Shown: in pieces, positions 1 to 64,000 of the stretch
How positions within the stretch are numbered: the first letter of the stretch is position 1
Layout of the letters: every line of letters starts with the position of its first letter
Source: Leucoraja ocellata
Taxonomy: Eukaryota
Direction: 5' to 3'
DNA: 64,000 bases
NCBI GenBank assembly: GCA_036785375.1
Contig: JAWMAR010000916.1
Coordinates: 372,001 to 436,000 of the forward strand
Translations under genes and position numbers: made by a program
Notes under the pieces: generated by a model
The model's database searches: none
Seen by the model: the letters and a program-made list of their open reading frames with translations, nothing else
What the model was told of the DNA's origin: nothing

Positions 1-48
1 TTGATACTGCCTGACCCGCTGAGTTCCTCCAGCACTTTGCCCCTAGTG

Positions 49-911
49 TAGCAATGTTACAAAATTTTGAGATTTAAAAAATCAAGTCTGCAATTTATCC
101 CATCAGATAAAGCATAACAATAAGTTTAATTTGACACCTAATTCACTTTCATATCTCAAGTATTAAAAAAGTTATGACCATTTTCATACTCGGAAATTAG
201 CATCTTGTTCCCTATTGATTTTCAATGGACATTACAAAAAAGCTGTGATCTTGGATAGTCAAACGCCCATTTCTTAAGGAAAGATTAACATTTTTAAATA
301 GCCTAAGTGTCCAAAGATTATTCACGAATAATTCACAATATAACATGATTTTTATATCTAATTTACATTAATTTATAGGCCAAATGGAAGGAATTTAGTG
401 TTCAATTGCTGTAAATAAATGCCCATTTAAATCGGCTTTCTAGTGGGTTCATGTGGAACGCGCTGGTTTAGAACGTTGACATAGCGCTAGATTAGTGCCC
501 TCAAATGCCGAGAAAAATACTGCGGGATGTAAAAAGCCCAAAATGAACCACTCGTTATAGATAACTTGATATATAGGGTTATATATATGCCCCATTTAAT
601 GTAAAAATAAGGTACATACCTTTAATTGTTTGCTTTATAAAACCCTGGGGCTGCGAGAGATTGCGGAATCAGAGAGTAATTTTAAAACTATTAGAACTAT
701 ATTATCGAGGCCTATAAAACTAATAATACCTTTTGCGACCGGGTCTTGCAGCGATTTTTTGTTAATGATTTACTAGGCTGAACATGTGCGATTAGTACAG
801 CCTAGTAAAAATCGCGTTTAAAACCCGCCCCCTCCAAACAGCGCCAAAATCGCCGACATGGCTGAGGGCAGATTCCTAATGACGATTCAGGTAGGTTTTG
901 TAACATACCTA
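49..911. mobile_element. Non-autonomous DNA transposon with TAG...CTA termini (superfamily uncertain)
   Basis: Imperfect TIRs TAGCAATGTTACAAAA / TTTTGTAACATACCTA. CCTAGTG is duplicated at 42-48 and 912-918. The empty site is present in the paralogous block at 22645-22651. Confidence 0.8.
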
Positions 912-2711
912 CCTAGTGTATAGGATATAGAACTAGTGGTCAAAACACTCCAGTGATTTGCTCAAGATTCCACAACTGCAGTTTCTTGTGTCTCCATTAC
1001 ACCAACAGAAGGAAACACAACAAACTACAGCTGCTGGAATCTTACATAGAACAAACGGTGGTGGAGTAACTCAGTGGGTCAGGCAGCACCTGAGGAGGGA
1101 AAGACAGATGACCTTTCGGGTTGAGCCCCTTCTTCAGATTCGTAGCACAGGAAAGGTGATTTGCAGTTCCTCCTTACACCCTGACTCGATCGCACAGTTA
1201 CCTGCAGTTCCACTTTATACCAACAGATGTCCTGCTAGAACAGGCGCTGTTACCTGCAGTTCCACTTTACACCAACAGATGTCCCGCTTGTACAGGCGCT
1301 GGTGCTGGGAGGCAGCAGCACTACCTGCTGTGTCACTGTGCTGCCCCCTTAGATAACAGAACCAGTGTGAACCGATGGTCGACGTGGACTTGATGGGCCA
1401 AAGGGCCTATTTCTATACTGTGCCTCTTGAATAAAGGGTCTTGACCCAAAAAATCATCTGCCCTTTCCCGCCACAGATGGAAAGCCGCTGAGTTCCTCCA
1501 GCACTTTGTGTTTTGGATCTGTTGGTGTAAAGTGGGACTAACCTTGGCTGTGATAACGAGGAACTCTGTAAAGAGTAAAATGTAGAATTATGGGGAGTCA
1601 TTGCAGTGTGAAAGGAGACCAGTCGGCACATTGAGCACACCTCCTATACAGCGTGGAAACAGGCCCTTCAGCCCAACTTGTCCACACCGGCCAACATGTC
1701 CCAGCCATGCTCGTCCCACCGGCCTGCAATTGGTCCATATCCCTCCAAACCTGTCCTATCCATGTACCTGTCTATTTGTTTCTTATATGTTGAGATAGTC
1801 CCTGCCTCAACTACCTCCTCTGGCAGCTCTTTCCATACACCCACCACCCTTTGTGTGGAAAAAGTTACCCCTCAGATTCCTATAAAGTCAGTGAATATAT
1901 GAATAAGTGAATATATTTAAGGCAGAGATAGATTCTTGATTAGTACGGGTGTCAGAGGTTATGGGGAGAAGGTAGGAGAATGGCGTAGATTTGATGGGCT
2001 GAATGGCCTAAATCTGCTCCTATCATTTATGATCTTATGGGTGACGTTTCGGGTCAAGACCCATCTTCAGACTGACTCAGAAGGGTCTCGGCCTGAAACG
2101 TCACCCATTCCTTCTCTCCAGAGATGCTGCCTGTCCTACAGCATTTTGTGTCTGTCTTCAATTTAAACCAGCATCTGCAGTTCTTTCCTGCACACTTATG
2201 ATCTTATACCAGGCCTGTACGAAGCTTTCCAAAAAGGGGGGTGGCATGACAGGATTACAAAAAATTTAATGTGAAATAGTGTGCGCATTGTGCACATCAT
2301 GGGCACGAAGCGTGAAGTCCCTCGATGCCAGCTCTGGGGTTTTAGATGCTCTCTCATGCATTCTGAGCCTTATTTTGGAGCATTTTTGCACCAAATTTAT
2401 GACCAATATTTCAGAAATTAACAGGAATCTGAGAGGTAGCTTTTTCACACAAAGGGTGCTGGGTGTATGGAACGAGTTGCCAGAGGAGGTAGTTAAGGCT
2501 GGGACTATCCTAATGTTTAAGAGACATTTGGACATGGATAGGACAGATTTAGATGGATATATGGGCCAAACGCGTGTGAGTGGGACTAGTGTAGATGGGA
2601 CATGTTGGTCGGTGTGGGCAAGTTGGGCTGAAGGGCCTGTTTCCACACTGCATCAAACTATGACTAAAATGTTAAGAAGAAAAATGCATGTAGATAAGTA
2701 GAGCAGATTTA

Positions 2712-3350
2712 GAAACATAAGAACATAGAAAATAGGTGTAGGACTTGGCCATTCGGCCCTTCGAGCCTGCAACACCATTCAATATGATCATGGCTGATCA
2801 TCCAACTCAGTAACCTGTACCTGCCTTTCTCCATACCCCCTGATCCCTATAGCCACAAGGGCCACATCTAACTCCCTCTTAAATATAGCCAATGAACTGG
2901 CCTCAACTACATTCTGTGGCAGAGAATTCCAGAGATTCACCACTCTCTGTGTAAAAAATGTTTTTCTCATCTCAGTCCTAAAAGATTTCCCCTTTATCCT
3001 TAAACTGTGACACCTTTTTCTGGACTTCCCCAACAACGGGAACAATCTCCCTGCATCTAGCCTGTCCAATCCCTTAAGAATTTTGTAAGTTTCTATAAGA
3101 TCCCCCCCTCAATCTTCTTAATTCTAGCGAGTACAAGCCGAGACCAAAACTGTACGCAATACTCCAGGTGTGGTCTCACCAAGACCCTGTACAACTGCAG
3201 TAGAACCTCCCTGCTCCTATACTCAAATGATTTTGCTGTGAATGCTAACATACCATTCGCTTTCTTCACTGCCTGCTGCACCTGTATTCCTACTTTCAAT
3301 GACTGGTGTACCATGACACCCAGGTCTCGTTGCATCTCCCCTTTCCTTAA
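2712..3350 (-). mobile_element. CR1-type LINE 3' fragment
   Basis: Typical CR1 ORF2 C-terminus ([12 protein letters not shown]; FFTQRVVNLWNSLP) followed by the 3' tail. Confidence 0.85.
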
Positions 3351-4569
3351 TTGAAAGAAGAGTGAAATGTAAAGGCAGAGAGAGGTTTATGGGTGGAAAG
3401 GAACATAGGAAAGGAGGGGGGAGAGTCCTACACAATCATAAACACACACATATTATTTTACATATTAAATATTGGAAGGAAAAACGTTCAGTAAAGTTAG
3501 TCCCTGGTGAGATAGGACTTTACAGTCCGAATGGCCTCTGGGAAGAAACTCTTTCTCAACCTCTCCGTTCTCACAGCATGGCAACGGAGGCGTTTGCCTG
3601 ACCGTTGCAGCTGGAACAGTCCGTTGCAGGGGTGGAAGGGGACTCCCATGATTTTAATGGCTCTGGAGTTGCACCTCCTGATGTATAGTTCCTGCAGGGG
3701 GGCAAGGATTATCAGAACGGAACTCCCCTCCATGGATACAATCTATACACAGCGCTGTCAAAAACGAGCAGAGAGAATCATCAGAGACACACTACATCCA
3801 GCTCACTCCCTGCTCAAACACAAAAACTGCACATACAACCTCAGGCACAGACGAGCGGACAGCATCGTCACAAACAGAACACGCTTTTTTAAGAGCTTCT
3901 TTCCCTCGATGATGTCCTTGGATGATGTGCCCTCCTAAAGTCCACGATCAGCTCCTTAGTTTTTTTGATGTTCAAGAGGAGGCTGTTGTCCTGGCACCAG
4001 AGTGCTAGATCAGCCACCTCCTCCCGGTAGGCCTTCTCATCGTTGTCTGAGATCAGGCCCACCACCACAGTGTCTTCAGCAAACTTAATTATTGAGTTGG
4101 AGCTGAACCTAGCCACACAGTCATGTGTGTACAGGGAGTACAATAGGGGGCTGAGGACGCAACCCTGGGGCGATCCTGTGCTCAGGGTGAGGGGCAAGGG
4201 ACTTCGATGTATTCCCTCCCATCTTGATTACCTGGGGCCTGGCGGTGAGAAAGTCCAGGGCCCAGGCATACAGGGGGGGTGGGTGTTGAGCCCTAATTCC
4301 AGTAGCTTCCCGACCAGTCTGGTGGGGACTATCGTGTTGAAGGCTGAACTGAAGTCTATGAACAGCATCCTCACATAGCCCCCCTTCTGGCCAAAGATCT
4401 TATAGCGAAGCAAGATGGATTACTCACACGCAAACGTGAGGTACGCTCATGGGCGGATTCATGGGTGATTATAGGACACATTTTAGCAACCTGACTCCGC
4501 CATCTTGTTCCGCCATCTTGTTCCGCTTTCTTGCTCCTGCCTTCTTGCTTCCGGCCAAAGATTGGATCC

Positions 4570-4881
4570 GCAGCGGGGAGAAGGAGTGCGGGGCCCGGGG
4601 CAGCGGGGAGAAGGAGTGCGGGGCCCGGGGCAGCGGGGAGAGAGAGTGCGGGGCCCGGGGCAGCGGGGAGAGAGAGTGCGGGGCCCGGGGCAGCGAGGAG
4701 AGAGAGTGCGGGCTCGGGGCAGCGGGGAGAGAGAGTCCGGGGCCCGGGGCAGTGGGGAGAGAGAGTCCGGGGCAGCGGGGAGAGAGAGTGCGGGGCCCGG
4801 AGCAGCGGGGAGAGAGAGTCCGGGGCCCGGGGCAGCGGGGAGAGAGAGTCCGGGGCCCGGGGCAGCGGGGAGAGAGAGTGC
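4570..4881. repeat. GC-rich 30-bp minisatellite, about 10 units
   Basis: Tandem GCAGCGGGGAGAGAGAGTGCGGGGCCCGGG units. It explains the six overlapping repetitive ORFs in this interval. Confidence 0.95.
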
Positions 4882-4960
4882 CCCAAGACAATGTTTCTTA
4901 TTTAATGTCCCTTGTCTAGTCTGAAATAAAGTTCATTATTGGATTAGAAGAAATATAATT

Positions 4961-7900
4961 GACTTCCGGTGGCGCTATGGAGAACTAAGTCCAGCGCCAA
5001 CCAGCTCCGTACCGAGGAAAACAAAAAACGGGAGAAAAATCGGGACCTACCTGCAGCGATCGTAATCTGAAACGGCAGCCTGCGTGACGTCATCAGGCCT
5101 GCGACTTAAGAGCACGAAAAAGCACTCCAATACGCCAAGGAAGTTGGTAACGTGCCTACAGACTGAAGAACCCACACCACTCCTTAGGAGCCAAGGACTA
5201 AGATGACCATCAGATCTAAAAGGACCTTTAAAATTCGTTCAAGAACTTTATAGACACTTGGAAATCGAAAATGATGGAGGACACTGGACAAAAACTGCGA
5301 TTTTTCGAGGGTTTTTCCCTCTTTTTTCTCTTTTTTGTTTTAGCTCTTTTTAGGTTACTAATCATTACTATTATATGTAAATTCATATTTAACTATATAG
5401 GTAACAACTAATACTTATTAAATATCCTTATTTCCACTAAAATTATTAACATTATTAATTCTTATAAAAGTTAATACGGTATAAGATGGATAACAATGAT
5501 CAATAACTAATAGTCTTTGATAAATGAAGAAAGGAATTACATAATATAGTATATAGAAAGATATGTAAGAGGTAAATTAACCTATATGATAATTATGATT
5601 GACGGGTTTCCTTTTCTTTTTTTCGCTCTATCTTTCAATTTAAAATCATTTTGCTGTCTTGAACCTTTCTGCAGGGTTACGTGTTGACACTAGTATACAT
5701 GTGGGTATGTATACATATATATATATATATACGTGTACGTAGGTAGGTGCATATATATTGTGTGGGTATAAGTATGACTAGGTAAATAAGTTTGATACTC
5801 CCAAAGAAGTTGATTGAATGTTAAATATAATTTCCCTTTTTTTTTTTCTTTCCTCTTCCTCGGGCACGGAGCTGGGAATTTTTTCATTTTACAAAGGCTA
5901 CGGAAGTCTTTAGAATTCTAGCCACGTTAGTGTGGCTATCACTAACTACACTAATTGTAGATGTAGTTCTTTTTTCTTCACCCTACACTAACCAACCCTA
6001 TCACTTTTCTTTCTTTAAATATTTCTTTAACTCAAGGTTTGAATGGAAAAACAAGACCAAGGCAAGGAGATATGATCGGAAGAATGATGTATTTGAATTT
6101 AAATTCATCTATCTGAGGTTTGGGAGCAGGGTCAGGTTCTATGTGTTGTTCCTTCTACCCGGTTATAGACCACCACAAAAGCAATATGCAAGATGCTAAC
6201 ATGACAAGAAGGGGTCAGGGAATAACATTTTGTAGTTGGAATGTCAAGGGAATCAATGAACCAATTAAGAGAAGTAAAGTTTTGGCACACCTAAATCAAA
6301 TCAAAACAGATATAATATTTCTTCAAGAGACACATCTTAAAAAGGAATCACAACACAGACTTAAAGCTAAGTGGATCGCTGAATCATATCATTCTTCTTT
6401 TTCCCACAAGTCAAGAGGAGTAGCAATAGTAATTCGTAAAGGAATTCCTTTTGCGACCTCCTCAATAATAGTGGATATGGATGGCAGATATATTATAGTG
6501 GTTGGAGAGTTAAATGGTGAAAAAGTGATCCTTCTAAATGTTTATGGGCCTAACTTCGATAACCCCACTTTTTTTAACAAAACATTTAATAAAATTCCTG
6601 AATTTGCACAATACAAATTAATAATTGGAGGAGACTTCAATTGTACATTAGACCCATACTTAGATAGATCATCAAGGCAAAAAAAATCAACATCCAACTC
6701 AAGTGTTTTTTTAAATTCATTTATTAATACCACTAATATTAAGGATATCTGGAGAATAGAAAACCCAACCGGACGGGAATATTCATTTTATTCACCAGTA
6801 CACAAAACATACTCAAGAATAGATTACTTTTTAGTTGATTCTACGTTTATTCCATTTACTTATAATTCAAAATATCATAACATTATAATCTCAGATCACG
6901 CACCGGTAACATTCATGATTAAATTAAATGGAATGTCCGAGAAACAAACATATTGGAGACTTAACCCGCAAATCTTGAACGAAAGATCATGCCAGGAATA
7001 TATTATTAAACAAATTCAAATATTTTTTGAGATAAATGACAACCCTGACACACCTGCTTCTCTTATGTGGGAGACGTTCAAAGCGTATGTTCGAGGTACA
7101 TTAATCTCTGCCCAAGCATTTTATAATAAAGAAAACAGGATTAAACAAAAAGCACTGGAAAGTGAAATTAAGCAACTAGATACAGAAAACGCGAGAACGC
7201 CATCTACGTTAAAACATAATAAAATTGCTGTACTGAAATATAAATTAAATAAAATGTACTCAGAACAAGTAATAAAACTTTATCAAAAAACCAAACAATT
7301 ACAGTTTGAATTTGGAGACAAACCACAAAAATTATTAGCACGCCAGCTGCGAAAAATGGAAGGGGAAAAAATAATTCATAAAATTAGAACAGAGACAGGA
7401 GAATTATTAAAAATGCCCAAGGATATAAATGATAGATTTCTACAATACTATCATAACCTTTATTCAACTAAAACTGTAGCACAATCAGAAGGAATAGCAG
7501 ATTTTTTAATAAAATGTAATTTAAAAGGTTTAGATTCAAAGGATAGAGAATTATTAGAAAGGGAAATTACGATAAAGGATATTGAGGAGTCTATTGGCTC
7601 TCTTAAAAATGGTAAGGCAGTAGGGCCAGATGGTCTAGGTTCAGAATTTTACAAGAAATTTCATGATTTGCTGTGCCCACGCTTGCAAAGACTATATGAT
7701 TATATCTACACCCAACAGAAACTCCCAGATACCTTAAATGAATCTATAATAACGCTTATTCCTAAAGCTGATAAAGATCCGGAAGATCCGGGATCATACA
7801 GAGCAATTGCACTTCTGAATACAGACCAGAAAATACTAACTAAAATACTAGCACGTAGATTAAGTACAGTGATGAATAAATTAATACACCCTGACCAAAC

Positions 7901-10345
7901 AGGCTTTATTCAGAAACGGTATTCATATTATAATCTAAGAAGATTATTTAATATTATATATACCAAGAGAATTATTAATGAAGATTTAGCAATAATCTCA
8001 CTTGACGCTGAAAAAGCATTTGATCAGGTCGAATGGCCTTATTTATTTTCGGTGATGGAAAAGATGCAGCTAGGGGAGAAATTTTGCACATGGATAAAAC
8101 TGCTATACACAAATCCTACGGCCAGAATACTTACCAACCAAAGACTGTCATCTAAATTCAGTCTATCTAGAGGGTGTAGACAAGGATGCCCGTTATCTCC
8201 ATTACTATTTGCACTTGCAATTGAGCCACTTGCAGAAAGAATTAGGGGGCATCCGGAAATATATGGGTATAACAGTAAAGACACAGTGAATAAAATTTCT
8301 CTATATGCAGATGACGTATTAATTTACATCACAAAACCAGAAATTAGTATCCCAAACCTATTAAAACTAATAAACCAATTCGGTGCACTTTCAGGATACA
8401 GAATAAATTGGAATAAAAGTGAAATTATGCCAATAAGGGAACATAATAAACAGATAATACAACAATTCCCATTTAAAGTAGTAAATGAAAAATTTAAATA
8501 TCTAGGTATCTATGTAACTAAGATATATACATCATTATTTAAAGCAAATTTCCCCCCATTATTGAATAAATTACATAAGAATATCCAATACTGGAAAACA
8601 TTACCTATTTCAATGGTTGGTAAAATTAATGCCATAAAAATGATTTTTTTACCGCAAATATTATACCTTTTTCAGACGATTCCGATATACCTGGCAAAAA
8701 ACTTCTTTAAAAAATTGGACTCTATTGTTAATGATTTTATCTGGGATTATAAGAATCATAGGATAAGCAAAAGACACCTGTGTAAATCAAAAAATAATGG
8801 AGGCTTGGTTTTACCTAACTTTTTGTTTTATTACTGGGCAGTTAATATTAAAAATATGAACTTCTGGTTGGGAGAAATAGACCAGCAACCAGACTGGTTA
8901 AAACTGGAAAGGGAAGATTGTATGCCTTATGATATTGGTTCGATATTATTTGCTACGTCTAAATTAAACAAGAAAATTTATAAGGAAAACCCTATAATAT
9001 TTAGTGCTATAAAAATTTGGAAACAATTAAAAAAGACATTAAAATTAGATAACTTATCTCTTTTTCTTCCAATTGTGAATAATTCATTGTTTAAACCTTC
9101 ATGTTTAGACGGGGGTTTTACACAATGGAAGAATAATGGAATTAAAAATATAGGACACCTTTACAAAGAAGGCTCTTTTTTGACATTTCAGGAGTTGCAA
9201 CAGATTTATGGACTTCGAGGAAATGATTATTTCAGATATCTTCAACTCAGAGATTATGTTAAATCGAATTCTAAAAATTTTCGAAATAGAAACCCAGAGA
9301 TTCTTGATGAATGTTGGAATAAGCATCCTAATACAGAAAAATTAATATCTTATATATATAATATCTTATTAGATAGTGACATTCCTTTGACGGACTTACA
9401 CAGACAAGCATGGGAAAAAGAATTAAACCAGGTAATAACGAAAGACACTTGGGAAGAAAGTCTACAACACATACATCAATGTTCACTAAACGCGAGACAT
9501 TCTCTAATACAATTTAAAGTAATACATAGGTTACACTACGCCAAAACAAAATTACATAAAATTTTTCAACATATCTCACCTATATGTGATAAATGTCAAC
9601 ATTTAGAAGCTACGTTATCGCACATGTTTACAAACTGTACAAAAATTAAAAAATTTTGGGTAAATATTTTTAGTATAATATCCAAAGTAATCAACACACA
9701 ACTGGAACCCAACTCAAAATTAATAATACTCGGAATATTAGAATCAAATCAAACACTTAGAATAACACAAAGAAACTTTATCGATTACAGTTTAATAACA
9801 GGAAAAAAATTAATCCTAAAATTTTGGAAAGGCCCTACGGCCCCCACAATCAAAATGTGGATTATAGAAATGACGGAGACCTTAAACATGGAAAGAATCA
9901 GATTTTCCCTGTTGGATAAACAGGAATTATTCGTTGGAACATGGTCTCCTTTTATTGATTATTTAAAGGGTCAGAATAGTTCAGCACAGGAACCTGACTA
10001 GCACCCGGACTAAAGATTGGATGAAATGCTATACTTCGAAATGTACGAACATATCTCGAATGATGTTTTTAAACTTTAACAAATTTTTCCATTCTTCTTC
10101 AATTACCTTTTTCACTCCTTTTCCTTTTTTTATTTTTTATTTTAGTTTTCTTTTTCCTTCTTCCCTCTCTCTATTTCATCTATCCCTTTAGCCCTATCTA
10201 GTTATAAAAAAAAACGAAGAAAAATGCAAAAAGTATTGGAGACAATGTAATAATAACTGACAATATTATCAATTTAAAAATGATGTAACAATGATGTAAT
10301 AGATGTAATAGATCATGTACCTATCTCCAATAATAAAAAATTAAA

Positions 10346-10368
<23 letters not shown>
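4961..10368 (+). mobile_element. L1-clade LINE, end-to-end copy with poly(A) and TSD, lacking ORF1
   Basis: Begins GACTTCCGGTGGCG. Poly(A) at about 10347-10368. TSD AGAAGAAATATAATT at 4946-4960 and 10369-10383. Confidence 0.92.
6186..10001 (+). CDS. L1 ORF2p (APE endonuclease + reverse transcriptase + C-terminal Cys motif), intact
   Basis: Motifs SWNVKG, FLQETH, GGDFN, SRIDY, SDH, LDAEKAFD, QGCPLSP, YADD and CDKC...HMFTNC. No stops. Start at ATG 6186, or the in-frame ATG at 6141. Confidence 0.95.
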   Translation: MQDANMTRRGQGITFCSWNVKGINEPIKRSKVLAHLNQIKTDIIFLQETHLKKESQHRLKAKWIAESYHSSFSHKSRGVAIVIRKGIPFATSSIIVDMDGRYIIVVGELNGEKVILLNVYGPNFDNPTFFNKTFNKIPEFAQYKLIIGGDFNCTLDPYLDRSSRQKKSTSNSSVFLNSFINTTNIKDIWRIENPTGREYSFYSPVHKTYSRIDYFLVDSTFIPFTYNSKYHNIIISDHAPVTFMIKLNGMSEKQTYWRLNPQILNERSCQEYIIKQIQIFFEINDNPDTPASLMWETFKAYVRGTLISAQAFYNKENRIKQKALESEIKQLDTENARTPSTLKHNKIAVLKYKLNKMYSEQVIKLYQKTKQLQFEFGDKPQKLLARQLRKMEGEKIIHKIRTETGELLKMPKDINDRFLQYYHNLYSTKTVAQSEGIADFLIKCNLKGLDSKDRELLEREITIKDIEESIGSLKNGKAVGPDGLGSEFYKKFHDLLCPRLQRLYDYIYTQQKLPDTLNESIITLIPKADKDPEDPGSYRAIALLNTDQKILTKILARRLSTVMNKLIHPDQTGFIQKRYSYYNLRRLFNIIYTKRIINEDLAIISLDAEKAFDQVEWPYLFSVMEKMQLGEKFCTWIKLLYTNPTARILTNQRLSSKFSLSRGCRQGCPLSPLLFALAIEPLAERIRGHPEIYGYNSKDTVNKISLYADDVLIYITKPEISIPNLLKLINQFGALSGYRINWNKSEIMPIREHNKQIIQQFPFKVVNEKFKYLGIYVTKIYTSLFKANFPPLLNKLHKNIQYWKTLPISMVGKINAIKMIFLPQILYLFQTIPIYLAKNFFKKLDSIVNDFIWDYKNHRISKRHLCKSKNNGGLVLPNFLFYYWAVNIKNMNFWLGEIDQQPDWLKLEREDCMPYDIGSILFATSKLNKKIYKENPIIFSAIKIWKQLKKTLKLDNLSLFLPIVNNSLFKPSCLDGGFTQWKNNGIKNIGHLYKEGSFLTFQELQQIYGLRGNDYFRYLQLRDYVKSNSKNFRNRNPEILDECWNKHPNTEKLISYIYNILLDSDIPLTDLHRQAWEKELNQVITKDTWEESLQHIHQCSLNARHSLIQFKVIHRLHYAKTKLHKIFQHISPICDKCQHLEATLSHMFTNCTKIKKFWVNIFSIISKVINTQLEPNSKLIILGILESNQTLRITQRNFIDYSLITGKKLILKFWKGPTAPTIKMWIIEMTETLNMERIRFSLLDKQELFVGTWSPFIDYLKGQNSSAQEPD

Positions 10369-10376
<8 letters not shown>

Positions 10377-10619
10377 TATAATTGTGTGTGTTATATACAT
10401 TTATATAATTTTCATGTATGTGTGTTTATAAACATTTTATTCCTTAACAAGAATCAACATAATTATGAACTAACAGAATTATGAATCTAACCCTATAATC
10501 ACGCACAAAAGTCCCCCCCTGTCAATCACCCTGCGAGTCGGGTCGGTTCCGGTTACTACAAAATCAACTCAAACACTGTTTGTGAGCCATTTAAAAAGAA
10601 ATGATTTAAAAAACATTAA

Positions 10620-11131
10620 AACATAGAAATTAGGTGCAGGAGTAGGCCATTCGGCCCTTCGAGCCTGCACCGCCATTCAATATGATCATGGCTGATCATC
10701 CAACTCAGTATCCCGTACCTGCCTTCTCTCCATACCCTCTGATCCCCTTGGCCACAAGGGCCACATCTAACTCCCTCTTAAATATAGCCAATGAACTGGC
10801 CACAACTACCCTCTGTGGCAGAGAGTTCCAGAGATTCACCACTCTCTGTGTGAAAAAAGTTCTCCTCATCTTGGTTTTAAAGGATTTCCCCCTTATCCTT
10901 AAGCTGTGACCCCTTGTCCTGGACTTCCCCAACATCGGGAACAATCTTCCTGCATCTAGCCTGTCCAACCCCTTAAGAATTTTGTAAGTTTCTATAAGAT
11001 CCCCTCTCAATCTCCTAAATTCTAGAGAGTATAAACCAAGTCTATCCAGTCTTTCTTCATAAGACAGTCCTGACATCCCAGGAATCAGTCTGGTGAACCT
11101 TCTCTGCACTCCCTCTATGACAATAATGTCC
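10620..11131 (-). mobile_element. CR1-type LINE 3' fragment nested in the P-like element
   Basis: ORF 10705..11133 reads IEGVQRRFTRLIPG...[17 protein letters not shown]. Confidence 0.9.
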
Positions 11132-13140
11132 AATTAAAAAAGGCAATTACCAGAATCAAATTTTATTCTTGACAAGAAGTTTGAACTGTCAGATTTATGA
11201 ATCTGACCCACACAAACTGTTGCCCCGCAACATTGATTACAGTGCGAGTCGGGTCGGGTTAGGTAGGCTCAGGTTGCTAAAATGGGCGTGGAAAAATGCC
11301 CATGATCCCCTCCATAGCGTACTACACGTCAGTCCATTGCATTTAGCAGGAGTAGCCTATCTTGCTTCGCTATAAGATCTTTGCTTCTGGCCGTCAAGAT
11401 GAGAGAGAGCGATGTGCAAAACCTGGGAGACCGCATCGTCCGTGGATCTGTTCGGACGGTATGCGAACTGCAATGGGTCCATGAGTACAGGTCCAGTGCC
11501 GTCAAAGATTCCTCTGAGACGATCTGTTAACGGTCACTGTTAAGCGCTTGTTAAATGTCACTATTATCACCATATTAACACAATGTGAGGGAGAGAGAGA
11601 CGAGGGCGGGCTGTTGCCTTTTGACCTCACATTAGAGAATCCAATGCTCACACCATCTTTGCGTTGGGGTGGGTCCTGATCGCTTGGGGCGAGCACAAAT
11701 CGAAAGGTTTCAAGAAGGAGTGAACCCTGTGAGGTGAGGCCTGCCAGCCTGCGTCTCACAAATACAGGCAACGCAGCCCCTCCAAGGGAAGCACAGCCAC
11801 TGAGCCATTGTAATGACACAGAGAAACAAAGCGAACAAACAAAAAGGTGTGAACGGCTCCGTCTCATCTCCTTCAGTTGCAAATTTTGGCAAACACAACA
11901 CCCCCACCATGGCTTTTAGCATTCCTTGCAACTGGGATGGTTTTCTCTCGCCCCGTAGGAACAGGGATTGTTTCATTTGCTTGTGTGCATGTATAAAATT
12001 GACATCTTTGCACTATTAGAGTGTAAGAAGTGAGCATGTAAAGCCTCCTTACATTCCTTGTTCGTTTTACTAGCCGGCTTAGCTGGCTGCAGCAATGCCC
12101 TTAGGGTGTGATAACCCTTGCTTCCTATGGAACAATGCTCTTTGCTTCTCTCCTGTAGTGATATCATTTGAAGTGAACCAAGCCTCTAAGACTTTGGTCC
12201 ATTCCTCAAAGTATAACCAGATTCTAACTGGGGCACATTCCCTACTATTAGATTAGCCACGGTTACACTGTTGCTACTCAGGCACACAACGTGCCGTCCT
12301 CTGGCACAATGTTCTCTGCAATTCCTTTTAGGCTGTGGGCCGAGGAGCTTTATTCTGCAGTTTTGTGACCCAAGTCACCAAACTACATGAAATTTTCACA
12401 TATTGTGTAAAAAAAATTATATAAATCACCCCTGAAACTCGATATGAAGAAGACTTGCACATTTTTATTAAATTAGAGAAAATACGGAAAATTTTCGGGT
12501 ATTTTTTAGTCCAATCAAAGCACGTTTAACATTGAGTTGTCTGCCAGTTGGCCAATCACGCGCTTTGTTTCAGGCTAGCACACAAAATGGCTGAGGGGGC
12601 TTCACAGATGCCTGTTTTACTGGAGATTCCGATTTGTTGTTCTGTGGAAACTTGCAGCAGGTAATTGTATTTAGTGGGAAAATCATTAAAAAGGCTGAAG
12701 AAAGTGCTGCTAAGTTGATGGAAGTGTTGAAAGTGATGGAAGTCTTGAAAGCAAAGTCCCTGTTGAGGTCCTGGAACACAATGATTAAGAGCCAGGAACC
12801 AACTCTAACTAAAAGGTAAGATCTAAAGTCTGAATTTATGAAAATCTATCTGTATGGAGTTTAATTCATTTAATTGCACCCTTTTATAATGTGAATAAAT
12901 TCTTTCATTCACTTACTTCATTCATGAAGTTGAGGGCCTAAACTGTATGTGTCCATAACAGTCAATTTTACTTCGGAGTCACGTGAGTGACTACGTGAAG
13001 AAGCCCGCTAGGATGCATCCGTGTCATTGCGCTACACGCATTGCGAAACGTCAGACGCGGTTGCCCCGCGTCGGCAATTTAAAAAGCCGCTATTGCAGGT
13101 AAGGTTCTTACTCTGCGGTCTTTTTGCCCACTACAGAGAG

Positions 13141-13909
13141 AATGGAGAAAGGTAAAAAGACAACGAGGGCTGCGACGAAGCTGGTCAGGGAGGACCGCGA
13201 AGGAGCGGACAGCCAGCAAAAGCAGCCGTCGGCACTAAGATCACCCGTAGTGGGATCAGCTGTGCCCTGTGTAGCCGCCGCATCGGCCAAATCAACGTGG
13301 CCGAGCGGCAAGGCAAAACACAAAACAAACAGAGTCGTGGACTCGGAGGAGTCCGACTCTGATACACCACGGGAGGCCAGCGACCGAGAGTGTTGGACCC
13401 GTATGGAACGGTGTTTGGAGCATCTGTTCCAGCGTGACCGGCTCCGCGATTTGGAGTCAGGCCACTGTGGGCCCTATATCAAACCCAAAGCAGCACCTTT
13501 CCAAGGGCTGCATGATGTCTCCACCTTATCAGAGGGGAGCACCTCAAGTCAGTTCTGGGCTGACTTGGAAGAGGGGTCCGCGGAAGAAACAAGTGTGTAT
13601 GGGGTGCAGGACAAAGAAAAATTGCTGGATATGGTGGCAAACTTCATACAGCCAGAACAAACTGGGGCAAACCTGGAGCCAAAGCTTGCTGCCAGCATTG
13701 ACTATATGTCACTGCACCAGCTACAAGAACAGGCTGTAGTGGATACGACTCCATCCATTCTCCTGTTCGGAGGCAACTTGTCTAAGCAGGTAAAGGAGCT
13801 AGACGAAGAAGCAAAAATCTTTAGGATTAATAAAAGGAATAACCCACCCTGCAAAAACCCACCACAGCCTACGACTGCACCCTTACGCACCCACCAGCGG
13901 AACTGGTGA
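13141..13909 (+). pseudogene. DIRS gag-like ORF, internally deleted
   Basis: Occupies the gag position. LFGGNLSKQVKEL is shared with copy 2, but a segment present in copy 2 (~59760-60030) is missing. Confidence 0.65.
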
Positions 13910-14080
13910 GAGGTCGAGGGCACGGCACTCCAAACATGAGTCTTTTTTAGGCCATGGCCCAGGCCGGCCTTCCTGAAAAATGCGGGGAACCCCAACAACA
14001 CCAGCAACCAACCCGAAAAACCAAGCACCAGCACAGCAACGGAAGAACTTCAGGAAGAAGTAGTCCTGCCACTGGTAACA

Positions 14081-15943
14081 ATGGAGGTAGGTGGGTCTGG
14101 TTCCCCAAATAATATGGGAAGCATGGAGGTTGGGGGAAGACTATACTGGTTCTTGAATGCATGGAGCATGCTAACAACCGATACTTACGTCTTAAGCAGT
14201 ATCCAGGGATATACCATAGAGTTTATACACGAAAACAGCCCTCCAGTCCAACATAAACCAAACCGAAAGTTTGTGCTCTCTGATAGGGAGAAAACAGAAG
14301 CACAAGCTGAACTGGAACGGCTTTACATAAAAGGTGTAATTGAGCTAACGCGACACGAACCATTAGAATTCATGTCCAATATATTTACCAAAACCAAAAA
14401 AGATGGTGGTTGTCGCATCATCATAGATCTGACAAAATTGAATACATTTGTACAATACATTCACTTTAAAATGGAAACCTTTGTTACTGCTAAACAACTA
14501 ATTTCCAAAGGGTACTTCATGGCTAGCATCGATTTAAAAGATGCTTACTATTCAGTACCCATACGAGGTGACCACAGATGTTACTTAAAATTCAATTGGA
14601 TGGGACAATATAAAGCACTGCCAAATGGGCTAACATCAGCCCCCAGGCCGTTCACAAAAATCTTGAAACCAGCCCTAGCGTTTCTACGGAAACGCAAACA
14701 CATGATTATGGCATATTTAGATGACATACTCATTGTGGGCATAACTTTGGAATTGGCCATACTAACTGTAACAGCCACAAAACAGTTGTTTGAACAACTG
14801 GGATTTATCATCCATCCAGTTAAATCTAAACTAACACCGTCCACTACTATGGACTACTTGGGATTTACCATTGATTCAGTTCACCTGACAGTGACACTAC
14901 CTAAGGAAAAGGCCAGAGAAATAATGGATGTATGCAGCAACCTCATTGACATCAGAAACCCATCCATCAGATTGGCAGCTAAAGTAATTGGTAAAATGGT
15001 GGCTGCTTTCCCAGCCATACAATTTGGATCCCTACATTACCAAAACTTACAGAGAGCCAAAATTCAAGCTCTAAAAATTAATGCAGGTCACTTTGACAGA
15101 TATATGAGACTACCAATCCAAGCCAAAACGGAATTAAAATGGTGGATAGATAACATCTGGCTTTGTTCCAACCCAATCATTGTCAGTAACCCTTCGATGG
15201 TACTACAAACTGATGCCAGTGCACTAGGGTGGGGAGCCACCAATACCATCACCAGCTGTGGAGGTAGATGGAAAGCGCAGGAGGCATCCTTCTTACTCAC
15301 ACTGGGTATAAACTACTTGGAAATGTTGGGTGCATATGGCCTTAAGTCATATTGTACTGGATCACACCACCAGCATGTTAGATTACAAATAGACAATACC
15401 ACTGTGGTAGCATACATCAACCACATGGGCGGCAACAAATCGATATCATGTGACAATCTCGCTAATTCAATTTGACAATGGTGCATCCACAGAAATATTT
15501 GGATATCAGCCACTTACCTACCAGGGAGACTAAATTTAGTGGCATACACCAGGTCACGCAAATTGAATGAAAACAACGAATGGATGTTAAACAAAACGGT
15601 GTTTTCTTATATTACATCAAAATATGGTACACCGGATATCGATCTTTTCGCATCCAGACTAAACAACCAGATAGCTAACTATGTTTCATGGGAACCAGAC
15701 CCTGGGGCAGAGGCCACAGATGCATTTTCGTTGCATTGGGGGAAATGGTTTATTTACGCATTCCCTCCCTTCTGCCTCATCAGTCGGGTATTAAGGAAAA
15801 TACAACAAGACTCTGCGTCTGGTATTTTGGTAGTACCCGATTGGCCTACTCAACCATGGTTCCCAGTGGTGCAAAACATGGTATTAGAACCATGTATTAC
15901 AATCCCACACAGACCAGATCTACTACTACATCCCGTGACATAA
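14081..15943 (+). pseudogene. DIRS RT-RNase H-methyltransferase-like ORF, broken by a stop at ~15473
   Basis: SIDLKDAY, YLDD, TDAS..GWG, QIDNTTVVAYINHMGG, then DLFASRLN and YAFPPF (MT-like). Confidence 0.9.
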
Positions 15944-15959
15944 AAGCTTGAACCTGTTA

Positions 15960-16808
15960 ATTTGTAGAGTTTAAAGACACCGCTTCTACAACTGGGACTC
16001 ACGGACCGAACAGCAAACATCATCTCGACGGCCCAAAGAGAATCAACCAAGAAACAATATCTGGTCTACATCAGAAAGTGGGAAACGTACTGCCATAAGA
16101 ACAAAATCACCAACAGAAATATCAACATCCCATCTGTTCTGGAATATCTGGCAGGCCTCCACTATAATGAGGGGCTCAGCTATAGTGCCATCAACAACGC
16201 CAGAAGTGCCCTGTCGACATACCTATGGCAAGGGACAGAGCGTTACACGGTAGGGACTCACCCTCTGGTAACCAAGCTCATGAGGGGAATATTTAACACA
16301 AACCCCCCAAAAACCAGGTACTCCCATATATGGGATGTAAGCATTGTCCTGAAAGCACTCAGGAACTGGTCACCAGCATCTACCCTGTCCCTATACAGCC
16401 TAACGTTAAAAACAGTCATGTTAATGGCACTGGTCACGCACGGCATAGAGGGTTCAGTCACTGCACAAACTCAGACTGGACAACATGACCTCCTCACCTG
16501 ACGCCCTAAGAGGCAATGAGAAGGGACTGCTGATCAGCCATAAGAAACCTCACAAAAAAGTGACGGTCCAGATGATCTAGAGATGGCTGAATCAGGTACT
16601 GACGCAGGCTGGGGTGGATACTAACGTGTTCAAATCTCATTCCACCAGGGCTGCAGCTACATCGGCAGCAGTACAACTGGATGTGCCCATGGACCAAGTC
16701 CTCGAAGCAGCAGGATGGTCAGGGGAAAGAACTTTCCAGTTATTTTATAATATGCCAGTGAAGAAAACTGGAACATTTGCAGAAATTTTTTTTAATTCTG
16801 TAAATTAA
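15960..16808 (+). pseudogene. DIRS tyrosine recombinase, disrupted
   Basis: SYSAINNARSAL, LKTVMLMALVT and FKSHSTRAAATS...AAGWS...TFQLFY, with a frameshift and an internal deletion. Confidence 0.85.
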
Positions 16809-17854
16809 TTTAAAAACCCATAAATGGGGTTATAATTTGTGTTAATAAATTTTATGATTTCAATAACGAATCATGTGCAATTATGTTAACACTATTCCTC
16901 CCACAGTCAAGGCAGACGTGTGCATGGACTCGTTTCCACGGCATGAAATCACCGAGCTTTGAAATCTTCACGTAGTCACTCACGTGACTCCGAAGTAAAA
17001 TAGTAAGATTAAACGAGAACTTACCAGTTTGAAGTTTGATCTGTATTTTATGAGGAGTTACGATGAGGGATTACGTGCCCTCCGCTCCCACCCTGATCAT
17101 ATACTTAACTGGTACCTCTTCTCTAATCTTACTATGTTTAGTCATTACAGTTATCTGTGAATTCACACCGCTGTTTTGAAGAATGACCCGCATGCGTCCT
17201 AGCGGGCTTCTTCACGTAATCCCTCATCGTAACTCCTCATAAAATACAGATCAAACTTCAAACTGGTAAGTTCTCGTTTAATCTTACTATTAAACATTGT
17301 CACAAATGCCAGCCTGTTGTACAGTAATAAGTCTTTAACAGCTAATCTCGGAGCTGCCTGCGAAAACTTACCAGGAAAAAGTGCTCCGATCGCGGGACAT
17401 AGGTACTCGCGGTAAAGTGAAGCCGCAGTCTCAATTAATAAGCGGCCGATTCACGAACACGGAGCCGTGGATCATCTCCGCGGGCGGGTGTGGGAGGCTG
17501 TACATAGTGCCGCCTATAGCGGCCGTTATCGGACCCCGACAACGGGAAAAAACCGGAATGGAATTCCACTGCAATGGAAGCCTATAAATAGCGATCGATA
17601 TCCCTCCGTTTTTTTCCGGTTGTCGGGGTCTGATAACAAGTTTCAGGGGTGATTTATATAATTTTGTTTACACAATATGTGAAAATTTCATGTAGTTTGG
17701 TGACTTGGCTCACGAAATCCTTTTTCTAGACACATTTTTGATGCTCGGCCCACAACCTATTTCCAAAAATCACTGAGCAGTTATCCAGTAAATTTACTAC
17801 TAATAATCCTCTTATACCAATCGATTTATACTAATATACCATTGGTGGCGGTTC

Positions 17855-17994
17855 GGCCGTGGGCTGCACGGCACTGGACACTCACTCGACGTCGGTGGCG
17901 ATTACTGGACTTGGCCGTGGGCTGCACGGCACTGGACACTCACTCGACGTCGGTGGCGATTACTGGACTTGGCCGTGGGCTGCACGGCACTGGA
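17855..17994. repeat. 58-bp tandem repeat, 2.4 copies
   Basis: Unit GGCCGTGGGCTGCACGGCACTGGACACTCACTCGACGTCGGTGGCGATTACTGGACTT starts at 17855, 17913 and 17971. Confidence 0.95.
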
Positions 17995-19282
17995 AAGCGT
18001 TTAAATTAAGCAACCACCGTCATTGTTCTGCTTGCTGGGCTTCTAGTTTTTAGCTTCTAGCTGCGCTGCCCTGCTACAGCACTGCTTGTTGCCTGGCCAT
18101 TGTGCGTTACCGTTCCAACTTTTTGCCCGCCAAATACATACTTGTCTTTAACTATCTGTTTGATCTTGAGAAAAGCCTCAAAAAGATCGCAATTCTGTTC
18201 CTGCTAACGGAATTTACATCCTCGTCTCCAAATTGTTATGTATTGGTGCTGGAAACTGACTTAAATAAGACTCGGAACACACAGGTACTTAACAAGCTTC
18301 TTGTATTGAAATTGCCATCTTGAGTCTCTCTGCACATGCGTACAATTGCACAAGACATTCCAATATGCTAATCATATTCTCATACACAAGATTTCCCCAT
18401 CATAAATCCATGCTGACATCTCCACTGGGCACAGGAACACAGGTTCCGTAGCCCGACCAGGGATTGCATTTCTTCCCCTCTCCTTTCCTTAGCCTAGCTT
18501 TCCAATTAAGTCCTGAAGACTTCTTGCAAACACGTGAGAGGCTTCTCAGAGCAACTTTGAAAAGTTGCTCACCTGGCCTTGCCTTTCCCCTTCACCAGCC
18601 AGCCAGCCATCCAGCTGCTTGCTGCCTCTCCTCCTCAGCCTTAAACCTGGCTCGTGAGACATCCTTAAAGGCCTTGTCATTACCTCTGGTGCCACCCACG
18701 CACCCTCCGACCCATCCAGGCACACTAGCGACAGACAGCCAGACAGACAGACAGACAGACAGACACAGGCCTTGCCAATACACAGCCGACAGCGCAGTGC
18801 GCCGGCCGCCCTCCAGACTACGCTCCCAGAACGTGCGGTCAGGGCTTCTGTCGGGGGGACGGGTCCGCCACATTGACCAAACCATGGCTGGCCCTCTGGC
18901 TGCTCAATGGTGCTAAATTCACCCCTGCCCCCGTCAGAGTCAGTGAGTCCTACCTTAGCGGTGTGGTACTCGCTGTGGTTGACGTGCAGCTCAGTCTCAT
19001 CTCTTCAGACCAACATCACCCAGATTGTGGCGACTTGATTGGCAGAGCCGACAATTGTGACTTTGAAGAATTTGCTGATGATTTTTTTCTCCTTCAGGAA
19101 GTTTGTGTTGAAATGCGTCCTCTTTTCCCTTGAAAGTATCCACTGGTGAAATAAAGGAAGGTTGACTTGAGCATTTGACTTGAGCAGTCCGTCAACACAG
19201 ACACGCACGCACGCAGACGCAGAGTGAGAGAAGGCAGCAGGCAGACATGCAGCTTTTGAGCAAGCGTGAGGAGGAATTTTTG

Positions 19283-19297
19283 TCTTTTCTTTTGAAC
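19283..19297 (-). promoter_or_regulatory. Candidate snRNA 3' box
   Basis: GTTCAAAAGAAAAGA about 23 nt downstream of U2. It resembles the GTTTN0-3AAARNNAGA consensus. Confidence 0.45.
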
Positions 19298-19319
19298 TTT
19301 GAAAATCTCCCAAAAGGGA

Positions 19320-19469
19320 TGTGCACCGTTCCCAGAGGCACTGCAATACTGGGTCGATGCGTGGAGTGGACGGAGCAAGCCCCTATTCCATCTCCCTGTT
19401 CCAAAAATCAATTTAATATATGGTCCCTAGATAAGGGACGTATCAGATATTAAACTGATAAGAACAGAT
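19320..19469 (-). ncRNA. RNU2: U2 snRNA gene, 5'-truncated (nt ~38 to 3' end) by a retro-insertion
   Basis: The minus strand reads ATCTGTTCTTATCAGTTTAATATCTGATACG...GATTTTTGG (Sm site)...CTCCACGCATCGAC...GTATTGCAGT...GAACGGTGCAC. The first 37 nt are absent. Confidence 0.95.
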
Positions 19470-19981
19470 TTTTTTTCTTTTTTCTTTTTTCCCATTTTCT
19501 CCACAAATTTATTGTTTCACAAAGAGCAAGCCAAACATTTATCCCCGGCGGTTTGAAACGAGGCCTTCGACCCGATCTGAGACGACACTCTTAAATCAAA
19601 CAACCCCTTCCCTGCTGTTCCCCGAAGAGCCTCCATTTTTCTGGAGCGTCACCTTAATGGTCCCCCCCCTCACCTACGATGCGGCCACCTGGGTGAGGGG
19701 TTCCTCCAGGTACTGGACTAAAGCCTCGGCCTTAGCCTGCAACATGCCGAATCCCACGGTCTCACGGGCGTACATACACAGCAGCAGGTTGGCCATCCTC
19801 GTGTTGGCCACTTGGCCCTCCATGCAGTCCATGAGGATGAACCAGAGCGGGTCCTCGTTGAAGGCCATGTGCCCGTTCTTGGCGTACGCTGCCCAGATGT
19901 TGCTGGCGATGGCGGCCGTTACCCGAGCGTCAGTGTTGCTGTAACCAGCGTAGGCCAGCAACGAACCCTCATTGTTCAACA
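19470..19981 (-). pseudogene. LAMTOR2: LAMTOR2 (p14/ROBLD3) processed retrocopy, 5'-truncated
   Basis: Intronless [13 protein letters not shown]...[16 protein letters not shown]...FILMDCMEG...[16 protein letters not shown]...[16 protein letters not shown] (19981-19674). It is followed by a 3' UTR, AATAAA at 19513-19508 and an A-tract at 19490-19470. Confidence 0.93.
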
Positions 19982-20905
19982 TCTTCCTTCTAAACTCCAC
20001 AGAGTACAGGCCCAGTGGAGGAGTAGGCCATTCGGCCCTTCGAGCCAGCACCGCCATTCAATATGATCATGGCTGATATTCCATAATCAGTACCCCAATC
20101 CGGCTTTTTCCCCATATCCCTTGATTCCCTCAGCCCAAAGAACTAAATCTAACTCACTTGAAAACATCCAGTGAATTGGCCTCCACTGCCTGCTGTGGCA
20201 GAGAATTCCACTGATTCACAACTCTCTGGGTGAAAAAGTTTTTCCTCATCTCAGTCCTAACAGGCCAATCACTTATTCTTATACTGTGACCCCTGGTTCT
20301 GGACGCCCCCAACACAGGGAATAGTGCTGCATCTAGCCTGTCCAAACCTTTAAGAATTTTATATGTTTCTATATGATATCCTCTCATCCTTCTAAATTCC
20401 AGCGAATACAAGCCCATAGACCCATTCTTTCATCATATGTCAGTCCCGCCATCCCGGGAATTAACCTGGTGAACCTACACTGCACTCCCTCATTAGCAAT
20501 AATATCCTTCCTCAAATTAGGAGACAAAATTGCACACGATACTCCAGGTGCGGTCTCACCAGGGCCCTATACAACTGCAGTAGGACCTCCTTGCTCCTAA
20601 ACTCAGATCCTCTCGCAATGAAGCTTTCTTCACTGCCTGCTGTATCTGCATGCTTACTTTCAGTGACTAATGTACAAGCACACGCAGGTCTCGTTGCACC
20701 TCCCCTTCTAAACTTGACAACATTCAGGTAATAATCTGCCATCCTGTTCTTCCACCAAAGTGGATAACCTCACATTTATCCACATTATATTGCATCTGGC
20801 CATTCACCCAACCTATCCCAAATCACCCTGCAGCCACATAGCATCCTCCTTGCAGCTCACACTGTCACCCAGCTTTGGGTCATCCGCAAACTTGGAGATT
20901 GCATT
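19982..20905 (-). mobile_element. CR1-type LINE fragments
   Basis: [21 protein letters not shown] and RPHLEY motifs, plus the CR1 3' tail. Confidence 0.85.
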
Positions 20906-21439
20906 TAACTCCCTCGTCTGCTGCCCTTATCTCTACTCCAGCTCCCCACGGGCCTCCACCAGCAACTCCGCCGACCCCCGCCTCTCCACCGGCCACCAGT
21001 GGGTTAGAACCGTCACCTCACCAGAGTTCCAGCACCAGGCCCACAACCTCCACCATGCAGACAGCACGTGGTCTGACTCTGCTGGGGCCTAGTGCTCTCC
21101 CCACACCTCCCCTTACAGGGAAAACCCATCAGTGGTGATGACTCTGCTGGGTCCTAGTGCCCCCCCCCCCCCCCTACAGGGAAGACCCATACAGGAAATT
21201 CCCAGCCCCTCTCCTTCAGCTCCCGGGCCCCCTTTTGGACTCCGGGCCCGGGTATGATGTACCCCCAGCACCCCCCGCTCATAGGCCCTGTGTATACGTA
21301 CACGCATATGTGAACAAAACACTGTGTGTGGTATGTATCTTTGTTAGGTTCCTAAAAATGAGCTCAACAAATTTATGTTATTTACAACCCCTTCATGACC
21401 ACCGGAAAAACCCCAAACGACCCCCATGTGGGTCACGAC

Positions 21440-22440
21440 TCCCAGGTTAAGACCCTTGCAAACCTCCAGACTCTCTTTGCAAATCCACACTCTGCAAAGA
21501 GGTGGGCAACCGTCTCCTCTCCATAGCAGCCGTCCCGATGGCAGCGTGCGCTGGTAGTGAGGATCCGACGGTGCAGGAAGGATCTGACTGAGAGGGCTCC
21601 CCTCACCGCCAGCCAAGCCAGGTCTTGGTGCTTGTTGGTGAGTTCTGGCGATGAATCATTTTGCCAGACAAGCTGGGCAGTCTGCTCTGGGAACCACGCC
21701 ACCGGATCCATGGTGTCATTTCCCTGCAGTGCCTGCAGGACATTCCGTGCTGACCACTTGTGGTCAAAGGTGTTGGTCCGGAAGAACCTTTCCACAGACG
21801 ACAGATGGGGCGGCAATGTCCAGCTGACTGGCACATTGCGTGGCATCTGCGCCAGGCCCATCCTTCGCAACACCGGGGACAGGTAGAACCTCAGCAGGTA
21901 GTGACACTTAGTGCCCACGTGCCTTGGCTCTACACTCCGCCTGATGCAACCACACACAAAGGTGGCCATCAGGGTGAGGGCGACGTTGGGCACGCTTTTA
22001 CCCCCATTGTCTGGTGACTTGTACATTGTGGCTCGTCGCACCCGGTCCATCCTCGACCCCCAGATGAACTGGAAGACGGCCCGGGTGATCCCTGTGGCGT
22101 AGGAGGGAGGGACAGGCCACACCTGCGCCAAGTAATGCAGCCCCAAGAGCACCTCACACCTGATGACCACATTTTTCCCCATCATAGAGAAATGTGCTTC
22201 CACAGCTCCAGTTTTTTCCCCACCTTGGCTATCCGCTCCAGCCAATTCTTGTCACACGCCTCAACCCTCCCCCCGAGCCAGATCCCCAGCACCTTCAAGA
22301 AGTCAGGCTTGATGGTGAAAGGGAATGCAGATCAGTTGGGCCAGTTGCCAAAGAGCATGGCCTCGCTCTTCCTGCGGTTCACCCTGGCTCCGATGTATGT
22401 AAATAGTTGCCCACAAAGGACGCTGACGAAGTTACAAATT
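21440..22440 (-). mobile_element. Tx1-clade (Keno-like) ORF2 fragment
   Basis: GARVNRRKSEAM...GKNVVIRCEVL...RAVFQFIWGSRMDRVRR...GGKSVP...LAWLAVRGAL...C..DGC..EETVAHLFAEC. Confidence 0.75.
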
Positions 22441-22603
22441 CCCCCTGCGTCAGATGCCCCTTTGTTCTTCCCCCTCCCCCTCATGGCGGTCCCCCCATGC
22501 CAAGTCATCCTTTGTTCATTTCCCTTCCCTTTCCAGCTGAACCATGTTGCCACCCTTCTTCAGACCCAAACCAACCCAAAATATTAGGTGTCCATTCCCT
22601 CCA

Positions 22604-25167
22604 CTGATGCTGCCTGACCCGCTGAGTTCCTCCAGCACTTTGCCCCTAGTGTATAGGATATAGAACTAGTGGTCAAAACACTCCAGTGATTTGCTCAAGA
22701 TTCCACAACTGCAGTTCCTTGTGTCTCCATTACACCAACAGAAGGAAACACAACAAACTACAGCTGCTGGAATCTTACATAGAACAAACGGTGGTGGAGT
22801 AACTCAGTGGGTCAGGCAGCACCTGAGGAGGGAAAGACAGATGACCTTTCGGGTTGAGCCCCTTCTTCAGACTCGTAGCACAGGAAAGGTGATTTGCAGT
22901 TCCTTCTTACACCCTGACTCGATCGCACAGTTACCTGCAGTTCCACTTTATACCAACAGATGTCCCGCTAGCACAGGCGCTGTTACCTGCAGTTCCACTT
23001 TACACCAACAGATGTCCCGCTTGTACAGGCGCTGGTGCTGGGAGGCAGCAGCACTACCTGCTGTGTCACTGTGCTGCCCCCTTAGATAACAGAACCAGTG
23101 TGAACCGATGGTCGACGTGGACTTGATGGGCCAAAGGGCCTATTTCTAAGCTGTGCCTCTCGAATAAAGGGTCTTGACCCAAAAAATCGTCTGCCCTTTC
23201 CCGCCACAGATGGAAAGCCGCTGAGTTCCTCCAGCACTTTGTGTTTTGGATCTGTTGGTGTAAAGTGGGACTAACCTTGGCTGTGATAACGAGGAACTCT
23301 GTAAAGAGTAAAATGTAGAATTATGGGGAGTCATTGCAGTGTGAAAGGAAACCAGTCGGCACGTTGAGCACACCTCCTATAACAGCGTGGAAACAGGCCC
23401 TTCAGCCCAACTTGTCCACACCGGCCAACATGTCCCAGCCACGCTCGTCCCACCGGCCTGCAATTGGTCCATATCCCTCCAAACCTGTCCTATCCATGTA
23501 CCTGTCTAACTGTTTCTTATACGTTGGGATAGTCCCTGCCTCAACTACCTCCTCTGGCAGCTCTTTCCATACACCCACCACCCTTTGTGTGGAAAAAGTT
23601 ACCCCTCAGATTCCTATAAAGTCAGTGAATATATGAATAAGTGAATATATTTAAGGCAGAGATAGATTCTTGATTAGTACGGGTGTCAGAGGTTATGGGG
23701 AGAAGGTAGGAGAATGGTGTAGATTTGATGGGCTGAATAGCCTAAATCTGCTCCTATCATTTATGATCTTATGGGTGACGTTTCGGGTCAAGACCCATCT
23801 TCAGACTGATTCAGAAGGGTCTCGGCCCAAAACGTCACCCATTCCTTCTCTCCAGAGATGCTGCCTGTCCTACAGCATTTTGTGTCTGTCTTCAATTTAA
23901 ACCAGCATCTGCAGTTCTTTCCTGCACACTTATGATCTTATACCAGGCCCGTACGAAGCGTTCCAAAAAGGGGGGTGGCATGACAGGATTACAAAAAATT
24001 TAATGTGAAATAATGTGCACACTGTGCACATCATGGGCACGAAGCGTGAAGTCCCTCGATGCCAGCTCTGGGGTTTTAGATGCTCTCTCATGCATTCTGA
24101 GCCTTACTTTGGAGCATTTTTGCACCAAATTTATGACCATTATTTCAGAAATTAACAGATATCTGAGAGGTAGCTTTTTCACACAAAGGGTGCTGGGTGT
24201 ATCTAACGAACTGCCAGAGGAGGTAGTTAAGGCTGGGACTATCCTAATGTTTAAGAGACATTTGGGACACGTACATGGATAGGACAGATTTAGATGGATA
24301 TATGGGCCAACGCGTGTGAGTGGGACTAGTTTAGATGGGACATGTTGGTCGGTGTGGGCAAGTTGGGCTGAAGGGCCTGTTTCCACACTGCATCATTCTA
24401 TGACTAAAAAGTTAAGAAGAAAAATGCATGTAGATAAGTAGAGCAGATTTAGAAACATAAGAACATAGAAAATAAGTGTAGGGCTTGGCCATTCGGCCCT
24501 TCGAGCCTGCAACACTATTCAATATGATCATGGCTGATCATCCAACTCAGTATCCTGTACCTGCCTTCTCTCCATACCCCCCTGATCCCTATAGCCACAA
24601 GGGCCACATCTAACTCCCTCTTAAATATAGCCAATGAACTGGCCTCAACTACATTCTGTGGCAGAGAATTCCAGAGATTCACCACTCTCTGTGTAAAAAA
24701 TGTTTTTCTCATCTCAGTCCTAAAAGATTTTCCCTTTATCCTTAACTGTGACACATTTTTCTGGACTTCCCCAACAACGGGAACAATCTTCCTGCATCTA
24801 GCCTGTCCAACCCCTTAAGAATTTTGTAAGTTTCTATAAGATCCCCCCCAATCTTCTAAATTCTAGCGAGTACAAGCCGAGACCAAAGCTGTACGCAATA
24901 CTCCAGGTGTGGTCTCACCAAGACCCTGTACAACTGCAGTAGAACCTCCCTGCTCCTATACTCAAATCATTTTGCTGTAAAATGCTAACATACCATTCGC
25001 TTTCTTCACTGCCTGCTGCACCTGCATTTCTACTTTCAATGACTGGTGTACCATGACACCCAGGTCTCGTTGCATCTCCCCTTTCCTTAATTGAAAGAGG
25101 AGTGAAATGTAAAGGGCAGAGAGAGGTTTATGGGTGGAAAGGAACATAGGAAAGGAGGGGGGAGAGT
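22604..25167. repeat. Segmental duplication, copy 2 (paralog of 1-3426)
   Basis: Colinear with copy 1 and lacks the 49-911 transposon. Confidence 0.9.
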
Positions 25168-25461
25168 GGGCCTGGGCAGATGGGTGAAGGGAAAATAGGC
25201 ACAAAGTGCTGGAGTAACTCAGTGAGTCAGGCAGCATCTCTGGAGATTATATTTCGGGTCAAGACCGTTCTTCAGTAATATTCATGATGTGACATGCATA
25301 GACATTCCCTGAATGTTACCCAAACCATCGTGGGCTACTTTGTTACGGTGCTTGCCCTCTCCTATAATGTCTCTGCTGCCTTGGTGGAAACTTAAGAAAT
25401 TCCTGCTCATCTCCTTCCTAAAGGAATGTCTTTTAATTCCAAGGCTGTGGCCACTGGTCCT

Positions 25462-25617
25462 AGACTCTCCCACTAGTAGAAACATCCTCTCCACATCCAC
25501 TCCATCCAGGTTTTTACCAGACTGGGACATGGTGTGAAGCTGTTGCAGTCTGTCCCAGTCTGGTAAAAACCTGGATGGAGTGGATGTGGAGAGGATGTTC
25601 TACTAGTGGGAGAGTCT
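25462..25617. repeat. Near-perfect inverted repeat (~68-bp arms, 21-nt loop)
   Basis: 25462-25529 is the reverse complement of 25551-25617 apart from a 1-nt indel. Confidence 0.95.
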
Positions 25618-25761
25618 GAAACATCGCCCATTCTTTCTGTCCACAGATGCTGCCTGTCCCGCTGAGTTACTCCAGCATTTTGTGTCTACCTCCCAGTCTT
25701 TTTTAATGTGTTTAGCTTTTAACTTTAGAGATACAGAGCAGAAACAGACCCTTCGGCCCAC

Positions 25762-26566
25762 CATGTCCGTGCCACCCCGTACACTATCAAACACACGAGG
25801 GACAATTTACAATTTTTACCAAAGACAATTAATTTACAAACATTCACGTATTTGCAGTGTGGGAGGAAACTGGAGCACCCAGAGAAAACCCACGCGGTCC
25901 ATGAGGAGAAAGTACAAACTCCACACAGACAGCACCCGTAGTCAGGATCGAACCCGGGTCTCTGGCGCTGGAAGGCAGCAACTCTACCGCTGCACCACCG
26001 AGTTTTACTGAGGTTCACCATGGATTCCTGTAACTGCGGTTGCGAGCCTAAAGCCACTAGAGGGGGTATGTTACCCAGCCCTCAATATCTCCAATCATTG
26101 TTTCCATTTTACTCTCAAACTTGCCTGAATAAAATCAGTAATCCCTATTGTATGTTGGCAATCATTATTTGAATCATGCTACATCAATAATGTTCATGGA
26201 TTCAATGATTGCATTTCAATGATATCAATGATATGGATGAGAACATACAGGGCAAGATTCGCAAGTTTGCAGATGATACAAAAGAGGGTGGTTTTACAGT
26301 GAAGATGGGTGTGAAAAATTGCAGCAGGAACTTGATCGATTGGCCAGGTGGGCGGAGGAATGGTTGATGCAATTTAAAACAGAGAAGTGTGAGGTGTTGC
26401 ATTTTGGGAAGTTTAACATGGGCAGGACCTACACAGTGAATGGTCGGGCTGTGGCTAGTGTTGTAGAGCAGAGGGGTCTAGGAGTACAGGTGCATGGTTC
26501 CTTGAAGGAGGAGCCGCAGGTGGATAGGGAGGTCAAAAAGGCTTTTGGCTCATTGGCCTTCATCAG
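25762..26566. repeat. Duplicated block (paralog of ~57587-58388): SINE + unique segment + CR1 fragment
   Basis: Colinear near-identity. ORFs 26202..26402 and 58026..58226 are nearly identical. Confidence 0.9.
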
Positions 26567-28404
26567 TCAGAGTATTGAGTATAAAGGTTAGGAGATTATG
26601 TTCATAAGGTCATAAGTGATAGGATTAGAATTAGGCCATTTGGCCCAACAAGTCTACTCTGCCATTCAATCATGGCTGATCTAGCTCTGCCACCTAACCC
26701 ATTCTCACGCCTTCTCCCCATAACTCCTGATACCCGTACTAATCAAGAATCTATCTATCTCTGCCTTAAAAATATACATGGATTTGGCCTCCTCAGCCTT
26801 CTGTGGTAAAGAATTTCACAGATTCACCACCCTCTGACTAAAGAAATTCCTTCTCATCTTCCTAAAGGAATGTCCTTTAATTCTGAGGCTATGACCTCTT
26901 GTCCCAGATTCACCCACTGGTGGAAACACCCTCTCCACATCCACTCTAACCAGGCCTTTCACCATTCTGTAAGTTTCTGTACGATTCTGTGCTTTTCACC
27001 ATTCTGTACGTATGTTACAGTTGTATTAGATGTTGGTGAGGCCGCATTTAGAATATCATGTCCTGTTCTGGGCACCATGTTATAGAAAAGATATTGTCAA
27101 ACTGGAAAAGGTACAGGGAAGATTTACGAGGATGTTGTCAGGACTCGAGGGAGAGGTTGAGTAGGCTGGGTCTCTATTCCTTGGAAAGCAGTAGCTGAGG
27201 GGTGATCTTGTAGATATGTACAGGGCTGCCAACATTGGGTGAGAGTTGGGAGTGAGAAATTTGCGAGAGACCAAGCCCGAGGGAGCATCGCGATCGGGGA
27301 GCGGGGGGGGGGGGGGGGGGGAGGGTGGTGTGTGGAGGGGGGTGGGAGGAGGGTGCCCACTCCCATTGGTACGGAACATTTGCATTTTTCAGCTTAAAAT
27401 TGTGCAATATGGTGCATACTGTAGCGAGTCTTATAACTAACACTTGAATGCAATATATATGCTTTAAATTGGATTGGAGCGTTTTTGAAAGGGGGGAGGC
27501 TGTGCGATTACTGGCCTTGGGGGTACCCGGTGAGGGAGTGGAGCAACCGAGTGGGGAGAGGGTGTGGAAGAAGGGTAGGAACTTTTTGAAATCTCATGTT
27601 TTAGTGCACTGTAGAAGTATGATTCCAATGTTTTTTGTATGAAGTATTTTTAAGAGGTAACTTTTTAAGGGGTAACTTTATCCACACAAAGGGTGATGGG
27701 TGTATGGAACAAGCTGCCAGAGGAGGTAGTTGAGGCAGGGACCATCCCAATATTTAAGAAAAAGTTAGACTGATACATGGATAGGACAGGTTTGGAGGTA
27801 TGGACCAAAAGCAGGTAGCGTAGCTGGGACATGTTGGCGGGTGAGGGCAAGTTGCACCGAAGGGCCTGTTTTCACACTGTATCACTCTATGACTACATTA
27901 TACCTCCACCATGCATGAATGCTTCAAAATCAAGTGATCGAGTTTTATTGCCATATACTCAAGCATAGAATCATAGAAAATAGGTGCAGGTAGGCCATTC
28001 GAGCCAGCACTGCCATTCAATATGATCATGGCTATTCATCTAAAATCAGTACCTCTTTCCTGTTTTCTCCCCATAACCCATGATGTCGTTAGCCCCAAGA
28101 ACTAAATGTAACTCTGTCTTGAAAACATCCAGTGAATTGGCCTGCACTGCCTTCTGTGGCAGAGAATTCCACAGATTCACAACTCTCTGCATGAAGAAAG
28201 TTTGTTCTCATCTCAGTCCTAACTGCCCCCCCCCCCCTTTATTCTTAAACTGTGACCCATGGTTCTGAACGCCCCCAACATCGGGAACATTTTTCCTGCA
28301 GTTACAGTAAGTGAATATCTAGCAGGCAAGCAGGATGCTTTCTCCAACCACCCCAATTTGAAGTCCACTATCTTCCACCGTATCTACCCAGTGCTTGGTA
28401 GTAA

Positions 28405-29265
28405 TAATAATAATAAAAACATTTATTTATGGGCGCCTTTCAAGAGTCTCAAGGACACCTTACAAAAATTTAGCAGGTAGAGGAAAAACATGTAAGCGGA
28501 ATGAAATAAATAGTAGAGACATGACTAGTACACAAAGTAAAGACAGAATTCAATTCAAAACACAATATGAGGCAATTCAAGCACAGATGAAAAGGGAGGG
28601 GGACGTGGGGCTAGGGATAGGCAGAGGTGAAGAAATGGGTCTTGAGGCGGGACTGGAAGATGGTGAGGGACACGGAATTGCGGATCTGTTGGGGGAGGGA
28701 GTTCCAGAGCCTGTGAACTGCCCTGGAGAAGGCTCTGTCCCCAAAACTGCGGAGGTTGGATTTGTGGATGGAGAGACCGGCTGATGTGGATCTGAGGGAC
28801 CGTGAGGGTTGGTAGGGGGAGAGGAGGTCAGTAGATATGGGGTGGCCAGATGGTGGAGGGCTTTGTAGGTGAGTATCAGGATTTTGTAGGTGATCTGGTG
28901 GGAGATGGGAAGCCAGTGAAGTTGTTTGAGGACTGGAGTGATGTGATGCCAGGATTTGGTGTGGGTGATGAGTCGGGCGGCTGCGTTCTGGACCAGTTGG
29001 AGTCGGATGATGTAGGTGGAGCTGATGCCAAGGAGAAGTGAGTTGCAATAGTCCAGTCGGGAGGAGATGAAGGCATGGATGAGTCATTCAGCAGCGGGAG
29101 GCGTGAGAGAAGGTCTGAGTTTGGCGATGTTGCGGAGATGAAAGAAGGAGGTTTTAATGACATGGCGGATGTGAGGTTCAAGGGAGAGGGTGGAATCAAA
29201 GATCACGCCAAGGTTGCGGGCCTGGGGAGATGGTGAGACAGTGGTGCCGTCGATGGTGAGAGTGG
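28405..29265 (-). mobile_element. L2-type LINE 3' fragment
   Basis: GDRAFS...LWNSLP...FQSRLKTHFF. Same family as 55190-57390. Confidence 0.85.
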
Positions 29266-29309
29266 GTACTTACTTCCAGCAGCCACTGGTTGTCGTCCAG
29301 GATCCACAG

Positions 29310-30098
29310 AGACTCTCTCTCTCTCTCCCCTCTTTTCCGCTCTCTCTCCTCTCAACCCCCCTCTCTCTCTCCCCTCCCTCTCTCTTTCCCCTCTCTCTCT
29401 CCTCTCGCCCTCTCTTTCTCTCCTCTCACCCCCTCTCTCCCGTCTTCCCCTCTCACTCTCTCCCCTTCCCTCTCTTCTCTCTTCCCCCCTCTCTCCCCTC
29501 TCATTCCCCCCTCTCTCCCTCCCACCTTACTCTTCCCCCTCTCTCTTGTCCCCTCTCTTCTCTCTATCTCCCCCTCTTTCCCCTAACTCTCTCTCCCCCT
29601 CTCTCTCTCCCCCTCGCTTTCTTCTCTCTCTCCCCCTCTCTCCTCACTCCCCCTCGCTTCCCCTCAACCTCTTTCTCCCTCCCTCTCTATCTCTCCCCTC
29701 TCCACACTCCACCCTCTCTCTTTCTCCTCTCTCTCTGTCTCTCCTCTCACTTCTCTCTCTTCCCGTCTCTCTTCCCCATTTCTCCCTCCAACCTCACTCT
29801 CCCCCTCTCCCCTCTCTTTCTCCTCTGTCTCTATCTCTTTTTCTTTGCCCCCCTATCTCTCTTTCCCCGTTTCCCTTTCCACCTCTCTTTTACCACCCCT
29901 CTCTCTTCCCCTTCTCTCTCCCCTTCTCTCTCCCATTCTCTCCTACCCTCTCCACCCACTCTCTCTCTTCCCTTTCTTCCCTCTCACCCCTCTCTCACTT
30001 CCCCCCCTCTCTCCCCCACCTCCATTCACTACCCTCTCTCTCCTCTCTCTCCCCTGTCTCCCTGTCTCCTTCCTCTCTCTCTCTCTCTCCACCTCCCT
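29310..30098. repeat. ~0.8-kb CT-rich polypyrimidine low-complexity tract
   Basis: Almost exclusively C/T on the + strand. Confidence 0.95.
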
Positions 30099-30871
30099 TT
30101 GAGAGTCTGTCCCTTCGGCACAGAGACTCTGGCGGCAGCGGCAGCGGCTCAACGCTTCTGACGCCTCCGACGCCCGGGACTTGCACTGTCCGGAATGCTC
30201 CATGGCCAGAGCTGCAGCGAGCGACACGCCGGCCCCGGCAAACACTCGTCCGTCCCGGCTCCCCGCATCTGTTCCGGCCGCTGGTTCTGCTCCCATCCCT
30301 CCCGCAGCCTCTTCTCTCCAACACCCGCGGACCGTGCAGTTTATCCGAGTTTTCACATTTTCGTTGATCACAAAATTTCTCACCACTGAGCGTGAGAAAT
30401 TTCTGATGAGCGTGAGGGCGTGAGAGTTTGCTTGAGGGCGTGAGTCTCACGCTCAAAGCGTGAGAGTTGGCAGCCCTGATATGTATACAATCATGAGAGG
30501 AATAGATCGGGTAGATGCACAGAGTAGGGGAATCGAGAACAAGAGAACAATAGGTTTAAGGTGAAGGGGAAAAGATTTAATAGGAATCTGAGGGGTAACT
30601 TTTTTACACAAAGGATGGTGGGTGTATGGAACTAGCTGCCAGAGGGGGTAGTTGAGGCAGGGACTATCCCAACGTTAAGAAACAGTTAGACAGGTCCATA
30701 GATAGGACAGGTTTAGAGGGACATGGGCCAAATGCAAGCAGGTGGGACTGGTGTAGCTGGGACATGTTGGCCGGTGTGGGCAAGTTGGGCCAAAGGGCCT
30801 GTTTCCACACTGTGACTATGATTAATTGGATTAACCTCTATCAGGCAATTCACCATGGACTTGACACTCAC

Positions 30872-30935
30872 TCTGCATCTTGGCTTTGATGTGCAGTGGG
30901 AACACTCGGTCTAACCCGCCCTTCTGTTAACTGGG
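30872..30935 (-). CDS. B7-like gene, candidate cytoplasmic exon ((A)QLTEGRVRPSVPTAHQSQDA)
   Basis: Acceptor ccatcAG and donor GTGAGT. Open in phase 1, matching the end of the TM exon. Unique sequence between repeats. Confidence 0.55.
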
Positions 30936-31879
30936 CTGATGGAATATTTTGTGTAGGAATTATAATAATTGAATATTGTCAAATTCCTGGGCGTGTATAT
31001 TTCCGACAATCTTTCTTGGACCCAGCAGAATGATGCAATCATAAAGAAAGCACAACAATGCCTCTACTTCCTGATAAGATTACGGAGATTCAGTATGTCA
31101 AAGAGGATTGTATCGTGGCCTGGTTCAGCAACTTGAACGTCCAGGAGCAGAAAAGACGGCAAGAAGTTGTAAACACTGCCCAGGCCATCACCGGCTCTGA
31201 CCTCCCCACCATCGAAGGGATCTATCGTAGTCGCTTTCTCAAAAAGACAAACCAACATCATCAAAGACTCACACCATCCTGGCCACACACTCATCTCACC
31301 ACTGCCATCGGGAAGAAGGTACAGGAGCCTGAGAACTGTAACATCCAGGTTCAGGAACAGCTGCTTCCCTACAGCCATCAGGCAATTAAACACAACAACT
31401 TCATATGCAATGATGGTTATTATTATTATTACACTGTTATTGTTTGTTCTTTTTTTCCGGAGTTTTTGTTATTATTTATTATGATTACATATTCTGTTGT
31501 GCTGCAGCAAGTAAGAATTTCATTGTTCTATCTGGGACATATGACAATAAAACACTCTTGACTAGATTGAATAAGTTTATTGGCCAAGTATGTTCACATA
31601 CAAGGAATTTTCCTTGGTGCTCCGCTCACAAGTGACAACATGACACACAGTGACAATTAAGAATGACACATAAAACATTAAGCATTAAGAAGAAAACATT
31701 ATCGATTAAACATGTGAATTAAATAAAATACCAGAACAAAAGGAGGCTACATATTTTTGGTTATTCAGTAGAGCTACTACTCATGGAAAAAAGCTATTTT
31801 TATGTCTGGCTGTGGCAGCTTTGAAAGTCCGGAGTCGCCTTCCAGAAGGAAGTGATTCAAAGAGTTTGTGGCCAGGGTG

Positions 31880-34136
31880 AGAGGGGTCAGAGATGATCGC
31901 ATAGGAATGATCCATAGGAATGAAGGGGCTGTCGTGAATAAATAGTCTATTCTGGAAAAAGAACGGTGAACATGAGAAAAAAGAGAATTGTCTAGCAGTT
32001 GGGTTCAGGAATCTCCAGGGGTCCACATAACCATTTTGTTGCATAAACAGTGAAAAGGCCTTTGCCAAACCAGAAGGTGTCCCCTTAGAACTAGACCTAT
32101 CAAGCAGTGGATTAATAGCACAGATCAGGTCTCCGGAAAAAATTAGTTGGTGCGTGTTCAGATCGGGTATTAATGACAAAACCTTATTTGCAAAGTGAAC
32201 ATCATCCCAATTAGTGGCATAAACATTCACTAAGACGACAGGTTTTTGAAAAAGACACCCGGAAACTATAATAAACCGGCCATTAGGGTCACTGACTATG
32301 TCGGACGGTGTAAACTGTATTCTTTTGATGATTAATATTGCCACACCCCTGGACCTGCTATTAAATCTGGAGTGAAAGATCTGACTAACCCACGTTTTAC
32401 ACAGTCTATTATGATCTTCCAGTCTTAAGCGAGTTTCTTGTAGAAGTAGTATATCTGTTTTTAGTTGTTTCAGATGAGAAAAAACTTTAGCTGTTTTAAC
32501 AGGACCATTAAGCCCCTTTACATTCCAAGATATAAACCTCACAGCCTCCATCAATATCACCATTAGCCATATTTCAAAATATACATTTCAAAAATACATA
32601 CAGGGTCTGCCATCCAAAACAACGCAAAGGTTGCATGTGAGAGCCCACAATGGGGAAAAAAAAGAAAAAAGAAAGTCGAGCGCATTTGTAACTATCAAAG
32701 AATAAGCTGCCATTACCCCAAAACCTTTCCCTCATCCCCCTTACAATATCAAAAAAAACATTTAACCCCCAAAAACCTAGATCTTCTTCCCCAACTGAGG
32801 ACAATCGCAGGCATTACAAAACAAAAAACTTCCAAAGTGTTCCCTAACTAAAATTTTAGATCCAATTGAGGGTGGCTCCCTTCTTTGAAAGTTGTACAGT
32901 CGTTTGTTCTACTTTTAAGATATATAGCCTAAATATAACCCCGGACAAGCAAAGCATTACGAGAAAGAAGGAAGTAAAAAATTGTATCCCAGAGAGCAAT
33001 TTAAAAGTCCTCAACCCACTACTCAAATTCTGTAGCATGGCAGTTCAGCTCAGTCGAGTTCCACAAATTAAACTGAAGAATGAACAAATCTTACAAAGAT
33101 GACCAGTTTACTGCCGCAGGAGGCCGTGCCAATGCCGCGTGGATATCCTAAAAGGTCATTGTTCTTCACGGCCGTCACCTCCCCAGCGCGAGTAATTAAA
33201 CATTTTGGCAGCCTCTTGTGTATCGAAGTAGTGCTTTTTACTTTCATGAGTGACCTGGAGCCGGGCAGGATACAGGAGGCAAAACCAAACCCCTTTCTCA
33301 TAGAGCAGGGATTTTATTTCCCTAAAAGTTGCACGTTTTCTCCCCAGCTCCGCGCTGAAATCCTCATGAAAAAACACCCAGTGCCCTGGGAAGGACAGTT
33401 CCTGCCTCCGTTTGGTGATGATACGATATTGATCCTGGAAGTAATGAAAGAGAACCAGGAACATTCTTGGCTTAGATGGCTTGATATTCGGGACGTTCGT
33501 TAGTGTTGGTCCAATTCGGTGGGCATGCGAATGCATAAAAGGTCTTGGGAAGAAATCAGCCCCCAGCACTTCTCCAAAAAACTCAGTCATAAATTTAACA
33601 GGGTCCGAACCTTCCAACCTTTTGGGAATCCCGACCACCTTTAGGTTGGATCTCCGCGAGCGGTTCTTGAGGTCATCTAGCTTCACTTTCAGAAGCACAT
33701 TTTCACTCTATTGTAGCTATGGCAGTTTCAGCGCTCACCAGTCTGTCACTGTGGTCATTCAGGCCGTCTTCAACCTCGCGAATGTGTTCATCATGCATTT
33801 CGTAATAGGATTTAACTTGCTCCAGACTGGTGTTCACCGGCGACAAAGCCACTTCAAGTTCTCTTTTTAGGACAGAGTTAACCGCTTGTGTCATATCGGC
33901 AAGGAGTGCTGAACGAAGCCTCTCGAGATCCTCTGGTAGTTCAAGGCCAGATTCAGGCAGCGGTGCCAAAGCTGCAGCACTCTTGCTTGAGATTTTGCCG
34001 TCTTTTCCTCCAGTTTTAGCTCGACGGCTCATTTTACTTATTGTATCAGGTGCTTAATACTGCCTCGAGTCCTTCATAGTGTTTAATAGTGGCTTATCTC
34101 AAAAATTGTTCATTCCATGTTCAACCCGGAAGTCCA
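31880..34136 (-). mobile_element. L1-clade LINE 5' half (5' UTR, ORF1, start of ORF2 endonuclease), degraded
   Basis: Starts GGACTTCCGGG. ORF1 includes DDLKNRSRRSNLKVVGIP and LLYPARLQV (frameshifted). ORF2 includes SWNVKGLN and LLQET. Confidence 0.85.
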
Positions 34137-34294
34137 CTCCAGCATTTTGTGTCTATCTCAAGGATGTGCAGATGTGGTTTACACTGAAGATGATGGAGTC
34201 CAGCATTACTCCAGAATTTTGTGTCTACCAAGTCAAACCTTCTAGCCTGCTCTTATGTCTAATTTTGCTAAATTATAGAGTTTAAAACACTCAC

Positions 34295-34420
34295 CATTTA
34301 GTAAGACATTTCGTAGAGAGAGGCAGAGCAGCAGCAGCACTATCATAGCAGCGATGGCTATCAGCTCAACCCACCAGAAACGTTTTGCTCTCTTCGACAC
34401 AACCATTCCCTTCGTATTCT
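34295..34420 (-). CDS. B7-like gene, stalk/transmembrane exon
   Basis: Acceptor ttcccgctAG and donor GTGAGT. 126 bp, phase 1-1, encoding NTKGMVVSKRAKRFWWVELIAIAAMIVLLLLCLSLRNVLLN. Confidence 0.8.
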
Positions 34421-34829
34421 CTAGCGGGAAAGACACCGACACAGAAACATCCACTCAATATTGATGCAAATATTAAAAATCAGAAACCAAAAAAACTTTC
34501 ATGCAATTTTCCACAGAATCCTTGGAGGTATGAGGAATACATTGTAGTTTAGAGGTTTAGAGATACAGTGCGGAAACAGGCCCTTGGGCCCACCGAGTCT
34601 GCACCGACCAGCGATCCCCACACATTAGCACTATCCCACACTAGGAACAATTTACATTTATACCAAGCCAATTAACCTGTACGTCTTTAGAGTGTGGGGG
34701 GAAACTGGAAATCTCGGGAAAAAAAACAGCATCTCACACACAGAACAGTACAGCACAGGAATAGGCCCTTCGGCCCATAATGTCTGTGCCAAACACGATG
34801 CCATGTTAAACTAATCCCTTAGTTTTAGT

Positions 34830-35108
34830 TTAGTTTAGAGATACAGCGCGGAAACAGGCCCTTCAGCCCAACATGTCCGCGGTGACCAGTGATCCCCGCA
34901 CACTAACACACTAGGGACAATGTACAATTATACCAAGCCATTTAGCCTACAAACCTGTACGTCTTTGGAGTGTAGGGGGAAACTGGAGATCCCGGAGAAA
35001 GCCAACACAGGTCACAGGGAGAACGTACAAACTCCGTACAGACAGCACCCGCACCCGGGTCTCTGGTGCTGTGAGGCAGCAACTCTACCGCTGCGCCACC
35101 GTGCCACC
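34830..35108 (-). mobile_element. tRNA-derived V-SINE (HE1-like)
   Basis: A-box GGTGGCGCAGCGG and V-domain GCTGTCTGTACGGAGTTTGTACGTTCTCCC. Further copies lie at about 25760, 36640, 41260, 43030, 47660, 49700, 50405, 50700 and 57590. Confidence 0.85.
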
Positions 35109-35259
35109 CCGGTGTTTCACAACTGTGGTATATCAAGCTGTATCACTAAACTAAACTAAACTTCCTAAGTATGCTTACATTTGACAACTTCCACTTGTCA
35201 CCACCATTGTGTAGTAAGGAACTGCAGATGCTGGTTTACACAGAAGACAGACACAATAT

Positions 35260-36019
35260 AACCATGTAATAACCATATAACAATTACAGCACAGAAACAG
35301 GCCGTCTCGACCCTTCTAGTCCGTGCCGAACACATAATCTCCCCTAGTCCCATATACCTGCGCTCAGACCATAACCCTCCATTCCCTTCCCATCCATATA
35401 ACTATCCAATTTATTTTTAAATGATAAAAACAAACCTGCCTCCACCACCTTCACTGGAAGCTCATTCCACATCGCTACCACTCTCTGAGTAAAGAAGTTC
35501 CCCCTCATGTTACCCCTAAACTTCAGTCCCTTAATTCTCAAGTCATGTCCCCTTGTTTGAATCTTCCCTACTCTCAGTGGGAAAAGCTTTTCCACGTCAA
35601 CTCTGTCTATCCCTCTCATCATTTTAAAAACCTCTATCAAGTCCCCCCTTAACCTTCTGCGCTCCAAAGAATAAAGCCCTAACTTATTCAACCTTTCTCT
35701 GTAACTTAGTTGCTGAAACCCAGGCAACATTCTAGTAAATCTCCTCTGTACTCTCTCTATTTTGTTGACATCCTTCCTATAATTAGGTGACCAAAATTGT
35801 ACACCATACGCCAGAATTGGCCTCACCAATGCCTTGTACAATTTTAACATTACATCCCAACTTCTCTACTCAATGCTCTGATTTATAAAGGCCAGCACAC
35901 CAAAAGCTTTCTTTACCACCCTATCTACATGAGATTCCACTTTCAGGGAACTGTGCACAGTTATTCCCAGATCCCTCTGTTCACCTACATTCTTCAATTC
36001 CTTACCATTTACCATGTAA
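35260..36019 (-). mobile_element. CR1-type LINE 3' fragment specific to the third B7 module
   Basis: ORF 35344..35850. AATAT is duplicated on both sides. The element is absent at the paralogous sites (~41650 and ~49080). Confidence 0.85.
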
Positions 36020-36146
36020 AATATGCTGGAGTAACTCAGCGGGACAGGCAGCATCTCTGGAGAGAAGGAATGGGTGAGACCCTTCTCCAGACACCACCGC
36101 TGTTATTACAAAGAAAAGCTTAAAAACAAAGATCATGAATCTTTAC

Positions 36147-36491
36147 CTGCTATTTGTAGTGTGACTGTAACTCGTAGAACCACGCTGTTGCCCTCAGTGG
36201 GGAGTTTCAACTGAATGAGGCATGTGTACGTGGCTGCGTCGCTCACTCGGAGGTCGGTGAGAAGAAGGGAGAAGTTGCCGTGTTTGAACTCTGCGGTGAA
36301 CAGCCTTGCCCTGGTGCCCAGGCCCAATGTGTTGTCCTCTCTGCCCTTATGGAAGGAATGGATTAACTGAGTGGCCACCTGCCAGTAAACACGAATATCA
36401 TTGTTGGCTTGTTTCCCCACGTTGGTGTCCAGACAGGGCAGGAGGGCACTTTCACCCACAATCCCCGTCACTGTGAGGCTAGACGGCGACA
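36147..36491 (-). CDS. B7-family IgV exon, third copy in transcript order
   Basis: 345 bp, phase 1-1, AG/GT boundaries. GESALLPC...IRVYWQ...GNFSLLL.DL.VSDAATYTC is CD80/CD86/ICOSL-like. Confidence 0.9.
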
Positions 36492-37829
36492 CTGGGGGTA
36501 AAATAAGGACAAAATAAGCCCGGGTCTCGTCCACTCCTTCTCCCCAGAGAAGCTGCCTGTCCCGCTGAGTTACTCCAGCGTTTTGTCTATCTTCGGCTTA
36601 AACCAGCATCTGTAGTTCCTTCCTACACATTTTTTTTAGTTTAGAGATACAGCGCGGAAACAGGTCCTTTGTCCCATCGAGTCCACGCCGACCAGCGATC
36701 CCCGCACACTAACACACTAGGGACAATTTACAATTATACCAAGCCATTTAGCCTACAAACCTGTACGTCTTTGGAGTGTAGGAGGAAACTGGGGATCCCG
36801 GAGAAAGCCAACACAGGTCACAGGGAGAACGTACAAACTCCGTACAGACAGCACTCGTAGTCAGGATCGTCCCCGGGTCTCTGGTGCTGTGAGGCAGCAA
36901 CTCTATCGCTGCGCCACCGTGCCACCCCGGTGTTTCACAACTGCGCTGAATGCCATTTAAAATTCTCAATGGCCCTTTCACTACTTCCAATTGTTTTACT
37001 ACCCTTGAGTGCCCAAAATAGGTGAGAGGGGGAAAGTTTAAAGGAGAAGTGAGAGGTCAGTTTTATTACAGAGTGTGGTGGGCGTCTGGAATGTGCTGCC
37101 AGGGGTGGTGGTGGAGGCTGATACGATAGTGGTGTTTAAGAGGCTTTTAGTTAGGCACAGGGATATGCAGGGAACGGAGGGATATGGATCATGAGAAGGC
37201 AGGGGAGATCGGTTTTACTTTGCATCATGCTTGGCACAGACATTGTGGGCCGAAGGGCCTGTTCTGTGCTGGATCTTCATAAGTTCGTAAGTGATAGGAG
37301 CAGAATGAGGCCATTCGGCCCATCAAGTCTACTCCGCCACTCAATCATGGCTGATCTATCTCTCCCTCCTAAACCCATTCTCCTGCCTTCTCCCCATAAC
37401 CCCTGACATCTTCTATAACTTTGCCACCAGCTACAGCGGGTGATGGCATAGTTATGGGGCGTGAAATAGGAGCTCAACAAATCAAAGAATTATGACAGAA
37501 CGGCACCGTCATCTCAGTGAAAGACAATACAAGTTTTTTTATTCTATGGATCCCAGAAATAACAAATAGAAAATACTTAGCAGGTCAGGCAGCATCTATG
37601 GGAAGAGAAGTATTCAACGTTTCAGGTTGAATAGCCAAGAGACATTTAGTTTAGTTTAGTTTAGTTTATTGTCACGTGTATCGAGGTACATTGGAAAGCT
37701 GTTTTTGTTGCGTGCTATCCAGCCAGCGGAAAGACTATACATGATTACAATGGAAGAAATCTCTCAATCCAAAACGTCACCTGTCCCCATTCTCCAGAGA
37801 TGCTGCCTGATCCGCTGAGTTACTCCAGC

Positions 37830-38730
37830 AATTACTCATGACTGCGTAGCCGGTCAAAGTGCGAACTCCATCATCAAGTTCGCTGACGACACCACTGTTG
37901 TGGGACGTATCACTGATGGGGACGAGTCAGAGTATAGAAGTGAGATCGACCGACTGACCAAATGGTGCCAGCACAATCACATGGCCCTCAACACCAGCAA
38001 AACCAAGGAACTGATTGTGGACTTTGGAAGGGGTAGGATGGGGACCCACAGTCCCGTTTATATTGGTGGAAAGGGTCGAGAGCTTCAAATTCCTGGGCGT
38101 GCACATCTCTGATCTCTCCTGGTCTTTCTTATAAAGAAAGTTCATCAGCGCCTCTACTTCCTGAGAAGATTAAGGAGAGTTGGTATGTCAAGGAGGACTC
38201 TCTCTAACTTCTACAGGTGCACAGTAGAGAGCATGCTGATCGGTTGCATCGTGGCTTGGTCTGGCAACTGGAGTGCCCAGGAGCGAAAAAGCAGTAAACA
38301 CTGCTCAGTCCATCATCGGCTCTGACCTCCCTACCATCGAGGGGATCTATCGCAGTCGCTGCCCCAAAAAGGCTGGCAGTATCATCAAGGACCCACATCA
38401 TCCTGGCCACACACTCATCTCCCCGCTACCTTCAGGTAGAAGGTACAGAAGCCTGAAGACTGCAACGTCCAGGTTCAGAAACAGCTACTTCCCCACAGCC
38501 ATCAGGCTATTGAACTCAACTCAAACAAAACTCTGAACATTAATAGCCCATTATCTGTTTATTTGCACTTTATCTGTTTTATTTATTCATGTGTGTATAT
38601 ATTCATACAATGGTATATGTACACACTGATCTGGTCAGTATTCATGCCTTCTATATTCTGTTGTGCTGAAGCAAAGCAAGAATTTCATTGTCCTATCTGG
38701 GACACATGACAATAAACTCTCTTGAATCTT
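37830..38730 (+). mobile_element. Rex1/Babar-type LINE 3' fragment (paralog ~44230-45130)
   Basis: [13 protein letters not shown]...SKTKELIVDF...LPSGRRYRS. Confidence 0.8.
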
Positions 38731-38922
38731 GAATTTGTGTCTATCTTCAGTGTAAACCAGCATCTGCAGTTCCTTCCTATACATGATTACAATGTACGGA
38801 TACAGGATAAAGGGAATAACCTTTAGTGCAAGATAAAGTCCAGTAAAGTCAACTTGACTTTAAAAGTTTGTTGTCTATATTGAGGGCGTTTTTCAAGGAG
38901 AGAGATGTTTTTTCCCACTTAC

Positions 38923-39219
38923 TTGCAGTAAAGGTTTCAGTTTGTTTCTCCTTCAGCCTGGTGTTGTGAATGCTACAGGTGATGCAGTGTACTCCAGCAG
39001 ACACCCACAGGAACGAGGTTACGTTGCACAGTCTCTGCGGGGAGCAGTCGGTGTGGGTTGTGGCCGTGCTGTTCGGATCTAGGTTCAGGGACCCGCAGGT
39101 CCAGCCCACCGCTGGGGCTGGATACCCTCCCCAGGAGGAGCAGGTCAGCCTCAGCACCCCTCATGCACCTTGCTGTCCCTCCGACAGATGCGTACTCAGG
39201 GTCGGCTTGGCAAAGTGGG
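38923..39219 (-). pseudogene. B7-family IgC exon, second copy, with premature TGA at 39163-39161
   Basis: 297 bp, phase 1-1. Reads AHFAKPTLSTHLSEGQQGA*GVLRLTCSSWGGYPAP. The paralogous exon has GGA at this codon. Confidence 0.85.
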
Positions 39220-39299
39220 CTGGAATGGAACAGCAGCGTTAACATTAACAAGACAGCGCTGACTGGCTAGCACCCAACAAAAGCTTTTCACTGTTCCTC

Positions 39300-40275
39300 G
39301 ACACACTTTTATTTTACATTTCAAAATATACTTTCTTCGAGAAATAAATATATCTAACACATGATCCTTACAAGTCTCCATCCAACATTCTCGGAGGCTA
39401 TACATACATTCAATACTGTTTACACAAATCACACAATTTTACCCCACACCCGTGCCACTCATGTGGCCCACTTGCATGGAATCCCTTCCCTTATTTTAAG
39501 GGGAGTCTCCACCACACCCTGCCCCCCATGTCCAGCAGCAGAAGGACCCTAGACTGTGGTCCTCCCCCACCGAGCCTTGGCGTTGGCTGCACCAAGCTTC
39601 AGTGCGTCCCTTAGCACGTACTCCTGCAGTCTGCAGCGGGCCAGTCGGCAACATTCCCCGACGGACAACTCGCTCCGCTGGGTGGTCAACAACGCTCGGG
39701 CAGACCAAAAGCGTCTTTCACCGAGTTGATGACCTTCCAGCAGCACTCGATGTCAGTCTCTGAATGTGTCCCTGGGAACAGTCCGTAAATCAGAGTCCTC
39801 TGTGATGGAGCTGTTGAGAATAAATCGTTACAGAGATGGGTCTCCAATTCTTTATATCCTTCATCTCCCCCTTCTGCTTGTAGATTAGGGTGATGCTGCC
39901 CTTCCTCATGCAGTCTGACATGCTGCCGGCTAGAAGCATGTCGTTGTACATTTCCAGCAGGTCCGGGCCCACCCAGTCCCACAGAGCCGAATACAACTCG
40001 GCCGGTAAGCCATCGCTTCCGGGAGTTTTACTCGTCAAAGGAACGGATGGAGCCAGTCAGCTCCTCTAGGGTCAGTGGTTGGTCCAGACTCTCCCGCTTG
40101 CTGTCCTCCAAGACCTCCGTGATGGAGGACAGGAAATTCTGGGAGGCGGTGGTGCTGTCCGTGGCCTTTCTGGTGCACAAACCTGTTTAAAAGGTTTTGC
40201 AGATCCTCAGCATGTCCGTCTGCAAGGATGTTACCGAGCCGTCCTCCTCCCTAAGGCTGTTGATCACAGAGCTTT
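39300..40275 (-). mobile_element. Tx1/Keno-like fragment (paralog ~45700-46675)
   Basis: KTPGSDGLPAELY...KNWRPIS joined to the C-terminus WKVINSVKDALWSAR...LRDALKLG...ARWG and a 3' UTR. Confidence 0.75.
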
Positions 40276-41774
40276 GGTTTAAACCAAAGATAAACACAAA
40301 CTAGCAGGAGGAATCAGTGTCAGGAGGAATCAGAGGGATTGTGTGTCTATCTTTATGTACTTGTATCCCACGGTCTCTCAGTTCTAAGAATCTCCCTTTC
40401 ATTCACTGTGTACCTGCTGGCGTAGCTTTGGGTTAAATGTACAAAATGTTGCATTCCATTGAATTAAATTGCAGCTGAGTTTGAGTTTAGTTTATTGTCA
40501 CGTGTACTGAGGTACAAGGAAAAGAGTTCTGTAGAGAGCTCTGCCATTCGCTTGCCCATTTCCCCAGTTGAACTTGACCCTGGTGCAACTATAAACTACC
40601 TTCCTCACTGTCCACCACACCTACAATTTTGGTGCCATCTACACACTTGATCATCTATATTCTCTTCCACACTGCAAACAAAGACCAGCCAGTCCAAATC
40701 GGTGCCATTTTTAAATTGGTGAAGAGAGAAGATTGTTCATGACATGGTTTTTTTGTCTCTGGTGCGTCAGAGACAGATTGGAGATCTGTTAGGAAGTAAA
40801 TAACATTCCAAGAGCTTTAGTGTTGACAGTCAAACCCTTTATCCCCAGGGTGGGAATGTCAAAGACTAGATGGCGTAGCTTTCAGGTGAGAGGGGCAAAG
40901 TTTAAAGGAGATGTGCGGGGCAAGTTGTGTCACACAGACACAGGGTGGTGGGTGCCTGGAACACGCTGCCAGGGGTGGTGGTGGAGGCAGATACGACAGT
41001 GGTGTTTGACATGGTAGTGCAGGGATTAGATCGATGTGGATCAAGTGCAGGCAGATGAGATTAGTTTAGCTGGGTATCATGTTTGCTGGGCCGAAAGGTC
41101 CATTCCTGTGCTGTACTGTTCTATGTTCCACCTATCAGCTACTGCTGGGTCCTGAAGAATATCTGCAGACGATGACGATTTTGAGTGTATGGAGCAACGA
41201 TCAGGGAAACGAGTCGGTCACAACCATTACGAGTAATATAGAAGGAACAAGTCCATTGGGCAGCACGGTGGCGCAGCGGTAGAGTTGCTGTCTCACAGCG
41301 CCAGAGACCCAGGTTCGATCCTGACTATGGGTGCTGTCTGTATGGAGTTTGTACGTTCTCCCCGTGACCTGCGTGAGTTTTCTCTGGAAGCTCCGGTTTC
41401 CTCCCACATTCCAAAGTTGTACAGGTTGTAGGTTAATGGGCTTGGTATAAATGTGAAATTGTGCCTAGTGTTATTGTGCGGGGATTGCTGGTCGGCACGG
41501 ACTCGATGGGCCAAAGGGCCTGTTTCCAAGCTGTATCACTAAACTAAACTAAATTTCCTAAGTATGCTTACATTTGACAACTTCCACTTGTCACCACCAT
41601 TGTGTAGGAAGGAACTGCAGATGCTGGTTTACACAGAAGACAGACACAATATGCTGGAGTAACTCAGCGGGACAGGCAGCATCTCTGGAGAGAAGGAATG
41701 GGTGAGACCCTTCTCCAGACACCACCGCTGTTATTACAAAGAAAAGCTTAAAAACAAAGATGATGAACCTTTAC

Positions 41775-42119
41775 CTGCTATTTGTAGTGTGACTGTAACT
41801 CGTAGAACCACGCTGTTGCCCTCAGTGGGGAGTTTCAACTGAATGAGGCATGTGTACGTGGCTGCGTCGCTCACTCGGAGGTCGGTGAGAAGAAGGGAGA
41901 AGTTGCCATGTTTGAACTCTGCGGTGAACAGCCTTGCCCTGGTGCCCAGGCCCAATGTGTTGTCCTCTCTGCCCTTATGGAAGGAATGGATTAACCGAGT
42001 GGCCACCTGCCAGTAAACACGAATATCATTGTTGGCTTGTTTCCCCACGTTGGTGTCCAGACAGGGCAGGAGGGCACTTTCACCCACAATCCCCGTCACT
42101 GTGAGGCTAGACGGCGACA
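41775..42119 (-). CDS. B7-family IgV exon, second copy
   Basis: 345 bp, phase 1-1. One Q>R change relative to the other two V exons. Confidence 0.85.
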
Positions 42120-42143
42120 CTGGGGATAAAATAAGGACAAAAT

Positions 42144-42906
42144 TATTATCTAATTGGTGGCCGATTAGGAAAAGGGGAGATGCAACGAGACCTGGGTGTC
42201 ATGGTACACCAGTCATTGAAAGTAGGAATGCAGGTGCAGCAGGCAGTGAAGAAAGCGAATGGTATGTTAGCATTCATAGCAAAAGGATTTGAGTATAGGA
42301 GCAGGGAGGTTCTACTGCAGTTGTACAAGGTCTTGGTGAGACCACACCTGGAGTATTGCGTACAGTTTTGGTCTCCAAATCTGAGGAAAGACATTCTTGC
42401 CATAGAGGGAGTGCAGAGAAGGTTCACCAGACTGATTCCTGGGATGGCAGGACTTTCATATGAAGAAAGACTGGATAGACTCGGCTTGTACTCGCTAGAA
42501 TTTAGGAGATTGAGGGGGGATCTTATAGAAACTTACAAAATTCTTAAGGGGTTGGACAGACTAGATGCAGGAAGATTGTTCCCGATGTTGGGGAAGTCCA
42601 GAACAAGGGGTCACAGTTGAAGGATAAAGGGGAAATGCTTTGGGACCAAGATGAGAAAAGCATTTTTCACACAGAGAGTGCTGAATCACTGGAACTCTCT
42701 GCCACAGAATGTAGTTGAGGCCAGTTCATTGGCTATATTTAAGAGGGAGTTAGATGTGGCCCTTGTGGCTAAAGGGATCAGGGGGTATGGAGAGAAGGCA
42801 GGTACAGGATACTGAGTTGGATGATCAGCCATGATCATTCTGAATGGCGATGCAGGCTCGAAGGGCCAAATGGCCTACTCCTGCACCTAATTTCTATGAT
42901 TCTATG
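42144..42906 (+). mobile_element. CR1-type LINE 3' fragment inserted ~22 nt upstream of the V2 splice acceptor
   Basis: ORF 42180..42620. AAAAT is duplicated. The element is absent at the V1 and V3 acceptors. Confidence 0.88.
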
Positions 42907-45321
42907 AAAATAAGCCCGGGTCTCGTCCACTCCTTCTCCCCAGAGAAGCTGCCTGTCCCGCTGAGTTATTCCAGCGTTTTGTCTATCTTCGACTTAAACC
43001 AGCATCTGCAGTTCCTTCCTACACATTTTTTTTAGTTTAGAGATACAGCACGGAAACAGGCCCTTTGGCCCATCGAGTCCACGCCGACCAGCGATCCCCG
43101 CACACTAACACACTAGGGACAATTTACAATTATACCAAGCCATTTAGCCTACAAACCTGTACGTCTTTGGAGTGTAGGAGGAAACTGGGGATCCCGGAGA
43201 AAGCCAACACAGGTCACAGGGAGAACGTACAAACTCCGTACAGACAGCACTCGTAGTCAGGATCGTCCCCGGGTCTCTGGTGCTGTGAGGCAGCAACTCT
43301 ATCACTGCGCCACCGTGCCACACCGGTGTTTCACAACTGCGCTGAATGCCATTTAAAATTCTCAATGGCCCTTTCACTACTTCCAATTGTTTTACTACCC
43401 TTGAGTGCCCAAAATAGGTGAGAGGGGGAAAGTTTAAAGGAGAAGTGAGAGGTCAGTTTTATTACAGAGTGTGGTGGGCGTCTGGAATGTGCTGCCAGGG
43501 GTGGTGGTGGAGGCTGATACGATAGTGGTGTTGAAGAGGCTTTTAGTTAGGCACAGGGATATGCAGGGAACGGAGGGATATAGATCATGAGAAGGCAGGG
43601 GAGATTGGTTTTACTTTGCATCATGCTTGGCACAGACATTGTGGGCCGAAGGGCCTGTTCTGTGCTGGATCTTCATAAGTTCGTAAGTGATAGGAGCAGA
43701 ATGAGGCCATTCGGCCCATCAAGTCTACTCCGCCACTCAATCATGGCTGATCTATCTCTCCCTCCTAAACCCATTCTCCTGCCTTCTCCCCATAACCCCT
43801 GACATCTTCTATAACTTTGCCACCAGCTACAGCCGGTGATGGCATAGTTATGGGGCGTGAAATAGGAGCTCAACAAATCAAAGAATTATGACAGAACGGA
43901 ACCGTCATCTCAGTGAAAGACAATACAAGTTTTTTTATTCTATGGATCCCAGAAATAACAAATAGAAAATACTTAGCAGGTCAGGCAGCATCTATGGGAA
44001 GAGAAGTATTCAATGTTTCAGGTTGAATAGCCAAGAGACATTTAGTTTAGTTTAGTTTAGTTTATTGTCACGTGTATCGAGATACATTGGAAAGCTGTTT
44101 TTGTTGCGTGCTATCCAGCCAGCGGAAAGACTATACATGATTACAATGGAAGAAATCTCTCAATCCAAAACGTCACCTGTCCCCATTCTCCAGAGATGCT
44201 GCCTGATCCGCTGAGTTACTCCAGCAATTACTCATGACTGCTTAGCCGGTCAAAGTGTGAACTCCATCATCAAGTTCGCTGACGACACCACTGTTGTGGG
44301 ACGTATCACTGATGGGGACGAGTCAGAGTATAGAAGTGAGATCGACCGACTGACCAAATGGTGCCAGCACAATCTCATGGCCCTCAACACCAGCAAAACC
44401 AAGGAACTGATTGTGGACTTTGGAAGGGGTAGGATGGGGACCCACAGTCACGCTTATAATGGTGGAAAGGGTCGAGAGCTTCAAATTCCTGGGCGTGCAC
44501 ATCTCTGAAGATCTCTCCTGGTCTTTCTTATAAAGAAAGCTCATCAGCGCCTCTACTTCCTGAGAAGATTATGGAGAGTCGGTATGTCAAGGAGGACTCT
44601 CTCTAACTTCTACAGGTGCACAGTAGAGAGCATGCTGATCGGTTGCATCGTGGCTTGGTCTGGCAACTGGAGTGCCCAGGAGCGAAAAAGCAGTAAACAC
44701 TGCCCAGTCCATCATCGGCTCTGACCTCCCTACCATCGAGGGGATCTATCGCAGTCGCTGCCCCAAAAAGGCTGGCAGTATCATCAAGGACCCACATCAT
44801 CCTGGCCACACACTCATCTCCCCGCTACCTTCAGGTAGAAGGTACAGGAGCCTGAAGACTGCAACGTCCAGGTTCAGAAACAGCTACTTCCCCACAGCCA
44901 TCAGGCTATTGAACTCAACTCAAACAAAACTCTGAACATTAATAGCCCATTATCTGTTTATTTGCACTTTATCTGTTTTATTTATTCATGTGTGTATATA
45001 TTCATACAATGGTATATGTACACACTGATCTGGTCAGTATTCATGCCTTCTATATTCTGTTGTGCTGAAGCAAAGCAAGAATTTCATTGTCCTATCTGGG
45101 ACACATGACAATAAACTCTCTTGAATCTTGAATTTGTGTCTATCTTCAGTGTAAACCAGCATCTGCAGTTCCTTCCTATACATGATTACAATGTACGGAT
45201 ACAGGATAAAGGGAATAACCTTTAGTGCAAGATAAAGTCCAGTAAAGTCAACTTGACTTTAAAAGTTTGTTGTCTATATTGAGGGCGTTTTTCAAGGAGA
45301 GAGATGTTTTTTCCCACTTAC

Positions 45322-45618
45322 TTGCGGTAAAGGTTTCAGTTTGTTTCTCCTTCAGCCTGGTGTTGTGAATGCTACAGGTGATGCAGTGTACTCCAGCAGA
45401 CACCCACAGGAACAAGGTTACGTTGCACAGTCTCTGCGGGGAGCAGTCGGTGTGGGTTGTGGCCGTGCTGTTCGGATCTAGGTTCAGGGACCCGCAGGTC
45501 CAGCCCACCGCTGGGGCTGGATACCCTCCCCAGGAGGAGCAGGTCAGCCTCAGCACCCCTCCTGCACCTTGCTGTCCCTCCGACAGATGCGTACTCAGGG
45601 TCGGCTTGGCAAAGTGGG
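45322..45618 (-). CDS. B7-family IgC exon, first copy, intact
   Basis: 297 bp, phase 1-1. AHFAKPTLS...LRLTCSSWGGYPAPAVGW...CITCSIHN. Confidence 0.88.
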
Positions 45619-47979
45619 CTGGAATGCAACAGCAGCGTTAACATTAACAAGACAGCGCTGACTGGCTAGCACCCAACAAAAGCTTTTCACTGTTCCTCGA
45701 CACACTTTTATTTTACATTTCAAAATATACTTTCTTCAAGAAATAAATATATCTAACACATGATCCTTACAAGTCTCCATCCAACATTCTCGGAGGCTAT
45801 ACATACATTCAATACTGTTTACACAAATCACACAATTTTACCCCACACCCGTGCCACTCATGTGGCCCACTTGCATGGAATCCCTTCCCTTATTTTAAGG
45901 GGCGTCTCCACCACACCCTGCCCCCCCATGTCCAGCAGCAGAAGGACCCTAGACTGTGGTCCTCCCCCACCGAGCCTTGGCATTGGCTGCACCGAGCTTC
46001 AGTGCGTCCCTTAGCACGTACTCCTGCAGTCTGCAGCGGGCCAGTCGGCAACATTCCCCGACGGACATCTCGCTCTGCTGGGTGGTGAACAATGCTCGGG
46101 CAGACCAAAGAGCGTCTTTCACCGAGTTGATGACCTTCCAGCAGCACTCGATGTCAGTCTCTGAATGTGTCCCTGGGAACAGTCCGTAAATCACAGTCCT
46201 CTGTGACGGAGCTGTTCAGAATAAATCGTGACAGAGATGGGTCTCCAATTCTTTATATCCTTCCTCTCCCCCTTCTGCTTGTAGATTAGGGTAATGCTGC
46301 CCTTCCTCATGGAGTCTGACATGCTGCCGGCTAGAAGCATGTCGTTGTACATTTCCAGTAGGTCCAGGCCCACCCAGTCCCACAGAGCCGAGTACAACTC
46401 GGCCGGTAAGCCATCATTTCCAGGAGTTTTACTCGTCAAAGGAATAGATGGAGCCAGTCAGCTCCTCTAGGGTCAGAGGTTGGTCCAGACTCTCCCGCTT
46501 GCTGTTCTCCAAGACCTCCGTGATGGAGGACAGGAAATTCTGGGAGGCGGTGGTGCTGTCCGTGGCCTTTCTGGTGCACAAATCTGTTTAAAAGGTTTTG
46601 CAGATCCTCAGCATGTCCGTCTGCAAGGATGTTACCGAGCCGTCCTCCTCCCTAAGGCTGTTCATCACAGAGCTTTGGTTTAAACCAAAGATAGACACAA
46701 ACTAGCAGGAGGAATCAGTGTCAGGAGGAATCAGAGGGATTGTGTGTCTATCTTTATGTACTTGTATCCCACGGTCTCTCAGTTCTAAGAATCTCCCTTT
46801 CATTCACTGTGTACCTGCTGGCGTAGCTTTGGGTTAAATGTACAAAATGTTGCATTCCATTGAATTAAATTGCAGCTGAGTTTGAGTTTAGTTTATTGTC
46901 ACGTGTACTGAGGTACAAGGAAAAGAGTTCTGTAGAGAGCTCTGCCATTCGCTTGCCCATTTCCCCAGTTGAACTTGACCCTGGTACAACTATAAACTAC
47001 CTTCCTCACTGTCCACCACACCTACAATTTTGGTTCCATCTACACACTTGATCATCTATATTCTCTTCCACACTGCAAACAAAGACCAGCCAGTCCAAAT
47101 CGGTGCCATTTTTAAATTGGTGAAGAGAGAAGATTGCTCATGACATGGTTTTTTTGTCTCTGGAGCATCAGAGACAGATTGGAGATCTGTTAGGAAGTAA
47201 ATAACATTCCAAAAGCTTTAGTGTTGACAGTCAAACCCTTTATCCCCAGGGAGGGAATGTCAAAGACTAGATGGCGTAGCTTTCAGGTGAGAGGGGCAAA
47301 GTTTAAAGGAGATGTGAAGAACAAGTTGTGTCACACAGACACAGGGTGGTGGGTGCCTGCAACACGCTGCCAGGGGTGGTGGTGGAGGCAGATACGACAG
47401 TGGTGTTTGACATGGTAGTGCAGGGATTAGATTGATGTGGATCAAGTGCAGGCAGATGAGATTAGTTTAGCTGGGTATCATGTTTGCTGGGCCGAAAGGT
47501 CCGTTCCTGTGCTGTACTGTTCTATGTTCCACCTATCAGCTACTGCTGGGTCCTGAAGAATATCTGCAGACGATGACGATCTTGAGTGTACGGAGCAACG
47601 ATCAGGGAAACGAGTCGGTCACAACCATTACGAGTAATATAGAAGGAACAAGTCCATTGGGCAGCACGGTGGCGCAGCGGTAGAGTTGCTGTCTCACAGC
47701 GCTAGAGACCCAGGTTCGATCCTGACTACGGTCACTGTCTGTACGGAGTTTGTACGTTCTCCCCGTGACCTGCGTGGGATTTCTCTGGAATCTCCGGTTT
47801 CCTCCCACATTCCAAAGTTGTACAGGTTTGTAGGTTAATGGGCTTGGTATCAATGTGAAATTGTCCCTAGTATTATTGTGCGGGGATTGCTGGTCGGCAC
47901 GGACTCGGTGGGCCAAAGGGCCTGTTTCCAAGCTGTATCACTAAACTAAACTAAATTTCCTAAGTATGCTTACATTTTA

Positions 47980-49004
47980 TAGGTATGTTACAAAACTTAC
48001 CTTCAGCGGCGCTGCAGTTCTGCCACTGGCCGTGTGCGCGACTTTGGCGCCTTTGAGGGGGGAGGGCGGGGTTAAAATGCCGTTTTCTCCTGCCTGTCTG
48101 AGATATATTTTCTCGGGCTGCAAGTTAAATCCGACTGCCGTTCTGTGAATTTTTTATATAAACCGCGGGACAATTTCAACGCTGTAGTAAAATAAAAATC
48201 CATTTCTAATGCTGTCAACGCCGACAACGGGACGGATCTCCCATACGGGACAGTTAAAGGAAAGTCGTTTATTTTACATATAAACGTGCTTCTTAGGATG
48301 ACCTTAATCCAAATTTTACGTTGCGAAAAGGTGATTTAGGCCCCATACTAACCGGCAGTGTTTTTCCTGCCGATATGGGGTTTAAATTCACAGCAAACCG
48401 CAACGTTCCAATCAATCGCATTCCACAAAATCCCACTCACAAGATGATTTAAATGGCCATTAATTTACGGGAATTAAACACTAAATTCCTTCCATTTGGC
48501 CTATAAATTCATGACAATGAGATTTAAAAATCATGTTATATTGTGAATTCTTGTGTGAATGTTATTTGGACACAGACTATTTAAAAATGTTAATTTTCTT
48601 CTAAAGAAATGGATAGATGTTGAGATCTAGTAATTGAATTTTGTAATTAGCTACAATTAGGTAACTAACTAATTATATGCTTTAATTTCAGGTCATCCAA
48701 GTAAGATTGTTTCATATTTGTTTCAGAATGCTTCAATCTATAATAACTGAAAATTTCAGTTCTCTTAATTTCTAAGAAAGTTATGGGCTTTTGACTGTCC
48801 TCAATCACAGCTTTTGTGTTAAGTCAATGGAAAAGCAATTAGGAACAAGATGCTAACTTCCGAATATGAAAATGGCCATATCTTTTTTAATACTGAAGAT
48901 ATGAAAGTGAATTAGGTGTCAAATTAAACTTCTTTTTATGCTTTATCTGATGGGATAAATTGCAGACTTGATTTTTAAAATCTCAAAATGTTGTAACATT
49001 GCTA
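47980..49004. mobile_element. Non-autonomous DNA transposon related to 49-911, opposite orientation
   Basis: Termini TAGGTATGTTACAAAA...TTGTAACATTGCTA. Flanks CATTTTA / CATTTGA. Empty sites at ~35178 and ~41571. Confidence 0.8.
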
Positions 49005-49208
49005 CATTTGACAACTTCCACTTGTCACCACCATTGTGTAGGAAGGAACTGTAGATGCTGGTTTACACAGAAGACAGACATAAAATGCTGGAGTAACTCA
49101 GCGGGACAGGCAGCATCTCTGGAGAGAAGGAATGGGTGAGACCCTTCTCCAGACACCACCGCTGTTATTACAAAGAAAAGCTTAACAACAAAGATCATGA
49201 ATCTTTAC

Positions 49209-49553
49209 CTGCTATTTGTAGTGTGACTGTAACTCGTAGAACCACGCTGTTGCCCTCAGTGGGGAGTTTCAACTGAATGAGGCATGTGTACGTGGCTGCG
49301 TCGCTCACTCGGAGGTCGGTGAGAAGAAGGGAGAAGTTGCCGTGTTTGAACTCTGCGGTGAACAGCCTTGCCCTGGTGCCCAGGCCCAATGTGTTGTCCT
49401 CTCTGCCCTTATGGAAGGAATGGATTAACTGAGTGGCCACCTGCCAGTAAACACGAATATCATTGTTGGCTTGTTTCCCCACGTTGGTGTCCAGACAGGG
49501 CAGGAGGGCACTTTCACCCACAATCCCCGTCACTGTGAGGCTAGACGGCGACA
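49209..49553 (-). CDS. B7-family IgV exon, first copy
   Basis: 345 bp, phase 1-1. The exon translation matches the third copy. Confidence 0.9.
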
Positions 49554-50989
49554 CTGGGGATAAAATAAGGACAAAATAAGCCCGGGTCTCGTCCACTCCT
49601 TCTCCCCAGAGAAGCTGCCTGTCCCGCTGAGTTACTCCAGCATTTTGTCTATCTTCGACTTAAACCAGCATCTGCAGTTCCTTCCTACACATTTTGTTTA
49701 GTTTAGAGATACAGCGCGGAAACAGGCCCTTTGGCCCACCGTGTCCACGCCGACCAGCGATCCCCGCACACTAACACTATCCTACATACACTAGGGACAA
49801 TTTACAATTGTTACCGAAGCCAATTAACCTACTAACATGTATGTCTTTGGAGTGTGGGAGGAAACCGGAGCACCCGGAGAAAAGCCACACGGGTCATGAG
49901 GAGAAGATACAAACTCCGTACACACAGCACCCATAGTCAGGATTGAACACGGGTCTCTGGCGCTGCGAGGCAGTAACTCTACCGTGGCTCCACCCTCTTT
50001 TTTTGAAGAAAAAGTATAACATACAATATTTCTAAGGAACGCAACTATTGTGTTATGGCAGCACTGCAGCTCAAAGTCCCCCTCTTCATCTCCCAGGGTT
50101 ATTGCGGGTCCGTCTGTCCTAGAGTCACGGCTGCCACTAAGTCTGGGCACTCGCAGTCGAGAACCTTCTGGCCACTGGCAATCCCTGTGGACTGGGATCT
50201 GAAACTATAACTTTGTCACTCACATGGAGGAAGGCTGAAATGACTGAGGCTTGGATTGAGTCCTCTCCGGGCGTGCTTCCCACAGGCTGGGGTTGCCCCA
50301 CCACTGGTGTACGTGTGGGACAGGCTGTCGACAGACAGATGAAGCATAACTGCCTTTTCTCAGACACAACAGAGGTGATCCGTGCATCTTTTTAGAGTTA
50401 CAGAGGGTGGTGCAGCGGTAGAGTTGCTGACTTACAGCGCCAGAGACCCAGGTCTGGTCCTGACTATGGGTGCTGCCTGTACGGAGTTTGCACGTTCTCC
50501 CCGTGACCACGTGGATTTTCTCCGGGTGCTCCGGTTTCCTCCCACACTCCAAAGATTCAGGTTTGTAGGTTAATTGGCATCTATAAAGTGTAAATTGTCC
50601 CTAGTATGTAGGTTGGTGCTAGTATGCGGGGTGATCGATGGTCTGTGTGGACTCGGTGGGCCAAAACATACACTGTATCTCTAAACTAAACATGAAATCA
50701 AACCCCTTGGTCCACCGAGCCCACACCGACCATCGATCACCCATTCACACTAGTTCCATGTTATCCCACTTTCCCATCCACTCCGTACACATTAGGGGTA
50801 ATTTTACAGAGGGCCAATTAACCTACAAACCCGCACGTCTTTGGGATGTGGGAGGAAACCGGAGCACCCGGAGAAAACCCACATGGTCACAGGGAGAACG
50901 TGCAAACTCCACACAGGCAACACCCAAGGTCAGGGTCGAACCCGGGTCTCTGGCGCTGTGAGGCAGTGGCTTTAGTTCATGAAACTAAA

Positions 50990-51511
50990 GTGGAGTTAGT
51001 GTTTAATTGCTGTAAATTAAAGTCAATTTAAATCGGCTTTCTAGTGGGTTCATGTGGAACGCGCTGGTTTAGAACGTTCACATTGCGCTAGATTTATGCC
51101 CTCAAATGCCCAGAAAAATACTGCGGGATATAAAGAGCCCAAAATGAACTACTCGCTATAGAAAACTTTAATTATAGCGTTATATACATGCCCCATTTAA
51201 TGTAAAAATAAGGTACATACCTTTAATTGTTTGCTTTATAAAACCCTGGGGCTGCGAGAGATTGCGGAGTGAGATAGTGGTTTTTAAATTACTCTAACTA
51301 TTTTACAAGGCCATAAAAACTAATAATACCTTTTGCGACGGGGTCTTTCAGTGATTTTCCGTTAATGATTTACTAGGCTGAACATTTTCGATTGCAACAG
51401 CCTAGTAAAAATCGCGTTTTAAACCCGCCCCCTCTAAACAGCGCCAAAATCACACACAAGGGGTGGGGCAGATGCTCAGCCACGATTCAGGTAGGTTTTG
51501 TAACATACCTA
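50990..51511. mobile_element. Partial copy of the 49-911 transposon family (right half)
   Basis: Colinear with ~390-911 and ends GTTTTGTAACATACCTA. Confidence 0.8.
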
Positions 51512-51529
51512 TATTTTATGAGAGAATAC

Positions 51530-53240
51530 TTGTAATTGTAATTGTAATTGTAAATCTTTATTGTCATTTCCTGAGTATTCGCATACTCAGAGGAAACAAA
51601 AAAACGTTTCTCAACCAGTGTCCGTTCAGTTTTCGTTACAAAATAAATAGCAATTAAAATTAAAATACAGTCATGAACAATTTAACCCTCTAATCACATT
51701 CAATAACATTCAACAACCGTTCCGACCGGCAGCGGCACAACAGTGGCTCTGCTGCAGTGTGGGGGGTTTGTGCGCGATACTTGGCAGGGGGGAAAGTTCA
51801 TTTAACAGTCTTATAGCCTGTGGGAAGAAGCTGAGGAGCATCCTGCTGGTTTTGCAGCTGATGCTCCTGTACCTCTTCCCAGATGGGAGGATGGTGAAAA
51901 AGTCATGTGATGGGTGGTAAGGGTCTTTGATGATGGAGATGGCTCTGTTGATGCATCTCTTCTTGTATATGTCCAGCAGGAAGGGTAGTGGAGCACCAAT
52001 AATCCTGCTTGCGGTCCTCACTATCCTGTCCAGTTGGTGCCGTTCGTACGCCTTGCAGCTCCCGAACCAGGAAGTGATGCCGTATGTCAGTGCGCTCTCG
52101 ACAGTCCCCCTATAAAAAGTCCGTAGATGTGTGGTGGGGAGGCCTGCTTTCCGTAGTCTTCGGAGGGGGTGAAGTCGCTGCTGGGCTCTCTTGACCAGAG
52201 CTGTGGTGTTGGCCGTGGACGTCAGGTCATCAGACAGGTGTAGTCCCAAGAACTTCATGCTGCTGACCCTTTCCACATCAGCTCCGTCGATGTGCAGAGA
52301 TGCATGGTGATGTTTCCCCGCCCTCCTGAAGTCAACCACCATCTCCTTAGTTTTTCCCACGTTAAGAATGAGGTTGTGGGATTTGCACCAACCTGTGAGC
52401 AGCTCCACCTCCATCCTGTACGCCGATTCATCGTTGTCACTGATGAGACCCACTACTGTTGTGTCATCAGCGAACTTGCTGATGAAGTTGTTATTGAGTC
52501 TAGCAGTACAGTCGTGTGTCAGCAGACTAAACAGAAGGGGGCTTAGGACACAGCCTTGTGGTGAGCCAGTGCTCACGGCTATGGTTTTTGATGTCCTACT
52601 GCCCACCCTGACTGTCTGCTGCCGCTGCGACAGGAAGTTCAGGACCCAGCTACATGTGCCAGCATCAACCCCCAACAGCTCCAACTTCTCCACCAGCTGC
52701 TGCGGGATGATTGTGTTGAAAGCGGAGCTGAAGTCTATGAAGAGGATCCTGGCATAGGTGTTTTTCCGATCGAGATGTGACAACACGAGGTTCAGTGTTG
52801 TTGAGACTGCGTCCTCTGTGGATCGGTTGGCTCTGTAGGCGAACTGCAGTGGGTCTAGGTCGGCAGGTAGACTGTTTTTGATGTGCTGCATAACTAGTCG
52901 CTCAAAGCACTTCATTACAATGGGTGTAAGGGCCACTGGTCGAAAGTCGTTATGGCAGGCTGGGTTAGGTTTCTTCGGTACAGGGACGATGATGGCACTC
53001 TTAAGACAATTCGGCACTACTGCCTGGCTGAGTGAGATGTTAAAAATGTCTGTGAAGACATCCTTCAGTTGCTCGGCACAGTCTCTTAGAACGCATCCAG
53101 GAATGTTGTCCGGCCCTGCAGCTTTGCGTGGATTGACGCTGGTGAAGGCCTTTTTAACTCTGGCTGCGGACAGCCTGAGCGACTGGTCACTGGGAGATGG
53201 CAGTGGTGCACGTGTCTGGGTGCTGTTTTTAACCTCAAAT
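51530..53240 (-). mobile_element. Rex1/Babar-type LINE, 5'-truncated, with open RT ORF 51710..53272
   Basis: [40 protein letters not shown]. (TTACAA)n-type 3' tail at about 51530-51555. Confidence 0.9.
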
Positions 53241-53299
53241 ACTCTGTCTCGAACTACTCCAGGGCATATCAAAGCGAGGGTTACTCCTGGTACTCACTT

Positions 53300-53880
53300 C
53301 CCACTCCACCAGGATAATGCAACAGATTAACCTTTGAATTTCAGCTGGCTCCAACATGACTCAAAGGTCACATCTACCCCATATCTTCAATCCCACCACC
53401 AGGCATATCTTCTCATCTTCCCTTTCTGTTTTCCACTAGGATCACGTCTTCCACGACTCTGCTCCACTCTTCTGTCCCCAACCACCACTGCCCATCCCAA
53501 AGCACGTTACCATGCAATCTTAAGAGATGGAATACCTGCCCATTCACCTCTTCCTTTCCCACCTTTCAGGTGAAGCAGCAACTCACTTTCGCTTCATCCA
53601 TTCTGATGGACTGCATTCATAATGTGTTCATAATGTGGGCTCCTCTATATTGGATAAACCAACGCAGATTTGGTCGACCCTTAGTGGAGCACCCCCCTCA
53701 GTCCACGGCTTCCAGTTGTTTGCCAGTTTAATTGCCAATCCCACTCCTACGTCAACATGCGTGTCTGCAGCTTCCACCACTTCCAAAGTCAGATCCAAAG
53801 TAAACTAGAAGAACAAAGTCTTATTTGTTTCGGCACTTTTCAGCTCTTTGGAATGACCATTGTATTTTCCAATTTCAGGG
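53300..53880 (+). mobile_element. Penelope-like element remnant (GIY-YIG region)
   Basis: Degraded CGLLYIG*T..R...EH motif around 53635-53695. Confidence 0.55.
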
Positions 53881-54289
53881 AAACTGCTCTCTTATCCCAT
53901 TTTTATGCTTGTCCCTTTCTCCACCGTTTTCATTCAAATGCCTGAAATCAGTCTTCCTGCTCCTTATTTGTGGTTTACAATTTCCATGTGGTCTTTTGTT
54001 ATAGAATCATACAGCACAGAAACACATTTTCCCACCACACCCATGCTGACATTTTTGCTCTTCTTCCCAAATCCCATTTGTCCGCAGTAGGAATGTACCT
54101 TGCACCTCACTCCTCTCCCCAGCTCTGCTTTGGAACTCACTCCCCTCATTCTTCCCCCAGTTTTGATGAAGGGCCCTTGACCCAAAGCATTGACTGGTTT
54201 CTCTTTTCAGAGATGCTGTTCGACTGGCTGAGTTCTTCTCTCATTTCTATTTTTCTTTCGAGGTTTACCATCTTCAACGCTCCTTCAAA

Positions 54290-54950
54290 ATAACAGTTGG
54301 TCAAAGGTGGACGATCGATAAGGGAATTCTGGAGGTTGTACAACATCAGGAAAGCTATTGACGACATCAGTACATCGAGGGTGAGCCTCAGCTGCAGATG
54401 TTATTGGTGGAGGTTCTGGCTGTAGATACGTGGCAATGTGGGCTTTGAAGCGGGGGAGCAGGTGGCTACCAGTAACATTGTCCAGTTTGCCACCTAAGCA
54501 GGAGTGGGTGAAGGTGGCGCTGGCAATGTGGCAGAGATACATCAGTCCCAGAGGGGCCGCCCACTGAATGGGGAACTGCAAGGGATGGAGTTACACCATG
54601 TCTACACAGAGGCCGACGACAATCTGAAACTGAAGAGCAAACCTTATTGCAGCGGTTTTGATGGACGGCAACACAGAGGTCGAGGAGGGAATGGAGAGAT
54701 TTTTCTGAGTGCAGCACCTCGGTGAAGTGAGTTGTGCTCGACTGCAGACAAAATGCTCTGTGTGCAGAAGAGGTGGGCAGGACATTATCCCTCAAAGGGT
54801 CACAGCCTGACCCTACCCCTCAGGTGCAGCCTCTTCCAGTGAGTTCCTTTATACCATTTTATATTGCATTATATTGCAATATTCATTGTATGTTTATTGT
54901 TTAATGCATAATATATTTAATCTCAATGAAGCCCTCATGGGGAGATAACA
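54290..54950 (+). mobile_element. Tigger/pogo transposase remnant
   Basis: IREFWRLYNIRKAIDDI resembles the pogo/Tigger post-DDE segment. Heavily degraded. Confidence 0.5.
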
Positions 54951-55189
54951 TTGCATTACAACATCGCTACTGAAATAAAGGTGTACAGGTCCCTTCTAGA
55001 ACTGATCTCTTGGCACCCTCATTCCCAGGAACACAGCCTGAATGCTAATTATATTATTCTGTTAATTGAAGCTCAATTAGACCAGACAAATGAATGTCAT
55101 TTTATTGTAGACCAGCATCTGCAGTTCCTTGTGTCTCCATATCAACGTCCACCAGAGCTGGATTGGCTGCACACACTGGTCACTTTCCG

Positions 55190-57391
55190 ATCCACCTACA
55201 TACTGCACATGTGATTCCGTAATCTAAAATCCATTGATCCCCACCATCTCTCTGACCTGCTCTCAACCACTCTCCCCCTGGACTCAACCCATATCTCACC
55301 TGATGATCTCACAAACCATCTCAACTCCACCTTGTCTACCTCCCTTAACATTCTGGCACCCCTCAAAACAAGAACCGTAACTTCTAACACATCTTCACCC
55401 TGGTACACACCTGCACTTCGTAAACTGAAACAGACTGGTTGCCGACTTGAACGACTCACAAAGAAATCATCTCTCACAGTCCACCATGAAGCTTACAAAC
55501 TCCATCTTATTGCCTACAAAGATAACCTATCCTCATTGCTGCAAAATCTGCCTACCTCTCCTCCATATTCACCGACCCCTGCCTAAACCACACAACCCTC
55601 TTCTCCACAGTGGGCAACCTCCTCAAGCCTCGAGCCAACACTCTCCCTACCTCTACTCCGGATCTCTGCAACTCATTCCTCCACTTTTTCGCTGATAAAA
55701 TCAGCACCATCTATCAATCTTTATTCCCTGTATACGACTCCCCAGAATCTACTCCACCACCTACCAAGGCCCCTCCTTTCAACATCTCCACTGACCTCCT
55801 TACCCCTCCTCCACACTGCTTCCTCTCCCAGTTTGACCTGGTCACCCCTACTGAAATCTCCCAACTCATCAGCTCTTCCAAACCCACTACCTGCTCCCTC
55901 GACCCTCTCCCCACTCCCCTGCTGAAGTCCTGCCTCCCCGTTCTCTGCCCCTACCTCACTAATCTCTTCAACTCCTCATTGTCCCAAGGAATTGTCCCCT
56001 CCGCTTTCAAAACTGCTGCTGTCACACCAATCTTAAAGAAACCTGGTCTTGATCCCTCCTCTCTCATTAACTACCGCCCAATCTCAAACCTCCCCTTTCT
56101 TTCAAAAACCCTGGAGAGTATCGTTGTGGCACAACTTCATTCCCACCTCCTTGCGTATAACCTACTTGAACCCCTCCAATCTGGCTTTCGCCCCCTCCAT
56201 AGCACAGAAACTGCTCTCCTCAAAGTCCTCAACGACCTCCTCACCTCTGCTGACACTGGTTCCCTCAACATCCTCATCCTCCTCGACCTGAGTGCAGCCT
56301 TCGATACAGTGAACCATAACATCCTGCTTCCCAGACTTGGGGACCTCGGCATTGAAGGTTCTGCACTCAGCTGGCTCCGTTCCTACCTTTCCAACAGATC
56401 CCACTTCATCTCTCTCCATAACCGCACCTCTGCAACAGCCACAGTCACTCAAGGCGTTCCCCAAGGCTCCGTACTCGGCCCCCTCCTCTTCATCATCTAC
56501 ATCCTCTCCCTTGGTCAGATACTCCGCCACTTCAACCTGGACTTCCACTGTTACGCTGATGACACCCAGATCTACCTCGGCACCAAATCCCCCCACAACC
56601 CCCTCCTCTCCCCTATCAACTCCTGTTTGTCAGCTATAAAAACCTGGATGCAACATAACTTCCTCAAAGTCAACAGCGATAAGACAGAATTCCTCCTCAT
56701 ACGCTCCAAATCCACACTCAGCAAAATCAATAACCCCACTCTCACCATCGACGGCACCACTGTCTCCCCATCTCCCCAGGCCCGCAACCTTGGCGTGAAA
56801 TTTGATTCCACCCTCTCCCTTGAGCCTCACATCTGCCATGTCATTAAAACCTCCTTTCACCTCCGCAACAGCGCCAAAATCAGACCTTCTCTCACACCTC
56901 CCGCTGCTGAATAACTCATCCATGCCTTCATCTCCTCCCGACTGGACTATTGCAACTCACTTCTCCTTGGCATCAGCTCCACCTACATCAACCGACTCCA
57001 ACTGGTCCAGAACGCAGCCGCCCGACTCATCACCCCCACCAAATCCTGCCATCACATCACTCCAGTCCTCAAACAACTTCACTGGCTTCCAATCTCCCAC
57101 CGGATCACCTACAAAATCCTGGTCCTCACCTACAAAGCCCTCCACCATCTGGCCCCCCCATATCTCACTGACCTCCTCTCCCCCTACCAACCCTCACGGT
57201 CCCTCAGATCCACATCAGCCGGTCTCCTCTCCATCCACAAATCCAACCTCCACAATTTTGGGGACAGAGCCTTCTCCAGGGCAGCTCTCAGGCTCTGGAA
57301 CTCCCTCCCCCAACTGATCCGCAATTCCGTGTCCCTCACCATCTTCCAGTCCCGCCTCAAGACCCATATCTTCACCTCTGCCTATCCTTAG
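55190..57391 (+). mobile_element. L2-type LINE, 5'-truncated (RT ORF 55610..56914)
   Basis: NYRPISNLPFLSK, QSGFR..HSTETAL, LDLSAAFDT, GVPQGSVLGP, YADD. Confidence 0.92.
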
Positions 57392-58388
57392 CCTTACAAC
57401 CTTGCATTAGTTTCCTTGCCACTGGCTGCTCACTCTGGCTGCTGTGCACATCACCCATGATGAACTTCACCAGAACTGTGCCGTGCAAGGTCCTGGCCAC
57501 AGACGTAACATGTGCAGGAAAGAACTACAGATGATGGTTTAAATCGAAGATGGACACGAAATGCTGGAGTAACTCTGCGGGACAGGCATGTCCGTGCCAC
57601 CCCGTACACTATCAAACACACGAGGGACAATTTACAATATTTACCAAAGACAATTAATTTACAAACATTCACGTCTTTGGAGTGTGGGAGGAAACTGGAG
57701 CACCCGGAGAAAACCCACGCGGTCCATGGGGAGAAAGTACAAACTCCACACAGACAGCACCCGTAGTCAGGATCGAACCCGGGTCTCTGGCGCTGGAAGG
57801 CAGCAACTCTACCGCTGCACCACCGAGTTTTACTGAGATTCACCATGGATTCTATTAACTGCGGTTGCGAGCTAAAACCACTAGAGGGGGTATGTTACCC
57901 AGCCCTCAATATCTCCAATCATTGTTTCCATTTTACTCTCAAACTTGCCTGAATAAAATCAGTAATCCCTATTGTATGTTGGCAATCATTATTTGAATCA
58001 TGCTACATCAATAATGTTCATGGATTCAATGATTGCATTTCAATGATATCAATGATATGGATGAGAACATACAGGGCAAGATTCGCAAGTTTGCAGATGA
58101 TACAAAAGAGGGTGGTTTTACAGTGAAGATGGGTGTGAAAAATTGCAGCAGGAACTTGATCGATTGGCCAGGTGCGCGGAGGAATGGTTGATGCAATTTA
58201 AAACAGAGAAGTGTGAGGTGTTGCATTTTGGGAAGTTTAACATGGGCAGGACCTACACAGTGAATTGTCGGGCTGTGGCTAGTGTTGTAGAGCAGAGGGG
58301 TCTAGGAGTACAGGTGCATGGTTCCTTGAAGGAGGAGCCGCAGGTAGATAGGGAGGTCAAAAAGGCTTTTGGCACATTGGCCTTCATC

Positions 58389-61300
58389 ATAGAAACATAG
58401 AAAATAGGAGGTCATTCGGCACTTCGAGCCAGCACTGCCATTCATTGTGATCATGGCTGATCGTCCCTGATCAATAACCCGTGCCTGCCTTCTCCCCATA
58501 TCCCTTGACTCCACTAGTCCCTAGAGCTCTATCTAACTCTCTTAAATCCATCCAGTGACTTGTCCTCCACTGCCCTCTGTGGCAGGGAATCCCATAAATT
58601 CACAACTCCCTGGGTGAAAAAGTTTTTTCTCACCTCGGCCTTAAATGACCTCCCCTTTATTCTAAGACTGTGGCCCCTGGTTCTGGACTCGCCAAACATT
58701 GGGAACATTTTTCCCGCATCTAGCTTGTCCAGTTCTTTTATAATTTTACTTCGGAGTCACGTGAGTGACTATGTGAAGAACCCCGCCAGGACGCATGCGT
58801 GTCATATCGCTACACGCATTGCAACGAGTCACAGCAGGGGGAATGACGTTCCCTTAGTGGCAAAATTTGAAAGCCGGAAACAGCAGGTAAGAAGACACTG
58901 CGTTCCTTGCACTTACCTTTCAGGTGGAGACATGGACCAGATCCACGAAGGCTGCGGAAAAGCTGGCGGGGGAGAACCGCGGAGTTGCGGGCAGCCAGCG
59001 GCAACAGCCAAAGGCACGCCAATCTCCCGTAATGGGAACAGCTGTGCCCGACTTCGCTCCCGACTTCGCTCCCGCACCGGCTAAGCCGGGCGGGAGAGCA
59101 AAGCAAAAACTACCAGGATCGTTGACTCCTAGGAGTCCGACTCTGAATAGCCGCGAGTGGCCAGTGCCCGAGCGCATTGGAGCCGGTTGGAGCGGCTGCT
59201 GGAGGAAATACCCCAAAGTGGCAGGCTCCGGGAGATGGAGGCTAGCTACAGTGGGCAGTTAGTAAGCCCCACAGCAGTACCTCTTGTAGGGCTGCACAGT
59301 GTTTCTGCCTCATCAGAGGGGAACACCGGGGGTCAATCCTGGGCTGACTGCAGGAGCTGGAGCAGGAGAGGCTTCAGGAGCAGCCGAGATGGCCAGTGCC
59401 CGTGAGCATTGGAGCCGGGTGGAGCGGCTGCAGGAACTGGAGGAGGAGCGGCCTCAGGAGTAGCGGCTTCAGGAGCAGCCGCGACGGCCAGTGACCATGT
59501 GCATTGGAGCCGGTTGGGTGCCCGAGAGCATCGGAGCCAGCTGGAGCGGCTGTTGGAGCAGGTAAGTGGCAGGCTCCGGGAGATGGAGACTAGTCACAGG
59601 GGGCAGCTAGTAAGTCCTACAGCAGTACCTCTTGGGCTGCACAGAGTTCTCCCTCATCAGAGGGGAGTATAGGGGGTCCATTCTGGGCTGAACCTGAACA
59701 GGGGTGCAGGACATACCCCTAGTGCACATGGGGTGCAGAAAACCTATTGGAAGACACTTACCATCAGGGAACTGCAATACACTGAATGTTCCCAGTATCA
59801 ACCAGTGTATTTGAAACATGGCAGGGCAGGGACTTGAAACAAAAGAAAGTTCCAAAAGTCCTAACAGCGGGTATTATGGGTTTCGCCCGCACAATAAACA
59901 AAAAAGACATGACACTAGATCACCAGGATGCACTGGCCTTATTTTGCAAACTACCAATACGAGTAAACAGCATTAGGAAGAAGTACCATCCAACCGGCTA
60001 TAGACCCTAATTTGCAGGCCTATGCAAACCTGGAACCTCCATACCACCAATATTAAAATTTGGAGGCAACTTATCTAAACAGGTAAAGAACTTGACATAA
60101 AGGGAAACCCTGGGGCTCATTAAGCGAAGTCTAAAATCTACTTCCTGCGGAATGCGCTAACCCTCAACACACACCCAACTACAGGTCCAGACACCGGCAC
60201 CTCAACGTCCATGGAGGATGCCGAAAAAGTAACAAATCTACTTATAGTAACCATGGAGGAAGAAGTATAGGGTTATACCATAGAATTATTCAAAACATAA
60301 TCCTCCAGTTCAGCATGTACCGAACTGAATGTTCATGCTTACAGGCAAAGAAATAATCAAAAGAGCATACTGAACTACAGTGCCCAAATAAAAGGACTAA
60401 TGCAGGACATTCAACACGAATCACAGGAATTCGTGTGCAAAAATCTTGATCATAAAATAGATGGTGGTTGCCACATCATCATAGATTTGACTAATTTGAA
60501 TACTTTCGTACTTTATATTCATTACTAGATGGGAACCTTTGTTTCTACAAAGGGATTGATCCTAGGTTACTACATGGCAAGCATCGTATTAAAAAATGCT
60601 TACTATACAGTACCCATTAGAGGTGACCACAGATGTATTTAACACAATGGATCATCTGCGGTTTCACCCTTAACTTAGCTCACATGTCAGTGACTTTGCC
60701 GTAAGAAAAGTTTACAGCCTTAATGGAGGCTTGCAGTAAACTAAACCATCCATCAGACTGGTAGTAGAATGATTGGCATTATAGTGGCTGTGTTCCAGCC
60801 ACATAAATCGGACCTTTACATTATCAAATTACTGAGCGCAAACATGCGTGCACTCATAAATTATGAGGGTCATTCTGACAGACCAAAGAAGCTACCAACA
60901 GAGGCCACCATGGTACTAAAAATGGTGGAAACATAACATTAGGCATTGTTCCAATCCAAACATTAACAGCTACCGGTCTATGGAACTACATACTGATGGG
61001 CACTTGGATGGGATGCTACCAATTCCATCTCCAGATGTGGGGGAGATGGAATGCACAGGAGGCATCATTACATACGCTGGGCATAAATACCTTGGAAGTT
61101 GAGTGCATTCCATGGCTTTAAGTCATATTGTTCTGGGTTATATCACCAGTATGTTAGACTACTAATTGACTACACCACCGTGGTAGCATATGTCAACCAT
61201 ATGGGTGGAAACATATCGACATCATGTGACTATCTGGCCAACACAATTTGGCAATAGTGTATCCAGAAAGATATTAGATATCAGCTACCAAATTACTAGG

Positions 61301-64000
61301 TAAACTGAATTTAATGGCAGACAACAGGTCACTCGAAGTCTATGAAAACACTGTATGGATGTTGGGGAAAGTATTGCTGGAATTACAGCACGGTATGGAA
61401 CACCAGATAACGACCTATTCACATCCATGCTCACACCAGTTATCGAATTAGGTTCTTGGGAACCAGAACCTGGGGCAGTGGCTACAGATGCATTTTCGCT
61501 GCATTGGTGGATTATTTATGCATTCCCTCCTTTGCCTCATCAGTCGGGTATTTAGGAATAAACAGTAGACTCCGCGTCTGGTATTTTGATAGTACCCGAT
61601 TGGCCTACTCAACCATGGGTCCCGTTGATATCGACATGGTTTTAGAACCATGCATCACCATCCATCATAAACCTAATTTACTGGTTCTTCCCGCAACAAG
61701 GGGAGTTACCCATGTCATAATTATATAAACCTATTAATTTATAGAGTTGAAAGCACCTCTACTACACATGGGACTGACGGACCGAACAGTGGAATTATTT
61801 CAGCGGGCCACAGACAGTCCACCAAAAAATCAGTACTTGGTGTCATCAAGAAATGGGAAGTACTGTCACAACAATAAACATCACCCACAGATCTATGAAC
61901 ATCCCGTCTGTTCTGGAATTCCTGGCAAGCCTTCATTACGATGAGGGGCTCAGTCATAGTGCCATCAACTGCGCCAGAAGTGCTCTGTCAACATACCTGT
62001 GGCAAGGAACAGAGCAGCATTCTGTTGGGACACACCCTGGTAACCAAACTCATGAGGGGCATTTTAATATTAATCCCCCAAGAACCAGGTACTCCCAAAT
62101 ATGGGATGTGAGCATTGTACTGACCATGTTAAGAAACTGGTCTCCAGCTACAGCTCTGTCCCTACAGAAACTGACTATGAAAACAGTCATGCTGATGGCC
62201 TTGGTTACGGCACAAAGGGTCCAGTCACTACAGAAACTAAGGTTGGACAACATGATTATTTCATCTGGAAATTTAACTTTTCACATTAATGAAATAGTCA
62301 AACAGAACAGACAGGGGTCAGCAGGCCTAAAAACAGAATTCAGGGCCTACTCAGCAGATGTTCGTCTCTGTATTGTAACACACTTACTATTATATATGGA
62401 GTATACTAAGATCATCAGAGGGAAAGAAATGTCACTTTAAACAGCTACAAACAGCCACTCAAAACAGTGACAGTCCAGACCATCTCTAGATGGCTAAAAC
62501 AGGTCCTAATAAAGGCTGGAGTAGACACTAACATTTTAAAATCTCACTCCACCAGGGCTGCAGCTACATCGGCAGCTATGAAGTTGGACGTTCCTATGGA
62601 CAAAATCCTCAAGACAGCAGGATGGTCAACGGAGGAAACTTTCCAATGACTTTATAACAATCCAGTCATTGAACCTGGAATATTTGCAGAAACAAATTTA
62701 AGTTCTGTAATATAATTTACCCCATAAATAGAGGCAATAATTGGTGTTAATATTTTTATCGTTGGGTTTCAATGTCGTATTGATGTCTAATGATGTTAGC
62801 TATATTCTCCCCATAATCAAGGCAGATGTGATGCATGCACTCGTTTCCACGGCATGAAATCACAGAGCTTTAAAATCTTCACGTAGTCACTCACGTGACT
62901 CCGAAGTAAAATAGTAAGATTAAATGAGAACTTACCAGTTTGAAGTTTGATCGTTATTTTATGAGGAGTAACGTTGAGGGAATACGTGCCCTCCGCTCCC
63001 ACCCTTGATCATATACTCAACTGGTATCTCTTCTCTAATCTTACTATGTTTAGTCATTACAGTTATCTGAGATTTCACACCGCTGCTTTGAAGAATGACA
63101 CGCGTGCGTCCTGGCGGGGTTCTTCACGTATTCCCTCAACGTTACTCCTCATAAAATAACGATCAAACATCAAACTGGTAAGTTCTCGTTTAATCTTACT
63201 ATTTTATATGTTTCTACAAGATCCCACCTCATCCTTCTAAACTCCAGTGAATACAAGTCTAGTTTTTTCATTCTTTCTTCGTACGACAGTCCCGCCATCC
63301 CAGGGATCAATCTCGTGAACCTACGCTGCACTGCCTCAATCACAAGGATGTCCTTCCTCAAATTAGGAGACCAAACTGTACACAATAATCTATACAATAC
63401 TCTATCCAGGGCCCTATACAACTGCAGAAGAACCTCTTTACTCCTATACTGAAATCCTTTGGTTATGAAGGCCAACATTCCATTAGCTTCCTTCACTGCC
63501 TGCTGTACCTGTAAGCCAACTTTCAGTGACCGGTGTACAAAGACACCCAAGGCTTGCTGCACATCCCCCTTACCTAACCTAACCCCATTGAGATAATAAT
63601 CTGCCCCCTTGTTTTTGCCACCAAAGTGGATAACCTCACATTTATCTATATTATACTGCATCTGCCCACTCACTCAACCTGTCCAGGTCACCCTGCAATC
63701 TCCTAACATCTTCTTCACAGTTCACACTGCCACCCAGCTTTGTGTCATCCACAAACGTGCTAGTGCTGCTCCTAATTCCCTCTTCCAAATCATTAATATA
63801 TATGGTAAACAGTTGCGGCCCCAAAACCGAGCCTTGCGGCCCTCCACTCGCCACTGCCTGTCATTCTGAAAAGGACTCGTTCACTCCTACTCTTTGCTTC
63901 CGGTCTGCCAACCAATTTTCCATCCATGTCAACACCCTACCCCCAATACCATGTGCTCTAATTTTAGTTACCAGTCTCCCGTGCGGGACCTTATCAAAGG
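58389..64000 (-). mobile_element. CR1-type LINE interrupted by DIRS copy 2 (pieces 58389-58742 and 63204-64000)
   Basis: The sequence rejoins as ...TTTATA|ATT|TTATATGTTTCTAC. ORFs 63170..63673 and 63651..63854 contain PQGSVLGP and KCEVIHFG. Confidence 0.88.
58743..63203 (+). mobile_element. DIRS1-type element, copy 2 (coding regions heavily decayed)
   Basis: Same terminal repeats as copy 1, ICR at 62876-62988, ATT at both ends. YR remnants 61853..62649 (KSHSTRAAATS). Confidence 0.92.

What the first reader, a model, noticed from the sequence alone, without database searches (positions are those of the whole stretch)
19320..19981. Cellular mRNA (LAMTOR2) retro-inserted precisely at the Keno/Utopia target site of a U2 snRNA gene
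Seen: on the minus strand, an intronless LAMTOR2 CDS, 3' UTR, AATAAA and, 17 nt later, an A-tract join directly to TCTGTTCTTATCAG, i.e. U2 nt 38/39. The rest of U2 follows with its Sm site, a 3'-box-like motif and non-poly(A) flank, so the target looks like a real U2 gene rather than a processed copy. Established: the Tx1-clade element Keno and the R2-like Utopia insert at this U2 position, and L1-group enzymes retrotranspose polyadenylated mRNAs in trans. Inference: a sequence-specific retrotransposon wrote a host mRNA into its own target site, making a site-directed processed pseudogene. U2 arrays could then act as landing pads that capture mRNAs. This would be of interest for retrogene evolution and for RNA-templated targeted gene insertion.
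Basis: partly seen in the sequence, partly recalled or inferred. Interest (0 to 1): 0.9.

Follow-up and report, generated by a model that had tools for sequence, protein, structure and literature searches.

The report
LAMTOR2 mRNA tail in U2 gene
A spliced, poly(A)-tailed piece of the host gene LAMTOR2 is joined, to the nucleotide, to the spot in a U2 snRNA gene where U2-specific jumping genes insert, but it looks like the tail of a larger mosaic retro-copied unit and not a lone mRNA copy.

Summary
On the minus strand, LAMTOR2 residues 24-125, a stop, a 183-nt 3'UTR, AATAAA and a 22-nt A-rich tail run straight into TCTGTTCTTATCAGTTTAAT, i.e. U2 from nt 39 to its 3' end. Published Keno and Utopia insertions have the same 3' flank.

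A U2-site-specific, poly(A)-primed LINE enzyme best explains the 3' junction. The LAMTOR2 piece is not a simple 5'-truncated processed pseudogene:
- Its 5' edge sits where alternative LAMTOR2 protein models diverge, consistent with the exon 1/2 boundary.
- That edge is fused in frame to a 31-nt internal CR1 piece.
- Upstream, in the same orientation, lie a 3'-clipped CR1 copy, 0.5 kb of unknown sequence, and an L1-group ORF2 fragment broken about 105 codons before its natural end.
- No U2 nt 1-38 and no target-site duplication were found.

A Leucoraja erinacea RefSeq protein (125 of 127 residues identical) carries the same CR1-LAMTOR2 fusion and the same derived substitutions. This scan's unchecked first-stage notes report the same junction and the same module order on other pieces of this genome, so the scan found this before on other DNA.

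Copy number, the parental 3'UTR and the enzyme's identity are untested.

The parts
19316..19468 (-). U2 snRNA gene remnant, nt ~39 to the 3' end (Sm site and 3' stem-loops present); nt 1-38 absent
   Evidence: Rfam RF00004 118.6 bits. Unique match of TCTGTTCTTATCAG at 19468-19455.
19283..19297 (-). 3'-box-like motif about 20 nt downstream of the U2 3' end
   Evidence: GTTCAAAAGAAAAGA has 2 mismatches to GTTTN0-3AAARNNAGA. 6% of random 60-nt windows do as well. Consensus taken from a passage of PMC9006982.
19469..19490 (-). A-rich tail (AAAAAAG AAAAAAG AAAAAAAA), directly abutting U2 nt 39
   Evidence: Sequence; TRF. It is the only A-run of 7 or more on the minus strand in 19400-23200.
19491..19673 (-). 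Presumed LAMTOR2 3'UTR with AATAAA at 19513-19508, 17 nt before the tail
   Evidence: Contiguous with the CDS; AATAAA position. Identity with the parental UTR was not testable.
19674..19982 (-). LAMTOR2 coding part, residues 24-125 plus stop, with no intron at the conserved ...QAK|A... position
   Evidence: PDB phmmer E 3.5e-53; Pfam Robl_LC7. It differs at 10-11 of 102 residues from the elasmobranch LAMTOR2 models, which are near-invariant over these residues. It starts where 12 of 12 alternative-N-terminus models diverge.
19983..20013 (-). 31-nt internal CR1-like piece (encodes [11 protein letters not shown]) fused in frame to the LAMTOR2 part
   Evidence: The same fusion is in P0001.
20014..20965 (-). 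CR1-like LINE 3' portion (RT FADD region to near its end), lacking the last ~22 nt of the CR1 tail; the 5' edge is approximate
   Evidence: blastn to 7 other CR1 copies in the window at 77-84%; alignment with six of them; reading.
20966..21452 (-). About 0.5 kb of unidentified sequence with a G15 run (C15 on + at 21160-21174)
   Evidence: No Rfam hit. No repeat elsewhere in the window. ORFs not in the collection.
21453..22470 (-). L1-group (Tx1-like by recall) ORF2 fragment running from the end of RT to the zinc knuckle. It is 5'-truncated and broken after ...RVWR, about 105 codons before the family's natural stop. The 5' edge is approximate.
   Evidence: Pfam zf-RVT 5e-11. Family alignment with 9 elasmobranch relatives. 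The family profile hits only human L1 ORF2p in PDB, E 1.3e-5. Only 31% identity over 70 aa to the window's own L1 ORF2.
22471..22644 (-). G-rich stretch plus a ~95-nt fragment of a common hairpin repeat. It is unclear whether this belongs to the unit. It ends at the breakpoint of a 2.5-kb duplicated segment.

Best explanation
A U2-gene-specific, poly(A)-dependent LINE enzyme (Keno-like, L1/Tx1 group) nicked the bottom strand of a genuine U2 snRNA gene between nt 38 and 39. It primed reverse transcription on the A-tail of an RNA that was not its own. The 3' module of that RNA is LAMTOR2 exons 2-4 plus 3'UTR.

The copied RNA or cDNA was a mosaic, not the canonical mRNA. The LAMTOR2 part begins at the exon-2 boundary and is fused to CR1 sequence. 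Either a TE-derived upstream exon was spliced to exon 2, or the RT switched templates.

The unit probably extends through the clipped CR1 copy and the unknown 0.5 kb to the L1-group ORF2 fragment. That fragment may be the remnant of a resident Keno copy hit a second time, or the 5' part of one chimeric RNA.

The 5' junction was resolved with loss of U2 nt 1-38 and the promoter, which killed this U2 copy. The fused unit then came to exist at more than one locus.

Shown: the anatomy and the exact junction. Inferred: the enzyme, the order of events and the extent of the unit.
For: The junction A(n)|TCTGTTCTTATCAGTTTAAT equals the published Keno/Utopia 3' flank. That is 1-2 of about 188 possible positions in a small target. 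The U2 part is complete to its 3' end, has no A-tail and has a 3'-box-like flank, so it looks like a gene and not a retro-copied snRNA. AATAAA plus 17 nt plus tail is typical of an mRNA 3' end. The intron after ...QAK is absent. The LAMTOR2 edge sits where 12 of 12 alternative models diverge. All four modules share one orientation, and only one A-tail exists in 3.8 kb. The ORF2 fragment belongs to the L1 group. P0001 shares the CR1-LAMTOR2 fusion and 9 derived substitutions, so the fusion predates the split of the two copies. Loss of the 5' U2 part is described for Utopia. Trans-mobilisation by target-specific Tx1 elements has a precedent in SINEU/Tx1-Mar (PMC4494074 passages).
Against: No Keno or Utopia element was shown in this genome. 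The Tx1-clade membership and U2 specificity of the ORF2 fragment are untested. The same orientation of three upstream TE pieces has a 1-in-8 chance. The junction CR1|LAMTOR2 carries 3-4 extra or ambiguous nucleotides (AAG, and ATG for CTG), so splice origin and template switch cannot be told apart. Neighbouring CR1 copies read ATGAG..., not GT..., at the would-be donor. P0001 may be the same locus in another individual or species, which would not prove several copies. The multi-copy claim otherwise rests on unchecked first-stage notes. The 3'-box match is weak (6% by chance).
Confidence: 0.55

Rival explanations
1. A canonical LAMTOR2 mRNA was copied in trans by Keno/Utopia and 5'-truncated. 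The CR1, unknown and ORF2 pieces upstream are just the pre-existing DNA to which the cDNA end was joined after a deletion of U2 nt 1-38 and upstream sequence.
For: Same 3' junction evidence as above. A TE-rich landscape surrounds the site. 5' deletions at U2 insertions are described. The clipped CR1 pieces could be old debris.
Against: The truncation would fall by chance within about 4 nt of the exon-2 boundary, roughly 1-2% for a ~600-nt mRNA by my estimate. A first-stage note reports the same Tx1 + unknown + CR1 + LAMTOR2-poly(A) order twice elsewhere with different 5' ends (unchecked). I verified that order only in this window.
Confidence: 0.2
2. An ordinary, non-site-specific L1 event. A poly(A) RNA was inserted by an L1 enzyme into the T-run opposite the A-tail of a Keno copy already resident at this U2 site. 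The exact U2 junction is therefore inherited from the older Keno insertion.
For: A young L1 with intact EN+RT ORF2, a 24-A tail and a 15-nt TSD lies 9 kb away, so poly(A)-type retroposition is active. An L1-group ORF2 fragment lies upstream in the same orientation.
Against: No TSD, no second A-run and no native ORF2 C-terminus or 3'UTR lie between the ORF2 fragment and the new material. The ORF2 fragment is only 31% identical over 70 aa to the window's L1.
Confidence: 0.1
3. No retroposition at this site. The adjacency is a DNA-level rearrangement or an assembly artefact that joins an A-rich retrocopy end to a U2 fragment.
For: The region is repeat-dense. A 2.5-kb segment (22645-25167) is duplicated at 912-3426 with a breakpoint at the unit's upstream edge. 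No read check was possible.
Against: A random break would not fall at the one published nucleotide. 14 of 24 listed runs hold at least half of the sampled words of 18600-22700, though that does not address the junction itself. First-stage notes report the same junction on another piece (unchecked).
Confidence: 0.07

Closest known systems
Keno (Tx1-clade, APE-type) insertions in U2 snRNA genes
   Same: Identical 3' flank TCTGTTCTTATCAGTTTAAT. The U2 copy is destroyed. An A-rich tail sits at the junction (that Keno ends in an A-tail is my recall). Host range includes fish (passages of PMC4640811, PMC4494074 and PMC6136364).
   Different: The sequence next to the tail is a host mRNA 3' end, not a Keno 3'UTR. 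The only LINE ORF2 piece is 1.9 kb upstream, C-terminally broken and of untested clade.
Utopia (RLE-type) insertions in U2 snRNA genes
   Same: Same nucleotide: U2 resumes at nt 39. Frequent absence of the 5' U2 part. Occasional tandem insertions.
   Different: No RLE-type protein was seen in the unit. Among chordates, Utopia is listed only for reptiles in that paper. A poly(A)-primed junction fits the L1 group better (established knowledge, recalled).
SINEU mobilised by Tx1-Mar in crocodilians (Kojima 2015, PMC4494074, passages)
   Same: Non-self RNAs are delivered to the target preferred by a Keno-related, target-specific Tx1 LINE. Composite elements are built by additions at the 5' end.
   Different: SINEU elements are short, snRNA-headed and abundant, and they target a Mariner transposon. 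Here the 3' module is a spliced protein-coding mRNA and the target is U2.
L1 processed pseudogenes and L1 template-switch chimeras (U6/L1 type); 5'-transducing SVA spliced from MAST2
   Same: Spliced, poly(A)-tailed host RNA copied by a LINE enzyme. Mosaic of several RNAs in one orientation. An upstream exon spliced onto a retroposon body is known for SVA (passage).
   Different: No TSD and no TTTT/AA-like target. The snRNA lies 3' of the poly(A) and carries gene flank, so it is the target, not a co-copied template.

Membership tests
Processed (retro-copied) mRNA | Introns absent at positions where the parent has them | tested here: met
   4 of 24 fetched LAMTOR2 models diverge or carry an insert right after GML(Q/K)AK, marking an intron. 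The window reads ...[11 protein letters not shown]... without a break. The parental skate gene itself was not available.
Processed (retro-copied) mRNA | Poly(A) signal followed by an A-tail at the 3' end | tested here: met
   AATAAA 19513-19508, then 17 nt, then a 22-nt tail 19490-19469.
Processed (retro-copied) mRNA | Target-site duplication flanking the insert (L1 type) | tested here: not met
   No U2 5' motif, not even GTAGTA, on either strand in 19400-23200. No match to ATCAAGTGTAGTA with up to 2 mismatches nearer than 36997.
Processed (retro-copied) mRNA | 3'UTR identical in origin to the parental gene's 3'UTR | not testable with these tools
No skate LAMTOR2 mRNA could be fetched.
Keno (U2-specific Tx1 LINE) insertion | 3' junction with U2 resuming at TCTGTTCTTATCAGTTTAAT (nt 38/39) | tested here: met
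   against passages of PMC6136364 and PMC4640811.
Keno (U2-specific Tx1 LINE) insertion | Body of the insert is a Tx1-clade APE+RT element up to its own 3'UTR | tested here: not met
   The tail-proximal 0.5 kb is LAMTOR2. An L1-group ORF2 fragment lies upstream but is broken about 105 codons early. No APE domain is in the unit. The clade was not determined, because no named Tx1 reference was reachable.
Keno (U2-specific Tx1 LINE) insertion | U2 5' part upstream of the element | tested here: not met
   5'-truncated copies often lack it, as stated for Utopia.
Utopia (RLE LINE) insertion | RT plus C-terminal zinc finger and PD..D/ExK endonuclease | tested here: not met
   Only zf-RVT was found in the unit's ORF. 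The family profile matches only human L1 ORF2p in PDB.
L1 template-switch chimera (snRNA/mRNA) | snRNA at the 5' side, poly(A) at the 3' end, TSDs | tested here: not met
   U2 lies 3' of the A-tail, is followed by non-A flank with a 3'-box-like motif, and has no TSD.
Non-autonomous retroposon family mobilised by a target-specific LINE (SINEU-like) | Several copies sharing the 3' module, with different 5' ends, at the partner's target | tested here: inconclusive
   One copy in this window. P0001 (125 of 127 aa identical) may be a second locus or the same one. Notes s1-884761 and s1-884998 report more copies but are unchecked.

The most novel reading that the evidence does not exclude
Skates harbour a small family of non-autonomous retroposons whose 3' end is a captured host mRNA tail (LAMTOR2 exons 2-4, 3'UTR, poly(A)). 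A Keno-like LINE repeatedly writes this family into the nt 38/39 site of U2 snRNA genes. That would show in nature that this enzyme takes any poly(A) RNA, while its endonuclease alone fixes the address. It would be a natural precedent for RNA-templated, site-directed insertion of a coding sequence at a multicopy safe-harbour gene.
Probability: 0.3. Interest if true: 0.75.

Novelty: new variant of a known kind. Interest (0 to 1): 0.55.

Why it matters
Target-specific LINEs are usually thought to copy their own RNA, and their few known passengers are short SINE-like RNAs. A spliced protein-coding mRNA tail at the exact Keno/Utopia nucleotide would show two things. First, the address is set by the endonuclease and the DNA target. 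Second, the template choice is loose and depends on poly(A). This bears on how retrocopies arise in genomes that have few classical L1 pseudogenes. It also bears on current efforts to use site-specific retroelement proteins for transgene insertion. In addition, the same fused ORF is annotated in RefSeq as a protein-coding 'LAMTOR2-like' gene of the little skate. On the present evidence it is a TE-mRNA chimera and not a paralogue.

Tried and rejected
Looked for the missing U2 5' half and found none.

Looked for a second U2 or an array. Rfam finds one U2 in 64 kb, and an E-value scan of 17000-24000 adds nothing credible.

Asked whether the ORF2 fragment belongs to the window's young L1. It does not: 31% identity over 70 aa.

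Tried to find other copies by exact ORF look-up. 0 of 8 window ORFs are in the collection.

Tried to classify the ORF2 family. The protein atlas gave only unnamed zf-RVT/RVT_1 clusters.

Tried to find the skate parental LAMTOR2 in the clusters of P0004, P0005 and P0002. No skate member was among the 28 listed.

Kojima and Fujiwara 2004 is not held, so what I say of Keno comes from passages in three later papers.

Literature searches for a host mRNA at a site-specific LINE target and for a LAMTOR2 retrocopy (none of the 12 papers listed of 401 holds the word LAMTOR2) showed no such report among the papers listed. This is not proof that none is in print.

Considered a DIRS-carried U2 cassette, as first-stage notes report elsewhere. 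Rejected because those cassettes are 5' or internal U2 parts, while this one is nt 39 to the 3' end with gene-like flank, and the two ORFs tested just downstream of U2 (18464-18916 and 19005-19346) have no Pfam hit.

Considered intron retention for the CR1|LAMTOR2 edge. The two bases before the inferred exon start are AA (AC in P0001 by its residue), not AG, and there is no pyrimidine tract.

The bacterial promoter/terminator scan is irrelevant here.

Supplements of PMC4640811 (S1 Fig, 3' junctions) were not opened and may show the tails of Utopia and Keno.

Full report
WHAT IS THERE. All coordinates in this paragraph are read on the minus strand. From 19982 to 19674 an open frame encodes 102 residues that match LAMTOR2 chains of the PDB over residues 24/25 to the C-terminus (E 3.5e-53; Pfam Robl_LC7). 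The stop is followed by 183 nt (19673-19491). This stretch contains AATAAA at 19513-19508, which leaves 17 nt before a 22-nt tail at 19490-19469. The tail is 20 A and 2 G and can be read as AAAAAAG twice plus A8. The next base starts TCTGTTCTTATCAGTTTAAT. Rfam calls U2 there at 118.6 bits, the only U2 in the window. The alignment is confident only from AUCUGUUCUUAUCAG onward, and the first ~37 model positions are replaced by the A-rich tail. The U2 part runs to its natural 3' end at about 19316 and is followed by non-A sequence. That flank holds GTTCAAAAGAAAAGA about 20 nt downstream, two mismatches from the 3'-box consensus quoted in PMC9006982 (passage). A match this good is found in 6% of random 60-nt windows, so it is only weak support for a true gene flank.

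THE JUNCTION IS THE PUBLISHED ONE. Passages of Kojima and Jurka 2015 (PMC4640811) state three things. U2 downstream of Utopia insertions starts at nucleotide 39. The 3' flanking U2 sequence is identical for Keno. The 5' U2 fragment is often missing. A passage of PMC6136364 gives the Keno 3' target as TCTGTTCTTATCAGTTTAAT, which is letter for letter what follows the tail here. Whether A38 belongs to U2 or to the tail cannot be told. A random break would hit this position in 1-2 of about 188 cases. The bottom-strand sequence at the nick is not T-rich as a classical L1 site would be (established L1 knowledge, recalled). A site-specific enzyme is therefore the natural reading.

THE LAMTOR2 PIECE IS NOT A PLAIN TRUNCATED mRNA COPY. 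Four observations support this.

First, its 5' edge is special. I fetched 24 LAMTOR2-type proteins. Eleven have the canonical N-terminus, and one is the skate chimera P0001. The remaining 12 are alternative or partial models from teleosts, birds, frogs, rays, sharks and a chimaera, plus one unnamed Logan sequence. All 12 keep LLNNEGS and differ upstream. This marks a conserved intron, and the window's LAMTOR2 homology begins exactly there, with M in place of the first L. Four of the 24 diverge or carry an insert after GML(Q/K)AK, marking another intron that is absent in the window. So the template was spliced.

Second, the edge is fused in frame to a 31-nt internal piece of a CR1-like LINE (20013-19983). 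That piece is preceded by a CR1 3' portion (about 20965-20014) which lacks the last ~22 nt of the CR1 tail seen in other copies.

Third, further upstream lie about 0.5 kb of unidentified sequence and then an ORF2 fragment (about 22470-21453) with Pfam zf-RVT. Its relatives are widespread in elasmobranchs: 26 hits, the best at 89% in Rhinoraja. Their alignment shows that the native protein continues about 105 residues beyond ...RVWR, where the window copy breaks off. A profile of this family matches only human L1 ORF2p among PDB chains (E 1.3e-5). It is only 31% identical over 70 aa to the intact L1 ORF2 that lies at 6120-10001. 'Tx1-like' is my recall of its motifs and the wording of a first-stage note; it was not tested.

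Fourth, all four modules and U2 share one orientation. There is only one A-run of 7 or more in 19400-23200. No U2 5' motif and no target-site duplication were found.

OTHER COPIES. A protein search with the 127-aa chimeric ORF found XP_055522045.1, 'ragulator complex protein LAMTOR2-like isoform X2' of Leucoraja erinacea, on a 222,349-bp contig. It is identical at 125 of 127 residues. It has the same CR1-derived N-terminus and the same nine substitutions that set the window copy apart from the elasmobranch LAMTOR2 models, which are near-invariant over these residues. The window differs from those models at 10-11 of 102 residues. So the fusion arose once, diverged from its parent, and only later gave the two sequences. 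Whether they are paralogues, alleles or orthologues I cannot tell, because the window's species is not given.

This scan's first-stage notes list the same LAMTOR2/U2 junction on another piece of this genome (s1-884761). They also list a 'Tx1 + unknown + CR1 + LAMTOR2-poly(A) unit present twice with different 5' ends' on another piece (s1-884998). These notes are unchecked. What I could check is that the same module order is present in this window. If the notes hold, the unit was formed before it multiplied, and different 5' ends suggest retroposition of the whole unit.

HOW IT MOST LIKELY WORKS. Inferred: a Keno-like enzyme nicked the U2 gene at nt 38/39 and primed on the A-tail of an RNA ending in the LAMTOR2 3'UTR.

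The mosaic can have arisen in three ways that I cannot separate:
(a) One chimeric transcript in which TE-derived upstream sequence was spliced to LAMTOR2 exon 2. This explains the exon-boundary edge. However, the junction has 3-4 extra or ambiguous bases, and the neighbouring CR1 copies show ATGAG, not a GT donor, at that point.
(b) Serial template switches of the RT. The internal-to-internal CR1|CR1 joint looks like one.
(c) A second hit at an already occupied site, with the ORF2 fragment being the resident Keno copy clipped by the new insertion's 5' joint. Tandem insertions are reported for Utopia.

The 5' joint removed U2 nt 1-38 and the promoter. Immediately upstream of the unit, at 22645, begins a 2.5-kb segment that is duplicated at 912-3426 (97.3%). 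The homology stops exactly at that point, consistent with a deletion or rearrangement at the 5' joint.

RIVALS. There are three:
- An ordinary L1 insertion into the tail of a resident Keno. A young L1 with a 24-A tail and a 15-nt TSD lies at 4946-10385.
- A rearrangement or assembly artefact.
They are weighed in the Rival explanations section. None explains the exact nucleotide, the exon-boundary edge and the shared fusion together as well as the main reading does.

I have no read support for the junction, no depth and no RNA evidence, and I kept those places out of all later searches. The look-up of sequencing runs listed 24 runs. Fourteen hold at least half of the sampled words of 18600-22700, and six possible RNA runs hold 0.13-0.15. 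The collections open to DNA search hold no vertebrate genomes. The continuity of CDS, UTR, signal and tail is the only argument for it.

COMPARISON AND NOVELTY. The event works like a Keno insertion at its 3' end and like an L1 processed pseudogene or chimeric retrocopy in its content. It fails membership of Keno proper because the body next to the tail is host mRNA. It fails membership of L1 chimeras because the snRNA is the target and there is no TSD. The nearest precedent for a target-specific Tx1 LINE carrying foreign RNA to its own address is SINEU/Tx1-Mar (PMC4494074, passages). My searches listed no report of a spliced coding mRNA tail at the U2 site. I rate it a new variant of a known kind.

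VERDICT. The structure is real in the assembly, and the 3' junction is very probably the work of a U2-specific LINE. Interest 0.55. It would be higher (about 0.75) if repeated, independent insertions of the LAMTOR2-tailed unit into U2 genes are shown.

Noticed in passing
window 4946-10385 (+): Young L1-type element. The ORF 6120-10001 (1293 aa) has Exo_endo_phos and RVT_1 domains. It has a 24-A tail and a 15-nt target-site duplication (GAAGAAATATAATTG). This agrees with first-stage note s1-885257.
   Followed up: partly
window 912-3426 and 22645-25167: A 2.5-kb mosaic segment is duplicated at 97.3% identity, 21.7 kb apart. The homology ends exactly at 912/22645, right at the upstream edge of the unit studied here.
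   Followed up: partly
P0001 = XP_055522045.1 (Leucoraja erinacea): RefSeq annotates the CR1-LAMTOR2 fusion ORF as a protein-coding 'LAMTOR2-like isoform X2'. Its first 24 residues are CR1-derived, so the model is probably a retro-copied chimera and not a paralogous gene. An isoform X1 was not seen within the length range searched.
   Followed up: partly
window 19469-19490 (-): The tail is not pure poly(A) but three units of a 7-nt A6G-like period (TRF period 7, 3 copies). This could be decay of a poly(A) or a tail repeat typical of the mobilising LINE.
   Followed up: no
window 25762-26565 and 57587-58389: An 804-nt stretch is repeated at 98% identity, 31.8 kb apart. The repeat continues as an exact 300-nt match (26048-26347 and 57872-58171).
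   Followed up: no
window 22703-22769 and 23765-23848: Hairpins give sub-threshold hits to unrelated miRNA families (E 0.05-0.1). They are probably arms of short inverted-repeat elements that are common in this window.
   Followed up: no
window 4535-4921: Tandem array with a ~30-nt period, 10 or more copies, just upstream of the L1.
   Followed up: no
window 51710-53272 (-): A CR1-type RT ORF also matches Pfam ALKBH8_N (1.3e-12). This is a known kind of cross-hit of that model on LINE C-terminal regions (my recall).
   Followed up: no

Follow-up and report, generated by a model that had tools for sequence, protein, structure and literature searches.

A non-functional copy, most likely, of a B7-family gene amplified in the skate Leucoraja ocellata

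The window, a 64,000-nucleotide stretch of Leucoraja ocellata DNA, contains a minus-strand gene copy with the exon order V-C-V-C*-V-TM, in which every exon is of phase 1-1 and has AG/GT borders. It is composed of an open 345-nt IgV exon (V1, 49553-49209) with a Pfam V-set match (E-value 3e-11), an open 297-nt IgC exon (C1, 45618-45322) with C2-set_3 (8e-8) and CD80-like C2-set_2 (9e-6) matches, a second 345-nt IgV exon (V2, 42119-41775) with a LINE insertion adjoining its acceptor, a second 297-nt IgC exon (C2*, 39219-38923) with TGA at codon 19, a third 345-nt IgV exon (V3, 36491-36147), and a 126-nt exon for the stalk and transmembrane segment (TM, 34420-34295). These are the three IgV, two IgC, and single TM exons described in a first-pass annotation of this DNA. 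Because V1, C1, V2, V3, and TM are open with canonical splice sites, skipping of C2* would preserve the reading frame.

V3 is identical to V1 (0 differences), V2 differs from V1 at 2 of 345 nt, and C1 differs from C2 at 3 of 297 nt, one of which creates the C2 stop, an allele also present at five other loci. Alleles specific to the window are 205T in C1 and 35A and 62A in TM. The repeat unit of about 6.4 kb proposed earlier agrees with the C1-C2 spacing (6399) but not with the V-V spacings (7434 and 5628), whose surplus consists of insertions. Reading through the TM exon donor yields a 17-residue tail that resembles those of RefSeq V-C-V-TM models. The left end previously assigned to the gene, 30872, belongs not to the TM exon but to a 64-nt stretch with AG/GT borders (30935-30872, minus strand) that is unsupported as a real exon: it matches none of the orthologue tails searched, and no joint from TM to 30935 occurs among those listed for five RNA runs.

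The earlier assignment to a B7-family gene of a cartilaginous fish is borne out, the fish being a skate. An IgV domain is followed by a CD80-like C2-set IgC domain, the top solved-structure matches are B7 members, and V, C, and TM occupy separate phase 1-1 exons as in B7 genes. On tree evidence (a 14-row clade, support 100/99), the window V-C belongs within an elasmobranch orthogroup labeled “CD276 antigen-like” or “ICOS ligand-like” that includes XP_051899339 of Pristis, XP_032869055 of Amblyraja, and XP_055487412 of Leucoraja. The window V-C and the Leucoraja V-C-TM model share 99% identity, and the skate paralogues share the exon-1 start MDPG and leader of the orthogroup; an alternative exon 1 with its donor 29 nt downstream was replaced given this conserved start. 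Outside Leucoraja, the orthogroup relatives that were found have the form V-C-TM; the exception is a horn shark V-V-C-TM gene model with two identical V domains. Unlike these relatives, the skate gene is multi-copy, takes the form V-C-V-TM, and lacks the conserved tail exon; its branch in the tree is long. For Leucoraja erinacea, RefSeq contains predicted V-C-V-TM proteins, with such models on two scaffolds and a V-C-TM model on a third, although these may not be independent of the present assembly.

CD276 (B7-H3) orthology was rejected, as a separate gene on G000:C61 matches frog CD276 at 58% (C), compared with 34% (V) for the gene here, and groups with tetrapod CD276 with support 100/100. 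Mammalian 4Ig B7-H3 (V-C-V-C) is described in PMC3172298 as the product of a crossover that duplicated a V-C exon pair in tandem and left near-identical modules. The skate gene shares the tandem duplication of a V-C pair and the near identity of its modules. It differs in that it is another gene, its last C has been deleted, the whole gene has been amplified, and the window copy is leaderless. The earlier proposal of a recent multiplication independent of mammalian B7-H3 is upheld.

HHLA2 (B7-H7) has the architecture V-C-V-TM, the same domain order as the amplified skate form. However, the skate V domains are recent and more than 98% identical, and HHLA2 ranks 24th of 30 look-alikes. HHLA2 membership was rejected because the V copies differ by 0-2 nt and a V-C-TM ancestor is present in the same genome; the V-C-V form in skate is a convergent shape.

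Solved-structure scores for V-C are 105 bits for ICOSL, 101 for B7-H3, 74 for PD-L1, and 70 for CD80, and tetrapod ICOSL accounts for 6 of the 20 named profile hits. The skate V resembles ICOS ligand (B7-H2) in its long FG loop but, at the position of the human ICOSL contact residue F122, it has Asn, in contrast to Tyr in most other elasmobranchs. In the free tree the orthogroup does not join tetrapod ICOSL, and placement with ICOSL has a p-AU of 0.08. Placement in the CD80/86 clade (p-AU 0.08) involves basal fish CD80-like sequences only, and profile scores there are lower than for ICOSL. With six rows left out, all three placements survive the AU test, and the orthogroup may have its affinity with either ICOSL or CD80/86. 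A synteny search for PF12584, which we take to be a neighbor family of tetrapod ICOSLG, gave 0 matches, as did its controls.

The triplicated gene was originally read as a single-gene event; it is instead one of 21 near-identical loci, the common form being V-C-V-TM. The loci lie on 17 contigs of a partly diploid assembly, in segmental-duplication blocks of about 126 kb, and together contain 40 V exons, 18 TM exons, 24 C pieces, and 11 signal-peptide exons. In the window the block spans 18153-64000, is 97-98.8% identical and collinear with G000:C1039, and continues past both sides over at least 95 kb. Sixteen loci end in V-C-V-TM without the conserved tail exon. One retains the ancestral V-C-TM form with tail exon; this progenitor, at 335-376 kb of C641, has exon 1, leader, V, C, TM, and both tail exons, the first of which matches the genome just once and is single-copy. 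In the present assembly the progenitor has lost single bases at three places in C and TM; these losses may be consensus errors, and some lesions in other copies may therefore be errors too. Leader-V-C-V-TM frames are intact and open at 5 of the 16 amplified TM-bearing loci, while the other 11 lack the leader or carry a stop, a frameshift, an insertion, or a disabled splice site; among them, C895a would nevertheless encode an in-frame V-V-TM protein.

A general class of gene families arises in segmental duplications through unequal crossover between repeats. The skate family resembles this class in having a junction between two SINEs, large blocks that are nearly identical, paralogues of mosaic composition, and many truncated copies, and differs in that its cargo is a co-signaling ligand. 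A Pfam scan of the 146 longest of 432 unmasked ORFs from one 130-kb unit, which short exons would escape, returned transposon domains, one Roadblock/LC7 domain, and two weak matches below cut-off; no other host gene was found among these ORFs apart from one processed fragment. No published report of the expansion was found, although mention in supplements or in the little skate genome paper is possible.

The history of the modules is recorded in repeats and scars. The ancestor had the form leader-V-C-TM-tail that survives at the progenitor locus. A chimeric SINE lies before V3 (36635-36943), with a second copy before V2 (43031-43339). In alignments its V-proximal part resembles the SINE upstream of V1 (49690-49994), and its distal part and unique flank resemble the SINE of the ancestral C-TM intron (34829-35125). 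The progenitor (C641, 343-353 kb) is collinear with the window up to 43031 and then runs into the TM intron. The chimeric SINE is the junction of the V-C duplication, and an unequal crossover between the two SINEs would have doubled V-C. A deletion of about 4.6 kb, equivalent to 41527-36943, took the last C exon, probably after the doubling, and left an 8-nt filler (35126-35133) at its scar. Another took the conserved tail exon: an L1-like fragment (31900-34197) occupies the place of 5.4 kb of the progenitor that includes the conserved cytoplasmic exon. The gene was then amplified in the blocks of about 126 kb.

Misaligned crossover between paralogues then probably produced three-V copies, at least twice. 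Mosaic painting of 40-43 kb places module 2 at 0.1-0.5% from the copies on C1866, C3370, and C641 and at 1.7% from module 1, and a LINE fragment confined to module 2 (42143-42907) is common to loci on the same three contigs. Another element, an inverted repeat, occupies the V1-C1 intron (47988-49003). A purely local tandem duplication was rejected for the three-V form, as its modules are a mosaic of paralogue segments.

In the final step, the window lineage, which carries the C2 stop, has lost its 5′ end. The first-pass annotation found no signal-peptide exon, and the reason is a deletion of about 11 kb that took both exon 1 and the signal-peptide exon. Its breakpoint (50988-51511) is joined to a one-ended inverted-repeat element (50996-51511) and lies 40 nt downstream of the signal-peptide exon donor. 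In paralogues that have the leader, the stretch found here 4.8 kb upstream of V1 sits 12-21 kb upstream; the window lacks 11.3 kb that C1039 has, and the identical loss is common to five loci. No match to either exon lies in the window or in the 20 kb upstream of it, whereas both are present in paralogues; signal-peptide exons number 0 on the window’s contig and 11 elsewhere in the genome. The family thus has the signal peptide of a type I membrane protein and the window copy does not. With both exons gone, the copy is most likely a pseudogene and, lacking a leader, is not expected to yield a surface protein. The copy has the marks of an unprocessed pseudogene: retained introns, disabling lesions, and an intact relative elsewhere. 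The dead pseudogene that was named at the outset as contrary to a working gene is therefore what the window copy appears to be (no leader, C2 stop); five paralogues are intact.

RNA contigs came from five of six runs that were presumed to be RNA, none being recorded as such, on samples other than the sequenced animal, with depths of 3-7 and joint tables crowded by repeats. V-to-C splicing of the family is visible. No C-to-V or V-to-TM joints occur among the listed contigs of the five runs at this depth, which is no evidence either way because the listed joints are partial and repeat-crowded; the TM exon had no coverage in one contig survey. The proposal that any skipping pattern stays in frame is consistent with the exon phases, but no skipping isoform appears among the listed contigs, whose low depth means that this is not evidence of absence.

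The window is thus read with considerable confidence as holding a likely non-functional skate B7 copy in a 21-locus, mostly V-C-V-TM family with the history above. It is quite improbable that this copy works as a gene, with a tripled ectodomain, in-frame skipping isoforms, and an unrecognized leader. Its phase 1-1 exons and canonical sites would suit such a gene, and an ATG-led hydrophobic stretch with a phase-1 donor (59819-59761; 1 match in 34 kb), inside a transposon, could in principle be a candidate leader. However, the promoter region has been deleted along with exon 1 and the signal-peptide exon, C2 contains TGA, and in the RNA contigs the C allele is the non-stop one and the V allele is 166C, which is absent from all 39 V exons that were examined. 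An assembly artefact as the source of the three-V structure or high copy number is very improbable. The assembly is partly diploid, with the true CD276 on two contigs; every locus lies on a contig of less than 1 Mb, and some copies have indels resembling read errors. Against this, the modules are separated by 87 substitutions in 5071 nt and, as argued originally, by private insertions. C641 repeats the three-V leaderless layout with its own lesions, four contigs hold two loci each at 126-325 kb apart, the RefSeq models place both forms on separate scaffolds (with the caveat on independence above), and haplotigs would at most halve the locus count, to about 11.

The pattern of the amplified family suggests birth-and-death drift within an unstable, duplicated part of the genome. 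A more tentative reading, compatible with a pseudogene in the window, treats the window copy as debris of a favored amplification in which the intact paralogues are expressed and serve CD28-family receptors as two-headed, short-tailed ligands or decoys; CD28/CTLA4-related skate genes are described in PMC11599192. The five intact frames, the two identical V domains of the horn shark model, and the long skate branch suit this reading, as do four different lesions that removed C exons while most V exons remained open, and a V exon diversity of 0.92% against 1.26% in an intron sample (17 segments). However, C-to-V and V-to-TM joints are missing among the listed RNA contigs at their low depth, the near-identical V copies offer no repertoire, and lesions shared by descent represent few independent events. 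A pN/pS of about 0.5 in all three exon types is a weak sign of constraint: for 22 non-synonymous and 15 synonymous variants, P is 0.03, 0.09, and 0.14 at kappa 1, 3, and 5, so that pN/pS is not clearly below neutral once a realistic transition bias is allowed. There is perhaps some chance that a single-copy B7 gene recently became, in a skate lineage, a copy-number-variable set of two-headed, nearly tail-less ligands or decoys, with three-V copies the same process still running; within this doubtful reading, the separate V doubling in the horn shark orthologue suggests that V doubling is favored for higher avidity or altered cell-contact spacing.

The single three-V copy is of little import, being most likely dead; it is the family that counts. 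One genome keeps every intermediate, from the V-C-TM ancestor through the SINE junction, the C-deletion scar, and amplification to further crossovers, providing a clearer record of ectodomain change than that of 4Ig B7-H3 and showing an HHLA2-type V-C-V shape arising anew. In sharks and rays, the “CD276-like” label of RefSeq is applied to a distinct orthogroup that lacks a name of its own. Should the five intact copies be expressed, skates would possess a two-headed B7 ligand of variable dosage, and a cartilaginous fish would then allow tests of how the valency and length of a ligand affect T-cell co-signaling.

The gene in the window lies on the minus strand and contains three IgV exons (V1, 49553-49209; V2, 42119-41775; V3, 36491-36147), two IgC exons (C1, 45618-45322; C2, 39219-38923), and a single stalk/transmembrane exon (TM, 34420-34295), all with AG/GT ends and in phase 1-1; the exon set and phase that the first-pass annotation had observed are thereby confirmed. 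V1 and V3 are identical, V2 differs by 2 nt, and C2 has a TGA at codon 19. The exons encode V-set and CD80-like C2-set domains, and B7 members are the top matches among solved structures. The repeat unit of about 6.4 kb proposed earlier fits the spacing of the C exons but not the V spacings of 7434 and 5628 nt, and the left end originally assigned to the gene is a 64-nt putative exon, not TM, without support as an exon.

With V1 as query, the same genome returns at least 40 matches at 95-100% identity, at 21 loci on 17 contigs; 40 is a lower bound, being all the candidates scored. An exact 29-mer has 37 matches, and the genome holds 18 matches to TM, 24 pieces of C, and 11 matches to the signal-peptide exon. 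Exons were scored from fetched gene cores at 20 of the 21 loci and through BLAST alone on contig C3222. TM is present at 17 loci, which comprise one V-C-TM, 13 V-C-V-TM, and three V-C-V-C-V-TM forms (the window, C892, and the start of C641); the other four are fragments. Two loci apiece occur on four contigs. The block surrounding the gene is collinear with C1039 for at least 95 kb at 97-98.8% identity, and C1039 itself has a repeat unit of 126 kb. CD276 sits on two contigs and the assembly is partly diploid, so the haploid number of loci may be near 11. The reading of the window gene as a recent ectodomain multiplication holds in part: the copy belongs to an amplified family and is likely a pseudogene. 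Contigs C1579 and C770 carry twin rearranged fragments, probably haplotypes of one locus, in which the last tail (cytoplasmic) exon is followed by C-V without TM. On C1010, TM is duplicated locally at 233973 and 240415.

The progenitor form is the V-C-TM locus on C641 (343-353 kb), which holds exon 1, a leader, V, C, TM, and two tail exons. Its first tail exon matches Leucoraja and Rhinoraja protein tails and occurs once in the genome. Three single-base deletions in the assembled locus are possibly consensus errors because intact versions are recorded (XP_055487412 and an unnamed Logan protein). The locus aligns collinearly with window positions 50991-43031, beyond which it enters the TM intron. 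The SINE preceding V2 and V3 is a chimera whose V-proximal part resembles the SINE upstream of V1 and whose distal part, with 21 nt of unique flank, resembles the SINE in the C-TM intron. This is the mark expected from unequal crossover of two SINEs, and such an exchange between the SINE upstream of V and that in the C-TM intron would have doubled V-C. The V3-TM intron starts like the V-C intron, breaks at 35134, and after 8 nt of filler resumes at the distal end of the C-V intron, the scar of a 4.6-kb deletion that removed the last C exon, probably after the SINE crossover.

Between 40 and 43 kb of the window, the second V-C module differs from its counterparts on C1866, C3370, and C641 by 0.1-0.5%. 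Against module 1 it has 87 substitutions in 5071 nt, within the between-paralogue range (mean 1.3%, maximum 2.4%, 17 intron segments). The window gene is a mosaic of paralogue segments. The three-V copy on C641 shares its leaderless start and a LINE at V2 with the window copy and so has the same origin; that on C892 has a leader and a C killed differently, so its three-V form arose separately.

In leader-bearing paralogues, a 62-nt signal-peptide exon precedes V by 1.4 kb, and exon 1 (MDPGIWRAA) occurs in all 8 copies for which this region was retrieved. The match between these copies and the window breaks off at 50988, which lies 40 nt downstream of the signal-peptide donor. Both exons are absent from the window and the next 20 kb, and the 11 genome matches of the signal-peptide exon all lie on contigs other than the window's, which is 487 kb long. 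Sequence 4.8 kb upstream of V1 corresponds to sequence 12-21 kb upstream in leader-bearing copies; the loss relative to C1039 is 11.3 kb, ends in a one-ended inverted-repeat element, and is common to five loci. The one candidate for an ATG-led hydrophobic exon in 34 kb of scanned upstream sequence lies within a transposon. The C2 stop also occurs in five other loci. The signal-peptide exon that the first-pass annotation did not identify has been lost, and with the leader absent and a TGA in C2, the window copy is most likely a pseudogene, the dead-copy outcome that annotation had named.

Of the 16 amplified loci with a TM exon, five (C719, C807, two copies on C824, and the second copy on C1039) keep leader-V-C-V-TM open and its splice sites canonical. 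In another two a stop closely follows the TM helix, and in one the C exon has lost both splice sites and an in-frame V-V-TM remains. This lesion, an acceptor deletion and a donor insertion, is seen at C895 218051-218347 and C892 353115-353411, and sits in a leader-bearing copy. In two leaderless copies (C641 14970-16057 and C895 393049-394149), about 750 nt of inserted sequence interrupts the C exon. All 16 loci lack the conserved tail exon, and the RefSeq V-C-V-TM models terminate through read-through of the TM donor. Full-length exons (34 V, 16 C, 17 TM) carry 22 non-synonymous and 15 synonymous variants, giving a pN/pS of about 0.5 (P = 0.03 without transition bias, 0.09-0.14 with it), a signal of constraint that is weak at best.

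RNA contigs come from other samples, in sequencing runs guessed to be RNA, of which X15 and X16 form one study. V is joined to C in X15 and X16 contigs, preceded by 61 and 110 unplaced letters, as fits the leader exon. In X17 a V piece carries about 36 extra letters and the start of C is covered, and X20 has a TM piece attached to 58 letters without placement in the window. X15 and X16 contigs bear the non-stop C allele; the V allele 166C in X15, X16, and X18 occurs in none of the 39 V exons examined here and matches the Amblyraja residue. The family is thus transcribed and spliced in these samples. C-to-V and V-to-TM joints are absent among the listed contigs, whose low depth makes this uninformative. 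That the two-headed V-C-V-TM form is expressed and functional seems unlikely.

Relatives in skates, rays, and sharks are annotated as CD276-like or ICOS ligand-like, and the window V shares 98% identity with models from Leucoraja erinacea. The elasmobranch relatives form one clade (support 100/99) whose branching agrees with the species phylogeny and in which the skate branch is long; another chondrichthyan B7 group is also in the tree. The relatives are V-C-TM, with the exception of the Leucoraja V-C-V-TM models XP_055522047 and XP_055487388 (V-C-V is the shape of HHLA2) and a horn shark V-V-C-TM model with two identical V domains (Heterodontus francisci, XP_067875583), which also has a one-V isoform. 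The horn shark doubling may be either convergent or an assembly artefact. Other B7-/butyrophilin-like V exon clusters lie on C666 (many), C276, C175, C1052, C591, C1073, and C424.

ICOSL is favoured by profile scores and by a long FG loop, but the gene and ICOSL do not group in the tree, and an AU test rejects none of the ICOSL, CD276, and fish CD80-like placements. True CD276 is a separate gene in this genome. Human ICOSL is described in PMC7545189 as binding ICOS via its V domain, F122 included. The skate gene instead has Asn at the aligned site, so its binding may be altered. PMC11599192 gives three CD28/CTLA4-related genes for little skate and ICOS/ICOSL as undetected in teleosts, and PMC3172298 describes 4Ig B7-H3 as arising by tandem V-C exon duplication and as possibly differing in function from 2Ig.

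An intronless, 5′-truncated open frame with a Roadblock/LC7 domain (19677-19980, minus) resembles LAMTOR2. It has a second copy at 368149-368486 of the same contig (G000:C916) and another on C1039 (L052:4840-5130), and is a processed copy that travels with the duplication block. A 2.5-kb direct duplication (912-3426 and 22645-25167, 97% identity) belongs to a larger local duplication that includes this fragment. Two diverged copies (68-84%) of a DIRS-like element with reverse-transcriptase-like and integrase-like frames lie at 12964-17291 and 58742-63203. The Amblyraja radiata RefSeq model XP_032869055 splices TM into an L1 ORF1-like peptide, and its tail is probably wrong. The peptide matches an L1 fragment behind TM in the window, which indicates that the L1 predates the amplification.

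The literature search, supplements aside, listed no account of such an expansion, and neither PMC12151841 nor PMC6238376 contributes anything further. The main value lies in the family: an unnamed elasmobranch B7 gene was recently amplified and remodelled to V-C-V, and every intermediate survives.
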